Source of the DNA: Gemmataceae bacterium
GTDB taxonomy: Bacteria; Planctomycetota; Planctomycetia; Gemmatales; Gemmataceae
Assembly (NCBI GenBank): GCA_036783645.1
Contig: DAIPWT010000009.1
Coordinates: 9,118 to 73,117 of the forward strand
Direction of reading: 5' to 3'
Length of the DNA stretch: 64,000 nucleotides
Under the pieces are notes generated by a model. The model saw nothing but the letters and a program-made list of their open reading frames with translations, was not told where the DNA came from and did not search any database. The position numbers and the translations under genes are program-made. Below are positions 1 to 64,000 of the stretch, in pieces; positions within the stretch are counted from its first letter, which is position 1; each line of letters begins with the position of its first letter.

Positions 1-384
1 AAGAGACCCTCCCCGGCTTCCGTCCCCACCGAGGCCGCGATCAACCTACCTCCCGTCCAACCAGCGCGTCCGACGAGCGAGGCCGGCCCACAGCGGCAAG
101 CGGGAGCCAAACCGCGATCTAAGCAGAAACCTCGTTCTCAACTCGCGCCGGCGCCCGTGAGACCGCCGTCCGGCGCGGCGATTCCGGTCATCGACGTGGA
201 ACTGGCGCCGACGGCGGCGCCTCAACCGTTGTTCGGATTACCGCTGACGCGCCGCGATTTTGTCGTGTTCGGCATCGGCGCCGGCGCCGGCGCGCTGGCC
301 ACGTTCCTCGGCTGCATGGTCGCCCTACTCGGTAGGCGCTCGCCGCCGCCGCCAACGCCGCCGGAGGATAAGAAGGAGAATTGA
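1..384 (+). CDS. 3' end of a larger ORF entering from upstream; Pro/Ala-rich linker plus one C-terminal transmembrane helix
   Basis: Frame 1 is open from base 1 to TGA at 382-384. Hydrophobic stretch FVVFGIGAGAGALATFLGCMVALLG is followed by a PPPPTPP tail. No catalytic motif seen. Confidence 0.4.
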   Translation, partial: KRPSPASVPTEAAINLPPVQPARPTSEAGPQRQAGAKPRSKQKPRSQLAPAPVRPPSGAAIPVIDVELAPTAAPQPLFGLPLTRRDFVVFGIGAGAGALATFLGCMVALLGRRSPPPPTPPEDKKEN

Positions 385-408
385 AGTTAGGGGTCTGTGT
401 TTGTAGTC

Positions 409-468
409 ATATAGGACTTATAGGACTTATAGGACCCATTGGTCCTATAAGTCCTATTGGTCCTATGG
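409..468. repeat. A/T-rich palindromic array of 9-bp units (CYTATARG cores), copy 1
   Basis: TATAGGACTTATAGGACTTATAGGACCCATTGGTCCTATAAGTCCTATTGGTCCTATGG. Six 9-nt units; the left half is the reverse complement of the right half. Lies between two convergent genes. Confidence 0.85.
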
Positions 469-517
469 AGAGTCTCGCTTACGCTCGACTCACTTTCCAA
501 CGCTTTCTGGAACAGGT

Positions 518-1210
518 TTACTTATCGCTCTTCGGCTTTTCCGGGGCGGCGCCAGGACGAGGACCACGCTGCGGCGCGGGGAACTCAAACTTCTCGCCGT
601 TCAGCTCTTTCCATTCCTTCTTCTGGTCGTCGGTCAGGCTGTTGACGGTCTTCTCCATCGCTTCCTTCTGCATGGCCTGAATCTTCGTGAAGATTTCGCC
701 CATCTTGGTACGATCACCGCCGGCGGCTGTGAACATTTCCTGAGCGTCCTTGGCCATCTCCTCCGTAGAGTCTTTAATGCTCTTTTTCTGCGCGTCGGTC
801 AGCTTCAGCGAGGTCTGAACGTCTTCTTTGCTCAATGCGCGCAAGCCGCCGGCTTGCACTTCCAGCTGCTTGAGACGCTTGACCTGATCGGCCTTGAGGA
901 CGGTGGGAACGGCCTTTTCGATCTCTTCCGTTTCCGCTTTCCGCAGCTCGGCCCCTTTCTCACGGTTCATGTCGGCCCGGGCTTTGGCGATGTCTTCTTT
1001 GTACTTGTCGGTGATCTTCGTGATCTGGGCCTTCTGGTCGTCGGTGAGCTTCAACTCTTCCTGGACCTTCTCCATGCCCAGGAGCTGGGCGGCGCCCGGC
1101 GCCGGAAAACCGCCGCCGGGACGGCCGCCCGGTCGCGGCTGGGCGAAAGCAGGGGAAGCCGCCAACAGGACCAGGCCGACGGTTACAATCTTGGTGCAGA
1201 CGTTACGCAT
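518..1210 (-). CDS. secreted LTXXQ-motif (Spy/CpxP-like) periplasmic protein
   Basis: Internal ATG at 1208-1210 gives signal peptide MRNVCTKIVTVGLVLLAASPAFA. Three LTD(D/A)QK helices; Lys/Glu-rich helical composition. Confidence 0.65.
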   Translation of the reverse strand: MRNVCTKIVTVGLVLLAASPAFAQPRPGGRPGGGFPAPGAAQLLGMEKVQEELKLTDDQKAQITKITDKYKEDIAKARADMNREKGAELRKAETEEIEKAVPTVLKADQVKRLKQLEVQAGGLRALSKEDVQTSLKLTDAQKKSIKDSTEEMAKDAQEMFTAAGGDRTKMGEIFTKIQAMQKEAMEKTVNSLTDDQKKEWKELNGEKFEFPAPQRGPRPGAAPEKPKSDK

Positions 1211-1327
1211 TGTCAGACTCCTCCTCGTAGGGTACGGGATCAGGGTGCGAGTACGGTAGATAGAAACCCCGATATTGTATAGAGGACTCGCGCCGCGGCC
1301 TGTTTTTTCCAACTAAGGAGACGGAGC

Positions 1328-1747
1328 ATGGTGCGGATTACGGAGACGTTGTCGATTCCTGACGAGGAGTTGTCGTGGAGTTACGCGCGTTCAAGCGGTC
1401 CCGGCGGGCAGAACGTCAATAAGGTGTCGTCCAAGGCGGTGCTGCGTTGGGACGTGGGCGCCAGCCCGAGCGTGGCGGATGACGTGAAGGCCAGGCTGCG
1501 GGCGCAACAGCGTCGGCGGATCACGACCGAGGGCGAGTTGGTGTTGTCGTCGCAGCGTTTCCGCGATCAGGAGCGCAATCGCCAGGACTGCCTGGAAAAG
1601 CTGTGCGAGATGGTGCGGACGGCGACGTTGGCGCCAAAAGCGCGCAAGAAAAAAAGGCCGACGCGGGCGTCGAAGGAACGCCGGCTGGCGGAGAAACGGC
1701 ATCGGTCGGCGGCGAAATCGACGCGGCGGAAGCCGACGGGAGAGTGA
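1328..1747 (+). CDS. arfB: alternative ribosome-rescue factor ArfB (peptidyl-tRNA hydrolase, GGQ domain plus basic tail)
   Basis: SSGPGGQNVNKVSSKAVLRWD GGQ motif, about 140 aa, Arg/Lys-rich C-terminal tail, GGAG RBS upstream. Confidence 0.9.
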   Translation: MVRITETLSIPDEELSWSYARSSGPGGQNVNKVSSKAVLRWDVGASPSVADDVKARLRAQQRRRITTEGELVLSSQRFRDQERNRQDCLEKLCEMVRTATLAPKARKKKRPTRASKERRLAEKRHRSAAKSTRRKPTGE

Positions 1748-1917
1748 CGGCGAGCGGCGGGGTTTATCCCCGCCGTCCGGCCCGCCGGGATGAACCCGGC
1801 GGCTCGCCAATCTCAGATCCGGTTGCCCCGACGCGAGTCGTAACCTACCGTGTCAATAGAGGGTCAGTGCGCCAAACGCGCGCCCCGCAACCGGCCCTCC
1901 TACCGACGTGACCCGCC

Positions 1918-2835
1918 ATGAGCCGTCTCAAAAAGTTCACGAAATCGGCCCTCTGCGCCGCCTACCTCTACTCCGGCGCCGCCCACGCCCAAGAGTGGTT
2001 GCAACGCCGCGCCGGCCGTCAGTTCATGACGATCCTTCTGTTCCACCGCGTCACGGACCAGATCCCCGAGGACGGACTGACCGTCTCCACCGCACGCTTT
2101 CGCGCCCTTTGCGCCATGCTCCGCCGGCGCTTTCGCGTCGTGCCGTTGGCCGAGGTTTTTGACGTACTCCGCTCCGGCCGGCCCATGCCGCCGCGCACCG
2201 TGGCCGTCACCTTCGACGACTGCTACCGCGACAACCTCTTCGCCGCCCGCGTCCTCGCCGAATATGGATTGCCCGCCTCCTTCTTTGTTCCCACCGCATT
2301 CGTCGGCACGGATCATATCTTCCCGTGGGACCACCACCTGCCGCGCATGGCCAACCTGACTTGGGACGAGGTGCGCGAGATGGCCGACATGGGCCACGAG
2401 ATCGGCTCGCACACCGTCAACCACGCCAACCTGGGAACCGCCTCTTACGAGGAGGCGCGGACGGAGTTGTTCGAGTCGAAGGCCGTCCTGGAAAAGCAAC
2501 TCGGCCGGAAGGTGAGCTGGTTCGCCTACCGCTTTGGGGGGAGAGAGGATCTCCGACCCGAAGCGGCCGCGCTGGTGGAAGAGGCGGGCTATGAGGGTTG
2601 TCTGTCGGGCTACGGCGGCTTCGTCTACCCCGGCGCCGACGGCCGCATCCTGCCGCGCGACTCGTCGCCCGTCTACCAGGGGCTGCTTAACGTGCAGCTG
2701 CACCTACGCGGCTGTCTCCAGTGGTTTTACACCATGAAACGCGGCCTCGGCCTGCCGGACGGACTCGAAAACCGGGTCGGCGAGCGACTGCCGGCGCTCC
2801 AGATGGACAGCGGCGTGATTTCGCTTCCGCACTGA
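1918..2835 (+). CDS. polysaccharide deacetylase (NodB homology domain)
   Basis: VAVTFDDCYRDN (TFDD motif) and GSHTVNHANL (HxxxH-type motif). Size typical of the family. Confidence 0.85.
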   Translation: MSRLKKFTKSALCAAYLYSGAAHAQEWLQRRAGRQFMTILLFHRVTDQIPEDGLTVSTARFRALCAMLRRRFRVVPLAEVFDVLRSGRPMPPRTVAVTFDDCYRDNLFAARVLAEYGLPASFFVPTAFVGTDHIFPWDHHLPRMANLTWDEVREMADMGHEIGSHTVNHANLGTASYEEARTELFESKAVLEKQLGRKVSWFAYRFGGREDLRPEAAALVEEAGYEGCLSGYGGFVYPGADGRILPRDSSPVYQGLLNVQLHLRGCLQWFYTMKRGLGLPDGLENRVGERLPALQMDSGVISLPH

Positions 2836-2845
2836 GCGCGGGGTC

Positions 2846-2908
2846 GTTTAGCCGCGACCCGAAGGGGAGCGCTCTTCGCCCGCGCTCCCCTTCGGGTCGC
2901 GGCTAAAC
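2846..2908. repeat. GC-rich REP-like palindrome, family GTTTAGCCGCGACCCGAAGGGGAGCGC (probable terminator between convergent genes)
   Basis: Near-perfect inverted repeat GTTTAGCCGCGACCCGAAGGGGAGCGC...GCGCTCCCCTTCGGGTCGCGGCTAAAC. The same element recurs at 15789-15851, with a half copy at 56201-56229. Confidence 0.8.
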
Positions 2909-4113
2909 AATTTTCTCCGCAGCACCCGCACACCGTCGAAGCAGCGTTCCATCAACCGGCGCGCCTTTTCACGCGGCCCACCGCGATGGGCGCGCAGCTG
3001 AATCAACGACCGCGAAGCCGACGCCATTTGCAGCTTATACGGAGCTTCATCGGCCAGAAAATCGAACTCGCGGCGCCCGGCCTCGATGGCAGCGCGAACC
3101 GCATACGCCAGGATCACGCCGCCCGGACGGACGCTATTGGGTACATTTACGCTCCGTCCCGTCTGATAAGTAATCGTTTTGTCGCCCCACGTCATGCCGT
3201 ACAGGGCCGCGACCGGCTCGCCGCGCACGGTCAGCTGGTGCAGTTCCAGCGCGCCGCGTTCCAGCAATGTCCGCAGGATCGCATCGTGAAACTGTAAAAA
3301 ATTCGGCGAGTGGAAGACGCCGGATTGCCCGTCTCCTTCCCAGCGCGCGTGATGCAAATCGATCAGAACGCGCGTCGCCTTCTCCAGCTCGGCCGCGTCG
3401 GTCACGCGCTCCAGGCGCGCCGCGCTGTCCGCCCACTCCTCGAAAGCGCGGAGGGATCGCGTCACCTGGCGGCGATGAGTGCATGACAGACTTTTGAGAT
3501 AGTCTTCCCATGTCTTAGGTAGAGAAATGTACGGGGCGCGGGCCGTTTCGGTCGTCTCGACGGTCAAGCCGGCTTCGCGGAATGCGGCCGTAAGCAGGGC
3601 GGGCATGGGGCCGTCGCCGTCCATCATCGGCAACACGGCTTCGTCCCATGCTCCTAACGTCCCGTCCGTCAGCGCGACGACCAACCGCCGCGCCACCGCT
3701 TCCTCGGCGCCGCGCTCCGCGATCACATTGAGATGATTGGAACAAACGCCGTGGCCTTCGCGCTCGCCCGACGCCAGGAACTCCAGGCGGCGAAACGGCA
3801 CGACGCCGCGATACCAGTGCCGGCGAAGCGACAGCGGCGCCAATCCGACGAGCCGGCCCGAGTCGCGGAACAGGGCGATGCGCAGCTGCCGGCCTTGTTG
3901 CGACCCGTAGACTCGCTGCCATGTCAGCAGCCATTCCGGCGACAGCGTCAGCTCGTTGCGCTCGCTCCGCTCCAGCAGTTCGGTCCACTCCGGCCGCAGC
4001 TGTTCGGCCTCGGCCGCTGTGGTTGCCAGCACGCAGGTGAACGCGTGGGACGGCGTCAATGGTCGTCCGCCGGCCGGTGCTTGCCGGCACGGAGGCGGCT
4101 CAAAGAGTTCCAT
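2848..4113 (-). CDS. GNAT-family acetyltransferase of the CelD/BioF2-like (FemAB-like) type
   Basis: About 420 aa. C-terminal RGEPVAALYGMTWGDKTITYQTGRS...GGVILAYAVRAAIEAGRREFDFL resembles the Acetyltransf_6 core. The 3' end runs into the REP hairpin; the true start may be an internal GTG. Confidence 0.65.
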   Translation of the reverse strand: MELFEPPPCRQAPAGGRPLTPSHAFTCVLATTAAEAEQLRPEWTELLERSERNELTLSPEWLLTWQRVYGSQQGRQLRIALFRDSGRLVGLAPLSLRRHWYRGVVPFRRLEFLASGEREGHGVCSNHLNVIAERGAEEAVARRLVVALTDGTLGAWDEAVLPMMDGDGPMPALLTAAFREAGLTVETTETARAPYISLPKTWEDYLKSLSCTHRRQVTRSLRAFEEWADSAARLERVTDAAELEKATRVLIDLHHARWEGDGQSGVFHSPNFLQFHDAILRTLLERGALELHQLTVRGEPVAALYGMTWGDKTITYQTGRSVNVPNSVRPGGVILAYAVRAAIEAGRREFDFLADEAPYKLQMASASRSLIQLRAHRGGPREKARRLMERCFDGVRVLRRKLFSRDPKGSAGEERSPSGRG

Positions 4114-4487
4114 AGACGATAACTCTGATATTTGAAGAAGTCGCGCACGGGGGATCGGCCGAACGGCGTCGGTGTGCGGCCGCGCCGGCGCAGACTGTTG
4201 TTGACCACGTAGACGGCGCCGCGCCGCTTCGTCTCGGCCGTTTCAAACGTGAGGGCGAACGAGATTGTCACCGCGTTGTCAGTCGTCACCCAATGCGGAT
4301 GGTTGACCGGGATGTGAACGCCGTCGCCCGGATTCATCGTAAACGGGACCGCCCTGGCTTTCGCTTCCTCTGCGAATGGCAGCGAATCATGGAGGCCAGA
4401 GTAGAACAGCTCGATGTTTTCCTCCGACAGGATCGAACGGTCGAAGGAGATACGGCGGCGAGGGTTTGAATCATCGTCGGCCTGGCG
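4056..4487 (-). pseudogene. cupin/JmjC-like domain fragment (N-terminally truncated)
   Basis: PGDGVHIPVNHPHWV cupin-like strand motif. The frame stays open upstream of the ATG at 4337 to a stop at 4488-4490, with no ATG and only about 140 codons. Overlaps the next gene by 58 nt. Confidence 0.35.
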
Positions 4488-4600
4488 TTAGGGGGGTGAA
4501 TCGCATCCGCTGCGAGAAGGCGCCGCTATGGAGTGCGGCGCGCTGGTTCCTACGCAAGTATAGGTTAGAAAAAAAGCAACAGGCGAGCCGCTGGATTTAT

Positions 4601-4698
4601 GCAAGCGTTGGCGAGCCGGGGGCGTAAGCCCCCGGATTCTGTTTCCGTTGCAGCAGACAGAATCCGGGGGCTTACGCCCCCGGCTCGCCAACGCTTGC
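4601..4698. repeat. 98-bp nested palindrome at the left edge of the phage-like cluster
   Basis: GCAAGCGTTGGCGAGCCGGGGGCGTAAGCCCCCGGATTCTGT ... ACAGAATCCGGGGGCTTACGCCCCCGGCTCGCCAACGCTTGC. The right arm encodes the last codons of the 4672-5157 gene. Confidence 0.85.
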
Positions 4699-5157
4699 CG
4701 GCCGTAGGCCGTTCAACACGCCAACCACCTCCGCGCGGGCGTCCGGATACCGCTCCAGCGCTCGCAGCAAGGTGCGGAGCAAATCCTGTACGCCGGGATC
4801 GAGCAAGGGCGACGTCGGCTTGTCAGCGCCGCCGCGCGGCTTGGCGAGCGCCGACCAACCGGGTTTGGCCGCCGTCTCTTTACCGGGGCCAGCCTTGAGC
4901 CAGTCCACCGGCTTGCCTTTCAGCGCGGCGACCTCCGCACCGAGCCGCGCCTGCGCCTCGGCCTGACGCACCGCCACGGCGAAGAGACGGTATTTCAGGA
5001 TCTGCCGTTTGCCATCGCCCTTGCGCATCCATTCCTCGAAGTCCTCGCGCGAGACGCCGGCGGCCTCGGCGGCGACGTGCGCGAAACCGCCGGCGCGGAC
5101 GTAGGCAAGGATGGTCGTTTCGACGGCGGGCGTCAGTAGAGGACGTTTCTGAGCCAT
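4672..5157 (-). CDS. small HTH protein resembling phage terminase small subunits
   Basis: N-terminus LLTPAVETTILAYVRAGGFAHVAAEAAGVSREDFEEWMRKG...YRLFAVAVRQAEAQA fits the TerS-like homeodomain pattern. Last gene of the phage-like operon. Confidence 0.5.
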   Translation of the reverse strand: MAQKRPLLTPAVETTILAYVRAGGFAHVAAEAAGVSREDFEEWMRKGDGKRQILKYRLFAVAVRQAEAQARLGAEVAALKGKPVDWLKAGPGKETAAKPGWSALAKPRGGADKPTSPLLDPGVQDLLRTLLRALERYPDARAEVVGVLNGLRPASVGEPGA

Positions 5158-5174
5158 AAGAAGAGGTCCATTTC

Positions 5175-5224
5175 ATAGGTCCTATAGGACTTATAGGTCC
5201 TATAGGACCTATAAGTCCTACAGG
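5175..5224. repeat. A/T-rich palindromic array of 9-bp units, copy 2
   Basis: ATAGGTCCTATAGGACTTATAGGTCCTATAGGACCTATAAGTCCTACAGG, in the intergenic gap between the ABC-GNAT gene and the HTH gene. Confidence 0.85.
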
Positions 5225-5228
5225 ATTG

Positions 5229-6356
5229 TCAGCCGCTCAACAAAGCGCAAGCCTGGTATCGAGGCAGAGCGGGGCCGACATACTCAAAGCCGGCCGTGAG
5301 CCGATTGGTCGCATGTTTGAGGCCGCGCCGTCCACGTTCGCCGCGCGAGACGAGGCTCGGCGACCGCCGCAGTCGCCAGAGCGATGAACGCAGACGAGCG
5401 CGGATCATGGCCGGGTGCGTGGTGGTGGACACGGCACGGCAGCCCAGGCCGCGCCACAATGACGCGACCAGGGCCGAGAGCGCATTACCCACGCCGACGC
5501 CTTGATAATCCGGCAAGCAAACCGTCCGGTGTTCGCGCCGCGTCGGCGGGCCGGCGCCAGGGAACGGCAGCCACGCACTGAAGGCGACCGGCCGTTCGTC
5601 CCACGATGCCAGGAAGCAGACGGCCGAGCGCGCCAGTTCGCCGCTCAGGTAGTGATGCGGAGCGAACAGCGGCCACGCCGATGTCTGGCAACGAACGATT
5701 TCGAGGCGGACGTGGGGCCGTCGCCGAAGCAACCTCCATTCAAACCGACCCTCGGCGGGTTGATAAACCCAATCCGGTTGCAGCCACGGAATCACGTCGT
5801 CATGGCAAGTCACGGCGACGAAGCGCAGGCCGTTGGCACGGACGGCCCGCGCCGCCGCGGCGCTGCCGATTTGCGCCACAGTGCGGTCCACGACGCTGGT
5901 GTATTCATCCAGGACAACGAGCGCCGGTTTAGCTGAGGAGAGCGCTTCGGCGAGGAGGCGGGCAAGCGTGACGCGAAATTGTTGGCCGGTGGACAGGACA
6001 TGGAACGGCCGCAGCCATGCCGGGGGCGACGAAAAGCCGACCGCCGATAGCAGACTCGTCACGTCTTTGATCGAAGTGCCATCAGGAAAGGCGTCGAGGA
6101 GGGCGCGATCATGCGGCCAGGAGAGGGCGGCGGAGTGCAAGGTCTCGCGCGGCCAGAACCAGCGGGCGAGCGTGGACTTGCCGCAGCCGGACGGCCCGGT
6201 GATGAGGCCGACGTTCCACGGCCGATCCTCAATCGGCAGGGTCGCGGCCCACTGAAGGCGCGACGTTTTCTCAGGCGCCAGGTCGAACAGCCCGCGCACT
6301 TGCTGGACGCGCGGCGATTCGACGACGAGCGACTCGACGGTGACGACGGCTTGCAT
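5229..6356 (-). CDS. soluble ABC-type ATPase fused to a C-terminal GNAT-like acetyltransferase domain
   Basis: Walker A GPSGCGKST, ABC signature LSTGQQ, Walker B LVVLDEYTSVVD, H-loop VTCHDD. C-terminal CLPDYQGVGVGNALSALV fits the GNAT motif A (QxxGxG). Start moved to ATG 6354-6356 because the longer ORF reads through the hairpin. Confidence 0.7.
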   Translation of the reverse strand: MQAVVTVESLVVESPRVQQVRGLFDLAPEKTSRLQWAATLPIEDRPWNVGLITGPSGCGKSTLARWFWPRETLHSAALSWPHDRALLDAFPDGTSIKDVTSLLSAVGFSSPPAWLRPFHVLSTGQQFRVTLARLLAEALSSAKPALVVLDEYTSVVDRTVAQIGSAAAARAVRANGLRFVAVTCHDDVIPWLQPDWVYQPAEGRFEWRLLRRRPHVRLEIVRCQTSAWPLFAPHHYLSGELARSAVCFLASWDERPVAFSAWLPFPGAGPPTRREHRTVCLPDYQGVGVGNALSALVASLWRGLGCRAVSTTTHPAMIRARLRSSLWRLRRSPSLVSRGERGRRGLKHATNRLTAGFEYVGPALPRYQACALLSG

Positions 6357-6376
6357 AGTGCAATCTCCAAAAGATT

Positions 6377-6473
6377 CACCACAAAGACACAAAGAACACA
6401 AAGGATGACAAATTGAATAAATACTTAATGCCTATCTTTTGTCTTCCTTTGTGTTCTTTGTGTCTTTGTGGTG
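6377..6473. repeat. hairpin with arms made of three CACAAAG units and an A/T-rich loop
   Basis: CACCACAAAGACACAAAGAACACAAAGG ... CCTTTGTGTTCTTTGTGTCTTTGTGGTG. Unit spacing is 8 then 9 nt. Lies between the ParB-like and ABC-GNAT genes. Confidence 0.85.
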
Positions 6474-6483
6474 AATCCGTTTT

Positions 6484-7053
6484 TCAGCTCAACAGCGCCC
6501 GGCACTTCAGCCCTTCCGTCTGGAAGCGTTGCAGCAAGGCGATTTGTTCCTCTTCATCGGCGCATTCAATCAGGACGAGGTATTGTTCCGCCGGGTCCGG
6601 CGCCGCCTTGCGCCCCGCTCCGGCCAGCGTCTTTTCGACCGCCGCGCCCGCCGACGCGATGGACCGCCACAGATTCACCAGCACGTCGGAATCCGCGTCG
6701 GTCACGCGGCGCAGCGCGTCGAGCTTTTGAGCGTCGTAGTCGGCAAGGGCGGCGAGCGGGTCGATGGACAGCAACAGCGCGCGGGCCTCGCCGTCGTCCA
6801 CGTCCAACACTTCCACGTCCACTTCCATATCGGGTCGCATCGACTGGCGCAGGTGGCCGTCGATCAGCTTGAGTCGGCCGTCGGGAAGCTCGTAGGCCAG
6901 CAGACTCCGGGCGAAGCCTACTTCCTCGTATAAGGCGGCCAGGGCGGCGCGCTGGGCCTCGGAGTGCAAGCGCGGGTTCAGCTCATGCGGCACGAGGTCG
7001 CCGGCGCGGACGCGGCGATGGCCCTTGATGCGGTTGCGCGGCGAAGCGGTCAT
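6484..7053 (-). CDS. ParB-like nuclease (ParB/Srx N-terminal) domain protein
   Basis: LVPHELNPRLHSEAQ...LKLIDGHLR resembles the ParB N-terminal box (the usual DGHHR appears here as DGHLR). About 190 aa. Confidence 0.65.
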   Translation of the reverse strand: MTASPRNRIKGHRRVRAGDLVPHELNPRLHSEAQRAALAALYEEVGFARSLLAYELPDGRLKLIDGHLRQSMRPDMEVDVEVLDVDDGEARALLLSIDPLAALADYDAQKLDALRRVTDADSDVLVNLWRSIASAGAAVEKTLAGAGRKAAPDPAEQYLVLIECADEEEQIALLQRFQTEGLKCRALLS

Positions 7054-7069
7054 GGTAGAGTCTCTTATA

Positions 7070-7161
7070 AGGGTCTGACCGCAAAGGGCGGGGAAACCCC
7101 GCTCCTACGGCGATTTTCTTGGGTAGGGGCGGGGTTTCCCCGCCCTTTGCGGTCAGACCCT
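7070..7161. repeat. GC-rich 92-bp palindrome inside the phage-like operon
   Basis: AGGGTCTGACCGCAAAGGGCGGGGAAACCCCGC ... GCGGGGTTTCCCCGCCCTTTGCGGTCAGACCCT. Confidence 0.85.
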
Positions 7162-7516
7162 AAACATCGTTACTCGGCCACGTCAGGTTGATGCGCTGTA
7201 GGTAGACGATTTTGTGATCCACCGCCGTGCCGCGGCCCACGCGGGCCACGGCCTGCACCTGAAACCTCGTCCCCGATTGGTTCGACACGTACACGGCGGA
7301 GCCGCCTGGCACACCGCTATAACCGTCGCGGACGTCCACCGTCGTCTCGACGCGCAGGATGTGCGTGTAGGTGAAAATGGGATTAATCGCAGGCTTGAGG
7401 TTGCGGAAATCCTCTTCCAGATAGCCCGTCGCGCCCGGCACGTCCGGCGGCGCCGGCGGCAGATTCTGCCCATGATAGATGTCACAAGTAATGTTGGCGG
7501 GCATCGGCAGGCTCAT
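7160..7516 (-). CDS. small phage head-completion (head-closure/adaptor-like) protein
   Basis: 118 aa, immediately after the connector-like gene (4-nt gap). Assignment rests on size, beta-rich composition and position only. Confidence 0.4.
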   Translation of the reverse strand: MSLPMPANITCDIYHGQNLPPAPPDVPGATGYLEEDFRNLKPAINPIFTYTHILRVETTVDVRDGYSGVPGGSAVYVSNQSGTRFQVQAVARVGRGTAVDHKIVYLQRINLTWPSNDV

Positions 7517-7519
7517 GGC

Positions 7520-8473
7520 TTACCCCTGATTCGTGGCGACAGTGTGACGACGGTACGGCGCCAACAGCGGCCGGATCACCGGCGGCGGTTGATGGTCGCC
7601 GGCGGCTTGCATCCACGTTTGAGCGGCCGCGCCAGACACCGCCTGATGAGACAAAGAAGGATCGCGCTGGGTTAGGTCGTAGTTCATCGCCACCCAGAGG
7701 GCGCACGCCTGTTGCACGGCTTCCGGCACGGTCGTATAGCCGGCCGTGTACTGCACACGGAAGTTGTGGATTCCCACTGGCCAGATCAGGTCTTCGGGAT
7801 GCAGCAATTCCGGATCGGAATAGGGGATGGCGCGGAGCAGCCAGCCGCGCGCGTCCCACTGATAGCCGGCCAGCTCGTAAGTGTGCAGCTTCAACTCGGC
7901 GTTCTGTCGCATGGCCGTGAGGGCGCCCTGCGATTGCACGCCGTCGCCGTAGCTGCTGGGCACATACAAGTCGGCGCTCGGCCATTGGCCGTAATCTCCC
8001 GTGACATCGCCGACGACTTGCGCGGTCCAACCGCGGCCGACGGCGGCGACCGCGCTGGCCAACGCGGTCAACGTCGGACACGCCGCCCACGTCAGGCTGG
8101 CCGTGGTGATCGTCTTCACGCCGGCCGCGACCTCGACCAGCTGAAGGCCGGTCGCCGTCACTTGGACGCGGCTCTGCTGGGTCGCCTGGCTGACGCTGTT
8201 ATTGACGACTTTGAGGACCGTCACAGGGCGGTAACGGACGCTATCCACCGACTGAACAGGGTATTCGCGCAGGATCAGCCGGGGATCACCCGTGCCGTTG
8301 TAAAGCTCGTCGCGTGCGATGCTGACGAAGCGGCGCCGGCAATACTTTTCGATGGCGTCGGAACAGGCCGTGACGAGCGTTTGTAGGATCGCGTTTGTCG
8401 TCGTATTGTCGGCGTAATACTGCATGGCCTGCACGGCGCGGCCGCTGGTGATGAGGTCTTTGGGGTTAGCCAC
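7520..8473 (-). CDS. phage gp6-like head-tail connector domain protein with a roughly 200-aa C-terminal extension
   Basis: N-terminus ...NAILQTLVTACSDAIEKYCRRRFVSIARDELYNGTGDPRLILREYPVQSVDSV matches the gp6-like pattern. Start overlaps the GT2 stop by 8 nt. Confidence 0.5.
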   Translation of the reverse strand: MANPKDLITSGRAVQAMQYYADNTTTNAILQTLVTACSDAIEKYCRRRFVSIARDELYNGTGDPRLILREYPVQSVDSVRYRPVTVLKVVNNSVSQATQQSRVQVTATGLQLVEVAAGVKTITTASLTWAACPTLTALASAVAAVGRGWTAQVVGDVTGDYGQWPSADLYVPSSYGDGVQSQGALTAMRQNAELKLHTYELAGYQWDARGWLLRAIPYSDPELLHPEDLIWPVGIHNFRVQYTAGYTTVPEAVQQACALWVAMNYDLTQRDPSLSHQAVSGAAAQTWMQAAGDHQPPPVIRPLLAPYRRHTVATNQG

Positions 8474-9374
8474 GGCCGGCCTCCTTTCGCCACGCCATAA
8501 TGCGGACTTTCGCCTCGCGCACGGCTTGGATGAGATTGGTTCGGCAATTCCGGTGCATCTCCCCGTCGGCGTCGTAGAGATTCAGCCCTGAAAGGGAGCG
8601 TATATGGTCGATATTTTCGTCCGTGTAGCGAGCGTAGTTTTGATCGTGGCCGATGAGATACGGGAAGACGCCGGCCCGGCGGATGCAGCGGTCGAACGGC
8701 TGTTCGGTGTCGGGATAGCCGACCTGTTGCGGCCGCGCCTCGCCGGACTCCCAGTAGCGCTCGAAGCTCCACGTCGCCCCGATGCGCCGCATTGTCGGCA
8801 TGTGGAGCATCGTGCAAGTGTGCGAGACGACGTTGCGCCAGCCGTTGGTATCCGGCCGTGGACTCATCTCGTAGCCGACGACGGGCTGGCCGGCGTCGCA
8901 CAGGCCGAGCAGCCATTCGACAAGGTCGCGCCGTCGCGGGAAGACGTCCGAATGCGAGCAGAGCAAGTACCGCGTGCGGCACAGGGCGAAGGCCAGGTCC
9001 ATCGCCGTGGTAACAGGCGCCGACGAGTGGGCATAGGCATGGGCGCGGACGTAATGGATTTCCACGTCGGGCCGACGGAGCGCCTCCAGAGTGCGGACGA
9101 CGGCCGGCGACGAACCCGTGTCAATGAGTAGGACGTAGGGCCGCACGGTTTGCAGGGCCAGCAGTTCCAGCAAGACGGGCAAGGTTTCCGGAGTTTCCAG
9201 ATGCGGTATTACCACGGTAACTTGATACTCCCACGGCTTACGGACGGCCGTACCTTCCCAGGGTCGTTGTCGGGCGCGGCAGGCAAACGGAGCGACGGCC
9301 GCTAGGGAGGATTCGTCGGCCTTGAGGATCGCCTCACGGGCGCGGGCCAAGGTGATGAGGTCGTTGCCAGGCAT
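8466..9374 (-). CDS. family-2 glycosyltransferase embedded in the head module
   Basis: VTVVIPHLETPETLPVLLELLALQT...LLIDTGSS...CSHSDVFP (GT-A fold, DxD-like SDV). Start set to ATG 9372-9374 (MPGNDL) because the longer ORF reads into the REP hairpin. Confidence 0.75.
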   Translation of the reverse strand: MPGNDLITLARAREAILKADESSLAAVAPFACRARQRPWEGTAVRKPWEYQVTVVIPHLETPETLPVLLELLALQTVRPYVLLIDTGSSPAVVRTLEALRRPDVEIHYVRAHAYAHSSAPVTTAMDLAFALCRTRYLLCSHSDVFPRRRDLVEWLLGLCDAGQPVVGYEMSPRPDTNGWRNVVSHTCTMLHMPTMRRIGATWSFERYWESGEARPQQVGYPDTEQPFDRCIRRAGVFPYLIGHDQNYARYTDENIDHIRSLSGLNLYDADGEMHRNCRTNLIQAVREAKVRIMAWRKEAGRG

Positions 9375-9391
9375 TATTTTCTCCACGGTTC

Positions 9392-9457
9392 GTACAAGCC
9401 CTGAGCGCAAGCGAGGGGTTTTCGTTTTCCCCCTCGCTTGCGCTCGGGGCTTGTAGC
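9392..9457. repeat. REP-like palindrome, family GTACAAGCC(Y)GAGCGCAAGCGAGGG
   Basis: GTACAAGCCCTGAGCGCAAGCGAGGGG...CCCCTCGCTTGCGCTCGGGGCTTGTAG. Related copies at 39241-39296 and 44936-44997. Confidence 0.8.
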
Positions 9458-9463
9458 GCTAGA

Positions 9464-9922
9464 TCAGGTGGTCACCTGCTGGCTGACCACCGAAACATCG
9501 TTGTTGACGCTGTTGGGTTTGTGAATGGCTTCGCCGGTCAATGGTACGCAGACCACCGGGATGGTGGGCGTCGTACCGCCGATGGTGAAGACCACGCTGG
9601 CCCGGACGTAGCGTTTGCCGGCCCCGAGTTGATCGGCGCGGACTTCGCTGGTGCCGATGCTGCTCGCGGCGGCGACGGTTAGCGCACTTACCGTACCGTT
9701 ATTGGTCCAGGTTGCGCCGTCGGGCGATTCCTGGACGGTCAACACGGCTGCGCACGTCGGGCTGGTGCCGCCGAAGACGCCGAGGTCGAGGACGAAGAGA
9801 CAGCGATGGACCAGCGCCAGGTCCACCTTGCCGGTGGTGAGCGTGGTGGTCGAGGTCAGTTGCTGGGCGTGGATCGGCGCGCCGCCGATGGCCAACGCTT
9901 GGGTCAGATGTTCGGTGTACAT
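9464..9922 (-). CDS. hypothetical phage structural protein (candidate capsid accessory/decoration protein by position)
   Basis: 152 aa, Thr/Gly/Val-rich beta-type composition, directly downstream of the capsid gene. No recognisable motif. Confidence 0.45.
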   Translation of the reverse strand: MYTEHLTQALAIGGAPIHAQQLTSTTTLTTGKVDLALVHRCLFVLDLGVFGGTSPTCAAVLTVQESPDGATWTNNGTVSALTVAAASSIGTSEVRADQLGAGKRYVRASVVFTIGGTTPTIPVVCVPLTGEAIHKPNSVNNDVSVVSQQVTT

Positions 9923-9950
9923 GGATGCTCCTTTATAAAGATAAGCGGAG

Positions 9951-10009
9951 TATTATAAGTCCTATAGGTCCTATAGGACCTATAAGTCCTATAAGACTAA
10001 TGAAACCCC
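9951..10009. repeat. A/T-rich palindromic array of 9-bp units, copy 3
   Basis: TATTATAAGTCCTATAGGTCCTATAGGACCTATAAGTCCTATAAGACTA, between the capsid gene stop and the next gene. Confidence 0.85.
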
Positions 10010-10023
10010 GCCCGCCAGGGTAA

Positions 10024-11340
10024 TCAGTTCAACGCCACAAACGGCGAAACCTGCGTCACGCCGTCCTGCAAAGTCACGGGCTTATCCAACCACGGCTGGC
10101 CGTCCACGCGCTCGACCACGCGCCACGTCATCTGGTTCTTGAGGAAGTTGACGTGTTCCGACGCTGCGATCTCGATCTGCATCCGGTCGCCCACGATGTA
10201 GAAACTCGGGTCGAGCAGCATCACGTCGCCCTTCGTGCCGAGGGCCGGCACCTTCTCCGTGGGAAACACCGGCCGGCCGAGCAGGCTCCAGTTCGGCGAC
10301 TTCGTCGCTCCCTGATCGATGCTGATGAAGATCGCCCGGTTGGCGCCGTCCTTGAGCTGCAACAGCTGCGGCACCACGCTGGGGCTACAAGTCCAAATCG
10401 CTTTGCCCCAAGAGATAGGCAGCAGCTTGGCCCACATGCCGGCCACGTCGGCGTACTGCACCTGGTTGGCCGTCTGCCGGGTCTGGCTGACCGTGGCCGC
10501 GGCGCCGAGCATTCCTTGCGGTTTGCCGGCCCCGTTGCCCTGCAAAAAGGCGTACTCCTCGAACCACGCCAGCGACTTGGCGAACAGCGTCATCAGGAAC
10601 TTTTCCAGGCCGATCACGCTGTCCTGCAACAGCACATTGCTGGACACCGAATATCCGGAAAGCTCCCACGCCTTCAGGTCGAGCTGCTTGAACTGCGGCT
10701 CCGTCTCGGTGCGCGTCTGCGACTCGGCGGTCCAGTACATCTGCACGCCGCCGAAGAACGGGCTGACGCCGGCCGCCTGCACCGTACTCGCGTCGAGGTA
10801 GGGGATCTGCATGGTGGAACTCGCCATCGGCACGACGAAGGCGCGCTGACGGACGAAGGTTTCTTCCGCCATGATCGACATCAATTGTTGGTAGAAGTCC
10901 GGCGGCACGGTATAGCCGCCGGTGACGCCGGACGCCTCGGCCAGGGCGGCCTTGCCGGCGTACTCGACGAAACGGCTGCCGTAGTGCTTTTCGAGGTAGT
11001 TGCGGTCGCCGCGGGCCACGGCCAAGGCCCAGTCGCCGAAGGTTTTGCCATGCGGATCGCCGTCGCCGCCAGAGCCGAACAGAACCGGCGCGGCGTTTTT
11101 GCGCGACAGCGAGCGGGCGTCGGCGAAGACTTTCAGCGATTGGTTGACGGCCGCGTCGATGCTCTGGGATTGGCGGGCGAGGGCGGCGTCGAGAGCGCGG
11201 GTGACGGCGGGGCCGATGAGATCGTCGTCCACGGCGACGGCGGTTTGCTGTTGGATGAGGTGCTGGGCGTCGGTCTCGGAAACGTCGATGCGTTCACCGG
11301 CGGCGCGGCCGAGGAACGACTTTTTCAGTTCGACAAACAT
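10024..11340 (-). CDS. HK97-fold phage major capsid protein with a roughly 110-aa helical N-terminal (delta-domain-like) extension
   Basis: GGYTVPPDFYQQLMSIMAEETFVRQRAFVVPMASSTMQIPYLD and downstream blocks match the Phage_capsid (HK97 gp5-like) pattern. 438 aa. Confidence 0.88.
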   Translation of the reverse strand: MFVELKKSFLGRAAGERIDVSETDAQHLIQQQTAVAVDDDLIGPAVTRALDAALARQSQSIDAAVNQSLKVFADARSLSRKNAAPVLFGSGGDGDPHGKTFGDWALAVARGDRNYLEKHYGSRFVEYAGKAALAEASGVTGGYTVPPDFYQQLMSIMAEETFVRQRAFVVPMASSTMQIPYLDASTVQAAGVSPFFGGVQMYWTAESQTRTETEPQFKQLDLKAWELSGYSVSSNVLLQDSVIGLEKFLMTLFAKSLAWFEEYAFLQGNGAGKPQGMLGAAATVSQTRQTANQVQYADVAGMWAKLLPISWGKAIWTCSPSVVPQLLQLKDGANRAIFISIDQGATKSPNWSLLGRPVFPTEKVPALGTKGDVMLLDPSFYIVGDRMQIEIAASEHVNFLKNQMTWRVVERVDGQPWLDKPVTLQDGVTQVSPFVALN

Positions 11341-11597
11341 GATGATACCTCACGGTGGGTCCACGGATCGAAGGCGCGAACACGCTGGGGTCCGACCATC
11401 TCCGGGCCGCGGCGCTTGACGGCTTGGCGTCCGTCTCCGATGGCGATCCCTGATGGATTGAACGGGAAGAATGTAACATTTGTACACCTACCTTCCATAG
11501 CCTAATTTGGATGAATATGAGTGCCAATGAGGGTATCTCATCTTTTTGACAGGGAATTTGCGGATTTGAGGGGAACCGAGCGTGGGCAAGACCCACC

Positions 11598-11659
11598 AAT
11601 AGGACTTATAGGACCAATAGGACTTATAGGTCCTATTGGTCCTATAAGTCCTATTGGTC
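11598..11659. repeat. A/T-rich palindromic array of 9-bp units, copy 4
   Basis: AATAGGACTTATAGGACCAATAGGACTTATAGGTCCTATTGGTCCTATAAGTCCTATTGGTC, upstream of the capsid gene and downstream of the thioredoxin-like gene. Confidence 0.85.
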
Positions 11660-11680
11660 TTTTCGATGGGGCTAATCTTC

Positions 11681-12532
11681 TTACCGCTCCTTAATCTGCG
11701 TCAACCGCGTCTTGGCCGCTTCGGCCTGCGGCGTTCCGGGCCGCGCCTGCACCACCCATTCCAGGCAAAGGACGGCCTGCGCCGGCTTGTTCTTGAGCAT
11801 GAGGGCCTCCGCCATGTCGAGGTACATGGCGCCGAGACGATCCGTTAGAGTGTCGCAAGCCGCGCTCAGGACATCGGGATCGCTGCGGATTTGGGTTTCC
11901 AGCCGTTGCGCTTCGGCTCCTTCCGGCAAGTCGGAGTAATCGGCCCTCAGCGCTTTACAGCGCTCCAGGCATCCCAAAAACTGCTGTCTCTGGTAGTCGG
12001 CCCGCGCCAACGCCAGCAACCGGCCGGCGTTTCGCGTTCGTTCCTCGTCCATATTGAGTTTTTCTGGCGGCGGCGGCGCGCTGACCTGCACCGCCTGACG
12101 CAGCCCCGAATCGACGCGCGGCGGTACGCTGGCCAAGGCGCGTTGGGCGATTTGCGTAAACTCCGCCGCCTTAACGTAGCCGTCCTGCTTTCCCAGAACC
12201 TTGCCATTGGGATCCGCGAACACCAGCGTCGGGTAGGCGTTGATGCCGAGAGCCTGAGCAAGGCCGGCATCTTTCTCGCCGTCGAGACGGAGGGCAACGA
12301 AATGTTGGCACAGCAGCTTGACGACGGCCGGGTCGCGGAAGGTCGTCGCTTCGAGTTGGCGACACCAATGGCAATTTTGTGTGCTAAAGTCGATGACGAG
12401 CGGCAGGTTTTTATCATGCGCTTCACGGCGGGCGGCGTTGTAATCGCTGAGCCAGACGATGCCTTGGGCGTGAACAGGCGCGGCGGCCAGCGCGAGGACG
12501 AGCGTGAGAGAGAGACGATATGGGAAAGTCAT
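11681..12532 (-). CDS. secreted thioredoxin-fold protein (CxxC) with a helical TPR-like C-terminal domain
   Basis: Signal peptide MTFPYRLSLTLVLALAAAPVHA from ATG 12530-12532. DFSTQNCHWCRQLE active-site motif. C-terminal helical repeats. Confidence 0.75.
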   Translation of the reverse strand: MTFPYRLSLTLVLALAAAPVHAQGIVWLSDYNAARREAHDKNLPLVIDFSTQNCHWCRQLEATTFRDPAVVKLLCQHFVALRLDGEKDAGLAQALGINAYPTLVFADPNGKVLGKQDGYVKAAEFTQIAQRALASVPPRVDSGLRQAVQVSAPPPPEKLNMDEERTRNAGRLLALARADYQRQQFLGCLERCKALRADYSDLPEGAEAQRLETQIRSDPDVLSAACDTLTDRLGAMYLDMAEALMLKNKPAQAVLCLEWVVQARPGTPQAEAAKTRLTQIKER

Positions 12533-12622
12533 GGATCGATCCTTCTTCCTTGATGGATCTACGAATGACATGGCGATGACAGGGCGGACCCTTTTAGGCG
12601 AAGGGCGTCGCGGTGTCAAGGC

Positions 12623-12677
12623 GTGGGGCAGGTTTCTAACCTGCCAATTCGGAAGGCAGGTTAGAAACCTGCCCCAC
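12623..12677. repeat. palindromic hairpin (GTGGGGCAGGTTTCTAACCTGCC arms)
   Basis: Perfect inverted repeat with a 9-nt loop, at the 3' end of the small membrane protein gene. Confidence 0.8.
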
Positions 12678-12975
12678 GGCGCGTAAAGTCATTCGACCCC
12701 GGCGCGGGCGGTTCATCTTCCGACTCCTCGGCGCGCTGACGCAGCTCATCCTCTTCGCGGTCGCCGGCCGTTTGTTGCAGCATGGATCGGCCCCATAGGA
12801 GATAGTGAATTGCCCCGAAGAGGAAGATGGCCGCGGCGACCCCGATCACGTAGACGGCCCAGCCGCCCGTCGCCACTACCAGCAGCAGCGCGAAAAAGCC
12901 GGCGACCATCGCCGCCATCATTAGCGACAAACAAGTTCCCCGTTGTCGCCCTTCCGGGTTTTCGCTCGGTTCCAT
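12661..12975 (-). CDS. small membrane protein (two TM helices, acidic tail)
   Basis: From ATG 12973-12975: LSLMMAAMVAGFFALLLVVATGGWAVYVIGVAAAIFLFGAIHYLLW, then a Glu/Asp-rich tail. Confidence 0.4.
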   Translation of the reverse strand: MEPSENPEGRQRGTCLSLMMAAMVAGFFALLLVVATGGWAVYVIGVAAAIFLFGAIHYLLWGRSMLQQTAGDREEDELRQRAEESEDEPPAPGSNDFTRRGAGF

Positions 12976-13013
12976 GATTTGTCCTCCCGCGCTCCCCTCC
13001 TTATACCGCCATA

Positions 13014-13400
13014 TTACCAGTCTCCAATTAGGCAGTGCTTGCCGCCCGAGAGCGGGAAATACCAGATGCAGGTGACCTTCCCCCGTTTCGAGCCGACCCT
13101 GACGCGACAATCGAAGTCCTCGCACTTTGAATCATCACCCAACGCTCCGGACGCTATACATCGCGCACCCCGCAACCGCTCCCGGACTTTTTTCATGTCG
13201 TCGCCGATCCGGACGCAATCGGTCAGCGCGACGATCTTTTCGTGATCAGTGTTGTTGTTTAGTATGATCGCATCAATCCGTGCGCACCAATCAACGACAA
13301 TGGCCCCATCTAGCTCGCCGCTCGACTCGTTGGGCGAAGCGCGGAGAAGCAGGGGGAAAGCGAGGAACACGACGACGACGGTAAAGCCAACATTGGTCAT
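13014..13400 (-). CDS. small secreted Cys-containing hypothetical protein
   Basis: Signal-like MTNVGFTVVVVFLAFPLLLRA from ATG 13398-13400. Locally A/T-richer sequence. Confidence 0.4.
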   Translation of the reverse strand: MTNVGFTVVVVFLAFPLLLRASPNESSGELDGAIVVDWCARIDAIILNNNTDHEKIVALTDCVRIGDDMKKVRERLRGARCIASGALGDDSKCEDFDCRVRVGSKRGKVTCIWYFPLSGGKHCLIGDW

Positions 13401-13606
13401 GTATTTCCTACCGTACCAGAGCGATCTGTCAGCGGGACAAGGGCGGGACAAGGATTGACACGCCCCTATGGTCGCTGGGAGAAGGGCTGGGGTCAACACT
13501 GAATATGCCTCAACCCGCTGAGAGTCAGCCGCCTAAATGAGGCCTTCCCCTTGACCCCCGGCGCCGGCTGGGGGAACATGGGTGCATCTTCTTCGGGGAC
13601 GGATTC

Positions 13607-14122
13607 ATGTGGCGGCTGCTTCGGATAGCAACTATCGTGACGCTCCTTGGACTGGCCGCCGGCGCAGCGGTCCTGTTGTTCCTCGTCTACACCTGCCCTT
13701 ACCCTCCCGATCATGTATGCTTCGTTATCACCAACGTCCCGGATGACGCCCGGTTCCTCTGCCTTCTCAGCGACTCGCAAGGCCGGATGAGGCCGATGCA
13801 GTGGTACGTCGGCGAAATGCTCCAAAAGCCTGCCAAAGTAGCGCCCAAGCCTTATTCTTTCGACTATGGCCGGAATGAACACGCCAGCGCCGGATTCGTC
13901 GCATGGGAGATAGGCGACCGCTACGGCGTAGCGGTGAAAAGTGCCAGCGGGACGTGGCAGGTCTTTTGGCTTCCGGCAGCGCAAGTGCCACTGGAAGGAC
14001 GGTCGGTCATCTTCGGAGGCGGCACAATAAGAATTGACTTGTCCAAAGTCGTCGCGCAGCCGCTAAGTGACGACGCGGCGAATGCACTAGGCTTACAACA
14101 AATAAGCGAGCCGCATAAGTAG
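13607..14122 (+). CDS. membrane-anchored hypothetical protein
   Basis: N-terminal TM LLRIATIVTLLGLAAGAAVLLFLV. 171 aa, no motif recognised. Confidence 0.45.
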   Translation: MWRLLRIATIVTLLGLAAGAAVLLFLVYTCPYPPDHVCFVITNVPDDARFLCLLSDSQGRMRPMQWYVGEMLQKPAKVAPKPYSFDYGRNEHASAGFVAWEIGDRYGVAVKSASGTWQVFWLPAAQVPLEGRSVIFGGGTIRIDLSKVVAQPLSDDAANALGLQQISEPHK

Positions 14123-14294
14123 CCAAAGGACACGCCATTCGGAAGTTTATAGGCAACCGTCCAGCGCGGTTTATAAGCGAAGCACTCCTATATAGATACC
14201 CGCCCCAGCCGCTTGACGCCCGCATTGGCCGGTGAGACAATTCCCCATGTTGGACCATTGTTCTTGTCTCGCCCTCTCCAGGAGATCCCACGCC

Positions 14295-15782
14295 GTGACC
14301 ACAGCGACCCTAAAAAAGCCCCAGACCGTCAAGCCGCCGCAGGTCAAGGACCAACCCTTGTTCATCGGCGGCAAATGGCTCGACAGCGTTTCCGGCAAAA
14401 CCTTCGCCACCGTCAACCCCTCCACCGGCAAAACCATCTGCCAAGTCGCCGAGGGCGATAAGGCCGACGTTGATCTCGCCGTCAAGGCCGCCCGCAAGGC
14501 GTTCGAGGAAGGCTCCTGGCCCAAGACCAGCGCCGCCGAGCGCGGCCGACTGCTCTACAAGCTGGCCGACCTTGTCGAACGACACGGCGAGGAGTTAGCC
14601 GCTCTGGAATCTCTCGATAACGGCAAGCCCTATCGCGATTCGCTCAACGCCGACCTGGCCCTGACCGTCAAGGCGTATCGATACTATGCCGGCTGGGCCG
14701 ACAAGAATCACGGCAAGACCATCCCCGTCGAAGGGCCGTACTTCTGCTATACGCGCCACGAACCCGTCGGCGTCATCGGCCAGATTATTCCGTGGAATTT
14801 CCCGCTGTTGATGATGGCGTGGAAGTGGGCGCCGGCTCTTGCTTGCGGCAATACGGTCGTCCTCAAGCCGGCCGAGCAGACGCCGTTGACGGCGCTGCGC
14901 GTGGCGGCTCTGGCCCAGGAAGCCGGCTTTCCCGACGGCGTGATAAACGTCGTGCCCGGCTACGGCCCCACCGCCGGCGCCGCCCTCACGTCACATATGG
15001 ACGTGGACAAGATCGCCTTCACCGGCGAAGGCAGCACCGGCCAGATCATCATGGAAGCGGCCGCGCGCAGCAATCTCAAGCGCGTCAGCCTGGAGCTGGG
15101 CGGCAAAAGCCCCAACATCGTCTTCGCCGACGCCGACATCGACGCGGCCGTCGAAGGCGCGTACTTCGGCCTCTTCTTCAACCAGGGCCAGTGCTGCTGC
15201 GCTGGAAGCCGGCTCTTCGTCGAGGAGAAGATCCACGACCAGTTCATCGAAAAGGTGCTGAAAAAGGCCAAATCGCAGAAGATCGGCGACCCATTCGACC
15301 CGGAGACGACGCAGGGGCCGCAGGTGTCGCAAGAGCAATGCGATCGCATCATGGGTTACATCGACGCGGGCAAAAAGGAGGGCGCGAAGCTGATGACCGG
15401 CGGCAAGCGCGTCGCCGGCCCCGGCTATTTCATCGAGCCGACGGTGTTCACGGACGTAAAAGACGAAATGAAGATCGCCAAAGAAGAAATCTTCGGGCCG
15501 GTGATGAACGTGCTGAAGTTTAAGGACGTGGACGAGGTGGTGAAGCGCGGCAACCAGACGTTTTACGGCTTGGCGGCGGCGGTCTGGACGCGCGACATCG
15601 GCAAGGCGCACCGGCTGGCCAACGGCCTTCGCGCGGGCACCGTGTGGGTGAACTGTTACGACGTATTCGACGCGGCCGCCCCGTTCGGCGGCTTCAAGAT
15701 GAGCGGCATCGGCCGCGAACTCGGCGAATACGCGCTGTCGTTGTACAGCGAGGTGAAGACAGTGTACGTGAATCTGGGGTAA
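14295..15782 (+). CDS. NAD(P)-dependent aldehyde dehydrogenase
   Basis: [28 protein letters not shown] and catalytic-Cys block GQCCCAGSR. Start placed at GTG 14295, 9 nt after AGGAG; an in-frame ATG at 14232 is the alternative. Confidence 0.9.
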
Positions 15783-15788
15783 GCATTC

Positions 15789-15851
15789 GTTTAGCCGCGA
15801 CCCGAAGGGGAGCGCGGGCGAAGAGCGCTCCCCTTCGGGTCACGGCTAAAC
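15789..15851. repeat. REP-like palindrome, same family as 2846-2908
   Basis: GTTTAGCCGCGACCCGAAGGGGAGCGC...GCGCTCCCCTTCGGGTCACGGCTAAAC, directly after the aldehyde dehydrogenase stop. Confidence 0.8.
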
Positions 15852-15928
15852 GATCTTTCCCCGCGCCGGCCGCCCTGCTATAAACCGCCGTGGGATGAAA
15901 GATCGAACTGATATACAGGAGGTGACCG

Positions 15929-16738
15929 ATGCGTCTCCAAGGGTTGGCCCTGACCGTTCTGCTTATGGCCGCGGCCCCGCTCGTCGCCCAAAGGCCGCAG
16001 ACGCCGCCCACGACTCCGACCGCACAGACCGCCCAGCCGGCCGCCGCCGATCCGCTCGACGGCTATCTCGAACGCTGGCAAAAGACGATGGAGCAAGTGC
16101 AAGCTCTCAGCGCTCAGATCAAGCGCACCGAGAAAGATCAAACCACCGACGTGGAAAAGCATTTCACCGGCTTCACGAAATACCTGCGCGTTGGCGCCGG
16201 CGCGACCACGCAGAACCTCGCCTTGCTCCAGATGACGCCGGACGGCAAAAAGGACTTTTCCGAGCGCTTCGTCTGCTCCGGCGCCCTTCTTTACGAGTTC
16301 CGCCAATCCGAGAAGGTGGTCATGGCCCACGAGCTTCCCAAGCCCAGGGCCGGTCAGGTGTCCGACGACAATTTCCTGTCGTTCCTCTTCGGCATGAAGA
16401 AGGAAGAGGCTCAGAAACGCTACGACCTCAAATTGACCAAGACCGATCAATTTTATCTCTACGTGGACATTCAGCCGCGTTTCGCCGCCGACAAAGTGGA
16501 CTTCAAACGGGCGCAGATCGTGCTGAACAAGGAGACGATGCTGCCGCGTCGGCTCTGGTTCGAGTCGCCCAATTCGACCCAAGTAACCTGGGACGTGGTT
16601 CAGATCAACAGCAACGACAAGACCATCGACCGCCGCGAGTTCGACGCGCCGACGCCGCCGGCGGGCTGGAAGATGACCCAGGCGCCGAAGGACGCCGATG
16701 TGACGCCGCGCGTGGCCCGGCCCAGCGGCGGCAACTGA
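15929..16738 (+). CDS. secreted LolA-like (outer-membrane lipoprotein carrier-like) protein
   Basis: Signal peptide MRLQGLALTVLLMAAAPLVA, Pro/Thr linker, about 200-aa beta-rich domain. Assignment by general resemblance only. Confidence 0.55.
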   Translation: MRLQGLALTVLLMAAAPLVAQRPQTPPTTPTAQTAQPAAADPLDGYLERWQKTMEQVQALSAQIKRTEKDQTTDVEKHFTGFTKYLRVGAGATTQNLALLQMTPDGKKDFSERFVCSGALLYEFRQSEKVVMAHELPKPRAGQVSDDNFLSFLFGMKKEEAQKRYDLKLTKTDQFYLYVDIQPRFAADKVDFKRAQIVLNKETMLPRRLWFESPNSTQVTWDVVQINSNDKTIDRREFDAPTPPAGWKMTQAPKDADVTPRVARPSGGN

Positions 16739-16873
16739 TTTGGCTAGTGGTTCGCCATAAGCGAGCTGCCAGGTCTTGTAGGGTGGGTCGAGTATTCGAC
16801 CCACCCTACGTGGGCGAGAAGAAGGGCGGAATCGCTCTGTCACCCTTGCTGCACCTTCAGCGATCCCCCTACA

Positions 16874-17338
16874 TCAACACATCGACACCTGCCGGCGGAT
16901 TCGAGCCCGCCACCTGCCGGCCCGTACTTTCAGAGTGTCTGGCGAAAGGCCGCGTTCGAGTGCAACCTCCGCATAGGTCTGACCGGCCGCGAGACGGCAC
17001 TCAACGTCCCATTCACCGGGCGACAAAATGCCCCGAACTTGGTCAACGGAGTCAGCTATTTCAATGGCCGACATCTCTTGTGCGCTGGAGGAGTGTAGTC
17101 TTCCGGGATAATGCAGCCGCAGCCGCCGATGCTTCTTGGCGCGATTCCACGGGATTCTGCCGAGCCGCTGGCGGCAGTCGTCGGAAAATGGGCTGTTCGA
17201 CTCGATTACCGCTAGGGTCTCGCTGAGGAATTCTTCCCGGCCGTACCCGAAATCGTCCACTCGGCCATAATGTGTTTGGCGGGCATGTTCCGCATAAAAC
17301 TGCCAGTGCGCAGGGAGCGATGACTCAGAAGTGGACAT
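16874..17338 (-). CDS. hypothetical protein with a C-terminal sigma-70 region-4/LuxR-like HTH
   Basis: LSPGEWDVECRLAAGQTYAEVALERGLSPDTLKVRAGRWRARIRRQ. Start at ATG 17336-17338. Confidence 0.45.
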   Translation of the reverse strand: MSTSESSLPAHWQFYAEHARQTHYGRVDDFGYGREEFLSETLAVIESNSPFSDDCRQRLGRIPWNRAKKHRRLRLHYPGRLHSSSAQEMSAIEIADSVDQVRGILSPGEWDVECRLAAGQTYAEVALERGLSPDTLKVRAGRWRARIRRQVSMC

Positions 17339-17534
17339 GACGGAACCTCTCGGTATGGTTTTGGAACGCGGCCTTTTGCCGCGCCAACCCTGCCAGCACC
17401 GTCGAGGATTAGCCAACCGAATCGAAGAACACGCTATGGCTCTTCGTCTCGGGCAATTCGGCAAGCCAAGTCGGTGCCAGCGCACCCGCCCAAAGCAGGT
17501 CTCTTATAGTATAGTGGCGAAGCGGACAAAGGGT

Positions 17535-17567
17535 AACAAAAGACCGGCCGTTTCCTTACGGCCGGTC
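17535..17567 (-). terminator. Rho-independent terminator downstream of the GHKL ATPase gene
   Basis: On the minus strand: GACCGGCCG-loop-CGGCCGGTC, followed by TTTTGTT. Confidence 0.6.
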
Positions 17568-17616
17568 AGATCGCTAACTTCAGGAAGCCGGAGGGATGAA
17601 CGTCTAGCTTGCGTTT

Positions 17617-19542
17617 TCAGACGTGCAGGAGTTGCGTTTCGAGTACGTCAGACCATGCCTTCCGCAGGTTGCGGAACAGCTGATTCTCTTCGCCTTGCGC
17701 GCTTCCGGAAAGCATCTGGGTTTGGGCGCGGGCCAGCGACAAGAGCAGCAACTTCAACCCGACCAAGGCTTTGCGGGTCGTATCCGCGACATCGTCCCCG
17801 GCCCCCTCGCCACTTTCTGCCTCTCCCATTTGGTTGGTCTTCTTGGCCAAGTCGCCGAGCGGCTGCCAGACCTTCTGGTAGAACCGGTGGGCGGTGTTCA
17901 CTCGCAGGATCAGCTTCCCGAACTTGTACTCGGTGTCGTAGAACGGGGCGTATTCCTGTGGTTTGAATTCGGTGAGGTACTTCGACTCCTTTACCCGGTT
18001 GAACGCTTGCTCCTCTGTCTCTTCCTCTTGCCGGAGGCTGACGGCCAGCCCGCGCAGGTTGGCCTCAAGCGCAGCTTTCTGTTCATCCGTGTCCGTCGGC
18101 GGCGTAGGCAGCGCGACGCCCTGCACCCCCTCGGTATCCATTGCGTGCCGCTCGGCTTCGTTGGTCTGCCCGGCCTGCTCCGCAACGGCGATCTTCAGTT
18201 GCCTTTCGCGGATCATCTTGCGAATATTGGTGATGGTGCGCTGGAAGCGGCAGTCGTCGTGTTCAAGAATCCAGTCGACGGCGAACTGTTGCAGGCGGAC
18301 TCCCTGCTTGTTCGCGGCAACGCCGAACGCCTCGTCGGCATCGCCCGTGAACTCGATCTGCACCCGCAGCCAGGCGTTCGTGCTGTGCTTTTTCAGCTTC
18401 AGCCGCGGCTCCGCCCCGATCTCCACCTCCCGCTCATTCCGCAGATACGACACCATGTGGTCATCGAAAACGTGGAGGCTGTTCTTGAGCGTTACCCGCG
18501 GCAGCGACCCCCAATCGTGGACTGGTAGCAGAAACATCCGGATTCGCACCTCGGTCGTGGTGAACAGTTGTCCCTCGGCAACAGGGATCTGAACGGTCCA
18601 GCTGTCCACCAGGGCGGACTTCGTTTCGGTTAGCCCCACAACCTTGACGTGCCGAGCGGAAGGCATCCAGTAGGTCGGATCGAACGCTTCGACCAGGCGG
18701 TTGTTGACGTACACGCGCACCCCCTTGTCGATGAACTTGCGGTAGATGCGGCCCATATCCTTCAGCGCATGATCTGCCAGCGTGGCGGCAGTCTTGAAGG
18801 TGAGCCTGTCGCATTTGGGCATGTAGACGATCGTGCCGGATCGCCCAAGTTGCTCGGTCAACTTGTGAGACTCGTCGGCGAGCAACTCGTGCGAGTCACG
18901 CCCCTTCTTCGCGTAGTCCATCGGCTTCGTGAACATTTCTGCCACTTCCGACGGGAGGGCGTCGGTGAACTCCGGATCGGGCAACTCGATCATGTTGTTC
19001 CGGTCCTGACCGATCTTGTCCACGTCGAGCGTCATCGAGTAGAACGCGCCGGGCTCCTGCCACGAGTATACGTCTACGCAGCGGGTGATGTTTAACGCGG
19101 CCGTTTTCATCCCCATGCCATACCGACCGATGCCGGAGCGGTTGTCGTACACCATCGAGCCGCCGAAGGCGATCGCCACCTTCAGCACGCGGGGGGCCAT
19201 CCCCTTTCCATTGTCATAGACCATCGCGTCGATCCGCTGGTTGCCCTGCTTGCCCGTCTGGCGAAAGTACACCCGCACTTCCGTCGCTCCCCATTGGAGG
19301 GCGTTGTCCACATGCTCGCACAGCGCCGACGTGGTGCTGTTGTATCCCAGGTCGCGGAGCGAGTTGATCAGGGTCTGCCCGAGGAAAAGGGGGACTCGGG
19401 CGTCCTCCTTTAGCGATCGGTTGACGACCGTCTTGCCGCCGCGCGGGGTGTTCACGCCCCATTGCGGGACAAGGTCGGGGGCGCCCGGCTCTGGGCCCTG
19501 CGCGGTCTCGGTGGTCGGCTGCTGGACGTTGGCTTCGGACAT
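17617..19542 (-). CDS. MORC-like GHKL (HATPase_c_3) ATPase with a roughly 400-aa uncharacterised C-terminal region
   Basis: Bergerat-fold motifs EHVDNALQWGA (N box), VYDNGKGM (G1), GIGRYGMGMKTA (G2). Start at ATG 19540-19542. Confidence 0.8.
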   Translation of the reverse strand: MSEANVQQPTTETAQGPEPGAPDLVPQWGVNTPRGGKTVVNRSLKEDARVPLFLGQTLINSLRDLGYNSTTSALCEHVDNALQWGATEVRVYFRQTGKQGNQRIDAMVYDNGKGMAPRVLKVAIAFGGSMVYDNRSGIGRYGMGMKTAALNITRCVDVYSWQEPGAFYSMTLDVDKIGQDRNNMIELPDPEFTDALPSEVAEMFTKPMDYAKKGRDSHELLADESHKLTEQLGRSGTIVYMPKCDRLTFKTAATLADHALKDMGRIYRKFIDKGVRVYVNNRLVEAFDPTYWMPSARHVKVVGLTETKSALVDSWTVQIPVAEGQLFTTTEVRIRMFLLPVHDWGSLPRVTLKNSLHVFDDHMVSYLRNEREVEIGAEPRLKLKKHSTNAWLRVQIEFTGDADEAFGVAANKQGVRLQQFAVDWILEHDDCRFQRTITNIRKMIRERQLKIAVAEQAGQTNEAERHAMDTEGVQGVALPTPPTDTDEQKAALEANLRGLAVSLRQEEETEEQAFNRVKESKYLTEFKPQEYAPFYDTEYKFGKLILRVNTAHRFYQKVWQPLGDLAKKTNQMGEAESGEGAGDDVADTTRKALVGLKLLLLSLARAQTQMLSGSAQGEENQLFRNLRKAWSDVLETQLLHV

Positions 19543-19958
19543 GTTCGTACTCCCATTCGCAATTGTGGCGACACGCTTTGTGCCGCCGGAAGGGTAGGGC
19601 CGCACTCTGCGACCCTCTACTAACAGAGTGGGGAGATCGGGATTGTCGTAACCGCGATTCTGCGGTCCCGAATCAAGTTCGGTTGAGACAAGGGATACGT
19701 GACTCCAAGCAGGAGGGGGATAAATGGAACGGCACCCAAGCCAAACAACTCTATGGGCCGTAGAATGGGTCCCATAGATCGCTCATACTTCATTCCATGG
19801 CGCGGAAGGCGAGGGTCATTCCGCCCCGGCCGAGCAGTCGCAGTATGATGAAAGAATTTCGGCCTTTCGGTGTTGATATCGCTGTGCTTTCACTGACGCG
19901 ATTTTACCCCGGCGCCGCCGGACTAGCAAGACGCGACCCGGCTCGCCAGTGCGTTCGC

Positions 19959-21800
19959 TCATTTCCCCGGCGGCGCCCATACGGCGTCAAAGCCGCGGCC
20001 GTCTTCCACCAGGGCGGTGCTGGCGCGTGACAACGTCAGCAACAACGGTCCGTCGCCGCGATGGTCCAACAGCAACATGCCGGCCCGATGCGCCGCCAGG
20101 GCGAAGTCGCCGGCCTCCAGCGCTTCCAACGCGGCCTCCGACTCGGCGAAAAACTGCCGACGCCGTTCCACGCCGGCCGCCTCCACTTCATACAGGTCCA
20201 CCGGCTCCGCGATGTTGACGACCCGCGCTTTCACCACGCGCCGCGAGGTGAAGCCATCGCCGAGCCGTTCGCGCGTGCCCCGCGTCACCAATACCGGACA
20301 TTTCAGATACTGTGTCAAACCCTGCACCCGGCTGCCGAGGTTGACCGTGTTGCCCATCGCCCCATATTTGAACTTGTACTTCGAGCCAGTGTTGCCGACC
20401 TGAGCCGGGCCGGTGCTGACGCCGACGCCGACCGCGGTCGCTCCGCCGAGAACTTCTTGCCACCGCGTGTTGAGGGCCGGCAGCGCGGCGAGCATGGCCA
20501 GGGCCGCGCGCACGGCCCGCTCGGCCTGATCCGGCTGGTCCTGCGGCGCCCCCCACATGGCCAGCACCTCGTCGCCGACGTAATCGACGAGTACGCCGCC
20601 TTCGTCGAGTACGCACCTAGACAACTCGTTCATTACGTCGTTCATCCAGCGCAGGCTGCCGGCCGGGCCTAGCTTTTCGCTGACCCGGCTGAAGCCGCGC
20701 ACGTCGCAGAACAGAAGCGTCACCCCGGCGTCGCGGCCCTCCAGCAGAGCCGGCTCACGGACCAATCGACGCGCCAGGTCGGCGCCGAAAAACTGTTCCA
20801 GGCGGACGTGGGCTTCCAACGCCGACTTCTCCTTGGCCTGCCGAGCCAGTCCCGCCGCCACGCCGCAGGCCAGCAGATCGACGAGCGTCGCTTCCAGCTG
20901 ACCGCCGACGTTCAGGAGCGAGATCGGCGCCCGACGACGTTCGCCGTAGAGGGCGCCGACGACGTTGCCGTCCGCATCGAGGAGGGGCGCGGCCACGACC
21001 GTCTGCAGCGGCGCCAAACTCGGCGTGTCGGCCTCACCGGACGGACGAGCCGATTGCCAAAAAGTCTTTTTCTTCTGCCTTACCTCCGCGAGAACGCGGC
21101 GACTCGGCTGCCACGGCCTGCCGAGCGTCGGCGCCTCGCCGTAAGCGGCGGCGGCGACCCACTGTTCGCCGTCGAGCAATAGCACACGGCCCAATTCGAG
21201 GCCGACGATCTGCACCAGCGCCTCGGCGGCTTTGTCGAGGAAGTCGGCCGCGCCTACGGTGGCCTGAAGGACGCCCATGGTGGTCTGAAGCCAGCCGACC
21301 ATCTCGTTCAGTTGGGCGCCGCTGAGGCCCGGCAGCGACCGTAGGCGAACGGAAAGGTCGGCGATCCGGCCGGGGCCGACGGTCTGCTCCTCAAGGCTGT
21401 GCATACCGGCTTGGTCGTCCGAGTCGGCGGCGCCGACCGTTACCGTCCGGCCGGGCAGGGAAAAGGAGAACGGCGCGGCCAGTTCGACGTTGGCGCCGGG
21501 AGCGAGGACGCCGCCGGGGGCGCCGCCGCAAGGGAGCGGCGCCTTGCTGCGATTGGTGAGACGAACGCGGCCGGAGGAAAGCGGCTCAAGGAGGGCGTGA
21601 CGGCGGGAGATGTTATCGCGGTCGTCCTGCCGGGCCACGACCAAGCGAGCGGGCGCGGAATCGACGCCGGGCAAGACGGCGTAAGGCGCCGGCTCGCCGG
21701 CCTGCTGACGGCCGAGTTCCAGTGGACCGGTCAGACGGCCGTCGAACGCGGCGCGGTCGCCTTCGAGGATACGGATTGTCAGGAAATCGATCTCGCGCAT
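19959..21800 (-). CDS. FHA-GAF-class III adenylate/guanylate cyclase
   Basis: N-terminal FHA (LELGRQQ...ISRRHALLEP...VRLTNRS), central GAF-like region, C-terminal VTLLFCDVRGFS...GDEVLAMWGAP cyclase core. Confidence 0.9.
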   Translation of the reverse strand: MREIDFLTIRILEGDRAAFDGRLTGPLELGRQQAGEPAPYAVLPGVDSAPARLVVARQDDRDNISRRHALLEPLSSGRVRLTNRSKAPLPCGGAPGGVLAPGANVELAAPFSFSLPGRTVTVGAADSDDQAGMHSLEEQTVGPGRIADLSVRLRSLPGLSGAQLNEMVGWLQTTMGVLQATVGAADFLDKAAEALVQIVGLELGRVLLLDGEQWVAAAAYGEAPTLGRPWQPSRRVLAEVRQKKKTFWQSARPSGEADTPSLAPLQTVVAAPLLDADGNVVGALYGERRRAPISLLNVGGQLEATLVDLLACGVAAGLARQAKEKSALEAHVRLEQFFGADLARRLVREPALLEGRDAGVTLLFCDVRGFSRVSEKLGPAGSLRWMNDVMNELSRCVLDEGGVLVDYVGDEVLAMWGAPQDQPDQAERAVRAALAMLAALPALNTRWQEVLGGATAVGVGVSTGPAQVGNTGSKYKFKYGAMGNTVNLGSRVQGLTQYLKCPVLVTRGTRERLGDGFTSRRVVKARVVNIAEPVDLYEVEAAGVERRRQFFAESEAALEALEAGDFALAAHRAGMLLLDHRGDGPLLLTLSRASTALVEDGRGFDAVWAPPGK

Positions 21801-21801
21801 C

Positions 21802-21984
21802 TTACTCGATCTCGCGCACCAATTTTAGCAAAGCCTCACATAGGGACTTGACTTCCTCTGCGTTTAACTCCACAGGATCGCCGTGCGCCGTGACGCATTT
21901 TAAATGTAACGCAGCTCCGGGATCGACCCAGGCGACAAGCTCACCGTGGCTGAGTTCAAAGACCTTTTCGTCCGTAATATTCAT
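21802..21984 (-). CDS. 60-aa hypothetical protein (candidate immunity/partner of the upstream 102-aa protein)
   Basis: Packed between the 102-aa gene (11-nt gap) and the cyclase start (1-nt gap). Acidic, A/T-richer sequence. Confidence 0.4.
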   Translation of the reverse strand: MNITDEKVFELSHGELVAWVDPGAALHLKCVTAHGDPVELNAEEVKSLCEALLKLVREIE

Positions 21985-21995
21985 GTTTTTGGCGC

Positions 21996-22304
21996 CTATG
22001 TTGGGAAATGTGGATTGCCGTCGATTGGATCCACGATTTTGATAATGCCGTCGGGTTCATAGGCGTGGTGGTGTGGAACGGTTGCTTTTGGGTCGCTGTA
22101 GGGAAGGCCAGTCTTCAAGTCCACGTGTCCGGAATCCATTCGTAACCGCTCCTTCCCGGTAACAGGGTCCATCCATTTATCTGGTTTGGTCAGGTGCGGC
22201 ACTAAGCCCCGCTCTTTTGCCAGCGCGCGGATCTCCGCGGCAGTCTTGCCCTTAAGGTCGTCTGCGGTGATTTTCGGGCTTTTCTTCGCCATTTGCCGGC
22301 CCAT
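21996..22304 (-). CDS. 102-aa His-rich hypothetical protein resembling a stand-alone polymorphic-toxin C-terminal domain
   Basis: KWMDPVTGKERLRMDSGHVDLKTGLPYSDPKATVPHHHAY. Resemblance to small HNH/GH-E-like toxin modules is impressionistic. Confidence 0.4.
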   Translation of the reverse strand: MGRQMAKKSPKITADDLKGKTAAEIRALAKERGLVPHLTKPDKWMDPVTGKERLRMDSGHVDLKTGLPYSDPKATVPHHHAYEPDGIIKIVDPIDGNPHFPT

Positions 22305-22556
22305 TCACGCAATCCAGTCCATTATACACGACAAACAAAAGGAGGGTCGGGTGTCGTTACAGATCGGAACGACTCCCGACCCCTTTGAATTTCCGACCCT
22401 TTTGATTTTCCCGCCCGTTACCGTCCGGCCGGGCAGGGCGTGCCACCTTCCACATCGCAGCTTTTCTATAGAGCATTCCTGACGACTTTTCTTTCCGGTG
22501 CTTGTCCGAACGGCGTAGGCCAAGGTAAGATCAATCCATCGAAGGAGTATCGCCCG

Positions 22557-22781
22557 ATGGCAAAGCGGCCCAGGCATCCGGATAAAGACATTGAGGCGGC
22601 GGTGAAGTACGCCGAGGCCAACGGCTGGATTTGGACCCCTTCCGGCGGCCACGCCTGGGGCGTCTTGTGGTGTCCGCTCGGGCAGCGAGGAGGTTGCCGT
22701 TTCGGAGTCTGGTCCACGCCTCGCAATCCCTATAGCCACGCCAGGTTTATCCGGCGGCAGGTGGATCGCTGTCCGCACTAA
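22557..22781 (+). CDS. 74-aa Cys/His-containing hypothetical protein
   Basis: ATG 22557 preceded by GAAGGAG. GGHAWGVLWCP...GGCRFGVWSTPRNPYSHARFIRRQVDRCPH. Confidence 0.5.
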   Translation: MAKRPRHPDKDIEAAVKYAEANGWIWTPSGGHAWGVLWCPLGQRGGCRFGVWSTPRNPYSHARFIRRQVDRCPH

Positions 22782-22798
22782 ACATTGGAGGAGTGAAC

Positions 22799-23053
22799 AT
22801 GGCGAAGCAGGAATACGAGTTCACCCTACTTCTGTCGGGTGTGCGCGAATTGACGCGCGAAGTACTCGACGCCCTGTACGAGGCGGGCTGCGACGACGCC
22901 CTGATTGGAGTGCGCGACGGCACGGTCTATGCGGAGTTTTGCCGTGAAGGCGCCTCGTTTCAAGAGGCCATGCTTTCGGCCGTGAGGGACGTGGAAACGG
23001 CTGGCGTAGGCGCCAAAGTCGAACAAGTCGAGCCGGATGAACTGGTTACATAA
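22799..23053 (+). CDS. 84-aa hypothetical protein (domain often seen N-terminal to XRE-type antitoxins)
   Basis: YEFTLLLSG...LDALYEAGCDDALIGVRDGTVYAEFCREGASFQEAMLSAVRDVE. GGAGG RBS before ATG 22799. Confidence 0.5.
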   Translation: MAKQEYEFTLLLSGVRELTREVLDALYEAGCDDALIGVRDGTVYAEFCREGASFQEAMLSAVRDVETAGVGAKVEQVEPDELVT

Positions 23054-23169
23054 TGTCAAGAATAGTCCGAAAATAAAGTGCGGAATGGAAAAGATCGCCA
23101 TGCGTCCCCATCCTCTGATACCATGTTAGAGGAACTCAACCAGGCTCCGGCCGCGCGAGGAGCAAACCG

Positions 23170-23379
23170 ATGGCGACCATTACCGCCGTCTACGAGAACG
23201 GGATGTTTCGGCCCACAGGGCCGGTCGATTTGCCAGAAGGAGCGACCGTGCATGTCGTAGCGGCTCCGGTTCGCACGGAACAAGACGAAGCCAGACGACG
23301 AGTGTTCGAGATTCTGTCGCAGTCCTACGATACGGGCGACCCCGAAGCCGCCGCCCGCCACGACGAACATCAGCCATGA
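23170..23379 (+). CDS. DUF104-type antitoxin (AF2212-like), cognate of a PIN toxin
   Basis: MATITAVYENGMFRPTGPVDLPEGATVHV is the canonical N-terminus of this family. Its stop overlaps the start of the PIN remnant (ATGA). Confidence 0.7.
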   Translation: MATITAVYENGMFRPTGPVDLPEGATVHVVAAPVRTEQDEARRRVFEILSQSYDTGDPEAAARHDEHQP

Positions 23380-23757
23380 GGACGGTTTTTCTCGATACGG
23401 TCGGCCTGATCGCGCTTTGGAACCGCTCCGACCCCTAGGTATCTACACAAGATAGACGGCCGCGATTTAGCCCCGGAGGGGCGGCGGTTAATAGCCAGGC
23501 GTGTAAACGCCTGGAAGGAGGCGGCGTCCCCTGATGAATCCAGCCCCGGAGGGGCGGCGGTAAGGGTCCGGCTCGGGACCGTCGCCCCTCCGGGGCTAAA
23601 TAAAGCAACGCCAGGCGCCCGCATCCAGGCGTTTACACGCCTGGCTATTAACCGCCGCCCCTCCGGGGCTAATACAACGCGCCGCGAGATTGTACTGACC
23701 GAAGTTTTTACCAACGACCGTCATTTCGCGGCCGCCGGGTTCACGCCGCTGTTTTAA
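23376..23757 (+). pseudogene. PIN-domain (VapC-like) toxin remnant split by a palindromic insertion
   Basis: N-terminal MRTVFLDTVGLIALWNRSDP then a stop. C-terminal EIVLTEVFTNDRHFAAAGFTPLF* at 23689-23757. The central roughly 85 codons are missing. Confidence 0.6.
23467..23672. mobile_element. MITE-like 206-bp element with perfect 48-bp terminal inverted repeats
   Basis: Left arm 23467-23514 (TTAGCCCCGGAGGGGCGGCGGTTAATAGCCAGGCGTGTAAACGCCTGG) is the exact reverse complement of right arm 23625-23672. Contains nested internal hairpins and no ORF. Confidence 0.6.
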
Positions 23758-24009
23758 TCACCAGCGGCGCGAGGGTTGCCTCGTTGACCCCAAGGTCTAC
23801 GCGGGACTCTATTTTATCTAGCGTCGGCGTTAGCGGGCACGCTTTGTTAGCGACTCTCGTCGGCGGGCCATCGCGTCAGTGCTTGGAGGAAATCCACGGC
23901 GGCTGACTGCCAGCGGCCGAGGCGGAATTCGGCCCTGCAACGGCGGCATATAGCGGGGCGTCGGCCGGGACTGATTCGGCTTTTCTTTACTGGCCCGGCA
24001 TCCCTTCCA

Positions 24010-25344
24010 GTGATAGAATTCGCGCAATATCTTCATTCCGTCAACTTCGAGGGCGCAGGTGTGCCAGAAAAACGCTTCACGGTTCTTTCGCTGTTCTCTG
24101 GCGGGATGGGTCTCGACATCGGACTCGAACAGACCGGCCGGTTCGAGCATCTGGCGTGCGTTGAGAAGATTCCGGCTTTCTGCGAGACGATCCGGCGTAA
24201 CCGGGATGCTGGACTTGTCGGCGATCGGAATCTCCGCGTTTACGAAAGGGATATTGCAGAACTTGATCCATTTGCGGTTATGGCTGAACTCGGTGTGAAA
24301 CCGTGCTCCGTTGATCTTATCGCGGGCGGCCCGCCGTGTCAGGCGTTTAGCGTTTTCGGCAAACGACGAGGGCTGGCTGACAGGCGCGGCGAGCTCCTTC
24401 TGGAATATCTGCGCTTCGTGGAGGCCTTTCGACCGCGTACCTTTCTCATGGAAAACGTGCGCGGCCTGCTTTCGATGACCACCGCGGAGGATCAGCACAA
24501 AGGTGCTCTGTTTGAGATGGTCCAGGACCGGTTCGACCACCTCGGTTACCGAACCGATTGCTTCGTTGTTAATTCAGTGAATTACGGCGCGCCGCAAATA
24601 CGCGAACGAATGATTGTCATCGGCAATCGCTACAATTTGTCGGCCGATTTTACACGCCCGACCCACAGCGATCACCCCGAAGAAAACCTTCCCGTGTTCG
24701 CCACGCTCGGAGACGCCATCCACGGTAAGGCGGACCCGGACCCGACCCTTATGCACTTCAGCGAGCGAAAGCAGAAATATCTGGCGATGGTCCCGCCCGG
24801 TGGGAACTGGCGCTCACTCCCACTACCCATCCAGAAGGAGTCCATGGGAAAGAGCTTCTTTCTCAAGGGCGGAAGGTCGGCGCACTGGCGCAAATTGTCG
24901 TTCGAGTTTCCCTGCCCGACCATAATGACCATGCCCAACCACGCTGGGACCAGCATGTGTCATCCGGAACTGCTCCGCCCGCTCACGGTCGGCGAGTGCG
25001 CACTCGTTCAGGGCTTCCCACCGGAATGGGCCTTCGTTGGTACGCCAGGGGAAAAGTACCAGCAGGTGGGAAACGCGGTCCCCATCGTGTTGGGCCGCCT
25101 TGGGGGCGGTTCCGTTATCGACCTACTGGAACAAATCATCTCGATCCAAAATCCCGCGCCGGGACCGATCCTGCCTAACCGTGTCTTACACTTGCGACCG
25201 CATGTGCGGACACGATGTTGGTGGAAGGACGGCCAGATTATCGATGGCCTGCCTTACTCGCAACGCCCGGGGCGAAAAAAAACTCGCATGGAGGGGCCGT
25301 CCCTTTTCGATTGGATTCCGCCCTCGACCGAAGGGGAGTTGTAA
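24010..25344 (+). CDS. DNA (cytosine-5)-methyltransferase
   Basis: Motif I LFSGGMGLD, motif IV GGPPCQAFS, motif VI ENVRGL, motif X QVGNAVP. Confidence 0.92.
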   Translation: MIEFAQYLHSVNFEGAGVPEKRFTVLSLFSGGMGLDIGLEQTGRFEHLACVEKIPAFCETIRRNRDAGLVGDRNLRVYERDIAELDPFAVMAELGVKPCSVDLIAGGPPCQAFSVFGKRRGLADRRGELLLEYLRFVEAFRPRTFLMENVRGLLSMTTAEDQHKGALFEMVQDRFDHLGYRTDCFVVNSVNYGAPQIRERMIVIGNRYNLSADFTRPTHSDHPEENLPVFATLGDAIHGKADPDPTLMHFSERKQKYLAMVPPGGNWRSLPLPIQKESMGKSFFLKGGRSAHWRKLSFEFPCPTIMTMPNHAGTSMCHPELLRPLTVGECALVQGFPPEWAFVGTPGEKYQQVGNAVPIVLGRLGGGSVIDLLEQIISIQNPAPGPILPNRVLHLRPHVRTRCWWKDGQIIDGLPYSQRPGRKKTRMEGPSLFDWIPPSTEGEL

Positions 25345-26198
25345 TGGTGGCTCACACCGAATGCGTTGCGGGAACTGCGAAAGAAACGAGCCTGTTTCTC
25401 GGGCGTCGCCTTCGTAAATTGCGCACGCAAATAGGCGGCGTACTGAACGTCAACCCTTTTCTAATGCGCGCTCTGAAAGACTTCCATCAGATCACAGACC
25501 AGTTGTCCCTCGCACAGTTTCTACTAACCTCGCATCTCGGCGGCGGTCACGCCACAGGTTTCGGCAAGATGATTGATGAGAAAGTATTGCCCCATGTATT
25601 TCAGACGAAGCGGCTTGACTCGACTTGCCGGGACGTATCCCCGTACAACAAAGAAATCTTCGATGACATTGATCATCTTGTCACGAAGAGCGACGGTGTT
25701 TACCTTTTGTCCCTGAAGGCCGGAGCCTGGTCCATTCAACTCGGTCAGGCAATGGGTTTGTATCGTCACTTTCTGGCGTTAGGCGAGCAAGGGCTTCAGT
25801 CGCGCGGAATCGTCGTGGGCGTTTTCTACGGGCATAAGGGATTGCTGACAGATAAATATCGCGTCGTCAAAGGAGAAAATATACGACACCAGTCGGAGAT
25901 GCGGAAACTTGATTACGTCGAGGTCAAGGCGGGGGCCGCTTTCTGGTCGTGGTTGAACGACGACGAGAAAGCCACTCAAGAATGGATCCTCGAAGGGATC
26001 GCTAAAGGCGCCGACGAATTCATGGCCAATACGCCAGATATGAAGGAGGTGGCAGGGGGCGCCGCTCATCGGCTGGTTCTGGAGTTGAGAGAGAAATACG
26101 GTCTTTCCGCCGCCGGCGCGATCGATTGGCTCTTCCTTCTTCACGCCGTCAACGACGACAAGGGAGAACAACTCGGAGCAGAGGCCGTCGAGCCTTAG
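25344..26198 (+). CDS. type II restriction endonuclease candidate (PD-(D/E)xK-like), partner of the C5 methyltransferase
   Basis: ATG overlaps the methylase stop (TAATG). [21 protein letters not shown] fits the D...(S/E)xK pattern. Same A/T-richer composition as the methylase. Confidence 0.6.
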
Positions 26199-27054
26199 CC
26201 ACAATCCTAGAGTGCTTGGTTGATGCGAAGCCACATGGCGCCAAATCTAAACTTGTCCCTTTACCGCTTCCTTCCGCTTCCTCGCGCTCCTTTTCGCCGC
26301 GCGCCTGTTCCGGCGCCATGTATTCCGGCGTACCCACGCCCTGCGACTGTGAAGCCTCGCCCGCTCCGCCCATCCGCTTGGCCAAACCGAAGTCGGCGAC
26401 GTGCGGCTCACCGGACGCATCCAGCAGGATGTTGCCCGGCTTCAGGTCGCGGTGCAGCAATTGCCGTTGATGGGCATAATGTACCGCCCGCGCCGCCGTC
26501 GCCGTCAGCTTGGCCGCCGCCTTCGCATCGTTGTGGTATCGCTCAAGGCGCCCAGACAGGCTGCCGCCTTCGACCAACTTCATGGTGAAGAAATGCAAGC
26601 CGCCGTGTTCGCCGACTTCGTAGACCGGCACAATATGCGGATGGTCCAGACGCGCCGCCTCGTCGGCTTCTTGGCGAAAGCGGCGCACGTCATCCGCATC
26701 GGCCAACTCGCCGGAGCGGATCACCTTGAGGGCGACCATACGCTCGGGCGCCAGTTGTCTGGCTCTGTAGACGACGCCCATACCGCCGTGGCCGATTTCC
26801 TCCAGCAGTTCGTAGCCGCCGAAGCGGCGCGGCAGGCGCCCGGCAGCGGCGTTGTCCGACGCACCGGAAGTCGGCGTGTACGCCGTCGCATGAGGGTCGG
26901 CGGGCGCGTCGGAGTAGCGCGTGCCGGCCGCGTCGTCGGTGGAAACAGGGATTGCCGGCGCGCCGGCGTAGCGCGTCGCCGCCGGATCGGAAGGCGTTGC
27001 GCCGTAGTTGGTGGCGTCGTGGTCGCCCTGTCGGCCATCGTTGTGGGGGGACAT
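26149..27054 (-). pseudogene. Ser/Thr protein kinase, C-terminally truncated after subdomain VIII
   Basis: [40 protein letters not shown] are present. After APEQARGEK the ORF reads unrelated sequence and overlaps the endonuclease 3' end. Confidence 0.75.
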
Positions 27055-27489
27055 GGGGGCGCCTCCCTTGCATTCGATCCGTGGGAAACCGCCTTTAGAT
27101 TACCGCTAGGCGTCGCCGCAGGCCAGAAAAATTATTAGTCCGCGCATACTACGCTGACCGGCCTGAAACTGGAGTGCTACGTCGTGGACAAGGGGGCCAA
27201 TCTGGCGCTATTTGGCCTGGCGCCGCCGGAGTTGGCCGTCGAGATTACGACGAAGTGCGGCCAACGCTTTACGCTGGACCTGGGCCGAACCGAGGGTTGC
27301 CCGTGTTGTTCTTGCCGGCAATCAGGTTCACGCGCTCCAGCTGCGTGAGCGCCAGTCCCGAGAAGCACCGAAAGTTCCTGACGGCGAAGCTCTGGAACAT
27401 GACCTACCTCTTAATGGTGTTCGGCCCATTCCTTGGTCTTAATATCGCAAGCGTTCGGGAAGCACAAGAGGCTGGCGTTCAGCGCAACT

Positions 27490-28449
27490 CTACGGCGGAG
27501 GGAGCACGTCAGTTGAGCCGTCCTTCGTCGGCGGCAACGGCTTTTTCATTTCGATGATCCAGGAAACGGCGAAGCCGATGACGCCAACGACTATGCTGCC
27601 AAGCACGAAGGTAAAGCGAATAGGCCCACTTGATGGGCCGATGAGGAATTCAAGCCCGCCCAGAATGACCAACATGGCAAACACTACCCGGAGCCGTAGA
27701 AGGCTCGGTGATACGTTCGGGTTCCTCGATTTGAGCAGACGGTAACAGAGGGGGCCGAAAATGCCGCCGATCAGCCCGAACATCAGAAGGCGAGAAAAAT
27801 CAAAGCCTCGCGTCGGGGCGTCGGCGGCGAGGCCGGACTGGTAGCCGTAGCCTGGCTCGAAGACAAAAGAATCCAGAACAAAATCGAAATCGACCTTGGA
27901 GCGGTCTACGTCGGCGGCGGCGGCCCAGAAATTTAACTGGGCCACGCCAACCTTTCCGGGAAATAGGCATATCTTGCCATGCACCTTGCCTGTATCGCTA
28001 ATGTTCACGGTCTGCTCGATCTCGAAGAAAATCATGTTTCTCCGAGCATCGATCACAGCGTCGAACATCTTTGAGTCGCTGGAAATACCTTTCCGATCGT
28101 TCGCTTTCTCTGCCGCAGCCTTTATGGATTTATAACCGTCCGCCGTTTCGCCGAGCGTCGGCATTCGGCAAATTTGGCGGTTAATGAGGATATAAGGGTA
28201 GTCCCCTTCCGGCTTATCGCTTCGTTGGAACCAAGCCTGATATTTCTCCAGCGGCTCTCCCGTCTGGCGGGCCAATGCCTCAGCCGCCCGGTCTGCGACG
28301 CCAGGCGGCAGACGCCGCCAACTTTCAGGGAGCTTGATCGAAAAATGAAGTTCCGGGTCGCTGTACTGTACGCCTTCGCCGTGGGCAAGGACCGTGACGG
28401 AAAAGAGAACCATGAGGGAGATGCGGAATTTCATTGACTGGCTTTTCAT
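27490..28449 (-). CDS. hypothetical protein: signal peptide, roughly 200-aa extracytoplasmic domain, C-terminal TM helices
   Basis: MKFRISLMVLFSVTVLAHG. C-terminal hydrophobic segments LLMFGLIGGIFGPLCY and VVFAMLVILGGLEFLIG...VVGVIGFAVSWII. Confidence 0.5.
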   Translation of the reverse strand: MKSQSMKFRISLMVLFSVTVLAHGEGVQYSDPELHFSIKLPESWRRLPPGVADRAAEALARQTGEPLEKYQAWFQRSDKPEGDYPYILINRQICRMPTLGETADGYKSIKAAAEKANDRKGISSDSKMFDAVIDARRNMIFFEIEQTVNISDTGKVHGKICLFPGKVGVAQLNFWAAAADVDRSKVDFDFVLDSFVFEPGYGYQSGLAADAPTRGFDFSRLLMFGLIGGIFGPLCYRLLKSRNPNVSPSLLRLRVVFAMLVILGGLEFLIGPSSGPIRFTFVLGSIVVGVIGFAVSWIIEMKKPLPPTKDGSTDVLPPP

Positions 28450-28548
28450 ATCGACCAGACATTCTGGGAGCCATCGACCATTGCCGGCTTCAACAGAAAT
28501 AAACGGCGTCAGATCAATTTAAGATGAAAGCAATCTGAAAAAGCTGTT

Positions 28549-28860
28549 TCAAGACAGCGCCACGCAGGCATTCGGCTTCTCCGTGAAGAAGCGGTGCAAG
28601 ACGCGAGCGACGTTCTTTGCCGTGGACAGGGGCAACCACTTGCCGTCTTCCGCTTCGTATTCCACTTCCGGTTCCCCGGCCAGCTCAAACCGGAGTCCCT
28701 TGGCGAACGCCTCCAGAGCCTTTACGCCCCCAGGTGAGCTGGCCACGAATCGCTCGCCGTAACGAATAGGTTGCCTGTGACTCAGCAAGGGATTGTAAGC
28801 CGCCAGGCTCCGCCCGTCAACGCACCCCGCCGCGCTTTGCCGGCGGTTATCGGCGCTCAT
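28549..28860 (-). CDS. 103-aa hypothetical protein, divergent from the AAA ATPase gene
   Basis: ORF with coding-like composition; no motif. Confidence 0.35.
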   Translation of the reverse strand: MSADNRRQSAAGCVDGRSLAAYNPLLSHRQPIRYGERFVASSPGGVKALEAFAKGLRFELAGEPEVEYEAEDGKWLPLSTAKNVARVLHRFFTEKPNACVALS

Positions 28861-28956
28861 CCCCAGCTATTCCCCCTCCATCTCACCTGCCCACACGCCC
28901 GCTCCGCAGGGTACACTCGATGTCCGCGCTCAGTCCCCGCAGCTTCAAGGTGCATC

Positions 28957-30024
28957 ATGTCCAAGCGTCCCTCCACCGCCGCCCGCGTACGGCCGATGAG
29001 CGAAGTCGAGGCCCGGCCGGTCGAATGGCTGTGGCCGGGCTGGATTCCGTTGGGCAAGGTGACTGTACTCGACGGCGATCCCGGTCTGGGTAAATCGACC
29101 CTTCTTTTCGACCTCGCCGCCCGCGTCAGCCGCGACGGCGTGATGCCCGACGGGGCGGTCGGGCCGGTCGGCGCGTCGCTCATCCTGTCGGCCGAGGACG
29201 GCGAGGCGGACACCATCAAGCCGCGCTTGGCCGCGGCCGGCGGCGATATGACGCGGCTGTTCACGCTCTCGGCCGTGCGCGGCGACGACGGCGAGGAGCG
29301 GACGCCGGAGATACCGCGCGACCTGCCGGTGATCGAGGCGGCCGTGGCCGAGCGCGGCGCCCGGCTGCTCGTCATCGACCCGCTCATGGCGTATCTGACC
29401 GGCGTGGACGCCAGCCGCGACCAGGACGTGCGGCGGGCGTTGTTCCAGCTGGCCCGGCTGGCGGAACGGCGGGGCTGCGCGGTGGTCTGCCTACGGCACC
29501 TAAACAAGACCAACGGCGACAAGGCGATCTACCGCGGCGGCGGCAGCATCGGCATCATCGGCGCCGCGCGGGCGGGCCTGCTCGTGGCCGCCGACCCCGA
29601 CGACCCGCAAAGACGCTTATTGGCCGTGACCAAGTGCAATCTGGCGTTGCCGTCGCGGCCCTTGCGGTTCGCCCTGGCGCCGCGCGACGGCGTCTGCCGG
29701 GTGGAATGGCTGGGCGAAGCGGACTTCGAGGCGGACGAATTGGTGCGGCGAATGTCGTCGGCGGAGCGGGCCGAGCGCGAGGAGGTGCGCGGCATGTTGG
29801 TCGAAGCGATGGGCTTCCTGCGCGACCTCTTGGCCACGGGGCCGAAGCCGAGGTCGATGTGCTACCTCACCGGCGAGGCGGCCGGCTATTCGCGGCGAAC
29901 GCTGGAGCGAGCGGTACGGACGCTCGGTTTGACGACGGCTTTCGGCGACCGCCACGCGGCTGGTGAAGCGACCTACGGCTTGCCGACGCCGGGCGGTGCG
30001 GAACTTGGCGGGTTGGCGGGTTGA
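28957..30024 (+). CDS. RecA-fold AAA ATPase (AAA_25/RepA-like), typical of integrative or replicative mobile elements
   Basis: VEWLWPGWIPLGKVTVLDGDPGLGKSTL (Walker A), LLVIDPLMAYL (Walker B), CLRHLNKT. Start at ATG 28957. Confidence 0.75.
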   Translation: MSKRPSTAARVRPMSEVEARPVEWLWPGWIPLGKVTVLDGDPGLGKSTLLFDLAARVSRDGVMPDGAVGPVGASLILSAEDGEADTIKPRLAAAGGDMTRLFTLSAVRGDDGEERTPEIPRDLPVIEAAVAERGARLLVIDPLMAYLTGVDASRDQDVRRALFQLARLAERRGCAVVCLRHLNKTNGDKAIYRGGGSIGIIGAARAGLLVAADPDDPQRRLLAVTKCNLALPSRPLRFALAPRDGVCRVEWLGEADFEADELVRRMSSAERAEREEVRGMLVEAMGFLRDLLATGPKPRSMCYLTGEAAGYSRRTLERAVRTLGLTTAFGDRHAAGEATYGLPTPGGAELGGLAG

Positions 30025-30035
30025 GCCGTAAAGCC
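29979..30035. repeat. left copy of an imperfect direct repeat bracketing the PLD-SNF2/methylase cassette (3' end of the AAA ATPase gene)
   Basis: CTTGCCGACGCCGGGCGGTGCGGAACTTGGCGGGTTGGCGGGTTGAGCCGTAAAGCC encodes ...LPTPGGAELGGLAG*. Compare 37384-37438. Confidence 0.75.
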
Positions 30036-30160
30036 TCGATATTCTCATCTTTCCTGCGTGAGTTACTAAGCTAAGGGAAGAATGTGGCAAGCGGCGGCCG
30101 TTAGGAAACGGTCTTCCGGCTTACGCGGACTTTCCGCGCAACGTAAGACGATAAACCACC

Positions 30161-33100
30161 ATGTCAGACAGCCATCCTCCCACTCCGAAAAAATTCCTCA
30201 CCAACCAGGGCGACAACACGCTCAGCAAACGGCTCGAAAAAATCCTGCCGCTCACGCAGGACTTCGATTGCCTCGTCGGTTATTTTTTCATCAGCGGCTT
30301 CTTCCGCCTTTACCCCGCGCTCGAATCGGTCAAGAAAATACGCATCCTCATCGGTCTAAAAAATGAGCAGGTCGTTCACGGCCTCATTCAAATCGCCAAC
30401 GAGGACTCCGCGGAAAGCGTCCCGTCCACGGCAGAGGTCAAGAGAACCTTCGGCGGGATGATGCGAAGCGAGTTGATCCAAGCGCAGGATTCACTCGCCA
30501 TCGAAACGGGCATCCGAAAGTTCATCGAGTGGATTCGCTCGGACAAGCTGGAGGTGAAGCTCTATCGGGAGCAGAACATCCACGCGAAGGTCTACATCAT
30601 GACGCCGGAGCATCCGGTGCAGGACGTGAACCACGGCTACGTCATCACCGGGTCAAGCAATCTTTCGCACAGCGGCTTGGAGGGAAATCTGGAGTTCAAC
30701 GTGTTGCTCGCGGAGCCGGAGGAACACGATTATGCACTGCATCGGTTCAACGAACTTTGGGCGGACGCCGTGGACGTGAAGGACGTTCACGACACGATCA
30801 TTACCACGGTGGAAAAGGAATCCCCCTTCGCCTTCTTCACCCCCTACGAACTCTACCTGAAGTTTCTCGCTGACTACTTTCGCGATTACTTGGGCGACCG
30901 CTCGAAGCTGAATGCGGAAAACCTGCCGCAGAATTTCAAGAAGCTGCAATACCAAGAGGATGCCGTCTTCACCGCACAGCAGATGCTCAAGACCTACGGC
31001 GGCGTCTTCCTCGCCGATGTCGTTGGCTTGGGCAAAACCTACATTTCGGCGTTGCTGGCCCTGCAACTCGATGGCCGTTGCCTGGTCATCGCATCGCCAA
31101 GCCTTCTCGATGAAAACAGCCCCGGCTCATGGCCGCGCGTGTTGCGCGACTTCTGCATCCCCGGCCACAAGTGCGTTTCCATCGGCAAGCTTGAAGAGGT
31201 CCTGGAACAGGGCGTCGAGTTCTACAAATACGTCTTCATTGACGAATCCCACCGCTTCAAAGGTGATTCCACACAACGTTACGAGTTGCTCACACGCATC
31301 TGCCAAAACAAGGGCGTCATTCTGGTTTCCGCCACCCCATACAACAACGCGCCGGACGACATCTACAGTCAGTTAAAGTTGTTCCAGCCTGCCCGCAACA
31401 GCACTATCCCCGGACTCCGCAATCTGGAAACGTTTTTCGAGAAGCTGCGAAACCGCCTCAAGGGGCTGCATCGTCTCGACGACGCCGAGGACTACCTGGC
31501 GGCGGTCGAGCTGAACGCTCAGGAACTGCGGGATCGCGTGCTCAAGTATGTCATGGTCCGCCGCACTCGCCGCGAGGTTGAGGAGTTTTACGGCGAGGAC
31601 CTCAAAAAGCAGAAGATCTGGTTCCCGAAGGTCAACGATCCCATTCCGCTGCTCTACCAGCTCAAACCGAAAGAAAGCGCAGTCTTCACAAGCACGCTGG
31701 AGAGCATAACCAGCTCCGACTTCCACTACGCTCGCTACCAGCCCCTAAACCCACTCTACTTCACCGGGCCGATTGAAGACCGCGCTGTGCAAGGCCAGCG
31801 CAACCTCGCCAAGTTCATGAAAATACTGCTCGTGAAGCGGTTGGAAAGCAGTTTCTACGCCTTTCAGAAAACCCTCGGTCGATTTATCCATTCCCATCAA
31901 CTCGTACTCCAGGCCTTCGACGACGGATTCGTGTATACAAGCAAGAAGCACAGCCACAAGGTGCTGGAGTTCTTGGAAGATGGCGACGATGACGCCATTG
32001 ACGCTCTGATCCAGGCGGAGAAAGCCGAGAGGTTCGCAACCGCTGAATTCACTCCCATCTTCCGGGAGCATGTCGCGTCGGACTTGGCCGTGCTTCAAGA
32101 GGTCCAGCGCGTGTGGAAAACCATCAAGCGCGATCCGAAATGGGTGGAATTCAAACGCGAACTCGCCGCGCAACCGGCGTTCAAGAAGGGAAAGCTTATC
32201 ATCTTCAGCGAATTCGCTGACACCGCTTGCTATCTCGCGGCAGGCATCAAAAAGGAAGTGGACGACAAGACGCTCCTTTTCAGCGCCGCATCAAGCCCCG
32301 CGCTACGCCGTGAAGTCATCGCCAACTTCGATGCCAACAGCAGCGAGAACCGCGACGATTACCGCATCCTCGTCACCACCGACGTTCTGGCGGAAGGCGT
32401 GAATCTCCATCGCTCGGCCACCGTCATCAATTACGACATTCCCTGGAACCCGACCCGCATGATGCAGCGAGTCGGGCGCGTGAACCGCGTCGGCACCAAG
32501 TTCAAAGCGCTCTTCACCTACAACTTCTTCCCGACCGATGAGGGCAATGACGAGATTGCCTTGACCGAGGCCGCCAAGTCGAAGATTCACGCGTTCATTA
32601 CTCTGCTGGGCAACGACGCGCGCCTGCTTACGGGTGACGAGAAAATCACCTCGCACAACCTCTTCGACCGTATCAACTCCAAGGAAGCAGTCGAGGGCGA
32701 CCCGGCCGAGCCCAAGAGCGAGCTAAAGTATCTGGGCCAGATCCTTGCCGTGAAACAAACCAAGCCAGAACTTTTCCAGCGCATCCTGGCCCTGCCGCCG
32801 AAGGCGCGTTCGACGCGCGCTCACGCCCCCGAACCGGCGGCGGCGGACCACCCCGACGCCGCGCCGGCGCCTGACCGCCCCGCCCTCATCACCTATTTCC
32901 GCCAAGGCCGCCTCGACAAATTCTTTCGCGCCCACGCCGGCGCCGACCGCGCCGAAGAACTCGACTTCTTCACCACCGCCGAAACCCTCGAAACGACGGC
33001 CAAGGAACCGCGCCAAGACATTCCGCCAGCGCATTTCTATCCGCTGCTGGATAAGAACAAGGAAGGATTCCAAAAAGCAACCACGCCCAGCCTCGAAACC

Positions 33101-33430
33101 TTGGCGCCGCCCACGGCGGCCGGCAGCGGCAACGAGGCGATCCTCCTGAAGCGACTCCAGGCCAAGGATTTCCGCGCCTATGCCGCGCTGACGCCCGACG
33201 ATCGCAAGTTCGCCGCCGCCGTGAGGCAAATCATTACCGACGGCCGCGTCGGCAAGCACACCATTCGTAAAGTGAAAGAGGCGTTCGATAAAACGGCCGA
33301 TCCCGCCGAGATGTTCGCCATTCTCCGCAAGGAAATCGCCCGTCAATACCTCCTCGGCCCAGCGCCCAAGCCCGATAAGGACGCGCCGCCGGCCGCGCGT
33401 GAAGTCATCCTCTCCTCTTATCTGCCGTAG
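30161..33430 (+). CDS. PLD-family nuclease domain fused to an SNF2-family helicase/translocase
   Basis: HKD motif IHAKVYIM...ITGSSNLS. SNF2 motifs I LADVVGLGKTY, II FIDESHRFK, III SATPYNN, V TTDVLAEGVNLH, VI QRVGRVNRVG. Followed by an Ala/Pro-rich, GC-rich tail of about 220 aa. Confidence 0.9.
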   Translation: MSDSHPPTPKKFLTNQGDNTLSKRLEKILPLTQDFDCLVGYFFISGFFRLYPALESVKKIRILIGLKNEQVVHGLIQIANEDSAESVPSTAEVKRTFGGMMRSELIQAQDSLAIETGIRKFIEWIRSDKLEVKLYREQNIHAKVYIMTPEHPVQDVNHGYVITGSSNLSHSGLEGNLEFNVLLAEPEEHDYALHRFNELWADAVDVKDVHDTIITTVEKESPFAFFTPYELYLKFLADYFRDYLGDRSKLNAENLPQNFKKLQYQEDAVFTAQQMLKTYGGVFLADVVGLGKTYISALLALQLDGRCLVIASPSLLDENSPGSWPRVLRDFCIPGHKCVSIGKLEEVLEQGVEFYKYVFIDESHRFKGDSTQRYELLTRICQNKGVILVSATPYNNAPDDIYSQLKLFQPARNSTIPGLRNLETFFEKLRNRLKGLHRLDDAEDYLAAVELNAQELRDRVLKYVMVRRTRREVEEFYGEDLKKQKIWFPKVNDPIPLLYQLKPKESAVFTSTLESITSSDFHYARYQPLNPLYFTGPIEDRAVQGQRNLAKFMKILLVKRLESSFYAFQKTLGRFIHSHQLVLQAFDDGFVYTSKKHSHKVLEFLEDGDDDAIDALIQAEKAERFATAEFTPIFREHVASDLAVLQEVQRVWKTIKRDPKWVEFKRELAAQPAFKKGKLIIFSEFADTACYLAAGIKKEVDDKTLLFSAASSPALRREVIANFDANSSENRDDYRILVTTDVLAEGVNLHRSATVINYDIPWNPTRMMQRVGRVNRVGTKFKALFTYNFFPTDEGNDEIALTEAAKSKIHAFITLLGNDARLLTGDEKITSHNLFDRINSKEAVEGDPAEPKSELKYLGQILAVKQTKPELFQRILALPPKARSTRAHAPEPAAADHPDAAPAPDRPALITYFRQGRLDKFFRAHAGADRAEELDFFTTAETLETTAKEPRQDIPPAHFYPLLDKNKEGFQKATTPSLETLAPPTAAGSGNEAILLKRLQAKDFRAYAALTPDDRKFAAAVRQIITDGRVGKHTIRKVKEAFDKTADPAEMFAILRKEIARQYLLGPAPKPDKDAPPAAREVILSSYLP

Positions 33431-33467
33431 AGGAGGCGTGTCGTTTACTTGGGTGACCTTTACGCTG

Positions 33468-33610
33468 GGTGCCATGCTTTCGCGGCCGCTTTCGGAACCG
33501 AGACAGCGGCAGGGCCGCCGCGAAAGCATGTTGCTCTCGCGCGGCAGACATGCTTTCGCGGGTCGCCGCGAGGGATTCTCACTCCGACGGGGCCGCGAAA
33601 GCATGGCACC
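33468..33610. repeat. nested GC-rich palindromes (ATGCTTTCGCGG family) between the helicase and methylase genes
   Basis: GGTGCCATGCTTTCGCGGCC ... GGCCGCGAAAGCATGGCACC outer arms, with internal CGCGAAAGCATG / CATGCTTTCGCG copies. Confidence 0.8.
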
Positions 33611-33687
33611 CAGCGGATCGGATCGGAACGCGGCGACAAAGGGAAGTTTCCCCCAGTATCAGCGCACACACCCGTAGAGATTCTCCT

Positions 33688-36600
33688 ATGGAAAAGAGCA
33701 CCGCTCAACGCCTTGTCCGCGACACGCTCAAAGCGCCGTTTGATCGAAAACGCTACCGCGATTTCATCAACGAACTCTGCAATGGCTTCGATGAATCCAA
33801 GAAGCAGTCCATGCAGGTTCCGGACGCCTTCGTCCCGCACGCCAAATCTTGCCAACGTCTCGGCACCTTTACCAGCCCCGAAGGCGAGAAGGCCGATGTA
33901 CTCGTCGTCCAACTCACCGAATCCTACAAGTTGGATCGCACGCGCACCGCGCTGCGCGACTTTGTGGCCCACAAGCTCAAACGCGGCGAAGGCGACGACA
34001 ACGCCTATAAAGAAGCCGGCCTCGTCGCTTTCGTCGCGCCTGATTCGCAATCCTGGCGATTCTCTTTTGTCCGCATGGAATATTCAACCAAGCGCGATCC
34101 GAAGACCGGCAAGATTAAACCGGAAGAGCGATTGACCCCGGCGCGGCGGTTCTCCTACCTCGTCGGCGTGGACGAGGAATGTCATACCGCCCAGTCGCGC
34201 TTTCTCACTCTTCTGCAAAACACGGCCGACCATCCGACCCTGGCCCAGATCGAGGATGCGTTCAGCGTTGAGGCCGTCACCAAGGAATTCTTCCGAGAGT
34301 ACGCCCGGCTGTTCGCGGACGTTGACGCCGCGCTGGTCGCCGTCGTGAAGCAGGACAAGGCTGTTCGCGACGACTTCCAGGCCAAGGGCGTCGGCACGGT
34401 CGAATTCGCCAAGAAACTGCTCGGCCAGATCGTTTTTCTCTATTTCATCCAGAAAAAGGGCTGGCTCGGCGTCGCCAAGGGCGGCAAGTGGGGCGAGGGC
34501 CCGCGCCATTTCATGCGGCAGCTTATGGAACGGGGCCTCGCCGCGAAACAATGCCTCTTTGACGACGTCCTCGAACCGCTGTTCTACGACACCCTCGCCA
34601 CCGATCGCGGCCCCGATGCCTGGTGCAAAACCTTCCAGTGCCGCATTCCCTTCCTCAACGGCGGCTTGTTCGAGCCGATCGCCGGTTATGAATGGAAAAA
34701 GACGCACATCGACTTGCCCAACGACCTCTTTACCAACACGCAGCGCTCCAAGGAGGGCGACGTCGGCACGGGTATCCTCGACGTTTTCGACCGCTACAAC
34801 TTCACCGTGAACGAAGCGGAGCCGCTGGAAAAAGAAGTCGCCATCGACCCGGAGATGCTCGGCAAGGTCTTTGAGAACCTCATTGAGGAAAACCGCCGCA
34901 AGGGGCTTGGCGCCTATTACACGCCGCGCGAGATCGTCCATTACATGTGCCAGGAAAGCCTCATCAACTATCTCGACACGGCCTTGAACATGACGCGCGA
35001 ATCGCTGGGCGCGGAGAAAGCAATCCAAGGCAACTTCTTTGGTCAAGCCGCCCCTGCGCAGAAAGCGCTCAAGGTCACGACGCGCCGCGAGATTGTTCCC
35101 CGCGCCGACATCGAGATGTTCATCCACCAGGGCGAACAAATCTCCCACTATGAGGCGGTGGAGACGAAGTATCGCATCACGATGCCCAAAGCCATCGAGA
35201 AAAACTATCGCCTGATCGACGAAAAACTGGCCGACATTACCATCTGCGACCCCGCCGTCGGCTCCGGGGCGTTCCCGGTCGGCATAATGACCGAGATAGT
35301 CCGCGCTCGCATCGCACTCACGCCCTATTTCACCGACGTGGCGGAACGCACTCCCTACTACTTCAAGCGTCACGCCATCCAATCCAGTCTCTACGGCGCG
35401 GACATCGACGTAGGCGCCGTTGAGATCGCCAAGCTACGGCTCTGGCTCTCGCTCGTGGTGGACGAGGAGGACGTTCAACAGATCAAACCGCTGCCAAACC
35501 TCGACTATAAGGTAGTAGTCGGCAACTCCCTGATGGGCGTGAAGAAGAACCTGATCAACATCGAGCAATTCAAGGAGCTGGAAGCCTTGAAACCCAAGTT
35601 CTTTGACGAGTCCAATCGAACCAAGAAGGCGGAATACAAGCGACAGATCGAGGAACTCATCCATGTACTGACCAACGGACGCGAGGAGTTCGACTTCGAG
35701 ATTTACTTCTCCGAGGTTTTTCATGCCAAGGGCGGCTTTGATGTGGTGATCGCCAACCCGCCATATTTGAATTCTCGAAGCATGGCAAAAGAAAGCCCCG
35801 AAATGCGCAAATTGATTCAGGCTGCCTATTCAATGACGAAAGGTAGTTGGGACATCTACATCGCCTTTTTTGAAAAAGGTTTCCGTCTTCTGAACCAAAC
35901 AGGGGTACTCACTTTCATAACGCCAGACAAATGGATTTCCAAACCGTTCGGCGATGAACTGCGAATTCAAACCAATTCCAAGATATTCAGTATTCTCAAA
36001 GCCGGTCGTGGGGTATTTGAAAGTGTCAACGTGGACGCGATAGTTTCCATATATGTGAATGTGGCCCAGCCATTCCTGCGAATTCTTGAGGTTGTAGGAA
36101 CAGACATGCGATTAAAGACCACTGTCCAGAAGAGTAGCTTGAAGTCTCCTTTCCCCTACGACTCGCTATTCTCCAACTGCGGGGACTTTTTGGCAAAGAT
36201 CGATAGGCATCCCGGTAGATTGTCTGAACTCGGACTTTGCGAAAATTCTTGCGCGACGGATGACGCATATAGACTGCGCGAATTTATCGAAGAAGAATCC
36301 CAAACCGCTAGACAAGATCTGTATCTTCGGATGATTAACACTGGCACAATCGGGAAGTATCTTTCAAAATGGGGACAGCGGGAGATGGTTTATCTGGGGA
36401 GCAGGTATTCGCGGCCTGTCGTCAATAAGAAGCGGTTTCTTCAGGCATTTCCGAAGTCGTATGGAAAGAAATCCGTCAGGAAGAAAATCATATTGAAGGG
36501 TCTAAACTTGTTGGATGCTTGTTTAGATGCAGATGGGTGCGTGATCCCGGGCATACCGACGCTTGTGATCCCATGCGACGACGCAGAAACTCTGAAACTG

Positions 36601-36900
36601 CTCCTTGCCATAGTGAATTGCGCATTGGCGTTCTTCTACATCAAGGAGAAATACCCGTCTTCGAGCTACAACGAGGGAACCACGTTCACTAAGGATATGT
36701 TAAACGAGCTGCCGCTCCCGAAGCTTGAGCCGAGCGACAAGGCCAACCTTGTTGAACTTGTGGACCAAATCCTCGCTGCGAAAGAGAGCGATGCCGGGGC
36801 GGACGTGAGCGCGTTCCAACGGAAACTGGACAAGCTGGTGTATGATCTCTATGGCCTAGAGCCGGAGGAAATCAAACTCGTGCAAGGCATCCCCGGCTAA
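33688..36900 (+). CDS. Eco57I/TaqI-like gamma-class N6-adenine DNA methyltransferase with C-terminal target-recognition domain (no nuclease domain recognised)
   Basis: GAYYTPREIV, motif I ICDPAVGSGAFP, LYGADID, motif IV VIANPPY, long C-terminal TRD. Start at ATG 33688 (MEKSTAQRL). Confidence 0.9.
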   Translation: MEKSTAQRLVRDTLKAPFDRKRYRDFINELCNGFDESKKQSMQVPDAFVPHAKSCQRLGTFTSPEGEKADVLVVQLTESYKLDRTRTALRDFVAHKLKRGEGDDNAYKEAGLVAFVAPDSQSWRFSFVRMEYSTKRDPKTGKIKPEERLTPARRFSYLVGVDEECHTAQSRFLTLLQNTADHPTLAQIEDAFSVEAVTKEFFREYARLFADVDAALVAVVKQDKAVRDDFQAKGVGTVEFAKKLLGQIVFLYFIQKKGWLGVAKGGKWGEGPRHFMRQLMERGLAAKQCLFDDVLEPLFYDTLATDRGPDAWCKTFQCRIPFLNGGLFEPIAGYEWKKTHIDLPNDLFTNTQRSKEGDVGTGILDVFDRYNFTVNEAEPLEKEVAIDPEMLGKVFENLIEENRRKGLGAYYTPREIVHYMCQESLINYLDTALNMTRESLGAEKAIQGNFFGQAAPAQKALKVTTRREIVPRADIEMFIHQGEQISHYEAVETKYRITMPKAIEKNYRLIDEKLADITICDPAVGSGAFPVGIMTEIVRARIALTPYFTDVAERTPYYFKRHAIQSSLYGADIDVGAVEIAKLRLWLSLVVDEEDVQQIKPLPNLDYKVVVGNSLMGVKKNLINIEQFKELEALKPKFFDESNRTKKAEYKRQIEELIHVLTNGREEFDFEIYFSEVFHAKGGFDVVIANPPYLNSRSMAKESPEMRKLIQAAYSMTKGSWDIYIAFFEKGFRLLNQTGVLTFITPDKWISKPFGDELRIQTNSKIFSILKAGRGVFESVNVDAIVSIYVNVAQPFLRILEVVGTDMRLKTTVQKSSLKSPFPYDSLFSNCGDFLAKIDRHPGRLSELGLCENSCATDDAYRLREFIEEESQTARQDLYLRMINTGTIGKYLSKWGQREMVYLGSRYSRPVVNKKRFLQAFPKSYGKKSVRKKIILKGLNLLDACLDADGCVIPGIPTLVIPCDDAETLKLLLAIVNCALAFFYIKEKYPSSSYNEGTTFTKDMLNELPLPKLEPSDKANLVELVDQILAAKESDAGADVSAFQRKLDKLVYDLYGLEPEEIKLVQGIPG

Positions 36901-36956
36901 TTTCCCTCGTTCCCGAACTCCTGTTTTTGCCTGACCCGATTGTCCGTTCGGTGCCA

Positions 36957-37342
36957 TCACAAGGACCGGATGCCGTTTCCCATTGGAACGGTCAGGCACT
37001 GACGTTCCTCAGTCGCATCGCCGTCAAAAAGGAACTGCATCCATCGGTTCCCACGGACGCGCCTGCGTCGCAAGAGCGCCTCCGCTTGTTTTGGCCAATC
37101 GTGGAGCGTGGCCGGATCAAAGTCGGCGCCGTTCGGCCAAACCAGGGTATGCACTTCGGGATCCATTCGTACTTGATGAAACAGGGCGGAATCCCGCAGC
37201 GGGCGCGGTAAAGTTCCCCGGCCAAGACCGGCTCAAAGTCGATACCTTGTTCCGTTTGGTCGTCAAATTGCACGCAAAGGCTGTAAGGCCCCATAATCTG
37301 GAACGACGTCACGCGATAAATCGGATGCCCTGTCATCGTCAT
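36957..37342 (-). pseudogene. DUF2442-family protein with a 1-nt frameshift
   Basis: The N-terminal half (YRVTSFQIMGPYSLCVQFDDQTEQGIDFEPVLAGELYR) and C-terminal half (PLRDSALFHQVRMDPEVHTLVWPNGADFDPATLHDW) are in different frames. The switch is at CGCGCCCGC, about 37195. Confidence 0.6.
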
Positions 37343-37383
37343 GCCTCCAGGGGATAAATCGGCAATGGCGAAGCGATATACGC

Positions 37384-37438
37384 CCGCTAACCCCGGGTGG
37401 CGTAGAGCTTGGCGGGTTGGCGGGCGAGCCGTAAACCC
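37384..37438. repeat. right copy of the direct repeat: displaced relic of the AAA ATPase 3' end
   Basis: CCGCTAACCCCGGGTGGCGTAGAGCTTGGCGGGTTGGCGGGCGAGCCGTAAACCC reads ...PLTPGGVELGGLAGEP* in one frame. Followed by the complementary CCCGCCAACC motif at about 37462. Confidence 0.7.
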
Positions 37439-37522
37439 TTAATGGGAAAGGAAAGATTAGCCCGCCAACCGTCCCGCCAAATCCGAGGTTTGGCGGGCAG
37501 CTGGCGGGACTTTGGCAGGCGG

Positions 37523-39205
37523 TCACGGCAGCAGTTTCACAATCTCCTCGAAGGTTTTGTGAAACTCTTCCGGAGTGTACTCCGCCGTCGCTTTCAAAAC
37601 CTGCGGCAGGAAGTCCTCTATCTCGGCCCGTCGGTGTTCCTTCACTTTGTCCGGGTCTTTTTTATATTCCTCGTCGGCAACGCCTTCACCCGCGTTCGGT
37701 AGCTTCAGGTTTAAGCTCGCGTCGAGCTTGGCAAGCTGCGCCACAATGGCCGCCTGATTCTCCTTCAGACGCATGTCCTCCGCGTCCTTGGAGTCTTCGG
37801 CTGCCCGCCGTAGGTCGTCGTAAATCGCTTCAAAGGCCCATGCGGTCCTGCGGGCCGCGTCATAATCCGGCGTCGCGCCCGCCGCCGGCTTCGCGGCCGA
37901 GTTGGCCAGACGCTTCAACAGTTCCCGCGCCGCCTTTTTGCTAAACGCCGATTCATGGGCCCCGTCGGTTTTCATCGGCGCATTCAGCTTGGGAAGCAAC
38001 TCATCGTCCATCAACGCGACCAGAGCCTGGGCGGTCTTTTTGACCTCGGCGTTATCGCCGAACGGGCGCCGGCCGAAGCTCTGATACAGAGAAGCGACGC
38101 CGTTCTTGAGATCGGCCGCGAACTTCTGATCGCGCTCTTTGTCCATCCCGGCCGCCTGCCAGTTGCACAGGTCCATCACGGCCGCCGACCACGAGCGCGG
38201 CCCCGGCCGGCCCGGCGCGCCGTTGTAGCCGCGCTCCTGGCGCCAACTCGGTTGGTGTAAATCGTGGTGACAGGCGGCGCAGTCGAACAGGGCGAAGTCG
38301 AGAACTTGTTTATCCTTGTCGGCCTGTTCGGCCTTTTGGGCCAACAGGTTGACGGCCTCGCGGAAGGCCGCCGCGCCGCCCGCCACCACCAACTTCGTCT
38401 GCTCCAGTTCCGTCGGATCCCACTGATACTGGGCCTTCTGCATTTCACGGGCTTTTTCGTTCATCAGCTGCCAGTGTCGCGGCAGGCTGTTACAGAAAAC
38501 GGCCGTCTCGAAAGCCGGCAGCGGCGGATGCCCGCCCGCATACATATCGTGCGTCACCAGCCGATGTTTATCCGGGTCGGCGTCGCCGATGTGACACGAC
38601 GCACAGACTTTTGTCCGCTTTACCGGATCCCAAAGGTCGGTCATGCCGAACTTTTCTTGCTTGTAGGTGCGATCCAGTTTGCGCCAGGCCTTGCGTGTTT
38701 CTTCGTCGCTAGTTCCATGCACATCGATCCAATTGTTCCAGGGGCCATGACAGGCGAGACAGCTGACCCCTTTCGCAATCACCTTATCGTCGATCTTCGT
38801 CTTCGCCAGTAGGTTGACGGAAACCATGCTATGGCAACCGAGACAATCCTGATCTTTTTCAGGCGCGACGTCGGAGCCGCGTAGTTTGTTGATGCGCTTA
38901 GCCCGCTCGCCGCCGAGAAGGACGTAAGCGTCCTGGTGCTTGTCGTTTTGTTCCCAAAATGTTCGCTCGTTGCAGCGACACAACGGCTGGAGGTCTGTGC
39001 TTTCCGGCGGGGTGCCGAAAGTGTGGCAGACGTTGCACCGACCGGCGTCTTGAACGCTCGGCCTTAGCGGGACGACGGGGATGCCGCCATTCGCGGGCGG
39101 ATCGTCTTTCGCCTCACCGTGCCCCATTAGGCCCCAAGCCGCGACCGCCGCTACGACGAGGGCGGACGCCAACCGAAGCCGCCGCGCATGAATTATAGAC
39201 ATCAC
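37523..39205 (-). CDS. secreted multihaem c-type cytochrome (five CxxCH)
   Basis: Signal-like N-terminus. CNVCH, CLGCH, CLACH, CASCH, CAACH. Confidence 0.85.
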   Translation of the reverse strand: MMSIIHARRLRLASALVVAAVAAWGLMGHGEAKDDPPANGGIPVVPLRPSVQDAGRCNVCHTFGTPPESTDLQPLCRCNERTFWEQNDKHQDAYVLLGGERAKRINKLRGSDVAPEKDQDCLGCHSMVSVNLLAKTKIDDKVIAKGVSCLACHGPWNNWIDVHGTSDEETRKAWRKLDRTYKQEKFGMTDLWDPVKRTKVCASCHIGDADPDKHRLVTHDMYAGGHPPLPAFETAVFCNSLPRHWQLMNEKAREMQKAQYQWDPTELEQTKLVVAGGAAAFREAVNLLAQKAEQADKDKQVLDFALFDCAACHHDLHQPSWRQERGYNGAPGRPGPRSWSAAVMDLCNWQAAGMDKERDQKFAADLKNGVASLYQSFGRRPFGDNAEVKKTAQALVALMDDELLPKLNAPMKTDGAHESAFSKKAARELLKRLANSAAKPAAGATPDYDAARRTAWAFEAIYDDLRRAAEDSKDAEDMRLKENQAAIVAQLAKLDASLNLKLPNAGEGVADEEYKKDPDKVKEHRRAEIEDFLPQVLKATAEYTPEEFHKTFEEIVKLLP

Positions 39206-39240
39206 ATCGCTCCCAGAGGGTGACGTAGGGTGCGTTCCTA

Positions 39241-39296
39241 CGAACCCGAAGCGCGAGCGAGGCGCTCGACTGCATTCCTCGCTTGCGCTTCGGGTT
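39241..39296. repeat. REP-like palindrome (GAACCCGAAGCGCGAGCGAGG arms)
   Basis: Inverted repeat between the two cytochrome genes. Confidence 0.75.
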
Positions 39297-39313
39297 AGTA
39301 GATCGGTGTACTA

Positions 39314-40726
39314 CTAGCGATTTTTCAGTCGATTGTCGATATCCCGCAAGACATTGACGATGGCCTCCGGGTCGTAGCGCGGCGGCGTGTCCCACTGCGG
39401 CGGCAGACGCAGCAGACCCTCCAGCCCGCGCACCGCACCGCCCAGCCGCGGATCGGGATCAACGGCGTTCAGCGACCGATAATGGGCGGAAAGCGCCAGC
39501 GCAAGCTGGCGGGCGTCGTCCCAACCGCCCTTGGCGATCTTCTCTCCCTCCGGGCCCGACAGCAGTTCCAACCGTTCGCGCAGTGCATCAGGGCCGAAGT
39601 CCGTTTCCGGACGCGACCGCCTCAGCCATTCGTCGTATTCCTTGACGAGCGACTTAGCCATTTGTGAAACTTGGTGCGAATCCGGACTTCGACCTTCCAT
39701 TGTTTGACGCAATTCGTTGAGCGTCGCCAGCGACGGATGCTCGGGCAGCAACGTCGTCAGGTCCACGAACGGCGACCACGCGGGCGAACCGGCCTTATGG
39801 CCCAGGGCCGGCGGACGTTGCTGTTTCAGGTCGTGGTGACACGACGAGCAGGCGTACTCGGCGAACTCCGGCCACGGCTTATGTTCACGGTCATTCGCCA
39901 CTTCTTCGGCGCGCGTGTCCAGAAGGTGCAGCGCGGCCCGCGCCGAAATAGCCTGGCCGACGGCCCACGATTCCGCCTCGTAGGCGGGGTGGCGCCGGCG
40001 GTCGTCCGCTTCGGACCAGTGTTGATACGGACGATAGCGCTCTAAAAAGGAGCTGTACTCCCATTGCAGCGGCGGATGGCCGGCGGCGTACAGATCGTGG
40101 TTCACGTCGGCGCGGTCGCCGCCGACGTGGCAGTCCATGCAAGTTTTCGCCCTTACGGCGAGGTCTTTCGTGTTGGTGAAACCATCATTCTTCTTCTCGC
40201 TCAAACTCTTTTCCTTCCATCCGTATTGCACGTGGGCCGTCAGCCACTTGCCGGCGGCGCCGTGACAGCTTTCGCAGCCGACGCCGTCGCTGAACCAGAC
40301 CGGCGAGGCGTCCACGACCTTCTCGGCTTCCGGGGCGACGTGACAGCGCAGACAGAGGATATTACAGCTGGCGGAAAGCTGTTTATCGCCAGGCTCGGAG
40401 CGGTTGAGATTTTGCTGAATGCGCACGGAGCGCTCGTCGAACAGGATTTGATACGCCTTGTTATGAGGGTCTTTGCCGATCCATTTGGCATATTCGCGGC
40501 CTTTGAAATTGCCTTCGCCGGCCTGGTTATGGCAGGCCGACGAGGTACACGAACTAACGCCGCGCCAGTCGGAAAAGCCGGCGTCATCGGCGGACGCGGC
40601 GCGGCGCGCCACCACAGCGGCAGGCGCGGGGTTAAACAGCATGGGCGCGAGGCCGACGGCCGAAAGGCCGACGGCCGCGACGGTCCAACGGCCGAGGCTG
40701 CGAATGTTCACGGGGACGCACCTCAT
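39314..40726 (-). CDS. secreted multihaem c-type cytochrome, paralogue of 37523-39205
   Basis: Start at ATG 40724-40726 (MRCVPVNIRSLGRWTVAAVGLSAVGLA). CLRCH, CESCH, CMDCH, CSSCH plus an N-terminal CTSSACH (CX4CH-like). Confidence 0.8.
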   Translation of the reverse strand: MRCVPVNIRSLGRWTVAAVGLSAVGLAPMLFNPAPAAVVARRAASADDAGFSDWRGVSSCTSSACHNQAGEGNFKGREYAKWIGKDPHNKAYQILFDERSVRIQQNLNRSEPGDKQLSASCNILCLRCHVAPEAEKVVDASPVWFSDGVGCESCHGAAGKWLTAHVQYGWKEKSLSEKKNDGFTNTKDLAVRAKTCMDCHVGGDRADVNHDLYAAGHPPLQWEYSSFLERYRPYQHWSEADDRRRHPAYEAESWAVGQAISARAALHLLDTRAEEVANDREHKPWPEFAEYACSSCHHDLKQQRPPALGHKAGSPAWSPFVDLTTLLPEHPSLATLNELRQTMEGRSPDSHQVSQMAKSLVKEYDEWLRRSRPETDFGPDALRERLELLSGPEGEKIAKGGWDDARQLALALSAHYRSLNAVDPDPRLGGAVRGLEGLLRLPPQWDTPPRYDPEAIVNVLRDIDNRLKNR

Positions 40727-40808
40727 CAAGCGAGAATAGAACAAGCAAAAGATGGCGTCCTGCAACGATTGGCTATGTGCACTGAACCTAGCACCTGAAT
40801 CTGTACGT

Positions 40809-40919
40809 CCCGCGTTCAAACGCGGGCCTACAAGCCGAAGCCCCGTGGACGGGGCTGAGAAGTGTTTTTCAGCCCGGTTTACGGGGCTTCGGCTTGTAGA
40901 CCCGCCGTTGACGGCGGGG
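40809..40919. repeat. cluster of three GC-rich hairpins
   Basis: CCCGCGTTCAAACGCGGG; CTACAAGCCGAAGCCCCGT...ACGGGGCTTCGGCTTGTAG; CCCGCCGTTGACGGCGGGG. Confidence 0.75.
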
Positions 40920-40982
40920 CGGACAGATCCAGGCGCCGGAATCTTTTGCGCACTCCAGCTTCTTCCGTGAACGGGCGAACGA

Positions 40983-41443
40983 TTAACGTCCCGCCCCCGA
41001 CAGCACGAACGCGGCCCAGTCCTTGACGGCCGCCGCCCGCTTCGGCGTTTCCTTCGCATCCACCGGCGCCTTCGTTACCGTCTGCACCGTCTCGTCCCAA
41101 TCCACCGCGCCGCGACCACGCGCCAGCGCCGGCACGCCCTGCGGATTGCGGTACAGCTCTAGCTGCGCGTGATGCAACGCCTCCAACGGCGGTTCGCCCT
41201 TCTCCCACAGGTGATAGTACAACAGATTCATCAGCGCGGCGGTCGCCTCGTCGTCTACTTTCCAAAGACTGGCCACGACGTTCTTGGCGCCACCGATATG
41301 AAAGGCGCGTTGCAATCCAAAAACGCCCTTGCCGGCCGCCGACTCGCCCAATCCCGTCTGGCAGGCCGACAGCACGGCCAGGTCCATGCCGTCCAAATCC
41401 AGCCCGGCCACCGCTTCGCCGGTGAGGACGCCGCTGTCGGCGC
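40983..41443 (-). pseudogene. CHAT-domain protease 3' fragment, copy A
   Basis: Encodes ...LSACQTGLGE...FHIGGAKNVVASLWKVDDEATAALM...AAFVLSGAGR. Homology to the full copy stops at about 41443, where an in-frame stop occurs. Confidence 0.7.
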
Positions 41444-41500
41444 GCTATACGGGCCATTGGGTTAGATGTACACGGTATCCACGCCCTTGCCCAGAGCCGG

Positions 41501-42556
41501 CTAGCTGGATTTCCCACCTCGGAAAGCCGTGACGCCTGCCCGGTCAACTTCATCGACCGGTTCGGCTCTTGCCCAGGGAACACTGCCCAGTAATCCCACG
41601 GCCGGTTCCTTGTACGCCTCGTCCAAGGTTGTTGGATCAATGCTCCAAAGGAGGGCGAGTTGCATCACACAACTCTCGTTTGGAAGCGGTAGATCCTTGC
41701 GCGCCCCGCTATCGCTCTGCTTGACCTCCGAAAGCGGCCCTTTCATGAAATGGACGCCGCCGTCGGGCTCTTCCTTCGACCCATGCTTTGGCGATTCGCA
41801 TATGGAACTCGGGTTGAAGAAATGGAAGCCGAGGTCGCGCTCTTCCTTCGTTTGCGCGCCTTCATCCCAGAGGGTAAGGCCCTTCTGACCAAGCCAGCCG
41901 TAGCCCCGGACCAGCCGCCCCTGCCGCGCCCGCGCCCAGACGTGCAGCTCGAGGTCCCGCTGCGTGCAGAAGTACTGGGCGTCCCCGAACTGGCGGCTCA
42001 GCCGCTCCAGCAGCGGTTTGACGAATACCTCAACCCGGTCAGGCGGGAATAGCGCGGTGCTGACTGCCAGGGTCCAGTCCCCCAGGGGCGGCGTGACGAA
42101 GACGGACGATTGGTATGCCGCCTTCACTCCCTCCGCCCAGGTTGCGTCCCGTGCTCCCCGTAGGACAAGAGCCTTCGCCACCGCCTCGGTATCGGTGTTC
42201 TCCACCGCCAGCCACGCCACCCGAGGACCGAATGGCAGCGGCCGGTCGGGATTCTCGACCGGCCTGGTTCTGTAGTATGGAATGATCCGGTGACCGGTCA
42301 GCAGGCTGACAAGGACGCCCAGAGCTAGTTCTTCGGGTACATAATAGTAGGGGGGCGGCGCCGGCTCCTCCTCGGCGATTTGGGGTTCCTCGGCGCGTCC
42401 GGCCAGGCGGTCCTTGAAGACTTCGCCGGCTGCCGCAATCGCTTCCAGGGACCAGCGCTCCGGATCGTTGGCCTGCATAATCTCCTGAAGTTGAGCCGAC
42501 GACTTACGGGCGAAGTGCGTCTTGATGTTGTCGATGAGGTCACGGTCCTGGCTCAT
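41501..42556 (-). CDS. 351-aa hypothetical protein lying between two CHAT 3' fragments
   Basis: Start at ATG 42554-42556 (MSQDRDLIDNIK). No motif recognised. Confidence 0.5.
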   Translation of the reverse strand: MSQDRDLIDNIKTHFARKSSAQLQEIMQANDPERWSLEAIAAAGEVFKDRLAGRAEEPQIAEEEPAPPPYYYVPEELALGVLVSLLTGHRIIPYYRTRPVENPDRPLPFGPRVAWLAVENTDTEAVAKALVLRGARDATWAEGVKAAYQSSVFVTPPLGDWTLAVSTALFPPDRVEVFVKPLLERLSRQFGDAQYFCTQRDLELHVWARARQGRLVRGYGWLGQKGLTLWDEGAQTKEERDLGFHFFNPSSICESPKHGSKEEPDGGVHFMKGPLSEVKQSDSGARKDLPLPNESCVMQLALLWSIDPTTLDEAYKEPAVGLLGSVPWARAEPVDEVDRAGVTAFRGGKSS

Positions 42557-42639
42557 ACATCCTCTCCGGCGAGTCATGGCCGAACAATGATTAGACGGCG
42601 AAGCACCCGCCAACGCAGCGAGATTTTGCCGCCTATCGT

Positions 42640-42736
42640 GAGAACCCCGGTTCTCACGCTTGCACCCTCGTTCCCATACCCTCGTTACCCTCGTTCCCAA
42701 ACAGGAGTTTGGGAACGAGAGAACGAGAGAACCGAG
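42640..42736. repeat. hairpins with short tandem units (CCTCGTT / GAACGAGA)
   Basis: GAGAACCCCGGTTCTC, then ...CCTCGTTACCCTCGTTCCCAAAC AGGAG TTTGGGAACGAGAGAACGAGAGAACCGAG. Confidence 0.75.
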
Positions 42737-42751
42737 ATGCTACTAGACCAT

Positions 42752-43110
42752 TCAACGTCCCGCCCCCGACAGCACAAACGCGGCCCAATCCTTGACGGCC
42801 GCAGCACGCTTCGGCGTCTCCTTCGCGTCAACCGGCGCCTTCGTTACCGTCTGCACTGTCTCGTCCCAGTCCACGGCGCCGCGGCCGCGCGCCAACGCCG
42901 GTACGTCCTGCGGATTGCGATACAACTCGAGCTGGGCGTGATGCAGCGCCTCCAACGGCGGTTCACCCTTCTCCCACAGGTGATAGTACAGCAGATTCAT
43001 CAGCGCGGACGTCGCCTCGTCGTCCACCTTCCACAGGCTGGCCACGACGTTCTTGGCGCCACCGATAGGAATGGCGCGTTGCAAACCAAAAACACCCTCG
43101 CCGGTTGCGC
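42752..43110 (-). pseudogene. CHAT-domain protease 3' fragment, copy B
   Basis: Encodes ...GGAKNVVASLWKVDDEATSALM...AAFVLSGAGR. Homology is lost at about 43110, next to the ECF sigma gene start. Confidence 0.7.
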
Positions 43111-43157
43111 TTCGCCCTCGGCGAACGTCCTCATTGTAGAAACCGCGAGGGCGGCGC

Positions 43158-43658
43158 GTGGATTCCACGGCAGGCTTGCTTCATTTGCTCCAAACCGACG
43201 GCCGGCGGTTGCACCGCTTGCTGACCCGGCTGACGCTCCGCGCCGATGCGGCCGACGACTTGTTGCAGGAACTGTTCCTACGGCTGCGTTCGTCCGCCGG
43301 CTTCCGCAACGCGACCGACCCTGCCGCGTTTGCCGTCCGCACCGCGGTCAACCTGGCGTTCGATTGGCGCCGCAAACGGCGCCGCCGCCGCGAAGTGGGG
43401 GAGGTTCCCGACCAAGCTACAAGGCTTGATCCGCTAGCGAAGCTGGTGGAGCGCGAGGAACTCGATCAGGTCTTGATTGCCTTGACCGAATTGCCCGAAA
43501 GTGTGCGGCTGTGCCTCGTGCTGCGCCACCTGGAGCAGCTCGACGCCAATGAAGTCGCCCAGCTGCTGGGCAGAACGGCGCATCAGGTTCGCGCCTTGTG
43601 CGCCAAGGGCGTCGCCCGGTTGCGGCGTCGCCTGGGCGAGGAGATTCCCAATGGATGA
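43158..43658 (+). CDS. ECF-type RNA polymerase sigma factor
   Basis: Region 2 DDLLQELFLRL...AVNLAFDWRR and region 4 LPESVRLCLVLRHLEQLDANEVAQLLGRTAHQVRALCAKG. Confidence 0.85.
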   Translation: MDSTAGLLHLLQTDGRRLHRLLTRLTLRADAADDLLQELFLRLRSSAGFRNATDPAAFAVRTAVNLAFDWRRKRRRRREVGEVPDQATRLDPLAKLVEREELDQVLIALTELPESVRLCLVLRHLEQLDANEVAQLLGRTAHQVRALCAKGVARLRRRLGEEIPNG

Positions 43659-44877
43659 ATCCGAAGTTCTGCGCCGGCTGAAGGCGTTGGCCGACGCGCC
43701 GCCGTCCGATCCGCAAACCGCCTTGAATCGGACGCGAGCCGCCCTACTTGCCGACCTGAAACCACCGCCTTCTTTTTGGAGTGTGCCCACCATGACCCGC
43801 TATGCCGCTCTGGTCGCCGTCGCCGCCGTGGTACTGCTGGCCCTCTGGCTGGCCAGTCCGTTCGGCGGCGGCAACCTTGCCTTTGCCGACGTGCAAAAAA
43901 AAGTCGAACAGACCAAGTCACTGACTATCACCTTTACCCAGGAGGGTTCGGATGGCAAACCGCAAACCGGAACCGCGTATGCGTTGAGTGACGGCCGGCT
44001 GCGGATGGAAGACGCAGACGGCAGCTACAACGTCATCGACCCGCGGCGCGAGCAGTCGCTGGCCGTCGATCCGGCCAAGAAAAAAGCGTTGCTTATAAAG
44101 GGCTATTACAACCGCGTGCCGACCGATGTGTATGAGATTTTGCGGAACATTCGCAAAAGTGAAGTGAAGAAGCTGCCGGGGGAACAACTGAACGGTCAGA
44201 CGACCGAAGTGTTTCTCGGCAAAGCGTCGTTTGGCGAGATCGAGCAGGAGATAAAAGTGTGGGTCGAGCCGAAGTCGCAACTACCGGTTCGGCTCGAAGT
44301 CGTGGACAAAGACGACGCCCATGCGGGACGCAAGATGACGATGGACTTGAAGTTCGACCAGCCTTTCGACAAGAAGTTGTTTTCGACGGAGGCGCCGGCG
44401 GGTTTCACGTTGCGAACCGAAGGCGTCGAGACCGCGCCGGCCCATCGCGTTGAGGACGCGGCGGGGTCCGCCCCTGAGGTGAAGCCGAAAGTGGGGCTGG
44501 GCCAGGTCAAGTTCGGCATGACGAAAGAACAGGTCATCAAGGAGCTAGGGGAGCCCGACAAAATCGATCAGAAGGGCATGGCATTGGATTACTTGTCCCG
44601 GGGCTATTCCGTCCTCGTTAGCCCGCGACGCGGGGTGATGATGATTACCTGCTATACGCAGGCGACCTTCGTCGTGAAGGTTGCGGACTTCGCGGGCAAG
44701 ACGAAGGAGGGCATCGGCATGGGCGCGAAGTCCGCCGACATCGTCAAAGCGTACGGCGAGTCGGACGCGACGGAAAAAGAGGAGCAAATGACGCGGTTGA
44801 GCTACCGAAAGCTGGGGCTGGAGTTCACGCTGGCGAACGACAAGCTGGTGGAGTTTTCGCTGTCGGCGGTTCCGTGA
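43651..44877 (+). CDS. anti-sigma-like membrane protein with an extracytoplasmic LolA-like domain
   Basis: ATG 43651 overlaps the sigma stop. Short cytoplasmic N-terminus, TM YAALVAVAAVVLLALWLA, large beta-rich ectodomain. Confidence 0.6.
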   Translation: MDESEVLRRLKALADAPPSDPQTALNRTRAALLADLKPPPSFWSVPTMTRYAALVAVAAVVLLALWLASPFGGGNLAFADVQKKVEQTKSLTITFTQEGSDGKPQTGTAYALSDGRLRMEDADGSYNVIDPRREQSLAVDPAKKKALLIKGYYNRVPTDVYEILRNIRKSEVKKLPGEQLNGQTTEVFLGKASFGEIEQEIKVWVEPKSQLPVRLEVVDKDDAHAGRKMTMDLKFDQPFDKKLFSTEAPAGFTLRTEGVETAPAHRVEDAAGSAPEVKPKVGLGQVKFGMTKEQVIKELGEPDKIDQKGMALDYLSRGYSVLVSPRRGVMMITCYTQATFVVKVADFAGKTKEGIGMGAKSADIVKAYGESDATEKEEQMTRLSYRKLGLEFTLANDKLVEFSLSAVP

Positions 44878-44935
44878 AGGGGAATAGACCACGGATAAAC
44901 GCGGATGCAACGAACCCGACCATCCCGCCGGTCTT

Positions 44936-44997
44936 TACAAGCCTGAAGCGCGAGCGAAGGTTTCCACCCCATCCTTCGCTCGCGCTTCAGGCTTGTA
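44936..44997. repeat. REP-like palindrome, TACAAGCCTGAAGCGCGAGCGAAGG family
   Basis: TACAAGCCTGAAGCGCGAGCGAAGG...CCTTCGCTCGCGCTTCAGGCTTGTA. Confidence 0.8.
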
Positions 44998-45012
44998 TAG
45001 CATGAGAAGCTA

Positions 45013-47316
45013 TCAGCGACCCGCTCCCGACAGCACAAACGCGGCCCAGTCCTTGACGGCCGCCGGACGTTTTGGCGTCTCCTTCGGGTCGGCCGGCGCT
45101 TTCATCACGGCTTGCACCGTCTCGTCCCAATCCACGGCCCTTTGGCCCTGGGCCAGCACCGGCACACTCTGGGGATTGCGGTAAAGCTCTAGCTGGGCGT
45201 GGTGCAGCGCCGTCAGCGGCGGCTCGTTCTTCTCCCACAGGTGGATGTAGAAGAGGTTCATCAGCGCCGCCGTGGCCTCGTCGTCTACCTTCCACAGGCT
45301 GGCCACCACGTTGCGGGCGCCGCCGATGTGGAAAGCGCGTTGCAATCCAAAAACGCCTTCGCCGGCCGCCGCTTCGCCCAGGCCGGTCTGACAGGCCGAC
45401 AGCACGGCCAGGTCCATGCCGTCCAAATCCAGCCCGGCCACCGCTTCGCCGGTGAGGACGCCGCTGTCGGCGTCGGTCGGCTGATTGGCGCCGGCCAGCA
45501 CCAAGCCGGAGAGGGTAAGCGGATTGCGCGCCGCCGCCCCGCGTCGCTCGGCGCCGACGCCGAGGAGGAAGTCGTCGGGCCGGAACAGGTGTTCGCGTTC
45601 CTTGCTGTCGGGGGCGGCGAAGAAGCCGTGCGTGGCGAGATGCGCCCAGCGCGCCCTGGGCAGATCGGCCAACAGACGCGGCACGTCGGCGCCGGCGCCG
45701 GAGCGTTCGACGATCTCAGGAGCGTGGGGCAGTTTCCTGGCCTCGGCGACGACGCCGGCCCGTTCCTTGACGGTGGCGGGCAGGGCCGGTCACGGTTTGC
45801 CAGTAGAGGCGTCGTCACGGTCGTAGCGGACGCCGCCGACGGCCAGCAGTACGCCGGGGCCGCGGCTTGTCGGGACGGGGGCCGTCAGTTGGTCGAGCAG
45901 CGACGGGCCGCCGGGCACGACGGCGAAGGCGTAGTCCTCCAGCAGCACCGAGCCGGGCCGGTCGCCCGGCAGGGCCGACCACGGCAACGCGCTCAACGGG
46001 CCATCGGGGCAGATGTAGACGGTATCGACGCCCTCGCCCAATGCCGCGGCGATGGGTTCCCAGACGGCCTTCCTTAGTCGGCCGGCGGCGTCGCTGCGCA
46101 AGTTTTTGACGATAGCGTCTCGCCATTCTGCCAAGTCTTTCTCGATGGCCGCCGCGTCGGCGAGTTCGACGCGGCGTATCGGCTGACCCTTGCGGAGTAT
46201 GAAGACGGCGTAATGGCCGTCGGCCCACTTCCGCGTCTTGGGATCCAAGTCTCTGTAGCGGGAAAGGTCGATGAACACGGCGCGCTCGGGCAGTCGATCA
46301 GCGAGGTCAGTGTACGAGAGTATGCCGCGGTCAGACGCCGGCAACAGGGCGGCGAGTTCCTTTTCCAGTCGCTCCTTCTTGTCGGTCAAGTCTTGGACGA
46401 GTTGGGCACGGTCGGCGTCGCCGGGACGGGCGGGCGCCAGAACGAGCCGGGCCAGTTCCTGTCGCACGCCGATCAGCGTCTGCACCTTTCGCCGTGTGGC
46501 TTCATCGGCGTCCGAGGCGGCGCGGAGCAGGCGGCGACGGCGCTGGAGGCTGCGGGCAAGTGCGGACTTGCTTTGCCATAGGACGGGGTACTGCTCGGCG
46601 GGATTGGCGCTCTCCTCATGGACGGTGGCCGCGAGGAACAGGTTGCGGGCGCCGGGCAGGGAAGCGGCGAGATTTAGCGCCTCGGCTTCAGCACCGCCGT
46701 CGGCAAAAGCGACGGTCAGTCGGTCGTACATGGACGCGCCTTCGGCAAGAACGTCAGCTGCCTTTCCGTATTCTCCCCGCGCCAGCAACGAACCACCCAA
46801 GTTGTTGAGGCCCCTAGCCAGTTCTGGGTGGCCGACGGGGTACTTGTCGGGTGGGTAGAGCTTCTTAAGCATGTCCAAGGCGGCGCGGTAGAACGGCTCC
46901 GCCTTGCCGTACTCGCCCCGCGCCAGCAACAGGCTGCCTAGGTTGTTGAGGCTACTTGCCAGGTAGCGATGGCCGCCAGGGTACTGCTCCGCCGGGTAGA
47001 GGCGCTTGCTCATTTCCAAGGCTTCACGGAGGAACGGCTCCGCCTTGCCGTACTCGCCCCGGTCGTGCAGCAGGGCGCCCAGGTTGCTGAGGCTCCCGGC
47101 CAAGTTGGGATGGCCGTCGGGGTACTTCCCGGTCGGATAGAGGCGGCGGCGCATCTCCAGAACGTCGCGGAGGAGTGGCTCCGCACGGCCGTACTCGCCC
47201 CGCGCCTGTAGCAGGACGCCCAAGTTGTTGAGGCCCACGGCCAAGTTGGGGTGGCCATCGGGGTACTTGTCGGCCGGGTAGAGGCGACGGCACTTCTCCA
47301 GGGATTTTTCAAACAA
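45013..47316 (-). pseudogene. TPR-CHAT protein (copy C, full length) interrupted by an in-frame TGA at 45790-45792; N-terminus also unclear
   Basis: Repeated TPR units (YPDGHPNLA..LNNLG..ARGEYGKAEP), then a CHAT domain (HLATHGFF, LSACQTG). The two ORFs 45790-47316 and 45013-45684 share a frame and are separated only by TGA (GKP*PALPATVKE). Confidence 0.75.
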
Positions 47317-47399
47317 CTCAGACGCGGCGACGTATTTCCCGTCCCGATACAGCTGAGCCGCCAGCTCGTTTACAGACAGCTGCGCAAAGAACTAAACTT

Positions 47400-47690
47400 T
47401 CACGAGGCGATAAGCCCTGAAAACAAGGCAAATACAGACAGTGGGAGTTTACTTCTTTGTGCATCAGTCAGTAACTCCAATGCTTGCTTATGCAGCGTTC
47501 CGCGTTCCTCGGCCGTCAACTCCGTCGCCGGCTCGTCGGCCCTCACCGGTGCGGTCCACGCCGCCGCGCCCATCACAAGCAAGATGGCCCCCAACACCAG
47601 CGTCAACCATCCGGCTTGCCTCACATTCACGCTAGTGGTCATTGGCGATCCTCTTTGATGTATAATCCCGCGTCGTCTGGATAAACCCAT
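47400..47690 (-). CDS. short ORF with a signal-peptide-like N-terminus, possibly the detached 5' end of the TPR-CHAT gene
   Basis: MTTSVNVRQAGWLTLVLGAILLVMGAAAWTAPVRA. Different frame from the TPR ORF, and stops occur in both relevant frames near 47395-47405. Confidence 0.3.
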   Translation of the reverse strand: MGLSRRRGIIHQRGSPMTTSVNVRQAGWLTLVLGAILLVMGAAAWTAPVRADEPATELTAEERGTLHKQALELLTDAQRSKLPLSVFALFSGLIAS

Positions 47691-47752
47691 TCGTTTCTAC
47701 ACAACCCCGGCAGGTTTACTCTATGGACGGGGGCGCCATGCAACGCCGTCAA

Positions 47753-48921
47753 CTACGGGGCGGCTTGTTTCGCTTTAAGTCGTTGCATGGCTCGTAGTTG
47801 TTCCGCCGTTGCCGATTGGAGTTTCGGGTCGCCAGGCGGCTTTTCCTTTTTCTTATGCGGCCAGTCGCGGGCTTTCTTGCTGCCGCGTCGAACGTAGCCG
47901 TCTTTCGTTGCCCAGGCTAAATCACGGCCCAAGCCGCGATCCAGACAGCGTCGTGTCAACGCATGCCGCATGCTCCGCCGCACGCGGTCGCGCGCCTTGG
48001 CCGCCGACCAACGCAACGGGTCGCCGCCTCGCGCCAAGATTTGCGACGCCGTCATCAGGCCCAACAGCCACAGGCCCAACAGCGCCCACGTCAGTTCGCA
48101 CTTCGCCGCCTCGGGCGTTCGGCTCTTGCGGCAGATCGGCTTCCTGAATCAACACCGACGGGGCCTGCCTCTCGAAAAGAGAACGAACCGCCAAGACGCC
48201 AAGAGCGCCAAGAATACAATTGCCCTCTTCTACTTGGCGCTCTTGGCGTCTTGGCGGTTCGTTCTTTACACCTCAACGGCGCTGTTCAAGGAACTATTGG
48301 GGGAGAACAAGGTGCGGGAACGACCGCGGCGGCAAATCCGCCAGCATCTCTTCCAAATGCCGTCGTTCGCTCGCCGTCCCCGGCCCGATGCGAAAATCCC
48401 AGGGTATGCCCGTGCCCATGTGTAGCAACGTCGTCACGAACAATTGCGGTCCCGTCTTCTTTTTGCCCGCACACTTCAACTCGTTTTCGTTGGCCGCCGT
48501 CCGCAGTGAACGCGCACCAACCCTCATGCCGCCAGTGCCGACCGGCTCTCGTCCGCAACTGCTGTCGCAATCGTTTGCCCAGGGCCGGCCGCAGCGGCGT
48601 CAGCCATTTCAACTGCGCCTCGTACCATCCTGTGTAACTCTTGCCTAACGTCCACTTGGGAAACAGCGACCGTGCTGCCTCCCGCGTTTCCTCGAAACGC
48701 GTCTGCAACGTTTGCTCCGCGCTCCAGACCATCAGGATCGCCACCCAAAACACCCGCAGCGGCGACCATTTCAATCCCGCCACCCGCCAGCGTGAAAAGA
48801 ATTGCCCGGGCAGAAACTTCCCGATGGCGTCTTTCAAGCCGTGGCGAGAGGATACCTGAGTCCGACGCTGCCGGCGGCCCTTGCGACTTTGGGAAGGACG
48901 CTTCCTGTGCTGACGAGCCAT
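47753..48921 (-). mobile_element. degenerate IS (DDE transposase, IS4/IS701-like) remnant with frameshifts and a hairpin insertion
   Basis: Transposase-like pieces in three frames (MARQHRKRPSQSRKGRR...; ...KKKTGPQLFVTTLLHMGTGIPWDFRIGPGTASERRHLEEMLADLP; ...ILARGGDPLRWSAAKARDRV...). Family call is tentative. Confidence 0.55.
48181..48264. repeat. hairpin with arms made of three GCCAAGA units, inserted in the IS remnant
   Basis: GAACGAACCGCCAAGACGCCAAGAGCGCCAAG ... CTTGGCGCTCTTGGCGTCTTGGCGGTTCGTTC. Unit spacing 8 then 9 nt, the same architecture as 6377-6473. Confidence 0.85.
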
Positions 48922-49110
48922 GTGAAGCCCTCCGTGCGCTGGCGTTCTCTGGTAAGAACACCCCGTGTAACGGAGGGCTTCCATGTTCATACATCGTTAT
49001 TAGTTAAGACCATTCCGCATACAATCCTCTGGACGGCGTTGCATGGCGCCCCCGCTTGAATAGATGCCTATGGCCTTGACCCTCGCCGCCGTCCTGACGA
49101 CCATAGGAGC

Positions 49111-49983
49111 ATGAACGATTGGCAACCTTACGTCGATGACTTGCTGAAACGACGGACGCCGTGCGGCGGCTTCTCCGGCCAGCCGGGCGGCCGTCATCGT
49201 CCGGACGCGGCCGCCTGGGCCGTGTTGGCGCTGCGCGCCTTGGGGGCGATCCCCGAACCCGGTCCGGTCCTCGACCGGCTGGCGCAGGGCCAACTGCGGG
49301 ACGGCCGTGTGCCCATCGACCCGGATTATCCACAAGCGTTTTGGCCCACGTCCGAGGCGATTCTGGCCTGGAACGGCTCCGCCGCTCATGCCTCGAACCA
49401 GACCCGCGCCGTCGATTTCCTTCTGCGCACCTCCGGCGTCCACTATCGTCTGGATAAGGACGCCGTCGTGGAACACGACACGACGATCCGCGGTTGGCCG
49501 TGGATCGAGAAAACCCATTCATGGGTCGAGCCGACGGCGATGGCTTTGCTTGCCCTGGAATGCGCCGGCCAAGCGGGGCACGCCCGCGCGGAGGAGGCGC
49601 GGCGGATGCTGCTAAATCGTCAACTCGAATCCGGCGGCTGGAATTACGGCAACACGAAGGTCTATTGCGTCGAATTAAGACCTTCAATGGAGAGTACCGG
49701 CCTGGCTCTGCACGCCCTGGCCGGCCACGTCAGCGCCAAGGACGTTCAAAAAAGTCTGGATTACCTGGAGACGGAAGTGTCGGGCACGCGCGGTCCTCTA
49801 TGGCTGGGCTGGTCGGTCCTGGCCCTGAGCGCCTGGGGTCGCCGCCCCGCGGGCATCGGCGCTTGGATCATGGAGAGCCTGGAACGGCAGTCGGTTTACG
49901 GCAGTTATGACACCGCCTGGATGGGCGCCCTTTTGCTGGCCGCCCGTTGTGAAAACGGCCTTCATGCCAAGGAGGCTTCGTGA
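49111..49983 (+). CDS. prenyltransferase/squalene-oxidase-repeat (terpenoid cyclase-like alpha-alpha toroid) protein
   Basis: Repeated ...GGW.. / ..AWAVLAL.. / TAMALLAL / TGLALHAL helical hairpins typical of the repeat family. Confidence 0.65.
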   Translation: MNDWQPYVDDLLKRRTPCGGFSGQPGGRHRPDAAAWAVLALRALGAIPEPGPVLDRLAQGQLRDGRVPIDPDYPQAFWPTSEAILAWNGSAAHASNQTRAVDFLLRTSGVHYRLDKDAVVEHDTTIRGWPWIEKTHSWVEPTAMALLALECAGQAGHARAEEARRMLLNRQLESGGWNYGNTKVYCVELRPSMESTGLALHALAGHVSAKDVQKSLDYLETEVSGTRGPLWLGWSVLALSAWGRRPAGIGAWIMESLERQSVYGSYDTAWMGALLLAARCENGLHAKEAS

Positions 49984-51050
49984 CCTCGAACCCCTTTATC
50001 GACCTGCTTAAACGGCTCATGGCCCGGTTCGCCCTGCGCGGCTCGTCCGGCGCGATCACCGACATGGGGCTGCACCGGGTCTTCAACGGCGAGGCGTGGC
50101 AGACCCAGACTTTCATCGCCAAAGCGGATAGCTATGAGCAGGATTTGGCGGCCGTCGTCTCGTCGGGGATGGCGCAACTCGGCGTGACGCGCGCGGAAGT
50201 GGAAGGCAAGACTATCCTACTCAAGCCCAATTTAGTCGAAACCTCCTCGGTCAAGTCCGCCTGCATCAACACGCATCCGCGCGTGATGTACGCCGCCGTG
50301 GTCGCCTTCCAACGACTCGGAGCGGCCCGCGTCCTCATTGGCGAAGGAGCCGGCCATCGCCGCGATTCCATGATTCTCCTGGAGCAATCGGGTCTGGTCG
50401 ATGTGTTGAAAGAGACGGGCGCCGCCTTTGTCGATCTCAATTATGCGGAAGTGACGGCGGTTCCGAACGCCGGCCGGATCAGCCGGCTGAAACGGTTCAT
50501 GCTGCCGCGCGTGGTGCGCGAAGCGGATTGGGTGGTGTCGATGGCCAAGCTCAAGACGCATCATTGGGCGGGCGTCACATTGGCCATGAAGAACCTTTAC
50601 GGCGTGGTGCCGGGCGCCTATTACGGCTGGCCGAAGAATGTGTTGCACCACGTCGGCTTGCAGCAGTCAATTTACGACGTGGCGGCCACGGTCAACGCTC
50701 ATTTCGCCATCGTGGACGGCATCATCGGCATGGAGGGCGACGGCCCGATCCTCGGCGAAGCCAAGCCGGCCGGCGTGTTGGTCATGGGCCGCAACCTGCC
50801 GGCCGTGGACGCCACCTGTTCGCGCGTGATGGGCATCGACCCCGTGTGGATTCCCTATCTGGCCGCGTCGCCGTACTTCCTCGGCCCGATCCACGAGGAC
50901 GAGATCGAGCAGCGCGGCGAACGCATCGACGCGGTGAAAACGGAGTTCCGGCTGCTGGAACACATCCACGTCCACCGTTACTTGATGGGGAGGCGGCGGA
51001 CGAAGACGGCGGCAGGGGGCAAGGAAACGTATGGGATGTTCACGTATTAG
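49980..51050 (+). CDS. DUF362 domain protein
   Basis: ILLKPNLVE, THPRVMYAAV, MAKLKTHHWAGVTLAMKNLYGVVPG, DGIIGMEGDGP. Start overlaps the previous stop. Confidence 0.8.
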   Translation: MTSNPFIDLLKRLMARFALRGSSGAITDMGLHRVFNGEAWQTQTFIAKADSYEQDLAAVVSSGMAQLGVTRAEVEGKTILLKPNLVETSSVKSACINTHPRVMYAAVVAFQRLGAARVLIGEGAGHRRDSMILLEQSGLVDVLKETGAAFVDLNYAEVTAVPNAGRISRLKRFMLPRVVREADWVVSMAKLKTHHWAGVTLAMKNLYGVVPGAYYGWPKNVLHHVGLQQSIYDVAATVNAHFAIVDGIIGMEGDGPILGEAKPAGVLVMGRNLPAVDATCSRVMGIDPVWIPYLAASPYFLGPIHEDEIEQRGERIDAVKTEFRLLEHIHVHRYLMGRRRTKTAAGGKETYGMFTY

Positions 51051-51060
51051 AGCCGGCGCC

Positions 51061-51127
51061 GGTTAGCCGCGACGCGCTAGCGGAGCGCGGGGAGTTCACG
51101 CGCTCTGCTAGCGCGTCGCGGCTAATC
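51061..51127. repeat. REP-like palindrome (variant of the TTAGCCGCGAC family)
   Basis: GGTTAGCCGCGACGCGCTAGC...GCTAGCGCGTCGCGGCTAATC between convergent genes. Confidence 0.8.
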
Positions 51128-51144
51128 GGCGCCGGCTTACCTCG

Positions 51145-53046
51145 TCACTTTGCTTTCATCTTCTCAATCCGGTCCTTGAGGGCCTCGATGTATTCTTGCG
51201 TGCGACCGCCATCGACGGGCTGCTCCTCACCCGGCTTCGGTTCGAGGCGAGCCATTTCTTCTTGAAGCGTCCGAGATCGAATGAAGCGCTCCCTGATGAC
51301 GAAGCTATACGTGCCGTTCGCTTCCTTCGGCATCTGGACCCGGACCCACCATATGTCATAAAGGAACGCCATCCCCGGATCCCAGCCGCCGCCGACGGCT
51401 TCGAGTTCCGCCCCAGGCGGCAGTTGCTTCGTCTCCGCGATCTTCTTGAAGGCGTCGAACAGCTTGTCCGTCACGGCGGAATCTTCCGGCCGCTTTGCCG
51501 CCCGAATCGCGGCAATGACTTCCGGTTCGGTGATCGGCGTCTCATCCTTTCCAATAGGGTTATGCGCTGCTTTCGTGTTCAGCGCTTTGATTGCGTCCGA
51601 AAGGGATGTTCGGGCGCCGTCCTTTGCCTTAGAGTTCTTATCCTTCACCTCGAACTCCACAGTGCCCGTCGAAAGCGTCGGATGGCTGTACACCATACGG
51701 CCGAATGCGATATTGTACTTCCCCGGCCGCACTCGGATCGTCGGTGTGCTGACTACGGTTGTCGGGTCGGCCTTTCCCTCCAAGACTTCCTCGACCGCGA
51801 CCTCCGGTTTATACAGTGTGACCGTTTCGCCTGGTTTAAGAATCCGTTTGGTCGGGACCGCCCAAAACAACCACAAAGGCGGCATGGCGACGTAGACAGT
51901 TTTCCCTTGCGCATCGGTGATCTTTGGCGCGTACTCTTGGAGACGTCCGTGGCTGATCGTTATCGCGGCGCTGCTGACATTTCGCACCGTGAGTTCAAGT
52001 TTGATTTCCTGCCCGGCGCGATAGGCGATCTTGTCGGCAGGCACAAGGGCGAGGCCAAGTTGAAGGCCGTTCACTTCCTTGCCCCAGGCGAATTCCTCTT
52101 CCTTCTTTTCCGGTTCCTGTTTCGCTGACGTTGCCACAGGTTTCTCCGCAAGGGCCGGCTTGTCCTCCTGACCCACCGCCGTCCGGCAGGTGAGAACAGT
52201 CGCCCCGGTCGCCACGAAGCCAAGGATCAGCACGACGGCGATAACCGTCTTGAGTTTGGTGAACAACATTGCCTTCATCACTCCTTCCGTAAGGGCGGCG
52301 ACCTTGACCGAGATCGCTCCCGTAGCCGCCGCCTTTCCCGCCGCAAGCAGACTTGCGGCTTTGATCGTTGAGACCACCACCGAGGTCGGCACGCCCGCCG
52401 ACGCCGCCTGTTGGGACAGCACCGCCGCCAACGCCCCGCCCGACAAGGCGACGCCCCGCCGTGTGAGCCGCTTCGCCAGCATGATTCTTGCCCTCGCCAA
52501 CCGGCCCGCCACCGTCCCTTCGGGACAGCCGAGTTGCCGAGCGGCTTCCTTGCGCGTCTTACCTTCCAGATCGCATAGGACAATGACGCCACGATACTTG
52601 TCAGGCAGGCGGCTCAACTCTTCGTCAAGCAGGGGTTGCAGGTCGCGCCACGGGTCTTGTTGGGTCGGGGCTGGTTCGGGCATTTCCGCCACCTGGCTTT
52701 CTCGCCCCTTCCTCTTGGCGGCGGTCGCCCGCGCCTTCAACGCCGTCTGGTGAGCCACCCCATAGAGCCAGTTGGCAAGCAACTCCCTTGAGGCAATCGA
52801 CGCCGCCTTACGGACGAGGACGAGGAAGGTGGTTTGGAAGGCGTCCTCGGCGTCGTGGTGATTGTGGAGGACGCGGCGGCAGACGCCCCACACCATCGGC
52901 CCATGCCGCCGCACAAGGGCCGCAATAGCCGCCTCGTCACGGCGGCTAAGGTAGTCCTCCAGCAATTGCCCATCGGTCAGCCCGGCGCCGTCGCGCAGAA
53001 CCCTGCGTAGGTGCTGGATGAACCCGCTCATCTGGTTGGTCGCCAT
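51145..53046 (-). CDS. ECF sigma factor fused through a TM segment to a roughly 350-aa C-terminal extracytoplasmic domain
   Basis: Start ATG 53044-53046. Region 2 DAEDAFQTTFLVLV, region 4 LPDKYRGVIVLCDLEGKTRKEAARQLGCPEGTVAGRLARAR, TM TVIAVVLILGFVATGATVL. Confidence 0.8.
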   Translation of the reverse strand: MATNQMSGFIQHLRRVLRDGAGLTDGQLLEDYLSRRDEAAIAALVRRHGPMVWGVCRRVLHNHHDAEDAFQTTFLVLVRKAASIASRELLANWLYGVAHQTALKARATAAKRKGRESQVAEMPEPAPTQQDPWRDLQPLLDEELSRLPDKYRGVIVLCDLEGKTRKEAARQLGCPEGTVAGRLARARIMLAKRLTRRGVALSGGALAAVLSQQAASAGVPTSVVVSTIKAASLLAAGKAAATGAISVKVAALTEGVMKAMLFTKLKTVIAVVLILGFVATGATVLTCRTAVGQEDKPALAEKPVATSAKQEPEKKEEEFAWGKEVNGLQLGLALVPADKIAYRAGQEIKLELTVRNVSSAAITISHGRLQEYAPKITDAQGKTVYVAMPPLWLFWAVPTKRILKPGETVTLYKPEVAVEEVLEGKADPTTVVSTPTIRVRPGKYNIAFGRMVYSHPTLSTGTVEFEVKDKNSKAKDGARTSLSDAIKALNTKAAHNPIGKDETPITEPEVIAAIRAAKRPEDSAVTDKLFDAFKKIAETKQLPPGAELEAVGGGWDPGMAFLYDIWWVRVQMPKEANGTYSFVIRERFIRSRTLQEEMARLEPKPGEEQPVDGGRTQEYIEALKDRIEKMKAK

Positions 53047-53144
53047 GTCCGTTCCTTTGCGGGGGCGACGGTCGCCCTCTACCCTATTACTACCGGCGGA
53101 CGGCGGTTTTGATACACGAGTTTTCTTGGGGTGAAGCGTTTTTC

Positions 53145-53229
53145 GTTTAACCCGTAGCCGTAGGCGAGGCCGGCCCGCGTCCGTCAGCACGTTCCGGCCC
53201 TTGGCCTCGCCTACGGCTACGGGTTAAAC
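53145..53229. repeat. 85-bp GC-rich palindrome
   Basis: GTTTAACCCGTAGCCGTAGGCGAGGCC...GGCCTCGCCTACGGCTACGGGTTAAAC. Confidence 0.85.
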
Positions 53230-53286
53230 GATCCTAAAGAGATGGATTTTTGGGCTAGTTCTTACACTTCTAATTCCTTCGGGCGG

Positions 53287-54306
53287 CTACTTCGCCTCCG
53301 CTTTCCGCTCGGCAAGCCTTTTGTCCAGCCAGTCGGCGACGACTTTCCCATCCCCCTCCTGGTAGACGTCATGGCCAACCCTTTTGCGGATAATCAAGTC
53401 GGCCGGGACGTCGGCCGCCTTCAACCGCTCCGCCAACTTCTCGGCCTGGCGAACCAGCAGGGTGTCCTTCTCGCCGTAGATCAGCAAGCCGGGCCCCGAG
53501 TCGGCTGAGACGAGGGATGCCGGAGACAACGCCTTCAACCTCTGGCGTATCTGCTCCTCATCGGTCACTGGAGAAAAGCTGAGGGATTTTTGGTGGTAGT
53601 CGCGGAACACGATGGGGAAGTGATCGATCTTCGCCTTCTTCCTTATTTCCTCCGGCAAGCGGAATTCGAGGATGCTCTTCCCCTCGGCCTCGTAGTTCAC
53701 CAGGTCGGTTGGGCCACCGAAGCTGACGAAAGCGGCGACCCGGCTCGACTCCCGCTCGACCGGGTCGTAGCGGCCGAGGCCCGTGGGGTCCGGCACTGGG
53801 AAGGGCGGTCCCTTGCCGCCGCTCACGCCCACGAGGGCGGCGAGATGACCACCTGAACTGATGCCGATTATGGCGAGCCGATCCGCATCCACCCGGTACT
53901 CCTTGGCGTGATACCGGACGTAGCGCACCGCCCGGTGAACGTCAGGAACAATTTCGTCGAGCGGAAAGACAGGAAAACTGCTATGGCCGACGACGAAGAC
54001 GGTATAGCCTCGCCCCAGGACGTCGGTTAAGAGCGGGCCTGGCTCGAACCTTTCCACGTTCGACACCCACTCCACGCCGGCAATCCAGAGGATCGCGGCG
54101 CCGTTCTCCTTCCCCTTCGGCCGGAACACGTCCATCGTGAGGGCGAGGCCGGCCTTGCGACCATAGATCACGTCGCGGGTGCGGGTATACGGAGGCTCGT
54201 CATCGGCGGCGGCCGCAAGGCCTGCCGCCGCGAATAGCCCCAGAACCACACTCAACACCGTCAATCGGTTATGCAATTTCGTCGTGTGAACACCTTTCAT
54301 CGCCAA
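53287..54306 (-). CDS. secreted alpha/beta hydrolase (esterase/peptidase S9-like)
   Basis: Signal peptide, nucleophile elbow GISSGGHLAAL, C-terminal GHD(V) His motif. Confidence 0.85.
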   Translation of the reverse strand: MAMKGVHTTKLHNRLTVLSVVLGLFAAAGLAAAADDEPPYTRTRDVIYGRKAGLALTMDVFRPKGKENGAAILWIAGVEWVSNVERFEPGPLLTDVLGRGYTVFVVGHSSFPVFPLDEIVPDVHRAVRYVRYHAKEYRVDADRLAIIGISSGGHLAALVGVSGGKGPPFPVPDPTGLGRYDPVERESSRVAAFVSFGGPTDLVNYEAEGKSILEFRLPEEIRKKAKIDHFPIVFRDYHQKSLSFSPVTDEEQIRQRLKALSPASLVSADSGPGLLIYGEKDTLLVRQAEKLAERLKAADVPADLIIRKRVGHDVYQEGDGKVVADWLDKRLAERKAEAK

Positions 54307-56102
54307 TCCACCGAGCCTAGAACGTCCTCAATCTTCCGCTGCCCCTGGGGGTTGAAATGCCCTTCGTTGTCGTAGAGTTCCTTCCGATTTCGTCCGTCGG
54401 CGTCGATGACGACGATAAACTGGTGGAAGGCTTCGCCGCCCTTGGGCTTGGCCGGCTCCCGGTCAACTCTGTAGAGCAGTTTCTTTCCCGACGGCGACCA
54501 CCCGCAAAAAAAGCTCACGCCAGCGGCTTCCCGCGTCGCCTGGCGGAGCGGCCCGCCGCTTAGGTCGCCGACGAACACTTGAAATTTTCCGTCGTCGTCG
54601 CCCTGCGGCCCGGCGACCTGCTTGCCATCTGGGGAGATGCGCCACCGTGGGGGATTTAGGATCGTCACTTTGTCGAACAGCCGTTCAACCTTGCCGGTGG
54701 CGTACTCCACCCGGTAAAGCTCGGCGTCGCCCTTCCCATTCTTTAGATCGACGTTTTTCGCGGTAAGGAACCACTTGCCGTCGGGCGAGACGTCGGCCGG
54801 CCAATGACCTTCCGGCAACTTCAGATCCGCGACCTTGAGCGTGGAGACGTCGAGCAGCTGAAACTTCAAGTCGCTTGGGACGAAGTCCTTGGGCTTCTCC
54901 AAGCTGGGAAGGACGAGGTGCTTGCCGTCCGGCATCCAGAAGAAATCAGTGATAGATGGGTCCAACGCCACCCTCATCCCTGGCCGGGGTTGGTCGAACT
55001 GCCAGATTTCCAGGACCATCCCCGGCTGGACGTGGACTGTGCGCAGGTAGGCCACGGATTTGCCGTCCGGGGCGGTGCGGTGCGTCCTGATATATTCGCT
55101 GTGGCCGAGTTCATCGCCGATCAAGGTGAGGCCCGAGTGATCCGCCTTGAGCCTGGCGAATTGGTTGAAGTGAGAGACGACCAGGATTCTATCCAGGGGA
55201 TCATCGGCCCCGGTCTTCGGCGCCGCTTCGGCCTTGGCTTCGGCAGGCGGCGGTGCGGCGGGCGCGGGGCGCATCGTCAGCCATCCGCCGGCAGCCAGCA
55301 CCACCGCCAGGACAAACGCCCCGGCGAGCTTGAGAAAGGTGAAGGACATACTCCGAATGACCTCCTGGGCTAAGTGTGACACTGTTGATGAAATCAAGCC
55401 GCGGGCGACGGCCTCCCTAGCCGTCGTGACCGAAGCGCGTGCCGTCCTGACGAAGAATGTCGTCGGCAAGGGCGGGCGGGCTTCAGCCAGGATACCCGCG
55501 AGCGGGACCGCGCTTGGCCCGACCCCACGACGAGCCAGACTGTCGCGGAGCTTGTTCCGCGCCCGTTCGAGGCGGCCCCGGAATGCGGTGACTGTCCAGC
55601 CCAACTCGGCCGCGGCTTCGTCATGGGTCTTGCCCTGCAAGTAGCAGAGCACGAGCGGCCCCTTGTAGCGGGCCGGCAGCTTCTCCAGTTCCGCGTGCAG
55701 CAGTTCTCCCGCCTCGCGGACGGTCAAGTCTTCGGCGGCGGCCACCGGCGCGACGGCGAGACCCTCGCGGGCTTGGCGACGAGCGATCGCGGCGCGTAGC
55801 TTGCGGGCTGTGCGGAACGCGACGCCGTGGAGCCAACTCGGCAGCGAATCGTGCTTGCGGACGCTTGATGCTTTCTGGGCCAAGACGAGGAAAGTGGCCT
55901 GCGCGGCGTCCTCGGCATCGGCCGTGTTGCGCAGTACGCCGCGACAGACCCGGTAAACCATCGGCCCGTGCCTACAGACGACCGCCGTGAAGGCGGCTTC
56001 GTCTCGGGCCGCAAGGAACCGGCGGAGCAACTCGGCGTCGGGCTCGCCGCGAAGTTCTGAAACCACAATGCGCCGTATGAAGTCACTGACCGCGGCCATC
56101 AT
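54297..56102 (-). CDS. ECF sigma factor fused through a TM segment to a TolB/WD40-like beta-propeller domain
   Basis: Start ATG 56100-56102. DAEDAAQATFLVLA, LPARYKGPLVLCYLQGKTHDEAAAELGW, TM LAGAFVLAVVLAAGGWL, repeated PDGK propeller blades. Confidence 0.8.
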   Translation of the reverse strand: MMAAVSDFIRRIVVSELRGEPDAELLRRFLAARDEAAFTAVVCRHGPMVYRVCRGVLRNTADAEDAAQATFLVLAQKASSVRKHDSLPSWLHGVAFRTARKLRAAIARRQAREGLAVAPVAAAEDLTVREAGELLHAELEKLPARYKGPLVLCYLQGKTHDEAAAELGWTVTAFRGRLERARNKLRDSLARRGVGPSAVPLAGILAEARPPLPTTFFVRTARASVTTAREAVARGLISSTVSHLAQEVIRSMSFTFLKLAGAFVLAVVLAAGGWLTMRPAPAAPPPAEAKAEAAPKTGADDPLDRILVVSHFNQFARLKADHSGLTLIGDELGHSEYIRTHRTAPDGKSVAYLRTVHVQPGMVLEIWQFDQPRPGMRVALDPSITDFFWMPDGKHLVLPSLEKPKDFVPSDLKFQLLDVSTLKVADLKLPEGHWPADVSPDGKWFLTAKNVDLKNGKGDAELYRVEYATGKVERLFDKVTILNPPRWRISPDGKQVAGPQGDDDGKFQVFVGDLSGGPLRQATREAAGVSFFCGWSPSGKKLLYRVDREPAKPKGGEAFHQFIVVIDADGRNRKELYDNEGHFNPQGQRKIEDVLGSVDWR

Positions 56103-56200
56103 TCTTCCCCTGCCTAACACCGTGTAGTGCCCGCGGGGACGAGTCGTTTCATGCGACTTTTCAGATTTTCTCCGGGACTGAATAACATTGTGCCGTCGAA

Positions 56201-56229
56201 GCGCGCTCCCCTTCGGGTCGCGGCTAAAC
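56201..56229. repeat. half copy (right arm only) of the GTTTAGCCGCGACCCGAAGGGGAGCGC REP family
   Basis: GCGCGCTCCCCTTCGGGTCGCGGCTAAAC overlaps the metallophosphoesterase stop codon. Confidence 0.7.
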
Positions 56230-57090
56230 GTCGTCGCGCCGCAGAGTGAACACCGTGATCTCCGGCCGCGCGTTGAAGCGCACCGGATACTTCACCACGC
56301 CGAGGCCGCGGTTAATGTACAGCCTGCGGCCGTCGTACAGATCGACCTCGCCGGCCACGTAGCGAGGGTTGGTGACCGACGTGAACGGCGGCGGCAGGAA
56401 CGGCGGCTTGCACTGGCCGCCGTGCGTGTGGCCGCACAGAATCCAGCCCTGATAGCCCTCCCAAACGTCGCCGTCGGCCGCGTCCGGGTTATGGAGCAAA
56501 AAGAGATTGGCTTTGTCGTTATCTAACTTTAGCGTCGCCCGGTCGATGTCGCATTGACCGCTCCATAGGTCGTCGGCCCCGCTGATGGTTAAGCCCTGAA
56601 CGTCACAGCTGGTGTTGCGCAGCATTTGCAGGCCGAGGCCGGTAAGTCGGGCCGTTAGCCGGTCGGCGACATCGGTGACTCTATGGCTCCTCGTGTAGTC
56701 GTGATTGCCGAGGATGCCCACCGTCGCCAACCGCGCCGGCGGCAGGTCTTCCAATACGCGACAAACGTGGTCCAATTCCTCGTCGCGCTTGCAGGTCATG
56801 AAGTCGCCGGTCACGACGAGAATGTCGGGGGCAAACTGGCTCACGGTCTGGAAGGCGTCGCGGAGATACGAATCGGACACCTCGGGGCCGATGTGTAGGT
56901 CGCTGATCTGCACGAGCGTCTTGCCGATCAGCGAGTCCGGCAGAAAGCGGATGGGTAGGTCGCGGCGCACGACTTCGATCCAGTGCGGTTCGACGAGCCA
57001 GGCGTATCCGCCGAGGCCGACGGCGCCGCCGAGTAGACCGAGGGCCGTGCGTTTCAGGAAGGCGCGGCGGTTGGGGGCGGGTGGGTTCAT
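56224..57090 (-). CDS. Tat-signal metallophosphoesterase (calcineurin-like)
   Basis: NRRAFLKRTALGLLGG, QISDLHIG, VVTGDFM, GNHD, GHTHGG. Confidence 0.85.
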   Translation of the reverse strand: MNPPAPNRRAFLKRTALGLLGGAVGLGGYAWLVEPHWIEVVRRDLPIRFLPDSLIGKTLVQISDLHIGPEVSDSYLRDAFQTVSQFAPDILVVTGDFMTCKRDEELDHVCRVLEDLPPARLATVGILGNHDYTRSHRVTDVADRLTARLTGLGLQMLRNTSCDVQGLTISGADDLWSGQCDIDRATLKLDNDKANLFLLHNPDAADGDVWEGYQGWILCGHTHGGQCKPPFLPPPFTSVTNPRYVAGEVDLYDGRRLYINRGLGVVKYPVRFNARPEITVFTLRRDDV

Positions 57091-57311
57091 GCGTCATCCG
57101 GTCGTCGGCGCCAAGGGCATTGGTAAGGGTAGCTTGTTTTCGGAAAGGGCGTCAACCCAGGGTGCGTCTTCGCACCCCGGACTCACGAGTACGTTCGCCC
57201 GGGGTGTACAGCCGGGCGCCGTTTGCGGAGCGCCTCCGCTCTGCTACGATAAGGCGCTTTGATTCGCCGTCCCCTAGCCCGATAGTTCGTTTACGCCTTA
57301 TTGAGGTCTTT

Positions 57312-59345
57312 ATGATCCCTCGTATTGTTTTGGGTTTCTGCGCGGAAATCGCCACGACGGAGTACACCTTCGCCTACGTCCTCGCGGCCGCCCACGAAGG
57401 CCGTTTGCTCAAAGCCGACTTCAGCATGTTCCCGCCGCAAGGCTCCATCTACGTGCCGCGGCCGTTGTTTCCCCATCAGTCCGTCCGCTTCCGCGACCTC
57501 GGCTTCTGGGACGTGGAGGAAGACCCCAACTTTGGCGACCGTAACCGCGGCGCCAAGTACCGCGCCTTCCGCCTCCGCGCCGACGTGCCGGCCGAGGTCG
57601 TCCGCGTCGATTGCCCTTCCTATCGGGCCGATGAGGTCCGCCAACACCTTATCGAACGCGGCATCGAGGCGTTCTACCGCCTCGACGGCCGCGACCTGAT
57701 GCTAGAGTTCGCCGACGGCGTCACGGCCGGTCCCGTGCGCGTTGAGCCGGCCGACGACGACGGCCGTTTCCGCTGCGACCCCGAACACCTCGGCCAACCC
57801 CTTGGCGCCTGGCCGAATCGCGGCGCCCTTCAACCCGTCCTTGTCAACATGGGCCAGACCGCCCGCTGGTTCGTTTGGCCGCTGCCGCGCCCCGAATCCT
57901 TCATCGACCTCGCCTCCACCCGTCAGGTTCTCGACAGCCTTCAACACATCGGCATCAGCCAGGAGTTGTACGACGATCTCATCGGCAAACTCGGTTTCAT
58001 CGACCATGCCTCTCTCGTGCCGCCGCTGCACCGTAAGCGCTTACAGGTGCTGCTCGACGAGGCGCTCACCACGGGCAAGCAACTGGAAGCCTGCGTACCA
58101 CTGCTACGCGACGATCCGAAGATGTTGGAGGCCGTCGAGCAGTACAAGCATCAGGTCGGCGAGGAATATCGCAGAGATTTGGAGACGCAAAAGTCTCAAT
58201 TGGGCGACGAGGTGGGCGAGCTGGAAGCGCGTAAGAAGGGCGTCGAGGATCAGATTGAAGAGGTGCGCAAGCGACTGATTGAGGAGGAGTCGCTAAAGGA
58301 AAAGACGGCCGAGTCGGTGGCCGAGGCCGTGTTCGCCCGCGCCCGTCAGGCGCAAAAAGAGGTCCACGGCATGTTGGCCGAGGTGGCGGTGTTACGGCCG
58401 TTCCTCAGCAATGGCGCCGCGCCGACGCCTGCCCTTCCGGCCGCGCGGGCGCTGGCCGTCGAGACGCATCGGCATGAGGCCGTTCCACTGGCGGGCACCG
58501 ACGCCGCCTATTCCCATCTGAAAAGTCAGCTAGAGAACATCGGATTACAGCCGCGCTCCGCCTCGGCGGCCGCCCGCGAAACGCTGACGGCCCTGTCCTT
58601 GGGCCAGGCGGTTTTCCTCCAAGGGTCGATGGCCGCCGTGCTGGCGCGCACGATCACCTCTGCTTTATCCGGGGCGCGCTGGGTCGAGCTGGACGTGCCG
58701 GCCGACATGAAAGACGGCGCCCTGGTCAAACCGGTCGTGGAGGCCGCGGCGGCGGAGGAAGGGCCGACGATGTTGGTCCTCAACGGCGCCAACCGCTCCT
58801 GCATCGACGCCTACGGTTCCGACCTCATTCGCATCCTCGCCGAGCGCGCCGCCGGCGTGCCGTCGGCGCCTGGTTTGATGCTTATAGGAGTGCTGTCCGA
58901 AGGACTCAGCGCCGTGCCGCCCGATCCGGTGCTGACGGCTCTGGGGCCGATCCTGCACACCGACTACCTCGCGTGGAAACGCGGCTGGAAGGCGCGGCCG
59001 ACGCACCCAGGTCAGCTTACGGCCGGACCTTGGCCGCACCCCGATGGGCCGGATGAGGCGGCCCTCGATTACTTACTCGACGAGTTGCAGCCGACGCCAA
59101 ACGAACTATGGCGCCACAACGTGCTGGCGGCGGATCGACGGCTGGCGGGCTGGCCGGGCGAGCCGGGCGCCCCGGACGCGCTCGATTCGGTGCTATTCGG
59201 TTGGGTGCTGCCGCGCTGCACAGCGGCCGGCGTCGATCTGTCGGAACACGCCGACGCCTTCCGGCAGTTATTCCCTGAGCCGGATGAAATGGATCCGCGA
59301 TTGAGGCTATTGCTGAAGGCGCACGGGGCGGCGGAAGTGTTTTGA
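57312..59345 (+). CDS. 677-aa hypothetical protein with a central coiled coil
   Basis: Start ATG 57312 (MIPRIVLGF). Central QVGEEYRRDLETQKSQLGDEVGELEARKKGVEDQIEEVRKRLIEEESLKEK. No catalytic motif recognised. Confidence 0.55.
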   Translation: MIPRIVLGFCAEIATTEYTFAYVLAAAHEGRLLKADFSMFPPQGSIYVPRPLFPHQSVRFRDLGFWDVEEDPNFGDRNRGAKYRAFRLRADVPAEVVRVDCPSYRADEVRQHLIERGIEAFYRLDGRDLMLEFADGVTAGPVRVEPADDDGRFRCDPEHLGQPLGAWPNRGALQPVLVNMGQTARWFVWPLPRPESFIDLASTRQVLDSLQHIGISQELYDDLIGKLGFIDHASLVPPLHRKRLQVLLDEALTTGKQLEACVPLLRDDPKMLEAVEQYKHQVGEEYRRDLETQKSQLGDEVGELEARKKGVEDQIEEVRKRLIEEESLKEKTAESVAEAVFARARQAQKEVHGMLAEVAVLRPFLSNGAAPTPALPAARALAVETHRHEAVPLAGTDAAYSHLKSQLENIGLQPRSASAAARETLTALSLGQAVFLQGSMAAVLARTITSALSGARWVELDVPADMKDGALVKPVVEAAAAEEGPTMLVLNGANRSCIDAYGSDLIRILAERAAGVPSAPGLMLIGVLSEGLSAVPPDPVLTALGPILHTDYLAWKRGWKARPTHPGQLTAGPWPHPDGPDEAALDYLLDELQPTPNELWRHNVLAADRRLAGWPGEPGAPDALDSVLFGWVLPRCTAAGVDLSEHADAFRQLFPEPDEMDPRLRLLLKAHGAAEVF

Positions 59346-59398
59346 AAACGAGCCGTCGCCTCAATCGAGGCGACGGCCCCAAAATGAAACCGAACTAT

Positions 59399-60205
59399 TT
59401 AGAAACGACGCGATGGAACGTCGTGGAGTTCTTCTTCATCGGACGAGTGGGTCTCGAAAACCGTGCCTTCAACCGGCTTACCACCTAGCTTGGTCGTAAG
59501 GCCGTCCATGATTTCCCGCACGTGCGGAACCAGCGTTTCCGGAGCGGCCTTCACCGCCATGTCCCGGACTACGCCGAGCAGCGTGCCGATCGCCAGTTCT
59601 TTCACCTTGTTAATTTCAGGGCCAAACGTACTTTCCAGCGCGCCCATCCAGCCTCCGGCCGTGACCGCCGCCCCTCCTACAGAAGCCGCGGTCGATCCCA
59701 CGGCCGATGCAGCCGCGCCGAGGTTTGAAGCTGCTGACCGGGCGAAACGGCTGACGGTCGGCCCGAACGACTCGGCCGCACGACCCATCGCCCGCGCCGC
59801 CGGCGCGACATTCAACATCCGGCCGGCAACGAAGCCCACGACCACGGCGCCTCCCACCATCAGGTAAGGATGATTACCCACCTGCCGATGGAGATCGAAC
59901 GTTTGTCTGACGCCCTCCACGGTGTCGGCCATCGTCTCTTTGACGCTGTCCACCGTGCCCTGAACCGAGTCCTTCACACTGTCCACCGTGCCCTGAACCG
60001 AATCTTTCACGTTGTCAACCACGTCCCGCACACTCTGTATGGTGTCGGTGACGGTGGAAGTGGCGTTTTGCACCGAGTCGGCGACTGCGGAGGTAGCGCC
60101 CTGGACAGTGTCCATCACCTGTTTCTCCAGCTTTTCGAGTTTGTCGGAGAGGTCGGTGCGCGCGTCTTCCATCCTCTCACGGATTACTTCGGTTTCGTTG
60201 TCCAT
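59399..60205 (-). CDS. stress-associated protein with 11-residue helical repeats and a C-terminal TM (DUF3618/YtxH-like)
   Basis: Start ATG 60203-60205. Repeats VDNVKDSVQGTVDSVKDSVQGTVDSVKETMADTVEGV. TM YLMVGGAVVVGFVAG. Confidence 0.6.
   Translation of the reverse strand: MDNETEVIRERMEDARTDLSDKLEKLEKQVMDTVQGATSAVADSVQNATSTVTDTIQSVRDVVDNVKDSVQGTVDSVKDSVQGTVDSVKETMADTVEGVRQTFDLHRQVGNHPYLMVGGAVVVGFVAGRMLNVAPAARAMGRAAESFGPTVSRFARSAASNLGAAASAVGSTAASVGGAAVTAGGWMGALESTFGPEINKVKELAIGTLLGVVRDMAVKAAPETLVPHVREIMDGLTTKLGGKPVEGTVFETHSSDEEELHDVPSRRF
59948..60013. repeat. 33-bp tandem duplication inside the repeat-protein gene
   Basis: GTCCACCGTGCCCTGAACCGAGTCCTTCACACT followed by GTCCACCGTGCCCTGAACCGAATCTTTCACGTT. 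Confidence 0.8.
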
Positions 60206-60591
60206 TCCAGATTCTCCTTCGTCGCTTCGGCGGCCTGTCGGCTCATGCCCAACGACTTGAGGGTTTTTGAAGCGAAGTAGAGCAGGGCGCAGCCCACAAC
60301 GCCGAAGACGACCGTGACAATGGCGTAACAGCCCCACAAGGGCAAGTGTTCCGGCGCCAACCAATTCAGGAGGTTTGCCAGCGTCAGGCCGAGAAGGATT
60401 AACGCCGTCATCGTAATGGCCGCGCCCGCGCCCAAAGTAGGCAGCGCCTCTTTGGTCCGATTGACGTCGTCCTTCAACTCGTGCTTGAACAGCAGCAGCT
60501 GCTGTTTGATCAATTCCTGGGCGTCAGTGACGATGCCGCTGAGCAGCGACGTCACCGACGGCTCGGAATTGGTTTGAATGCGATCCGCCAT
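60184..60591 (-). CDS. Holin-X-like (phage holin family 3-6 type) small membrane protein of the stress trio
   Basis: LLSGIVTDAQELIKQQLLLFKHELKDD, then two TM helices. ATG 60589-60591. Confidence 0.6.
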   Translation of the reverse strand: MADRIQTNSEPSVTSLLSGIVTDAQELIKQQLLLFKHELKDDVNRTKEALPTLGAGAAITMTALILLGLTLANLLNWLAPEHLPLWGCYAIVTVVFGVVGCALLYFASKTLKSLGMSRQAAEATKENLEWTTKPK

Positions 60592-60593
60592 GA

Positions 60594-61076
60594 TCAACTC
60601 CTGGACGAAGTAGCCTTGGCCAGCAGGAAGCCGACGGCGACGCCGATCAGCAGGGCCGGAATCGGATTGCGACGGATCAGGCCGGTGAAGTCTTCGGCCA
60701 CGCCGCTGAGACCCTGGTCTTCGAGGTATTGGCCGGTGCTGTCGAGGGCGCTGGCGACGCGGCCGGCGGCCGAGCCCATCATGCCTTCGCGGGGCGCGTT
60801 CTGACGAACCTGACCTGCTAAGGACTTGAGGCCGCTGCCGGCCGAGGACGTGGCGTCTTCGGCCCGGTGGCCGACGTAGGAGGCCGCTTCGCTGGCCTTC
60901 TGGCCGGCCGTGGAAGCGACGTCCCTGGCCTTATCCGCCAAGTTCGATGCCATGTCTTTGGCCTGGCCGTATGCGGCGGCGCCGAGATCCTGCGCTTTGT
61001 TCTTCACGTCCGTCGCGGCGCGGCTGGCGGTGGAAGCCAAGTCCTTGGCCTTGTCAGAAGTGGGGTTATTTGCCAT
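60594..61076 (-). CDS. DUF883/ElaB-like membrane-anchored stress protein
   Basis: Start ATG 61074-61076. Ala/Lys/Asp-rich helical repeats (KAKDLAS.., KAQDLGA.., KARDVAS..). C-terminal NPIPALLIGVAVGFLLA anchor. Confidence 0.65.
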   Translation of the reverse strand: MANNPTSDKAKDLASTASRAATDVKNKAQDLGAAAYGQAKDMASNLADKARDVASTAGQKASEAASYVGHRAEDATSSAGSGLKSLAGQVRQNAPREGMMGSAAGRVASALDSTGQYLEDQGLSGVAEDFTGLIRRNPIPALLIGVAVGFLLAKATSSRS

Positions 61077-61448
61077 TGATCTACTCCCTTTTATGCGGTT
61101 AATGGTTGATTTCCCGGCGAGGGCGGCGTTCCAACAGTTGGACCGCCAACCCCTAGGCGTCCGAGAAGCATTCCGGAACCGCGTCCGGTAGCGGTCAACC
61201 TTCACGCAACAACCATGCCAACTTTTCTATATCGTAGAACCCCTTGGCGAGCGGCGGGGTTTGTCCCCGCCGTCCGAACCCGCCGGGATAAACCCGGCGG
61301 CTCGCCAGGGTGTGGGCGGCGCAGAAATGAGCAGATTGCTGCCCACGCAGGGGCGGGTCAAATGGAGTAGGAAGGCGGGCGGCTCGCGGGGAGTGCTTGC
61401 GTTCCGCCAGATCACCGGCGACAATGACCGGGGAGGCCGGGAGTCGCC

Positions 61449-61868
61449 ATGATCGCATACGAAACGCAACTCAATCAGGATCTTCGATGGGCGCTCCAGG
61501 AGGGAAGCATGCACTTCGAGGAGGCGAGCGCGGTCCACCGCACCCTACGACGAGTCGTGAAGCGGCTGGATGAACTGGGCGTGTCCTACGCGGTGGCGGG
61601 CGGCATGGCATTGTTCCTCCACGGTTTCCGCCGCTTCACCGAGGACGTGGACATTTTGGTCACGAAGGACGGCCTTCGCCTCATCCACGAGCAGCTGGAG
61701 GGGTTAGGATACGTCGCGCCGTTCCAGGGAAGCAAGAACCTGCGGGACGCGGACACCGGCGTGCGCATCGAGTTCCTCGTGACCGGCGAGTACCCGGGCG
61801 ACGGCAAACCCAAGCCGGTGGCGTTTCCGGACCCGGCGGCCGTCGGCGTTGAGCGGGACGGCGTCCGT
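61449..61868 (+). pseudogene. pol-beta-superfamily nucleotidyltransferase, 3'-truncated
   Basis: AVAGGMALFLHGFRRFTEDVDILV (G-G...D-x-D). The coding-like sequence ends at about 61868, where the ORF continues as the antisense of another gene fragment. Confidence 0.45.
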
Positions 61869-62024
61869 GACGGGGACCGGGGCGAAGAAGTCCCCGCGCT
61901 CGCGCAGCCCTTGCCGCAACAGCCAGCGCCGAATGCGGCGATACTTCAAGGAGTCGAATGGGTGGAACCGCTCCAGGCCGAGGGCCGTGATATTGTACCC
62001 GGAGCTGTAAACAATCGGGACCAT
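61860..62024 (-). pseudogene. histone-deacetylase-family N-terminal fragment (about 55 codons)
   Basis: MVPIVYSSGYNITALGLERFHPFDSLKYRRIRRWL matches the conserved N-terminus of HDAC11/AcuC-like enzymes. No catalytic core follows. Confidence 0.5.
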
Positions 62025-62168
62025 CGCCCTTCACGGTTCGCGCCTCACGACCTGCCGCCGTCGGCCGCCCCTACGGACATAACGGACAGGGCCGGCGTCC
62101 CGCCACGGCGACCTCGCCGCGTCGGTAGACGACGGCCTGTATCGGCGCGTCCCTTCCGCTCAGAGCCG

Positions 62169-62459
62169 TCAGGCCGGGTCGCACTGGTGCTTGAAATCCA
62201 TGATGAACAGGTCGTCGGGCGACGTGGAATCGTCGATTACAAAGGAGAAGCGGTGCAATAAGGCTCCGTCGGCTACGGGCAGAGAGTATAGGAAAAACCG
62301 CTGATCCGCCGGGTGGCGCCATGAGCGGTAAAGGTGGTAACGGTTCTCAAGGTCGTCGCGCAGCCCGACGCGGAAGCGTATCATCGCGTCGCGCGACAGT
62401 TGAGGTCGGCACTCGCCCAATCTCCGGCTCATCTCTTTGTCGATGCGAAGGCGGCGCAC
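62169..62459 (-). CDS. 96-aa hypothetical protein
   Basis: Starts 4 nt after the upstream gene's stop. No motif. Confidence 0.4.
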   Translation of the reverse strand: MRRLRIDKEMSRRLGECRPQLSRDAMIRFRVGLRDDLENRYHLYRSWRHPADQRFFLYSLPVADGALLHRFSFVIDDSTSPDDLFIMDFKHQCDPA

Positions 62460-62462
62460 GGG

Positions 62463-63008
62463 CTACTCCCGCACCCAGGAGCCGCCCGCTTGGACGCGGG
62501 ACAACACATCGGTTAGCTCTTCATGGTCGCCCCGCGCGTAAGCCGCCTGCGCCCTGGCGATCCGCTCGGGGTCCAGTATCGGCGCCGGGAGGCCGAGCAT
62601 CTCCCAGCGCGCCAGGCGCTCCCGTGCCCAAAGGGGAAACTCGGCGGCCCGGGCTTCCAGTTCATCAAGGCGCGCCAGCGGCCGCTCGAACAGGGGGGCC
62701 TCCTCCCGGACGTTGCGGAGCGCCTCTAGCAATACCTGCGCGGCGTCATCCAGCACCCACCGCAATACTTCCGCCTCGGTCGCCCGGTCCTTGTCGGGGT
62801 TCCTGAGAGCCGTCTCCCACATCGCCTCCCAAATGCGGGCCGCCTGATCCGCTAGGGCGAGTACAGCGGCGATGTGGCTTTCGGTTGCAATCTTGAATTC
62901 CTCGGCCAAGATTCTTATCTGTTCCAGCAGGTCGATCCGGGGCTTCGCCTCGGCGCCTCTCAGCCTGCGCGTTTCTTCCCGGAAGCGTTGTAGTGTGTCG
63001 GTTGGCAT
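62463..63008 (-). CDS. 181-aa all-helical hypothetical protein
   Basis: Start ATG 63006-63008 (MPTDTLQRF). Glu/Arg/Ala-rich helices. Confidence 0.45.
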   Translation of the reverse strand: MPTDTLQRFREETRRLRGAEAKPRIDLLEQIRILAEEFKIATESHIAAVLALADQAARIWEAMWETALRNPDKDRATEAEVLRWVLDDAAQVLLEALRNVREEAPLFERPLARLDELEARAAEFPLWARERLARWEMLGLPAPILDPERIARAQAAYARGDHEELTDVLSRVQAGGSWVRE

Positions 63009-63095
63009 AGCCTTGCTCCTCCTCCACGTATTGTCGCAGAAAAGCTTAAGTAAATACAGGCCGGGCCGCTCGAATCGCATCCAGCATGTCAAAAA

Positions 63096-63863
63096 CTAAA
63101 ACGCCACCACCACAACCTGAATGACCTTCACCAGCAACACATCCGATACCAGCACCAGAAACAAGGCCGCCACCACGCCGGCGGTGGCCGCCCGGCCGAC
63201 GCCTTCGGCGCCGCCGCGCGCGTTCATGCCGAAGTAACAGCCCGACGCCCCGATAAGCCAACCGAACACCACGGTCTTGAGCGTGGCCGGGATGGCGTCT
63301 CGCAACGTGAGGACGCGCAAACATTCGTTAAAGAATTGCCGGCCGGTGAGCGTACCGCCGAGCGTCTCGGCCAACCAGCCGGCGACGAGCGCCGTGACGG
63401 CGATAAAAATGGTGAGCAGCGGCAGCGCCAACATACACGCCAACACGCGGGGCGCCGTCAGCTCGCGCATCGGCGAGAGACCCTGCGCTTCGAGGGCGTC
63501 GATTTGTTCGGTAAGGACCATTGCACCGAGGCCGGCGCCGAGGCTGGCCCCGGTACGGCCCGCGACGATCAGCCCCGCCGCCAGGGGCGCGAACTCCAAA
63601 ACCACAGCCAGAGCCAGAGCTTGCGGTAAGTAGACCACCGCGCCTGGCCCGGCGACGGCCGTCAGGGTGCCGCGCAGGTGCAGCCAGACGACCACGCCGA
63701 TGGCCGTGCCGGCCGTCAACGCGAGGGGCAACGCTCCCATCAGCACGTCGGACAGCTGAGCGGCCAACTCGCGCGGCCGAACCAAGGCGTGCGGTAACGC
63801 CGCCAAGGAGCGCAGGGCGAAGTGGGTGAGACGGCCCAGGGTTTCGAGCGCGGCGAACATCAT
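63096..63863 (-). CDS. mlaE: MlaE-family ABC transporter permease
   Basis: Start ATG 63861-63863. EQIDALEAQGLSPMRELTAPRVLA and GGAEGVGRATT-like conserved blocks. Multiple TM helices. Confidence 0.85.
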   Translation of the reverse strand: MMFAALETLGRLTHFALRSLAALPHALVRPRELAAQLSDVLMGALPLALTAGTAIGVVVWLHLRGTLTAVAGPGAVVYLPQALALAVVLEFAPLAAGLIVAGRTGASLGAGLGAMVLTEQIDALEAQGLSPMRELTAPRVLACMLALPLLTIFIAVTALVAGWLAETLGGTLTGRQFFNECLRVLTLRDAIPATLKTVVFGWLIGASGCYFGMNARGGAEGVGRAATAGVVAALFLVLVSDVLLVKVIQVVVVAF

Positions 63864-63864
63864 C

Positions 63865-64000
63865 TTAGACGGTTGCCAAGACCGGTTCACGTTTCGCGCC
63901 CCTGGCGCGCCGCGTCTGGGTTTCCTTACGGAACAGACTGAGTAGCTCCATCCGCAGGTCAACGTCGTCGGCGCCGCGGCTATCCCATTCGCGCAACACG
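63865..64000 (-). CDS. 3' end of an upstream ORF running off the window
   Basis: Open frame ...VLREWDSRGADDVDLRMELLSLFRKETQTRRARGAKREPVLATV*, with TAA at 63865-63867 one nt before the mlaE-like start. Confidence 0.35.
   Translation of the reverse strand, partial: VLREWDSRGADDVDLRMELLSLFRKETQTRRARGAKREPVLATV

What the first reader, a model, noticed from the sequence alone, without database searches (positions are those of the whole stretch)
409..11659. Four A/T-rich arrays of an 8-bp palindrome (CYTATARG) at exact 9-bp spacing, confined to the first 11.7 kb
Copies lie at 409-468, 5175-5224, 9951-10009 and 11598-11659. Each is 5-7 tandem 9-nt units (ATAGGACTT, ATAGGACCN, ATAGGTCCT, ATTGGTCCT, ATAAGTCCT). 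Read in another phase, the palindromic core CCTATAGG/CTTATAGG/CCTATAAG recurs every 9 bp, and each whole array is also a long imperfect palindrome. They are strikingly A/T-rich for this genome. All are intergenic, and three of the four punctuate the phage-like operon. By eye I found no further copy in the remaining 52 kb. Phased arrays of short palindromic half-sites are the format of iterons, centromere-like (parC/parS-type) sites and cooperative operator arrays. Candidate binders, the ParB-like and HTH proteins, are encoded in the same cluster. They could instead be a fourth REP/terminator family.
Basis: seen in the sequence. Interest (0 to 1): 0.65.

Follow-up and report, generated by a model that had tools for sequence, protein, structure and literature searches.

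The report
Hairpin-forming 9-base intergenic repeat family
The four A/T-rich 9-base arrays are real, but they are one species-specific kind of the long hairpin repeats that fill gaps between genes in this soil bacterium and its relatives, not binding sites for the phage-like gene cluster.

Summary
There are four arrays of 5-7 head-to-tail 9-nt units (ATWRGWCYN), about 32-41% G+C in a 62% G+C window. Each array as a whole is a near-perfect palindrome, and there is no further copy in the other 52 kb.

The iteron/centromere/operator reading does not hold:
- All four arrays start 3-50 nt after the stop codon of a minus-strand gene.
- About 150 homologous capsid-gene loci (52-92% protein identity) lack the arrays. 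Only a 97%-identical relative has one.
- Roughly 70% of those homologues carry a different strong hairpin in the same spacer. Some have no spacer at all.
- Many of the substitute hairpins have arms made of tandem 7-9-nt units of unrelated sequence. The window has three more of this type.
- The ParB-like gene is conserved in 18 related loci that have no array.

The arrays are therefore a REP/STRR-like intergenic hairpin family, with a self-complementary 9-nt unit as its particular form. The most likely effect is through the hairpin in the transcript (3'-end protection, processing, uncoupling of neighbouring genes), or none beyond selfish persistence.

Matching 9-nt arrays occur in intergenic DNA of many phyla. 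I could not tell common origin from independent origin. This is a new variant of a known but unexplained kind, of moderate interest.

The parts
409..468 (.). Array 1: about 6 units (ATAGGACTT x2, ATAGGACCC, ATTGGTCCT, ATAAGTCCT, ATTGGTCCT). Palindrome arms are 411-436 and 441-466. It lies 49 nt 3' of the stop of the LTXXQ-family gene (518-1312, minus strand), outside the phage-like run.
5175..5225 (.). Array 2: 5-6 units. Palindrome arms are 5180-5202 and 5203-5225 (96% complementary). It starts 3 nt 3' of the stop of the AAA+GNAT gene (5229-6401, minus) and ends 17 nt before the ATG of the small-terminase-like gene (4672-5157, minus).
9944..10012 (.). Array 3: 5 units at 9949-10001, plus an outer G+C-rich stem. 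It begins about 11-22 nt 3' of the capsid-gene stop (10024-10026). It ends 13 nt before the AAGGAG ribosome-binding site of the next gene (9464-9922, minus). It is the least perfect palindrome (86%).
11595..11660 (.). Array 4: 7 units with 32-nt arms, 97% complementary, and no loop. It lies 20 nt 3' of the stop of the thioredoxin-like gene (11681-12619, minus) and 255 nt upstream of the capsid-gene start (11340).
10024..11340 (-). HK97-type major capsid protein gene, flanked by arrays 3 and 4. It was used as the anchor to collect homologous loci.
6484..7053 (-). It is conserved in 18 related loci that lack the arrays.
6373..6477 (.). Context: a different hairpin of the same architecture, with arms of tandem CACAAAGA(A) units. 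It sits in the next intercistronic spacer. A strain-level loss of synteny (L240) falls inside it.
48180..48265 (.). Context: a hairpin with arms of tandem CGCCAAGAG units. The architecture is the same and the unit is unrelated.
42665..42737 (.). Context: a hairpin with arms of tandem CCCTCGTT-type 8-9-nt units.

Best explanation
The four arrays are copies of a lineage-specific family of intergenic hairpin-forming repeats. Their unit is a self-complementary nonamer (CCTATAGG plus one base), so a head-to-tail array is automatically a long palindrome.

They belong to a much larger class that fills the spacers between genes in this organism, probably an acidobacterium, and its relatives. Members of that class are long, near-perfect hairpins whose arms are often built of about 3-5 tandem units of 7-9 nt. 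The unit sequence is arbitrary.

Shown:
- the position just after stop codons;
- facultative presence, with turnover of the sequence at orthologous spacers;
- arm-to-arm complementarity that is higher than unit-to-unit identity;
- independence from the cluster's proteins.

Inferred:
- They arise and grow by replication slippage of the unit, combined with symmetrisation of the palindrome (template switching) or with transposition by a REP-type mechanism.
- Once present, they act through the 20-30-bp stem in the polycistronic transcript. The stem would serve as a barrier to 3' exonucleases, or as an RNase III-type processing site, that uncouples the upstream message (for example the capsid gene) from the genes downstream.
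- They do not act as sequence-specific protein-binding arrays.
For: 1. All four arrays begin 3-50 nt after a minus-strand stop codon. Two of them end 13-17 nt before the next ribosome-binding site or start codon.
2. Predicted stems have -34 to -55 kcal/mol, z = -7 to -12.
3. Of about 150 homologous capsid loci, only the 97%-identical one has the array.
4. 74 of 108 non-redundant orthologous spacers after the capsid gene fold at -25 kcal/mol or better, using unrelated sequences. Several others have a 9-15-nt spacer with no hairpin.
5. Many of the substitute hairpins have tandem-unit arms: GCGCAAAGG, GTGAGTG, CACAGAGAN, TTCAGTN, GGTCCTTTN and others.
6. 1.06 Mb of related loci holds 289 non-redundant long hairpins. 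It holds 214 period-7 arrays with at least 3.5 copies, against 41 of period 6, 24 of period 8 and 23 of period 9.
7. The window itself has three other tandem-unit hairpins and about ten plain ones.
8. The same unit recurs at several spacers of one locus in other genomes too, for example L324, L385 and L250. This makes the local clustering seen in the window ordinary for this class.
9. No protein family recurs next to matching arrays in 118 genome loci.
10. Published precedents describe intergenic tandem heptamers, typically four to five units and sometimes in inverted pairs, with function unknown: Geobacter metallireducens (PMC2700814), Xanthomonas and Nostoc (PMC4692102) and Beggiatoaceae (PMC4679880).
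Against: - No transcript data exist, so any RNA-level effect is inferred.
- Mismatches in 126 hairpins of assignable orientation show no excess of G-U on the sense strand (35 against 54 for the antisense strand). This does not favour long-term selection on an RNA structure. It fits symmetry maintained at the DNA level, or young elements.
- The orthologous array in the 97% relative differs at about 12-16% of positions plus a 9-nt indel, against 22% at third codon positions. Constraint on the sequence is therefore weak at best.
- The copy number in the whole genome of this organism is unknown.
- Very similar nonamer arrays occur in intergenic DNA of other phyla. This could mean that the unit sequence itself matters.
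Confidence: 0.6

Rival explanations
1. The arrays are operator, iteron or centromere-like arrays. Each 9-bp unit would be a site for a dimeric DNA-binding protein of the cluster (ParB-like, small-terminase-like or HTH), bound cooperatively as with MetJ met-boxes, omega heptads or parC iterons.
For: - The units are contiguous at exact spacing, in direct and inverted orientation.
- A ParB-like protein and a small-terminase-like protein are encoded nearby.
- Four copies fall within 11.7 kb and none in the other 52 kb.
Against: - The arrays are absent from about 150 homologous loci, including 18 with the ParB-like gene and 71-81 with the adaptor and p152 genes.
- The same spacers hold unrelated hairpins, or nothing.
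- The arrays lie after stop codons, not at promoters, and no sigma-70-like promoter is found in the region.
- Array 1 is outside the cluster.
- A 9-bp spacing puts successive sites on different faces of the helix.
Confidence: 0.05
2. The arrays are transcription terminators or attenuators. The hairpin would stop or pause RNA polymerase at gene ends, setting the ratio of capsid message to downstream message.
For: - The arrays lie immediately 3' of stop codons.
- The stems are very stable.
- A strong hairpin is present after the capsid gene in about 70% of relatives.
Against: - No U-tract follows the hairpins on the transcribed (minus) strand, and the terminator scan does not pick them up there.
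- The stems are A/T-rich, not G+C-rich.
- Arrays 2 and 3 are followed within 13-17 nt by the ribosome-binding site or start codon of a co-directional gene (an AAGGAG site after array 3), which suggests read-through.
Confidence: 0.15
3. The nonamer itself (core GWCCYAT plus two variable bases) is a sequence-specific module shared across phyla. It would be read by a widespread RNA- or DNA-binding factor, or spread horizontally, as has been proposed for TAACTGA heptamers and cyanobacterial STRR.
For: - Four-unit matches occur in more than 118 genome loci from many phyla: Acidobacteriota, Bacteroidota, Planctomycetota, Verrucomicrobiota, Nitrospirota, Patescibacteria, Chlorobi and others.
- In loci with at least 55% G+C flanks, 61 of 71 arrays are not inside a coding-like frame, and they are 15-35 points poorer in G+C than their flanks.
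- Some show the same mix of unit variants and the same arrangement of inverted arms, for example L113, L022 and L008.
- In some of these, the 7-nt core is kept while the 2-nt spacers do not pair between the arms (L113).
Against: - The degenerate pattern covers about 0.4% of all possible 9-nt units. Tandem 9-mers are common enough that hundreds of unrelated matches are expected in 596 Gb (my estimate from the densities).
- No control pattern could be run on the genome collection.
- Within the unbiased 1 Mb of related loci, this unit occurs only in the window's own species.
- Heptamer units in the same class are highly diverse: 148 canonical units in 235 arrays. This argues against sequence-specific readers.
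- No gene family co-occurs with the arrays.
Confidence: 0.15
4. The arrays are coding or ex-coding collagen-like sequence, since the unit read as GGW-CCT-ATA is Gly-Pro-Ile. They would be micro-ORFs or remnants of a collagen-like (tail-fibre) gene.
For: - The same DNA unit encodes true Gly-X-Y repeats in many viral contigs, including giant viruses.
- On each strand, two of the three frames are open across the arrays.
Against: - No array has a start and stop codon that give a consistent ORF.
- The Gly-X-Y periodicity stops at the array edges.
- The arrays lie in 50-100-nt spacers between well-supported genes.
- Codon usage is far from that of the genome.
Confidence: 0.02

Closest known systems
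REP/BIME elements (repetitive extragenic palindromes) and the TIR repeat families linked to Y1 transposases (RAYT/TIRYT), the latter reported in Acidobacteria
   Same: These are short intergenic palindromes found mostly downstream of coding regions, in several families per genome. They vary between relatives and are thought to act as RNA hairpins (mRNA stabilisation, termination) and as hot-spots for rearrangement (PMC3733652). Here a synteny break falls inside a hairpin.
   Different: - The arms here are tandem 9-nt units rather than a unique 20-40-nt sequence.
- There is no consistent GTAG or CGTC tag.
- No transposase link has been shown.
- The stems are longer (23-32 bp) and nearly perfect.
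Intergenic long simple-sequence repeats: cyanobacterial STRR heptamers, Xanthomonas/Nostoc GGGAATC-type heptamers, Beggiatoaceae TAACTGA repeats, and Geobacter metallireducens families of four to five heptanucleotides
   Same: These are head-to-tail units of 7-9 nt in intergenic DNA, typically about four units, sometimes as inverted pairs. They differ between close relatives at the same spacer, some are shared across phyla, and their function is unknown (PMC4692102, PMC4679880, PMC2700814).
   Different: The unit here has 9 nt and is self-complementary, so one direct array is also a hairpin. It is A/T-rich in a G+C-rich genome. I found no description of this unit when searching paper texts for its sequence.
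Tandem operator or centromere arrays: MetJ met-boxes (8-bp palindromes in tandem), omega-protein heptads of pSM19035, and parC iterons of plasmid R1 (from established knowledge)
   Same: These are contiguous short units at fixed spacing, in direct and inverted orientation.
   Different: Those arrays lie at promoters or partition loci and co-occur with their binding protein. The arrays here lie after stop codons and do not co-occur with any protein.
Intercistronic mRNA hairpins: the malE-malF REP, the Rhodobacter puf operon hairpin, and phage T7 RNase III sites (from established knowledge)
   Same: This is the closest functional analogy. A stable stem between cistrons yields a protected 3' end and unequal amounts of the upstream and downstream messages. 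A structural protein made in large amounts lies upstream.
   Different: There is no experimental evidence here, and no wobble-pair signature of selection on the RNA.
Collagen-like Gly-X-Y coding repeats of phages and giant viruses
   Same: The 9-nt DNA unit is identical: GGW CCT ATA codes for Gly-Pro-Ile.
   Different: Those repeats are inside long ORFs, and the Gly-X-Y period continues into their flanks. The window arrays are non-coding.

Membership tests
REP/BIME (RAYT-associated repetitive extragenic palindromes) | Short imperfect palindrome in extragenic DNA, mostly 3' of genes | tested here: met
   All four arrays are intergenic, lie 3-50 nt after stop codons, and have arms 86-97% complementary.
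REP/BIME (RAYT-associated repetitive extragenic palindromes) | Unpaired GTAG (or CGTC) tag at one end | tested here: not met
   GTAG lies next to arrays 1 and 2 only (tgtttGTAGtcat upstream of array 1; cctGTAGGAC on the minus strand at array 2). Arrays 3 and 4 have none. This is no more than chance.
REP/BIME (RAYT-associated repetitive extragenic palindromes) | Tens to hundreds of dispersed copies per genome | not testable with these tools
   Only 64 kb of this organism is held.
REP/BIME (RAYT-associated repetitive extragenic palindromes) | Associated Y1 (HUH) transposase gene flanked by the repeats | not tested
   The window's genes were annotated only for 1-14 kb, and none was seen there.
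Intergenic long simple-sequence repeats (STRR-like) | Head-to-tail units of 5-11 nt, at least 3-4 copies, in intergenic DNA at several loci | tested here: met
   Period 9, 4.7-6.8 copies, four loci.
Intergenic long simple-sequence repeats (STRR-like) | Unit number varies between strains or close relatives | tested here: inconclusive
   The arrays are identical in seven same-species contigs from other samples; an eighth (L240) has a run of N inside array 4. There is one 9-nt indel against the 97% relative.
Iterons, parS/parC centromeres and cooperative operator arrays | Co-occurrence with the cognate binding protein in related elements | tested here: not met
   The ParB-like gene is present in 18 related loci, and the adaptor and p152 genes in 71-81. 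The arrays occur only in the window's species and its 97% relative.
Iterons, parS/parC centromeres and cooperative operator arrays | Placement at a promoter, an origin or a partition locus | tested here: not met
   The arrays lie directly after stop codons, and no promoter-like site is found in 1-12800.
Iterons, parS/parC centromeres and cooperative operator arrays | Specific binding by a protein | not testable with these tools
   This needs EMSA, DAP-seq or ChIP-seq.
Intrinsic (factor-independent) terminators | G+C-rich stem followed by a U-tract on the transcribed strand | tested here: not met
   The stems are 32-41% G+C. No T-run follows them on the minus strand, and the scan flags only a trivial plus-strand site overlapping array 4.
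Collagen-like Gly-X-Y coding repeats | Continuous ORF in the Gly-X-Y frame that extends beyond the repeat | tested here: not met
   The six-frame translations show no ORF with a consistent start and stop, and the Gly-X-Y period ends at the array edges.
Intercistronic mRNA-stabilising or RNase III-processing hairpins (functional class) | Stem of about 20 bp or more in the transcript between two co-directional cistrons | tested here: met
   Predicted stems are 21-29 bp on the minus-strand RNA. Arrays 2 and 3 lie between co-directional genes, with an AAGGAG ribosome-binding site after array 3 and a start codon 17 nt after array 2.
Intercistronic mRNA-stabilising or RNase III-processing hairpins (functional class) | Transcript 3' ends or cleavage at the hairpin, and a longer half-life for the upstream segment | not testable with these tools
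   No transcript data are available. The G-U against A-C mismatch test gives no RNA-level signal (35 against 54).

The most novel reading that the evidence does not exclude
The tandem-unit hairpins, including this nonamer, may not be passive slippage products. They could be made or read by a dedicated system that has not been recognised. One possibility is a generator that lays down about 3-5 copies of a short unit and then its mirror image in the spacers between genes. Another is a widespread factor that reads the GWCCYAT nonamer, which would explain why near-identical A/T-rich arrays sit in intergenic DNA of G+C-rich genomes from many phyla.
Probability: 0.15. Interest if true: 0.75.

Novelty: new variant of a known kind. 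Interest (0 to 1): 0.42.

Why it matters
For this locus, the result removes a tempting but wrong annotation (partition or operator sites for a phage-like element). It replaces that annotation with a testable one: hairpins between genes that may set the ratio of capsid message to downstream messages.

More broadly, the related loci show a very dense population of hairpins whose arms are tandem 7-9-nt units. There is about one long hairpin per 3.7 kb, with a sharp excess of period 7. These hairpins turn over quickly at orthologous spacers.

Over-representation of heptamer repeats in bacteria has been noted since 2007 (as cited in PMC4692102) and remains unexplained. This lineage offers hundreds of natural presence/absence comparisons at the same spacer, which would allow origin and function to be tested. 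The self-complementary nonamer is a neat special case, because slippage alone can lengthen a hairpin.

Tried and rejected
1. Paper-text search for the unit sequence (six 11-12-mers). It returned only unrelated primers and similar sequences.
2. Rfam. No family matches the arrays. With a relaxed threshold they hit only microRNA-precursor models, which means generic long hairpins.
3. Reading the arrays as collagen-like micro-ORFs. Rejected on the six-frame translations.
4. Looking for a gene family that recurs beside matching arrays in 118 genome loci (all-against-all BLASTP). None was found; the largest cluster spans 7 loci.
5. Using viral contigs to ask whether CCTATAGG-type arrays are commoner than three other self-complementary nonamers. 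The counts were 4 against 0, 0 and 1. All four positives are true collagen-coding repeats, so the test says nothing about the intergenic family.
6. Testing for selection at the RNA level through an excess of G-U over A-C mismatches on the sense strand. No excess was found (35 against 54, p = 0.056 in the opposite direction).
7. Testing for compensated changes between the window's array 3 and its orthologue in L281. There are six substitutions, they are not clearly mirrored, and the two copies have different best centres.
8. Testing whether self-complementary units are enriched among the heptamer arrays. They are not: 12 of 209, against about 10% expected for random units.
9. The genome-wide count in the source organism. 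It could not be done.


Full report
**Observation**

The four arrays are present as described.
Shuffles of the window give 0.01 matches.
- Tandem Repeats Finder reports period 9 at each array.
- A looser two-unit search with one mismatch finds nothing in the remaining 52 kb.
- The unit can be written ATWRGWCYN.
- Each array as a whole is a long inverted repeat. Arms are 23-32 nt and 86-97% complementary, with 0-4 nt between them; array 3 is a single overlapping palindrome.
- The predicted hairpins have -34 to -55 kcal/mol, with z-scores of -7 to -12.
- The arrays are 32-41% G+C in a window of 62%.

**Position**

The plausible genes around the arrays are on the minus strand.
- Array 4 begins 20 nt after the stop codon of a thioredoxin-like gene and lies 255 nt upstream of an HK97-type major capsid gene.
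- Array 3 begins about 11-22 nt after the capsid stop codon and ends 13 nt before the AAGGAG ribosome-binding site of the next gene.
- Array 2 begins 3 nt after the stop of an AAA+GNAT gene and ends 17 nt before the start of a small-terminase-like gene.
- Array 1 lies 49 nt after the stop of an LTXXQ-family gene. It is next to ordinary cellular genes and outside the phage-like run.

No frame across any array gives a consistent small ORF. This holds even though the unit read as GGW-CCT-ATA would encode Gly-Pro-Ile.

None of the arrays is followed by a T-run on the transcribed strand. No sigma-70-like promoter is detected in the first 12.8 kb.

**Test of the binding-site reading**

The capsid protein was used to collect related loci. 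Eight contigs of the same species were retrieved. About 160 more distant loci came from metagenomes and from IMG/VR.

Same-species contigs: the arrays are identical in the seven that cover them fully; the eighth (L240) has a run of N inside array 4.

More distant loci (52-92% protein identity): none contains even two consecutive units anywhere in up to 13 kb. Only L281, at 97% identity, has an array, and it sits at the same place after the capsid stop codon.

The cluster's proteins are conserved without the arrays. The ParB-like protein is found in 18 loci, the head-tail adaptor in 71 and the 152-aa protein in 81, always co-directional with the capsid gene. A cis-element that these proteins needed would be expected to travel with them.

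**What occupies the same spacer in relatives**

Almost every relative that has a spacer after the capsid gene carries a strong hairpin there, but of unrelated sequence. Of 108 non-redundant spacers, 74 fold at -25 kcal/mol or better. Several relatives have only 9-15 nt between the stop codon and the next start, with no hairpin. The hairpin is therefore a frequent but optional occupant of this spacer.

Many of the substitutes have arms made of tandem short units. Examples are GCGCAAAGG (L290), GTGAGTG (L306), CACAGAGAN (L313), TTCAGTN (L251), GTTGTCA (L278) and GGTCCTTTN (L268).

The window has three more hairpins of this architecture: 6373-6477 (CACAAAGAA), 42665-42737 and 48180-48265 (CGCCAAGAG). 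It also has about ten plain long hairpins.

A census of 1.06 Mb of related loci found:
- 289 non-redundant hairpins with stems of at least 18 bp, about one per 3.7 kb;
- 214 period-7 tandem arrays with at least 3.5 copies, against 41 of period 6, 24 of period 8 and 23 of period 9;
- 148 different canonical heptamer units among 235 arrays, so the unit sequence is essentially arbitrary;
- the same unit often recurring at several spacers of one locus, for example L324, L385 and L250. The clustering of four copies in 11.7 kb is therefore not unusual for this class.

In one strain (L240, GCA_003508275.1), synteny with the window ends inside the 6373-6477 hairpin.

**RNA or DNA?**

I assigned an orientation to 126 hairpins from a downstream ribosome-binding site and ORF. 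Stem mismatches that would be G-U pairs on the sense strand number 35. Those that would be G-U pairs only on the antisense strand number 54. There is thus no signature of long-term selection on an RNA structure. Stems are about 96% Watson-Crick, which fits young elements or symmetry maintained at the DNA level.

The orthologous array in L281 differs from array 3 at about 12-16% of positions and by one 9-nt indel. Third codon positions of the capsid gene differ at 22%. Constraint on the exact sequence is therefore weak.

These results do not exclude an RNA-level effect of the hairpin. They do mean that such an effect is inferred from position and stability only.

**Occurrences elsewhere**

A four-unit degenerate pattern hit more than 118 loci in the genome collection and more than 120 in viral contigs.

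Viral hits:
- They are mostly in A/T-rich contigs.
- All four contigs matched by the strict pattern are clearly collagen-like Gly-X-Y coding repeats.
- One G+C-rich Mu-like contig (L226) has non-coding direct arrays of a related unit, after one gene and between the large terminase and portal genes.

Genome hits:
- They come from many phyla: about two dozen from Acidobacteriota, many from Bacteroidota, and others from Planctomycetota, Verrucomicrobiota, Nitrospirota, Patescibacteria, Chlorobi and more.
- In loci with flanks of at least 55% G+C, 61 of 71 arrays are not inside a coding-like frame, and they are much poorer in G+C than their flanks.
- Some resemble the window arrays closely, including inverted arms around a loop (L113, L008, L010, L087, L022).
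- The same loci also hold many heptamer arrays and heptamer-arm hairpins, so the class as a whole is spread across phyla.

Whether the nonamer is one family with a common origin or function remains open. The pattern covers about 0.4% of possible 9-nt units, and tandem 9-mers are frequent. By my estimate, hundreds of unrelated matches would be expected in 596 Gb. No control pattern could be run on that collection.

**Literature**

A search of paper texts for the unit sequence found nothing relevant. The class has precedents, all with unknown function:
- Over-representation of heptamer repeats in bacterial genomes, and GGGAATC-type arrays, mostly of four units and some inverted, in Xanthomonas and Nostoc (PMC4692102).
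- TAACTGA arrays shared by Beggiatoaceae, Cyanobacteria and Bacteroidetes, with no evident mechanism of transfer (PMC4679880).
- Families of four to five tandem heptanucleotides in Geobacter metallireducens, drawn as paired strands and proposed as global regulatory sites (PMC2700814).
- REP elements and TIR families linked to Y1 transposases, including in Acidobacteria (PMC3733652).

**Conclusion**

The operator/iteron/centromere reading is not supported.

The arrays are best described as a lineage-specific variant, with a self-complementary nonamer unit, of a widespread class of intergenic tandem-unit hairpins whose function is unexplained. The likely mode of action is the hairpin itself, in the transcript between cistrons or as a DNA palindrome. 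This step is inferred, not shown.

The organism is probably an acidobacterium. The grounds are two full Acido-Lenti-1 RNA matches in the window and the soil and permafrost sources of identical contigs. Its taxonomy was not tested further.

Noticed in passing
window 23469-23514 (-) and 23625-23670 (+): Two full-length matches to the Rfam family Acido-Lenti-1 (RF01687), 49 bits each against a threshold of 37. They are arranged as an inverted pair about 110 nt apart. Weak half-matches to the same model lie inside the 4601-4698 hairpin.
   Followed up: no
window 2846-2908, 4601-4698, 7070-7161, 9393-9455, 12622-12678, 15787-15853, 39238-39301, 40794-40933, 44936-44997, 51051-51137, 53143-53231, 61245-61307: There are many long, near-perfect intergenic hairpins (stems 23-65 bp) of several families. 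2846-2908 and 15787-15853 are copies of one family, which also recurs in relatives (the GTTTAGCCGCGA... type).
   Followed up: partly
L247-L389 (1.06 Mb of related loci), e.g. L260 8870-8946, L306 502-566, L251 7318-7384: These loci hold a very dense population of hairpins whose arms are about 4-5 tandem heptamers of arbitrary sequence, usually placed between a stop codon and the next ribosome-binding site. Period 7 is about five to nine times as frequent as periods 6, 8 or 9. The top unit, GTGAGTG, occurs in 14 loci, including a Gemmataceae contig (L083) where a nonamer array sits in its loop.
   Followed up: partly
window 4672-11340 (-): This is a compact phage-like module: HK97-type capsid, a 152-aa protein (weak match to major tail proteins), a 314-aa protein, a head-tail adaptor (317 aa), a 118-aa protein, a ParB-like protein (189 aa), an AAA+GNAT protein (390 aa, phrog_11143) and a small-terminase-like protein (161 aa). 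No portal, large terminase or protease is nearby. The capsid, 152-aa and adaptor core is conserved in more than 150 soil metagenome and IMG/VR contigs. It could be a satellite, a gene-transfer-agent-like element or a domesticated capsid.
   Followed up: partly
window about 6443 against L240 9941: A strain that is 99.98% identical through the capsid cluster (GCA_003508275.1) loses synteny exactly inside the tandem-CACAAAGAA hairpin. Beyond that point it carries a WD40-repeat gene in place of the AAA+GNAT and small-terminase-like genes.
   Followed up: partly
L226 2071-2106 and 4497-4570 (IMG/VR contig, about 60% G+C, Mu-like portal and terminase): Non-coding direct arrays of a related nonamer (ATAAGTCCC, grading into CATCTGTCC) lie after one gene and between the large terminase and portal genes of a phage contig. 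The same phage appears in the opposite orientation as L237.
   Followed up: partly
L114 1865-2229 (Acidobacteria MAG Centralia_134): About four nonamer hairpins (ATGGGACCT/ATAGGTCCC arms) occur in series within about 370 nt, forming a BIME-like cluster.
   Followed up: no
window 46760-47286: A 141-nt tandem repeat with 3.7 copies and 76% matches, probably a coding repeat of 47 residues.
   Followed up: no

Follow-up and report, generated by a model that had tools for sequence, protein, structure and literature searches.

The eight genes between positions 4672 and 11340 of the analysed DNA (a stretch of 64,000 nucleotides from a Gemmataceae bacterium, hereafter the window) constitute a partial copy, running from the major capsid protein (MCP) gene to a small-terminase-like (TerS) gene, of a conserved tail-less head-and-packaging module that is widespread in Gemmataceae. 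The most likely reading, to which we give about an even chance, is that this part remains functional as half of a split module.

Gene content of the locus and of the module family

ORF calling placed the eight genes throughout on the minus strand, in the same orientation and at the coordinates claimed in a preliminary description of the locus, and profile and structure searches upheld most of its gene assignments. The MCP (10024..11340, minus strand, 438 aa) matches both PF05065 (Phage_capsid; 2.2e-46, 158.9 bits with a cut-off of 24.2, aa 141-422) and TIGR01554 (1.7e-66, 225 bits, cut-off 27.5), the whole capsid domain of the HK97-fold family scoring above the curated cut-offs. It is 51-90% identical to its relatives in 33 genome loci, and its capsid fold begins near aa 141, behind an N-terminal extension that we infer to be a delta/scaffolding domain. 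Directly 3' of the MCP gene, in 45 loci, lies the gene for a 152-aa protein (9464..9922, minus strand; phrog_5707 9.7e-8, a family also matched by 26 of its 29 homologues), which is probably a capsid cement or decoration protein; its top PDB profile match is the BPP-1 cementing protein 3j4u_H at a non-significant E of 0.4, and a single-sequence AF2 model was unusable (pLDDT 42). This gene is mosaic, with 85-90% identity to L036, L238 and L239 (L numbers denote related loci) and 40% to L007. The assignment as a GT2 glycosyltransferase fared poorly: the GT-A-like protein (8466..9410, minus strand; 302 aa from a later start according to gene callers on identical public contigs) matches Pfam Glycos_transf_2 at E 0.0038, below the family cut-off, and its GT2 identity is therefore weakly indicated. 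The gene is accessory and restricted to part of the family (L007, L013, L018, L024, L033, L036 and L238), being missing from most other loci.

The earlier gp6-like connector is a head-tail adaptor of the gp6/gp15 type with a long insertion (7520..8473, minus strand; phrog_442 3.5e-25, PF24163 weakly, and TIGR02215 over aa 25-82 at 3e-4, below cut-off), and the head-completion-like protein is a head-closure (stopper) protein of 118 aa (7160..7516, minus strand). The AF2 model of the latter, built from a 40-sequence alignment, is a six-stranded beta barrel (pLDDT 84.3, pTM 0.79) that Foldseek matched to the phage 7-7-1 neck, SPP1 gp16 (7z4w), the T1 stopper 9l0e and the Chi and Milano necks, with probability 0.96-1.0 and TM ~0.5 but weak E-values (6e-3 to 0.1). 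The remaining genes encode: a ParB/Srx-like protein (6484..7053, minus strand; phrog_620 1.6e-7); an ABC-type ATPase::GNAT fusion (5229..6401, minus strand; ABC_tran 4.4e-7, Acetyltransf_1 2.3e-5, phrog_11143 3.5e-98), which is 36-46% identical to proteins of phages of Gordonia, Arthrobacter, Burkholderia and other hosts, and whose likely start, taken from gene callers on identical public contigs, gives 375 aa and an end at 6356; and a TerS-like HTH protein (4672..5157, minus strand; phrog_4102 1.4e-9), whose gene is the final conserved module gene in 18 loci.

Family-specific queries for the large terminase (TerL), portal and protease gave no tblastn match across the whole 64 kb, and, for the 49 remaining ORFs of the window, the 25 most frequent of the 29 families matched in a PHROG scan included none for portal, terminase, capsid, protease, tails, lysis or integrase, in line with the absences first described. 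As had likewise been claimed, the genes on either side are of cellular type, one thioredoxin/DsbD-like and the other Acetyltransf_6, and the composition is host-like, with a module GC of 0.62-0.65 and GC3 of 0.75-0.87 that are comparable to the remaining window. The same locus is carried by six independent public contigs.

A single tail-less layout recurs in over 200 related loci of Gemmataceae MAGs and of metagenomes, and tblastn synteny found it to be common to 33 genome, 80 metagenome and 71 IMG/VR loci. The full order is TerL, portal, S78-like protease, leader, MCP, cement, accessory, adaptor, stopper, accessory, ParB-like, ABC-ATPase/GNAT and TerS; the accessory genes are optional, and compact forms measure 8.4-9.5 kb. 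The genes missing here were identified in relatives (TerL by phrog_7579 at 5e-54, the portal by Pfam at 1.5e-43, the S78-like protease with weak support), where they lie directly upstream of the MCP gene. The layout holds over portal identities of 49-100%, and the order is phage-like in L115 alone, where ParB and TerS precede TerL. Cement and stopper genes have been swapped between lineages, and some MAGs contain two divergent copies (L032/L034 and L025/L026). As a separate observation, three inner module genes match the podophage fibre-adaptor family Gp77.

Within the 10 kb flanks examined around the family loci, clustering of 1262 ORFs revealed no conserved flanking family, and no conserved tail or lysis family occurs in 113 related loci. 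A Pfam scan of 150 upstream flank ORFs (24 ORFs downstream of TerS were left out) recovered mostly varied cellular genes, with no integrase, AlpA/MerR or primase-replicase among the 25 most frequent Pfam families listed; a PrimPol/AAA_25 helicase or HNH gene was found in just two or three loci (PrimPol/AAA_25: 2). Two candidate identities were rejected: a stump of an ordinary tailed prophage, because the relatives are without tail, lysis and integrase genes and the flanks are unrelated host genes, and an encapsulin nanocompartment, because the operon also contains adaptor, stopper and TerS genes and the relatives carry portal and TerL. The original choice between a prophage stump and a domesticated module was thereby reframed; both sides of it are still plausible, with the ordinary tailed-prophage stump removed.

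The break upstream of the capsid gene and the palindromic boundaries

The MCP gene is preceded by a conserved structured leader (11370..11464, minus strand; covariance model R1) of three stacked helices and a ACNCCAAG loop, whose 3' end lies ~30 nt ahead of the start codon. R1 scores 74.9 bits (E 2e-17) at this leader, its sole match in the window, and it matched 76 of the 100 sequences searched, each locus having a single match immediately 5' of the MCP gene and in the orientation of that gene; no Rfam family matches the leader. In the alignment 89.8% of cells are paired and double changes occur in 13 of 17 pairs, values that were reached by none of 500 shuffles. The adjoining stretch (11465..11529, minus strand) is conserved in a clade-specific manner and contains TGTACAnnTGTTACA; it may possibly be a promoter or operator region, and no sigma-70 consensus site was found in it. 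DNA homology upstream of the MCP extends to 11529 with L007 and to 11485 with L024 and L036.

Overall, DNA homology reaches 11459-11529 and ends ~36 bp before the stop codon of the L008 protease gene would be reached. The break thus falls between the protease stop and the MCP leader, TerL-portal-protease no longer adjoins the MCP, and the remaining window genes and the leader are intact. Since relatives have TerL-portal-protease upstream of the MCP, the window copy is a lineage-specific truncation or split. The preliminary description had named, as the outcome that would count against it, a lineage-specific truncation of complete prophages under neutral drift; only the first half of this was found, because the relatives, without tail, lysis and integrase genes, are not complete prophages, and drift does not agree with a dN/dS of 0.09-0.25 (~0.16 on the MCP branch). 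Module splitting is recurrent across the family: in L138 and L232 unrelated genes come after TerL-portal-protease, insertions separate protease from MCP in two loci of the window's clade (L036 and L235), L134 has its distal part inverted, and L089, L091 and L112 have a lactate-permease gene after the portal. In L007 (dS 0.47) the 5' half is also missing.

A palindrome occupies each real intergenic gap of the module, and the palindromes earlier claimed for every gap are present at seven sites between 4601 and 11659. Three of these are arrays of the palindromic 9-mer TAGGWCCTA, a pattern with 37 matches at four sites of the window against 0.07 expected: 11595..11659, at the junction of the module with the thioredoxin-like gene, where the array has a different length in the near-identical contig L002; 9949..10005, between the MCP and 152-aa genes; and 5175..5225. 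The others are hairpins: with 26-nt arms at 9393..9455 (family copies at 39238-39301 and 44933-45000), 39-nt arms at 7070..7161, 40-nt arms at 6373..6477, within which L002 departs from the window, and perfect 42-nt arms at 4601..4698, the 3' module boundary. Homology to the sister loci stops exactly at 4698, the edge of this last hairpin, and a copy of its family sits in a different gap in L239. Just 3' of the module, a stem with a T run (4568..4593, minus strand) resembles a terminator by consensus match. A hairpin with 24-nt arms (12622..12678), which ARAGORN miscalled as a tRNA-Arg, marks the second breakpoint of an inversion between the window and L238 and L239. Seven of the 15 long hairpins of the window fall within the 7-kb module stretch (binomial P ~6e-4, by hand arithmetic that is not normalised for intergenic space). 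Across the family, palindromes number 0.25 per kb in modules versus 0.19 per kb outside, and a heavy palindrome load is not a general trait of the module family.

Inheritance, selection and competing explanations

The window shares its orf154/aldehyde-dehydrogenase host flank with two sister loci, L238 and L239. Module genes have a dS of ~0.5, compared with 0.40 in the aldehyde-dehydrogenase gene and 0.47-0.72 in orf154, and the dN/dS of module genes is 0.09-0.25 against the sister lineages (0.09-0.23 against L239), overlapping the values of complete modules for most genes. The equal synonymous divergence of module and flank and the low dN/dS therefore argue for vertical inheritance: the locus diverged together with neighbouring host genes, under purifying selection. 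This was seen within the window's clade, flanks being different in more distant loci. The long residence first read from the palindromes is supported more directly by the equal dS, the palindromes not being family-wide. On the window's own MCP branch (dS ~0.2) omega is ~0.16 (0.16-0.25 by outgroup), the same value as on the L007 branch and one that does not exceed those between complete-module lineages, e.g. L008 and L009. The MCP dN/dS of the window's clade (0.15-0.25) is about twice that of the complete-module clade (0.05-0.11).

Close relatives show damage. The MCP is cut in sister lineages (111 codons left in L239, 40 in L238, 219 in L033), and in sister copies the cut capsid gene adjoins serine-recombinase genes; L238 has a shorter, diverged ParB (omega 0.58) and a split ATPase, and L036 has a cut ATPase and no TerS. 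Part of this damage comes from nanopore MAGs, in which frameshifts can be sequencing errors. The sister MCP cuts imply that capsid function is dispensable or being lost in the window's clade, and they lend some weight to a tentative but quite plausible alternative, in which the locus is an inactive remnant that has only begun to decay: TerL, portal and protease would have been lost, and the remaining genes would make nothing and would not yet have accumulated disabling mutations. The progressive damage in L033, L239, L238 and L036 and the lack of portal, TerL and protease in the window and sister contigs fit such a remnant, and with a baseline omega of 0.08 and a branch value of 0.16, approximately the last 9% of the branch (dS ~0.02, by hand arithmetic) could be neutral. 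However, all eight ORFs and the leader are intact, the branch omega is not raised over the L007 and L008/L009 values, the relatives' damage may partly be sequencing error and, if the 5'-half loss of L007 is shared (dS 0.47), constraint outlasted the loss by long.

That the genes were exapted to serve without a complete capsid, for instance with TerS, ParB and ATPase-GNAT blocking the packaging of infecting phages or with the ATPase/GNAT modifying DNA, seems unlikely. The genes from the 152-aa gene through TerS are intact, with omega 0.09-0.25, in lineages with a cut MCP, the ATPase/GNAT also occurs apart from terminase genes in a Mu-like Burkholderia phage, and it partially matches (2.4e-11, ~50 residues) the PADLOC candidate-defence ATPase model mad3. 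This match nevertheless covers the generic ABC signature region only, the other genes have no PADLOC match, the sister MCP cuts may be recent, and the window also keeps MCP, cement, adaptor and stopper, which have no known role outside a capsid. A recent foreign insertion (an ordinary tailed-prophage fragment) or an assembly artefact, suggested by the many related stretches listed as viral contigs in IMG/VR, is contradicted, and highly improbable, given the host-like composition, the six independent contigs, the synonymous divergence equal to that of the host flank, the constancy of the tail-less layout over the whole range of portal identities, and the fact that the IMG/VR contigs begin at TerL and have no terminal repeats, like trimmed provirus calls.

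Known systems and the proposed function

Capsid-forming PICIs (cf-PICIs) are set apart by their own TerS, TerL, portal, protease, HK97-type capsid, adaptor and connector, with no tail or holin (PMC10085698), and their tail-less DNA-filled capsids are released and take on phage tails afterwards (10.1101/2025.02.11.637232). The Gemmataceae family has the same components, again with no tail or holin, adaptor and stopper (the former by profile, the latter by fold) being present in the window, and by analogy a similar capsid-then-tail mechanism may apply. There are also differences: of the genes for TerS, TerL, portal, protease and capsid, all five of which occur in the wider family, the window carries just the first and the last; its copy amounts to four of the 11 core components of cf-PICIs; the half made up of integrase, AlpA/MerR-type regulator and primase-replicase did not turn up in the module scans; TerS is at the far module end, behind the ParB-like and ABC/GNAT genes; the hosts are Planctomycetota; and the window module diverges with its host flank and is not a visibly mobile island.

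Gene transfer agents (GTAs) of the RcGTA type, ICTV 'viriforms', are chromosomal, host-like and vertically inherited under purifying selection, and their parts can be at separate loci. The present locus resembles them in its chromosomal phage-derived structural genes, its host-like composition, the integrase and replication genes not found, and, at least in the window's clade, its vertical inheritance under purifying selection (omega 0.09-0.25). To our knowledge all described GTAs encode tails, however, whereas tails are absent from every Gemmataceae locus examined, some MAGs have two divergent copies, and the swapping of cement and stopper genes among lineages is more reminiscent of a mobile element.

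The ParB-ATPase-TerS trio has a counterpart in Gordonia phages, in which a ParB-like nuclease gene adjoins an ABC-like ATPase gene at the terminase end of the genome. The order in Yago84 is gp1 ParB-like nuclease, gp2 ABC-like ATPase (37-40% identical to the module ATPase), gp3 small hypothetical protein (at the place where TerS is expected), TerL, portal, protease and MCP; the same trio stands ahead of the head genes there, but these are complete tailed phages of ~60 kb, and in Gemmataceae it follows the head genes, the two orders being circular permutations of each other. Streptomyces satellites of the Mulch and Flayer systems similarly have encapsidation machinery and miss key replication genes (PMC10690885). 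They differ in being free satellite viruses that bring tails of their own or are adapted in their tails, and one is non-integrating.

We slightly favour the split module, with its partners elsewhere, over the early remnant. Three weak negatives concern its partners: a metagenome scan for the portal gave no contig from samples holding the window's MCP, protein searches gave no portal from this organism or window-clade contigs among the matches listed, and candidate portals were traced to other samples. The failure to find a portal for this organism, the sister MCP cuts and the raised MCP dN/dS of the clade count against the split module. If it does operate, the window copy would be unable to do so alone, and TerL, portal and protease would be encoded elsewhere in the genome. 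The module would then make DNA-filled HK97-type heads that adaptor and stopper, as assigned here, would close and leave ready for tail docking, and these heads would need tails that a helper phage supplies, as for cf-PICIs, or that a separate host locus encodes, as with GTAs.

The tail-less module family and its copy in the window

The locus in the window is a partial member of a previously undescribed family of tail-less head modules, and this family is a new variant of the theme of capsid-forming islands and gene transfer agents (GTAs). A scan of species-representative genomes for the major capsid protein (MCP) recovered 33 Planctomycetota loci, mostly from Gemmatales, with MCPs that are 51-90% identical. 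Tblastn mapping and ORF clustering revealed a single conserved gene order across the relatives: TerL, portal and protease come first, followed by MCP and the 152-aa gene; one variable slot separates these from adaptor and stopper, and a second one lies between the stopper and the ParB-like, ATPase/GNAT and TerS genes. The first three, which the window lacks, were assigned in the relatives as TerL (phrog_7579, 5e-54), portal (Pfam, 1.5e-43) and, with weak support, an S78-like prohead protease. The same layout was found in 80 more metagenome loci and 71 IMG/VR loci by a portal-anchored scan, in which compact modules measured 8.4-9.5 kb. Clustering of 1262 ORFs from 113 loci yielded no further conserved family, and no recurring integrase, tail or lysis family appeared in the related loci among the matches listed. 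Since the layout is shared and no such family recurs, the tail-less organization is, as judged from gene content, a feature that a large family has kept stably, rather than the result of many independent decays. More than 960 distinct portal clusters of the module type were present in a public protein collection (E < 1e-50), so that their function, whichever it may be, is common among Gemmataceae of soil and fresh water.

The genes in the upstream flanks are cellular and of varied kinds; three loci have an HNH gene ahead of TerL, and two have a PrimPol/AAA_25 helicase gene. The variable slots hold recurrent accessory genes (e.g. F10 in locus L011, 10157-10927; F11 in L018, 12230-12877; F14 in L009, 10183-10677). 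One accessory is a 256-aa protein without family match, whose N-terminus is apparently hydrophobic and then proline-rich; another is weakly CYTH-like, and yet another carries an ASCH domain. Modules also contain inserted host-type genes (Uma2, PIN, YhcG, WD40, DUF1559, lactate permease), and three inner module genes match the podophage fibre-adaptor family Gp77. A free small virus or plasmid was rejected as a source, as the IMG/VR relatives have no terminal repeats and begin exactly at TerL, like trimmed provirus calls; integration beside tRNA genes was likewise dismissed, a tRNA being nearby in only 3 of 42 loci. Two loci, L013 and L016, have a tRNA-Ala(GGC) in common (20374-20447 and 20528-20602, respectively), some 250-750 bp downstream of the last small module gene, which could reflect a shared integration site or shared synteny.

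In the window, the eight minus-strand ORFs lie where the preliminary description had placed them, and most of its assignments were borne out by database matches: the HK97-type MCP (10024-11340; PF05065 2.2e-46 and TIGR01554 1.7e-66 in a profile search), the gp6-like connector, which matches head-tail adaptors (7520-8473; phrog_442, 3.5e-25), the ParB-like protein (6484-7053; phrog_620, 1.6e-7), the ABC-ATPase/GNAT fusion (5229-6401; ABC_tran 4e-7, Acetyltransf_1 2e-5, phrog_11143 3.5e-98) and the TerS-like protein (4672-5157; phrog_4102, 1.4e-9). The 118-aa protein that had been called head-completion-like (7160-7516) has a predicted fold that matches phage stoppers and necks: its AF2 model, built from a 40-sequence alignment (pLDDT 84, pTM 0.79), is a six-stranded barrel that resembles SPP1 gp16, the T1 stopper and the 7-7-1, Chi and Milano necks with Foldseek probabilities of 0.96-1.0 and TM ~0.5, at weak E-values. 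The proposed GT2 glycosyltransferase (8466-9410) held up less well, its Pfam match (E 0.0038) falling under the Pfam cut-off; a likeness of this protein to the adaptor was discarded, the two having co-clustered via fused ORFs without significant similarity. The position of the 152-aa protein (9464-9922) directly after the MCP and a non-significant match to the BPP-1 cement profile suggest a decoration protein; its single-sequence AF2 model was unusable (pLDDT 42).

Among the matches listed, the rest of the window contains no portal, terminase, protease, tail, lysis or integrase gene, both flanks are cellular and the base composition of the module fits the host, all as described before. While the observation itself is confirmed, its interpretation as a prophage stump or a domesticated capsid module is supported in part. 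A known defence system was considered and rejected, the sole PADLOC match being partial and confined to the ABC signature, and a scan for sigma-70 promoters found none. Just downstream of TerS lies an Acetyltransf_6 gene (2848-4113) whose product is 53% identical (E 1e-130) to that of a gene inserted between protease and MCP in L136, L137, L140 and L154 (e.g. L154 1837-3027), where it is encoded on the strand opposite to the module; the gene may be a recurrent neighbour, or the match may be coincidental, the paralogue family being a common one.

A further region of the window, at ~24000-37000, has a low GC content (0.50-0.58). It encodes a HaeIII-like C5 DNA methyltransferase (24010-25344), a Ser/Thr kinase (26149-27054), a RecA-like/AAA_25 helicase-like protein (28771-30024), a SNF2-type helicase of 1089 aa (30161-33430) and a 1143-aa protein with an N6-methyltransferase domain (33469-36900). 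An integrase was sought in the two ORFs between the C5 methyltransferase and helicase-like genes, but the first is the kinase gene and the second (27490-28449) had no significant match. The region may be a restriction/defence island or another mobile element. With 53% identity (E 2e-83), the AAA_25-like protein matches a PrimPol-helicase (L106 5940-8096) over the C-terminal half of the latter, and the gene of this PrimPol-helicase adjoins, directly upstream, the HNH-TerL genes of a related module.

The leader of the capsid gene and the intergenic palindromes

The ~95 nt that precede the MCP start codon are conserved between the relatives, unlike the rest of the intergenic region. This leader (11370-11464, minus strand) folds into three stacked helices with a nearly invariant ACNCCAAG loop. 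Its consensus reads CCGUC-A-GGG, a variable helix, GGAG and a 4-5 bp helix capped by the loop, followed by CAG, the return strand of the variable helix and CCYGG-AG-ACGG. A covariance model (R1, 36 sequences) was searched against both strands of 100 sources (1.45 Mb). In 76 of them it gave exactly one match per locus, and each match shares the strand of the MCP gene and immediately precedes it: one lies in the window, the others at the corresponding sites of 75 related loci (L007 9882-9976 and L173 3951-4046, for example). Across 70 distinct sequences, 89.8% of the cells are paired, versus 76.5% in shuffled alignments and 31-51% when the partners are slid; compensatory changes occur in 13 of the 17 pairs and none of 500 shuffles reached the observed values. 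Fitting this alignment to the model biases it towards the structure; the MAFFT alignment, however, already had the same compensatory pairs. Strand specificity and compensatory pairing together point to an RNA. No match to it was found in Rfam, in which the palindromes alone gave sub-threshold, miRNA-like matches. Possible roles are translational control, mRNA processing or stabilisation, and antitermination. As a candidate for a new cis-regulatory RNA of a capsid gene, the leader is well supported and has a clear genetic context.

The seven palindromes reported in the module gaps are real and comprise four long hairpins of differing sequence and three arrays of the 9-mer TAGGWCCTA, a pattern with 37 matches versus 0.07 expected. 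Seven of the 15 long hairpins of the window fall within the 7-kb module stretch. A family-wide enrichment was rejected, as the density over 30 related loci is 0.25 per kb in modules versus 0.19 per kb outside, with 0 to 9 long hairpins per module depending on the genome; the enrichment is specific to some genomes. The same hairpin families occupy different gaps in different relatives. Compared with L002, a contig (GCA_003508275.1) that is otherwise 99.98% identical, the palindromes at 6373-6477, 11595-11659 and 12622-12678 differ by ~100-170 bp in length, and inside the first of these L002 switches to unrelated sequence carrying a WD40 gene; repeats that turned over and recombined very recently may account for this, or else chimeric assembly at the repeats. 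The palindromes are mobile host repeats that colonise the gaps of this operon just as they colonise other intergenic DNA. They had been taken as a sign of long residence, with which they are consistent, but they are weaker evidence for it than a shared flank. The single tRNA call in the window, an ARAGORN tRNA-Arg(tct) at 12607-12682, overlaps a perfect palindrome with 24-nt arms and is therefore almost certainly a false positive. The longest inverted repeat of the window lies at 23467-23672 (95-nt arms, 84% complementary, 16-nt spacer).

Inheritance, splitting and selection

DNA homology to the relatives runs from inside TerS (4698-4725) to 11459-11529, i.e. 120-190 bp upstream of the MCP start codon and ~36 bp short of the position where the protease gene of L008 ends; beyond it lie a TAGGWCCTA array and a thioredoxin-like gene. 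A search with the stopper uncovered two sister lineages, L238 and L239, with module proteins mostly 80-93% identical to those of the window. All three lineages, which are roughly equidistant, share the host genes orf154 (12661-13125) and aldehyde dehydrogenase (14232-15782). The dS between window and sisters is ~0.5 for the module genes, 0.40 for aldehyde dehydrogenase and 0.47-0.72 for orf154, with dN/dS (omega) values of 0.09-0.25, 0.10 and 0.20-0.34, respectively. The shared flank and similar dS are direct evidence that the module stayed in its chromosomal neighbourhood and diverged with it. The segment from the thioredoxin-like gene to TerS is inverted with respect to the orf154/aldehyde dehydrogenase flank between window and sisters, and each of the two breakpoints in the window falls at a long hairpin (4601-4698 and 12622-12678).

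Modules have been split repeatedly. The MCP gene is cut at different codons in the two sisters (L238 6561-7400; L239 3160-4461), with 111 codons left in L239 and 40 in L238, and each cut adjoins a serine-recombinase gene, with a DUF3854 gene also present upstream in L238; the recombinases are only 40% identical and the cuts are thus independent events, which may be mobile-element insertions rather than deletions. L033 retains the C-terminal half of the MCP only, and the closest MCP relative, L007 (90%), has no 5' genes within 10 kb. In L036 and L235 TerL, portal and protease are present and genes are inserted between protease and MCP, while in L138 and L232 these three genes are followed by unrelated ones, i.e. 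they are reciprocal half-modules. The cement and stopper genes are mosaic, the 152-aa protein of the window being 85-90% identical to its counterparts in L036, L238 and L239 and 40% to that in L007, which implies recombination between module lineages.

All omega values were calculated by NG86, which underestimates dS in GC3-rich genes, and are therefore upper estimates. Three-taxon splits gave omega ~0.16 (0.16-0.25 by outgroup) at dS ~0.2 for the window's own MCP branch and a similar 0.09-0.15 for that of L007. Pairs of complete modules at similar dS showed 0.05-0.11 for MCP, 0.05-0.29 for cement, 0.06-0.39 for adaptor, 0.06-0.43 for ParB, 0.10-0.18 for ATPase/GNAT and 0.09-0.36 for TerS. The non-MCP genes of the window fall inside these ranges; its MCP lies about twofold above the complete-module pairs, yet not above L008 versus L009, which are complete or near-complete modules. 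By our own arithmetic this allows at most the last tenth or so of the window branch to have been neutral.

We give an even chance to the locus being one part of a split module with its partner genes elsewhere, a reading in line with the observed constraint, with the leader being intact and with L138 and L232 as reciprocal half-modules. No portal, TerL or protease of the organism itself was recovered from the samples or MAG holding the window MCP, by a metagenome portal-alignment scan, protein searches and cluster and contig look-ups; this is weak evidence against partners elsewhere. An early remnant that recently lost its 5' genes also fits the data, especially with the cut capsid genes in the sisters, and has an appreciable, below-even probability.

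Proposed function and relation to known systems

In a complete module, TerS would recognise DNA, accompanied by the ParB-like and ABC/GNAT proteins, by analogy with Gordonia phages, in which the terminase end reads ParB-like, ABC-like, small protein, TerL, portal, protease and MCP. TerL would then fill a portal-bearing HK97-type prohead matured by the S78-like protease, and adaptor and stopper would close the filled head, which might serve as a docking site for a tail from outside the module. Among working systems, the closest model is the capsid-forming PICI (cf-PICI), which releases tail-less filled capsids that later pick up phage tails (PMC10085698; 10.1101/2025.02.11.637232). The cf-PICIs differ in having an integrase, a regulator and a primase-replicase, which were not found with the Gemmataceae module and the lack of which sets it apart from them; the window copy moreover has no TerL, portal or protease. 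The module resembles a GTA in its vertical inheritance, its host-like composition and the absence of integrase and replication genes from the loci examined, but it differs from one in having no tails, in the two divergent copies present in some MAGs and in the exchange of cement and stopper genes between module lineages. A literature search for a described planctomycete GTA, satellite or capsid-leader RNA returned nothing relevant.

Taken jointly, and quite tentatively since we hold this combination to be rather unlikely, Gemmataceae may possess a long-domesticated, vertically inherited, tail-less capsid and packaging system (a new GTA-like 'viriform' class or a satellite that lost its integrase), the parts of which can be scattered over the chromosome and the capsid gene of which is under a dedicated, undescribed structured RNA, with the window holding half of a working split system. 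To our knowledge, very few phages of Planctomycetota have been characterised. If active, the modules would give this phylum its first described capsid-based DNA-transfer or satellite system, and would exemplify a head-only system with which no integrase or replication module was found. The recurrent splitting of modules with intact genes is a natural experiment on whether machines of phage origin can function when encoded at scattered loci.

Follow-up and report, generated by a model that had tools for sequence, protein, structure and literature searches.

What is the function of an ABC-type ATPase that carries a predicted GNAT acyltransferase domain and is encoded between a ParB-like protein and a small-terminase-like protein? 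This question is raised by three genes in a 64,000 nucleotide long stretch of DNA from a Gemmataceae bacterium (contig DAIPWT010000009.1), which is referred to here as the window. An earlier note had described these genes as a block and had considered either an unconventional packaging-initiation module or a phage-borne defence system.

The three genes belong to a phage head-gene cluster

An ORF check located all three genes at the coordinates given by the earlier note, on the minus strand of the window and in the order ParB-like (7053..6484), ABC-ATPase–GNAT fusion (6356..5229) and TerS-like HTH protein (5157..4672). The note was correct about the genes, but it overlooked the phage head-gene cluster upstream. 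Pfam and PHROG searches revealed that the trio constitutes the 3' end of this cluster, which includes genes for an HK97-type capsid protein and a head-tail adaptor. The HK97-type major capsid protein (10024..11340, minus strand) consists of 438 amino acids, matches Pfam Phage_capsid (2.2e-46) and PHROG 10 (3e-46), and shares 74% identity with the capsid gene of locus L005, whose cluster is complete. The capsid gene is also the first of the remaining head-module genes in the window. Between this gene and the trio, all on the minus strand, are p152 (9922..9464), a gene for a GT2-like glycosyltransferase (9410..8466) with a weak Glycos_transf_2 match under the Pfam cut-off, the head-tail adaptor gene (8473..7520; PHROG 442, 3.5e-25) and p118 (7516..7160). 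The head-module genes at 7160..9922, among which PHROG 5707 was also matched, are collinear with those of L005.

The window copy lacks genes for the terminase large subunit (TerL), the portal and scaffold/protease-like proteins, which are present in its relatives. Both the ORF analysis and the cluster comparison agree with the earlier statement that no TerL is found nearby in the window. As a premise, however, this statement fails, because it reflects a local loss: canonical TerL and portal genes are present in the same cluster of the relatives and thus, the region in the window is a packaging region. A TerL in relatives was among the outcomes that the earlier note had itself named as refuting its view. 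This applies to the region, but the pair of ParB-like and fusion proteins is itself no known packaging component. In the relatives, TerL is encoded at the opposite end of the cluster and adjoins the TerS-like gene only if the map is circular. The block constitutes the packaging-proximal end of a compact phage-like head-gene cluster, parts of which are deleted, in a soil planctomycete of the Gemmataceae type. As a cluster without TerL and portal, the window copy may be non-functional as a phage module.

The presumed conservation of the trio is reflected in planctomycete-type loci with sufficient flanking sequence: the ParB-like gene adjoins the fusion gene upstream in 62 of 66 loci, and the TerS-like gene follows it in 55 of 70. 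In L006 and L020-L022, the trio is intact even though no head gene was detected within approx. 10 kb on each side. Across distant planctomycete clusters, the pair is 60-67% conserved compared to approx. 31% for the capsid gene, and the pair is overall conserved about equally to the capsid gene or better. Only DNA runs from soil and peat metagenomes matched the window sequence, while RNA runs containing it were not found. A literature search for a planctomycete gene transfer agent yielded nothing relevant, and a 9-mer palindromic array, considered as a conserved site, is missing from all 171 loci examined.

The ABC-ATPase–GNAT fusion protein

The open frame of the fusion gene starts at a TTG (6401..5229). 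Because homologue alignments begin at the ATG at 6356, with a GGAG nine nucleotides upstream, the gene is taken as 6356..5229, which agrees with the previously suggested limits and encodes 375 amino acids. Its assignment draws on PHROG 11143, Pfam, AlphaFold2 and Foldseek, and all ABC and GNAT motifs quoted by the earlier note were found in the protein. The nucleotide-binding domain (about 5742-6356) contains the Walker A motif GPSGCGKST (residues 54-62; 6171-6197), the signature LSTGQQ (residues 121-126; 5979-5996), the Walker B motif LVVLDEY (residues 146-152; 5901-5921), which together with the D-loop (LVVLDEY-TSVVD) covers 5880-5921, and the H-loop VTCHDD (residues 182-187; 5796-5813). The C-terminal GNAT domain (about 5232-5723) contains HHYLS (5643-5657), the acetyl-CoA loop RTVCLPDYQGVGVG (5487-5528) and YQGVGVGNAL (residues 284-293; 5478-5507), all of these likewise on the minus strand. 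In an alignment of 46 sequences with 28-86% identity, Walker A, signature, Walker B/D-loop and H-loop are invariant, as are R277, V279, P282, D283, G288 and G290 of the GNAT domain. The presumed Q-loop position, where ABC transporters have a conserved glutamine in contact with the membrane partner, reads DAFP in planctomycete members and DQFP in others.

Both domains exceed the respective Pfam cut-offs, with 31 bits versus 25 for ABC_tran and 25.1-27.1 bits versus 20.7 for Acetyltransf_1 (25.1 for the window protein). Acetyltransf_7 is matched by 16 of 17 family members and Acetyltransf_1 by 14 of 17. In the AlphaFold2 model (pLDDT 89, pTM 0.82), the N-terminal half resembles the nucleotide-binding domains of ABC transporters, with MalK, PotA, SufC and FbpC as best Foldseek matches. 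The ABC domain is a transporter-type nucleotide-binding domain and not of the SMC/OLD type. A true ABC transporter was nevertheless rejected, because a membrane-protein gene flanks neither the window copy nor its relatives; the observation that a membrane partner is lacking thus extends beyond the window.

When modelled alone (pLDDT 86), the GNAT domain retrieved GNAT structures for all of its best 50 PDB matches (E from 8e-6, probability 1.00). The GNAT fold is defined by the order b1-a1-a2-b2-b3-b4-a3-b5-a4-b6, in which b4 and a3 are joined by the pyrophosphate loop for acetyl-CoA (Q/R-x-x-G-x-G/A), and the secondary-structure order in the models fits this superfamily fold. Model and structure matches hence bear out the earlier assignment of the C-terminal domain, which is a predicted GNAT acyltransferase with acyl transfer as the activity expected from its fold and motifs. 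Its closest structures are generic and include RimI, IAA acetyltransferase, Nat/Ard1 and Rv0998, while TmcA is found at rank 13.

The window protein is a member of PHROG 11143 (E 3.5e-98, 329.9 bits, residues 20-377 versus profile positions 3-351 of 357). This family is annotated as function unknown and comprises proteins from phages of Gordonia, Streptococcus, Aeromonas, Leptospira, Burkholderia, Porphyromonas and others. A protein search returned homologous protein clusters in the thousands, and one source labels a homologue 'ABC-type ATPase fused to a predicted acetyltransferase domain'. The family is therefore already on record and not obscure.

The ParB-like protein

The gene at 6484..7053 (minus strand) encodes a 189 amino acid long protein that matches ParB-like PHROG families (1.6e-7). 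It consists of an N-terminal ParB/Srx nucleotide-binding domain (about 6709-7053) with an NPR motif (6964-6978) and the sequence LIDGHLRQ (6844-6867), a variable acidic linker (6580-6708), and a C-terminal module of approx. 30 amino acids, YLVLIECADEEEQIALLQRFQTEGLKCRALLS (6487-6582), which is conserved across phyla. The window protein alone gave no match to Pfam ParB_N, which is matched by 23 of 47 orthologues. A profile of these 47 orthologues matched the N-terminal domains of Spo0J/ParB/Noc in the PDB (2e-13 to 1e-9), a ParB-domain nuclease (3.5e-6) and sulfiredoxin (1e-3), and aligned GHGR with GERR of the G-x-x-R motif. The proposed ParB/Srx-type N-terminal domain is thus supported by the orthologue profile and by PHROG. 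In addition, PHROG 498 aligns this domain with the N-terminus of phage DNA methyltransferases.

An HTH DNA-binding domain was not found in the 189 residues, as the N-terminal domain is followed only by the acidic linker and the short module. A partition ParB was rejected because of this missing HTH domain and the absence of an adjoining ParA gene. With a median pI of 4.1 for linker plus tail and of 10.0 for the GNAT domain, the two proteins are complementary in charge.

The TerS-like gene and an inverted repeat

The third gene (4672..5157, minus strand) encodes a small-terminase-like HTH protein of 161 amino acids, which matches the terminase small subunit family PHROG 4102 (1.4e-9) over residues 8-86 only. 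Its L005 orthologue matches the terminase small subunit with 3.5e-9, and a BLAST search of phage genomes with the window protein gave no match. We consider the gene as the putative small terminase (TerS) of the element, and as a constant neighbour of the pair by operon position, not necessarily as a subunit.

Two 42-nt arms separated by 14 nt form a perfect inverted repeat (4601..4698), which overlaps the TerS stop codon and occurs once in the window. The last nine codons of the TerS-like gene are located within one repeat arm, and similarity to relatives stops at 4699; the repeat thus coincides with the end of similarity to related clusters. It was rejected as a conserved site because it is not present behind TerS in six relatives.

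A conserved gene pair next to terminase genes

Outside the planctomycetes, a ParB-like gene is located immediately upstream of the fusion gene in 73 of 84 loci, and all of these encode the same C-terminal motif. The distance between the ParB-like gene and the start of fusion-gene homology is at most 15 nt, or the genes overlap, in 56 of 72 loci. The two genes form an orthologous, usually abutting module that tailed phages and prophages inherit as a unit. According to the named hosts of these phages and prophages, the pair spans at least six bacterial phyla, including Actinobacteria, Firmicutes, Proteobacteria, Spirochaetes, Bacteroidetes and Planctomycetes. Cultured carriers are the Gordonia phages Sisko and Jace, Pasteurella phage Pmp13, Leptospira phages LE3/LE4 and prophages of Streptococcus pyogenes. 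The suspicion that the pairing does not correspond to a described system is supported by the searchable literature, in which searches for the pair and for the COG-type name gave neither a description of the pair as a system nor an experimental study of its function. As a module, the pair is common yet uncharacterised.

The usual site of the pair is the junction between replication/late-regulation genes and terS/terL, and in phages and prophages outside Planctomycetota it is located directly upstream of the latter. This neighbourhood census confirms the co-occurrence of the ParB-like gene and places the pair beside terminases rather than in defence islands. It is this position alone that speaks for the packaging reading of the earlier note. 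By Pfam family, the TerL following the pair belongs to Terminase_6N in 23 loci, Terminase_3 in 10, TerL_ATPase in seven and GpA in one, and several TerS families also accompany the pair. That the TerL genes come from at least four unrelated families speaks for a generic substrate, for example DNA, and not for one particular terminase. In approx. 20 viral loci, about one quarter by ORF-table count, a TerL-sized gene follows the fusion gene without a recognisable TerS in between; where TerL directly follows the pair, PHROG searches of ten upstream ORFs recognised no TerS upstream of the ParB-like gene either.

Pfam histograms for the two genes upstream and the three genes downstream of the pair are populated by terminases, portals, HNH and SSB proteins, contain no methyltransferases, and show no enrichment of other DNA-modification genes such as those for enzymes of the hmU pathway. 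As unrelated accessory genes also accumulate upstream of terS, synteny alone proves neither a packaging nor a DNA-marking role. Fusion genes without a ParB-like partner occur far from terminase genes in phiE255, Porphyromonas phages, T4-like PX29 and Nonlabens P12024S. In Mu-like phiE255 and the Porphyromonas phages, they are located behind tail genes and beside a formyltransferase-like gene.

Possible functions of the pair

For the pair, the analysis established what the domains are, that their catalytic motifs are intact, and that the genes are orthologous, tightly coupled and syntenic with terminase genes. Phage DNA thymine dioxygenases strictly depend on ParB-like regulators for their activation (5mYOX-ParB; bioRxiv 10.1101/2025.08.14.668559), and terminase genes are found in 19% of the loci of that dioxygenase superfamily (bioRxiv 10.1101/2025.08.14.668559). 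DpdB is a ParB-like ATPase and the partner of the DNA-modifying enzyme DpdA (PMC12839542). The layout of the window ParB-like protein and the adjacency of its gene fit such ParB-dependent DNA-modification modules. By analogy, we tentatively propose that the pair is a nucleotide-gated, ATP-driven acyltransferase whose substrate at packaging is phage DNA or a target bound to it, which we regard as possible rather than probable. The invariance of the ATPase and acetyl-CoA-loop motifs, the tight pairing, the charge complementarity, the PHROG 498 match, the range of terminase families, the ParB-less copies behind tail genes, the sub-threshold Mom matches and the better conservation of the pair than of the capsid gene in distant clusters speak for this proposal. 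The weak link to Mom, the generic structural neighbours of the GNAT domain, the lack of enriched DNA-modification genes beside the pair and the loss of TerL and portal from the window cluster speak against it.

Regarding complex formation, substrate, timing and biological purpose, we infer the following sequence of events. With an NTP bound, the ParB-like subunit would dimerise and either activate its partner enzyme or hold it in position, as the ParB-like regulators do for the thymine dioxygenases and DpdB for DpdA. The ABC domains would dimerise as an ATP sandwich and bring two strongly basic GNAT domains onto a polyanionic substrate, to which the acyl group would be transferred from acyl-CoA via the GNAT domains. 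This would take place just before or during packaging and possibly serve to mark or protect the packaged DNA. A more far-reaching proposal, which at present is rather doubtful, is that the pair represents a previously unrecognised DNA acylation system that marks canonical bases at packaging across phages of many phyla, and that is retained in compact, head-only and possibly domesticated clusters in Gemmataceae.

HNH endonucleases encoded beside terminase genes are required for cos cleavage, and the nearly invariable location of the pair directly upstream of terS/terL, with HNH genes in the same neighbourhood, could likewise indicate a packaging-initiation accessory. In that case, the ABC ATPase and the ParB-like protein, the latter as a nuclease or an NTP-gated DNA clamp, would support the terminase in recognising or cutting concatemeric DNA, with the GNAT domain as a regulatory or binding module. 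The loci with a TerL-sized gene right behind the fusion gene, and the cohesion of the trio in planctomycete loci even where head genes were not detected, are in line with such a role. On the other hand, a specific terminase cofactor would not be expected to accompany such diverse TerL and TerS families, copies without a ParB-like partner occur far from terminase genes, and the strict conservation of the acetyl-CoA loop suggests catalysis rather than a scaffold. In addition, no packaging system is known to include a GNAT protein, and we consider an accessory role as doubtful. The acyl group could alternatively be transferred to a protein, either of the host for takeover or counter-defence, or of the virion or packaging machinery, by an ATP-dependent acetyltransferase with the ParB-like protein as its regulator. 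N-terminal and lysine acetyltransferases (RimI, Ard1/Nat, Rv0998) are among the best GNAT structures, and expression with late genes would suit the modification of virion proteins. These structural matches are unspecific, however, and PADLOC matched no system; moreover, the pair is conserved like the capsid gene or better, unlike fast-evolving counter-defence genes, and a ParB/Srx partner suggests nucleotides or DNA rather than proteins, which makes a protein substrate unlikely.

Acetylation of cytidine in tRNA or rRNA, with the ATPase presenting the base to the GNAT domain as in TmcA/NAT10, would tune late translation. The logic of an ATPase-GNAT fusion is the same, and weak matches to TmcA and NAT10 were obtained by sequence and by structure. 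In S. pyogenes prophage 315.4, an ASCH-domain gene is located two genes downstream, and N4-acylcytosine amidohydrolases are among the ASCH proteins. Yet this adjacency is confined to one lineage, the ATPase is an ABC nucleotide-binding domain instead of a RecD-like helicase, a tRNA-binding domain is absent, and the TM-score of the TmcA match is 0.54 when normalised to the query and 0.17 when normalised to TmcA. As RNA acetylation would also leave the ParB-like partner and the terminase synteny unexplained, it appears very unlikely. The defence or anti-defence function suggested earlier, comparable to OLD, Gabija, PARIS or Septu and here taken as prophage-carried, was prompted by a soluble ABC ATPase next to a protein whose superfamily also contains nucleases. 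A PADLOC scan of the trio and p118 produced weak matches of the ATPase to mad3 and mad8, but these are restricted to generic ABC motifs (residues 122-174 and 63-80; mad3 2.4e-11 for 122-174), and the ParB-like, TerS-like and p118 proteins gave no PADLOC matches. The defence reading was therefore rejected. The transporter-type nucleotide-binding domain, the presence of the pair in lytic phages (Leptospira LE3/LE4, T4-like PX29, Gordonia phages) and its location within packaging operons and phage late modules instead of defence islands also argue against defence, which is thus highly improbable.

With the pair, a two-gene module with intact catalytic motifs emerges beside packaging genes across many phyla. 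Should the module modify DNA, phage epigenetics would gain a new writer chemistry together with a second class of ParB-dependent enzymes, which would bear on restriction evasion and on the reading of modified bases in sequencing data. Should it aid the terminase instead, packaging would have a new cofactor. Both readings are directly testable, because several cultured phages carry the pair.

Relation to known systems

PHROG 11143 has a two-domain architecture identical to that of the window protein, which is a member and differs from it in nothing. The HNH–terminase arrangement of cos phages resembles the pair in having, in many phages, a small accessory gene right upstream of the terminase genes, and its functional link to the terminase has been demonstrated; the HNH fold, however, is unrelated to the pair, which accompanies several terminase families. 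In OLD, Gabija, PARIS and Septu, a soluble ATPase of the ABC superfamily is likewise accompanied by a second protein whose superfamily contains nucleases, but the pair differs by the lack of a PADLOC match, its transporter-type domain and its packaging-operon context. TmcA/NAT10 shares the fusion of an NTPase to a GNAT domain and a weak match in the acetyl-CoA loop region, but uses a helicase-class ATPase, and its partner and genomic context are different.

The post-tail-gene position of some ParB-less copies is the one where Mu carries mom, its DNA-modifying GNAT. Mu Mom is a GNAT-fold modifier of DNA adenine that is expressed with late genes, and the ParB-less phiE255 copy is likewise encoded behind tail genes; Mom, however, has neither an ATPase nor a ParB partner. 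The N-terminal half of the GNAT domain matched Pfam Mom below threshold in nine of 17 members (best 25.3 bits versus a cut-off of 27.1), whereas the window protein did not match PF25680 (Mom). As hhalign against Mu Mom (probability 0.5%, E 0.12), BLASTP and the BFVD ranking, with no Mom protein among the top structural matches of the GNAT domain, gave no support, membership in the Mom family was rejected and Mom is kept as a lead.

By layout, the window ParB-like protein resembles 5mYOX-ParB. In both proteins, an unstructured linker connects an N-terminal nucleotide-binding domain to a C-terminal module and an HTH DNA-binding domain is lacking, the gene for the enzyme is adjacent in both cases, and terminase genes are often found near both. 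The difference resides in the partner, which is a dioxygenase for 5mYOX-ParB and a transglycosylase for DpdB, but an ABC-ATPase–GNAT fusion for the ParB-like protein of the pair.

Gene context and apparent erosion of the window copy

The window has a G+C content of about 62%, near-identical sequence was found only in soil metagenome runs, and its closest protein relatives come from genomes of Gemmataceae and other Planctomycetota. Eight collinear genes occupy the minus strand from 11340 to 4672. They comprise genes for an HK97-type major capsid protein (11340..10024; Pfam Phage_capsid, 2.2e-46), a 152 amino acid protein (p152; 9922..9464), a weakly GT2-like protein (9410..8466) with a Pfam match under the cut-off (E 0.0038), a head-tail adaptor (8473..7520; PHROG 442, 3.5e-25) and a 118 amino acid protein (7516..7160), followed at the 3' end by genes for a ParB-like protein (7053..6484), an ABC ATPase fused to a GNAT domain (ABC::GNAT; 6356..5229) and a TerS-like HTH protein (5157..4672). 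Because capsid and adaptor are among its collinear neighbours, this trio closes a phage head module at its 3' end, a context that the earlier note had missed. The GT2-like gene (8466-9410), which lies within the head module and is flanked by the capsid-proximal p152 and the adaptor, is kept in several related clusters and may hint at virion glycosylation. A tRNA-Arg(TCT) is located 1.3 kb upstream of the capsid gene (12607-12682), and no integrase was noticed among the ORFs adjoining it.

In planctomycetes, the trio usually belongs to a compact 12-16 kb cluster with the order TerL, portal, scaffold/protease-like, capsid, adaptor and small genes, ParB-like, ABC::GNAT, TerS-like and three small ORFs. 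The complete cluster is seen in locus L005 (1-12444), and there are about 75 related loci (L006-L080) and IMG/VR loci L091-L101. Among 76 planctomycete-type loci, those with sufficient flank contain the ParB-like gene in 62 of 66 and the TerS-like gene in 55 of 70 cases, and the three genes listed in the earlier note as a block are thus conserved as a unit. Its remark that no TerL is nearby holds for the window but not for relatives, which carry a canonical TerL in the same cluster. The trio region is therefore a packaging region, and the absence of TerL from the window is a local loss. One scan of the cluster recognised no tail genes. The clusters differ in completeness, some loci have downstream host genes in common and some MAGs hold two copies (L023/L075, L056/L080). 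The cluster, on which no literature was found, may represent a prophage that has become defective, a satellite that forms capsids or an element resembling a gene transfer agent.

Besides TerL, the window copy lacks the portal and scaffold/protease-like genes and the three small ORFs that follow TerS in related clusters. Similarity to relatives stops at 4699, exactly where a perfect inverted repeat of 42 nt (4601-4698) has its outer boundary; the repeat overlaps the TerS-like stop codon and last 9 codons and is probably a rearrangement breakpoint. All eight cluster genes are full length despite their missing neighbours, and the window's own pair of ParB-like and ABC::GNAT genes sits in a truncated element. 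In the close relative L172, whose ABC::GNAT is 86% identical, the capsid gene is broken up into two ORFs of 157 and 260 amino acids and no TerS gene was called after ABC::GNAT (L172 4270-5495 and 11128-11747); the pair is still intact. Both copies look like eroding elements.

Repeats and hairpins

Exactly four intergenic sites in the window carry palindromic arrays that repeat every 9 nt (units TATAGGACT / AGTCCTATA, core TAGGTCCTATAGGACCTA; chance expectation 0). All of them fall in its first 12 kb, and the other 52 kb has none. Two lie within the phage-like cluster, after the capsid gene (9955-9992) and after ABC::GNAT, just upstream of TerS (5175-5221); one is found just upstream of the capsid gene (11599-11654) and one 4.2 kb beyond TerS (411-466). 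They are absent from all 171 loci examined and may represent hairpins of the terminator or REP-like kind, or sites bound by a protein. In addition, nearly all spacers between cluster genes contain long near-perfect hairpins with arms of 26-42 nt (4601-4698, 6373-6477, 7070-7161, 9393-9455). Matching spacers of the closest relative, L068, hold different hairpins (6317-6403, 9841-9984, 11138-11217), and similar hairpins are sparser in the rest of the window. These genomes seem prone to REP-like or terminator hairpins of this sort.

Properties of the encoded proteins

ABC::GNAT starts with the ATG at 6356 and not with an upstream TTG: this ATG is where homologues begin to align, and it is preceded by a GGAG at a distance of 9 nt. 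The ABC and GNAT motifs quoted in the earlier note are all present, each at its expected place. In an alignment of 46 sequences (28-86% identity), the Walker A lysine, the signature S-x-G-Q, the Walker B D-E, the D-loop S-V-V-D-R-T and the H-loop histidine are invariant in the ATPase, as are H-Y-L, R277, V279, P282, D283, G288 and G290 in the GNAT domain. AlphaFold2 gave a confident two-domain model (pLDDT 89.2, pTM 0.82), which as a whole matches ABC transporter nucleotide-binding domains (MalK, PotA, SufC, FbpC), in agreement with sequence matches. Modelled in isolation (pLDDT 85.6), the C-terminal 171 residues bore out the proposed GNAT assignment: the order of strands and helices is that of GNAT, and the top 50 PDB matches are all GNAT enzymes (E 8e-6 to 4e-4). 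Pfam GNAT models were matched by 14-16 of 17 family members. The protein corresponds to PHROG 11143, 'unknown function' (E 3.5e-98), and a protein search with an E-value limit of 1e-5 scored at least 6456 clusters of homologous proteins; one source calls a homologue 'ABC-type ATPase fused to a predicted acetyltransferase domain'.

The window ParB-like protein by itself has no match to Pfam ParB_N and matches PHROG ParB-like families. A profile of 47 orthologues retrieved Spo0J/ParB/Noc N-terminal domains (2e-13), ParB-domain nuclease (3.5e-6) and sulfiredoxin (1e-3), and the family's G-H-G-R is aligned with the ParB G-E-R-R box. An HTH DNA-binding domain is absent from this protein. Its N-terminal domain is followed by an acidic linker, which varies, and then by a conserved module of about 30 residues at the C-terminus (h-h-h-x-C-x-x-E-x-E-Q-x-x-L-L-x-R-L-x-x-E-G-x-x-C-R-A-L), which is recognisable in Gordonia phages, streptococcal prophages and planctomycetes. 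The N-terminal half of the TerS-like protein, which contains the HTH, matches a small-terminase PHROG (1.4e-9).

The pair in phages outside planctomycetes

Among annotated phage genomes, those of Gordonia phage Sisko (genes 1, 2, then 4), Pasteurella phage Pmp13, Streptococcus prophage 315.4 and the lytic Leptospira phages LE3 and LE4 (PMC6078989) all have the gene order ParB-like, ABC::GNAT, terminase. Rhodococcus/Gordonia phage Jace also has the pair, with an annotated small terminase about 3 kb beyond it, past several genes, some on the opposite strand. In a neighbour census of 80 viral contigs and of non-planctomycete genome and phage loci, with neighbours called mechanically, a ParB-like gene with the C-terminal motif lay directly upstream of ABC::GNAT in 73 of 84 non-planctomycete loci. 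The two genes usually abut or overlap (gap of at most 15 nt in 56 of 72 loci). The two genes downstream of ABC::GNAT are mainly TerL, from at least four unrelated Pfam families (Terminase_6N 23, Terminase_3 10, TerL_ATPase 7, GpA 1), and several TerS families are also prominent. One gene further out, portals, further TerL genes, HNH endonucleases and SSB are found. Thus, the pair marks the boundary between replication or late-control genes and packaging genes.

ABC::GNAT copies without a ParB-like gene sit apart from terminase genes; in the Mu-like Burkholderia phage phiE255 and in Porphyromonas phages they follow tail genes and directly precede a formyltransferase-like gene (L087 5140-5754; L089 5134-5607). 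Sisko gene 3 (locus L001, 1814-2464), annotated as 'tRNA-methyltransferase', matches Pfam Formyl_trans_N (4.5e-10) and PHROG 9240 (3e-38) and is of the same kind. The formyltransferase-like gene may encode a second, optional partner enzyme.

Possible functions of the pair

The two proteins probably act together, because their genes are co-inherited across phyla and tightly coupled, and because their charges are complementary (median pI 10.0 for the GNAT domain versus 4.1 for the ParB-like linker and tail). The two nucleotide-dependent parts look active. ABC domains are machines that dimerise on ATP, and dimerisation would therefore bring two GNAT domains together. At the time of packaging, an acyl group would then be transferred to the phage DNA itself or to a target bound to DNA. 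This nucleotide-gated, ATP-driven acyl transfer is a tentative reading, which we rank first on the basis of the probable joint action, the predicted activity of both partners, terminase diversity, the position of ParB-less copies and an analogy to other ParB-like proteins. Since the pair occurs with many terminase families, a generic substrate such as DNA fits better than a specific terminase partner. In phage Mu, the DNA-modifying GNAT Mom is located after the tail genes, as is the ParB-less ABC::GNAT of phiE255 and of Porphyromonas phages. Some ABC::GNAT family members gave sub-threshold matches to Pfam Mom; the link failed direct tests (hhalign against Mu Mom, BLASTP, BFVD structure ranking). 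Weaknesses of the DNA-directed reading are the generic structural neighbours of the modelled GNAT domain, the lack of enrichment of other DNA-modification genes near the pair (Pfam, two genes upstream and three downstream) and the fact that accessory genes commonly settle upstream of terS.

A packaging accessory, which is unlikely, would explain the position beside terminase genes. It draws on about 20 loci (ORF-table count) in which the pair is followed by a TerL-sized gene and no TerS is recognisable in between, and on planctomycete loci that carry the trio but in which no head gene was detected in the roughly 10 kb to each side; the diverse terminase families and the conserved acetyl-CoA loop argue against it. 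RimI- and Nat-like structural matches would suit a protein acetyltransferase for takeover, counter-defence or virion modification, but the pair evolves slowly and we consider this role slightly less likely still. RNA acetylation as by TmcA, which likewise combines an ATPase with a GNAT domain, is improbable, because ATPase class and context differ. Least probable is a defence system of the OLD/Gabija/PARIS/Septu kind, as the earlier note had suggested: it has no PADLOC support, neither ATPase type nor genomic context fits, and lytic phages also carry the pair.

Comparison with known systems

The domains of the pair are ordinary and the family is already catalogued. The searchable literature yielded no functional study of the pair. 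It is a widespread and conserved module, predicted to be enzymatic, and easily testable in cultured phages that carry its genes. Phage thymine dioxygenases that act on DNA have a ParB-like protein as obligatory activator, and loci of their superfamily often contain terminase genes (bioRxiv 10.1101/2025.08.14.668559). This activator and the ParB-like protein of the pair have a common layout, with a nucleotide-binding domain, an unstructured linker and a C-terminal module, and without a DNA-binding domain. As summarised in PMC12839542, the ParB-like ATPase DpdB helps DpdA. In PHROG 498, ParB-like domains are fused to phage DNA methyltransferases. By analogy, the pair may be likened to such ParB-partnered enzyme modules of phages.
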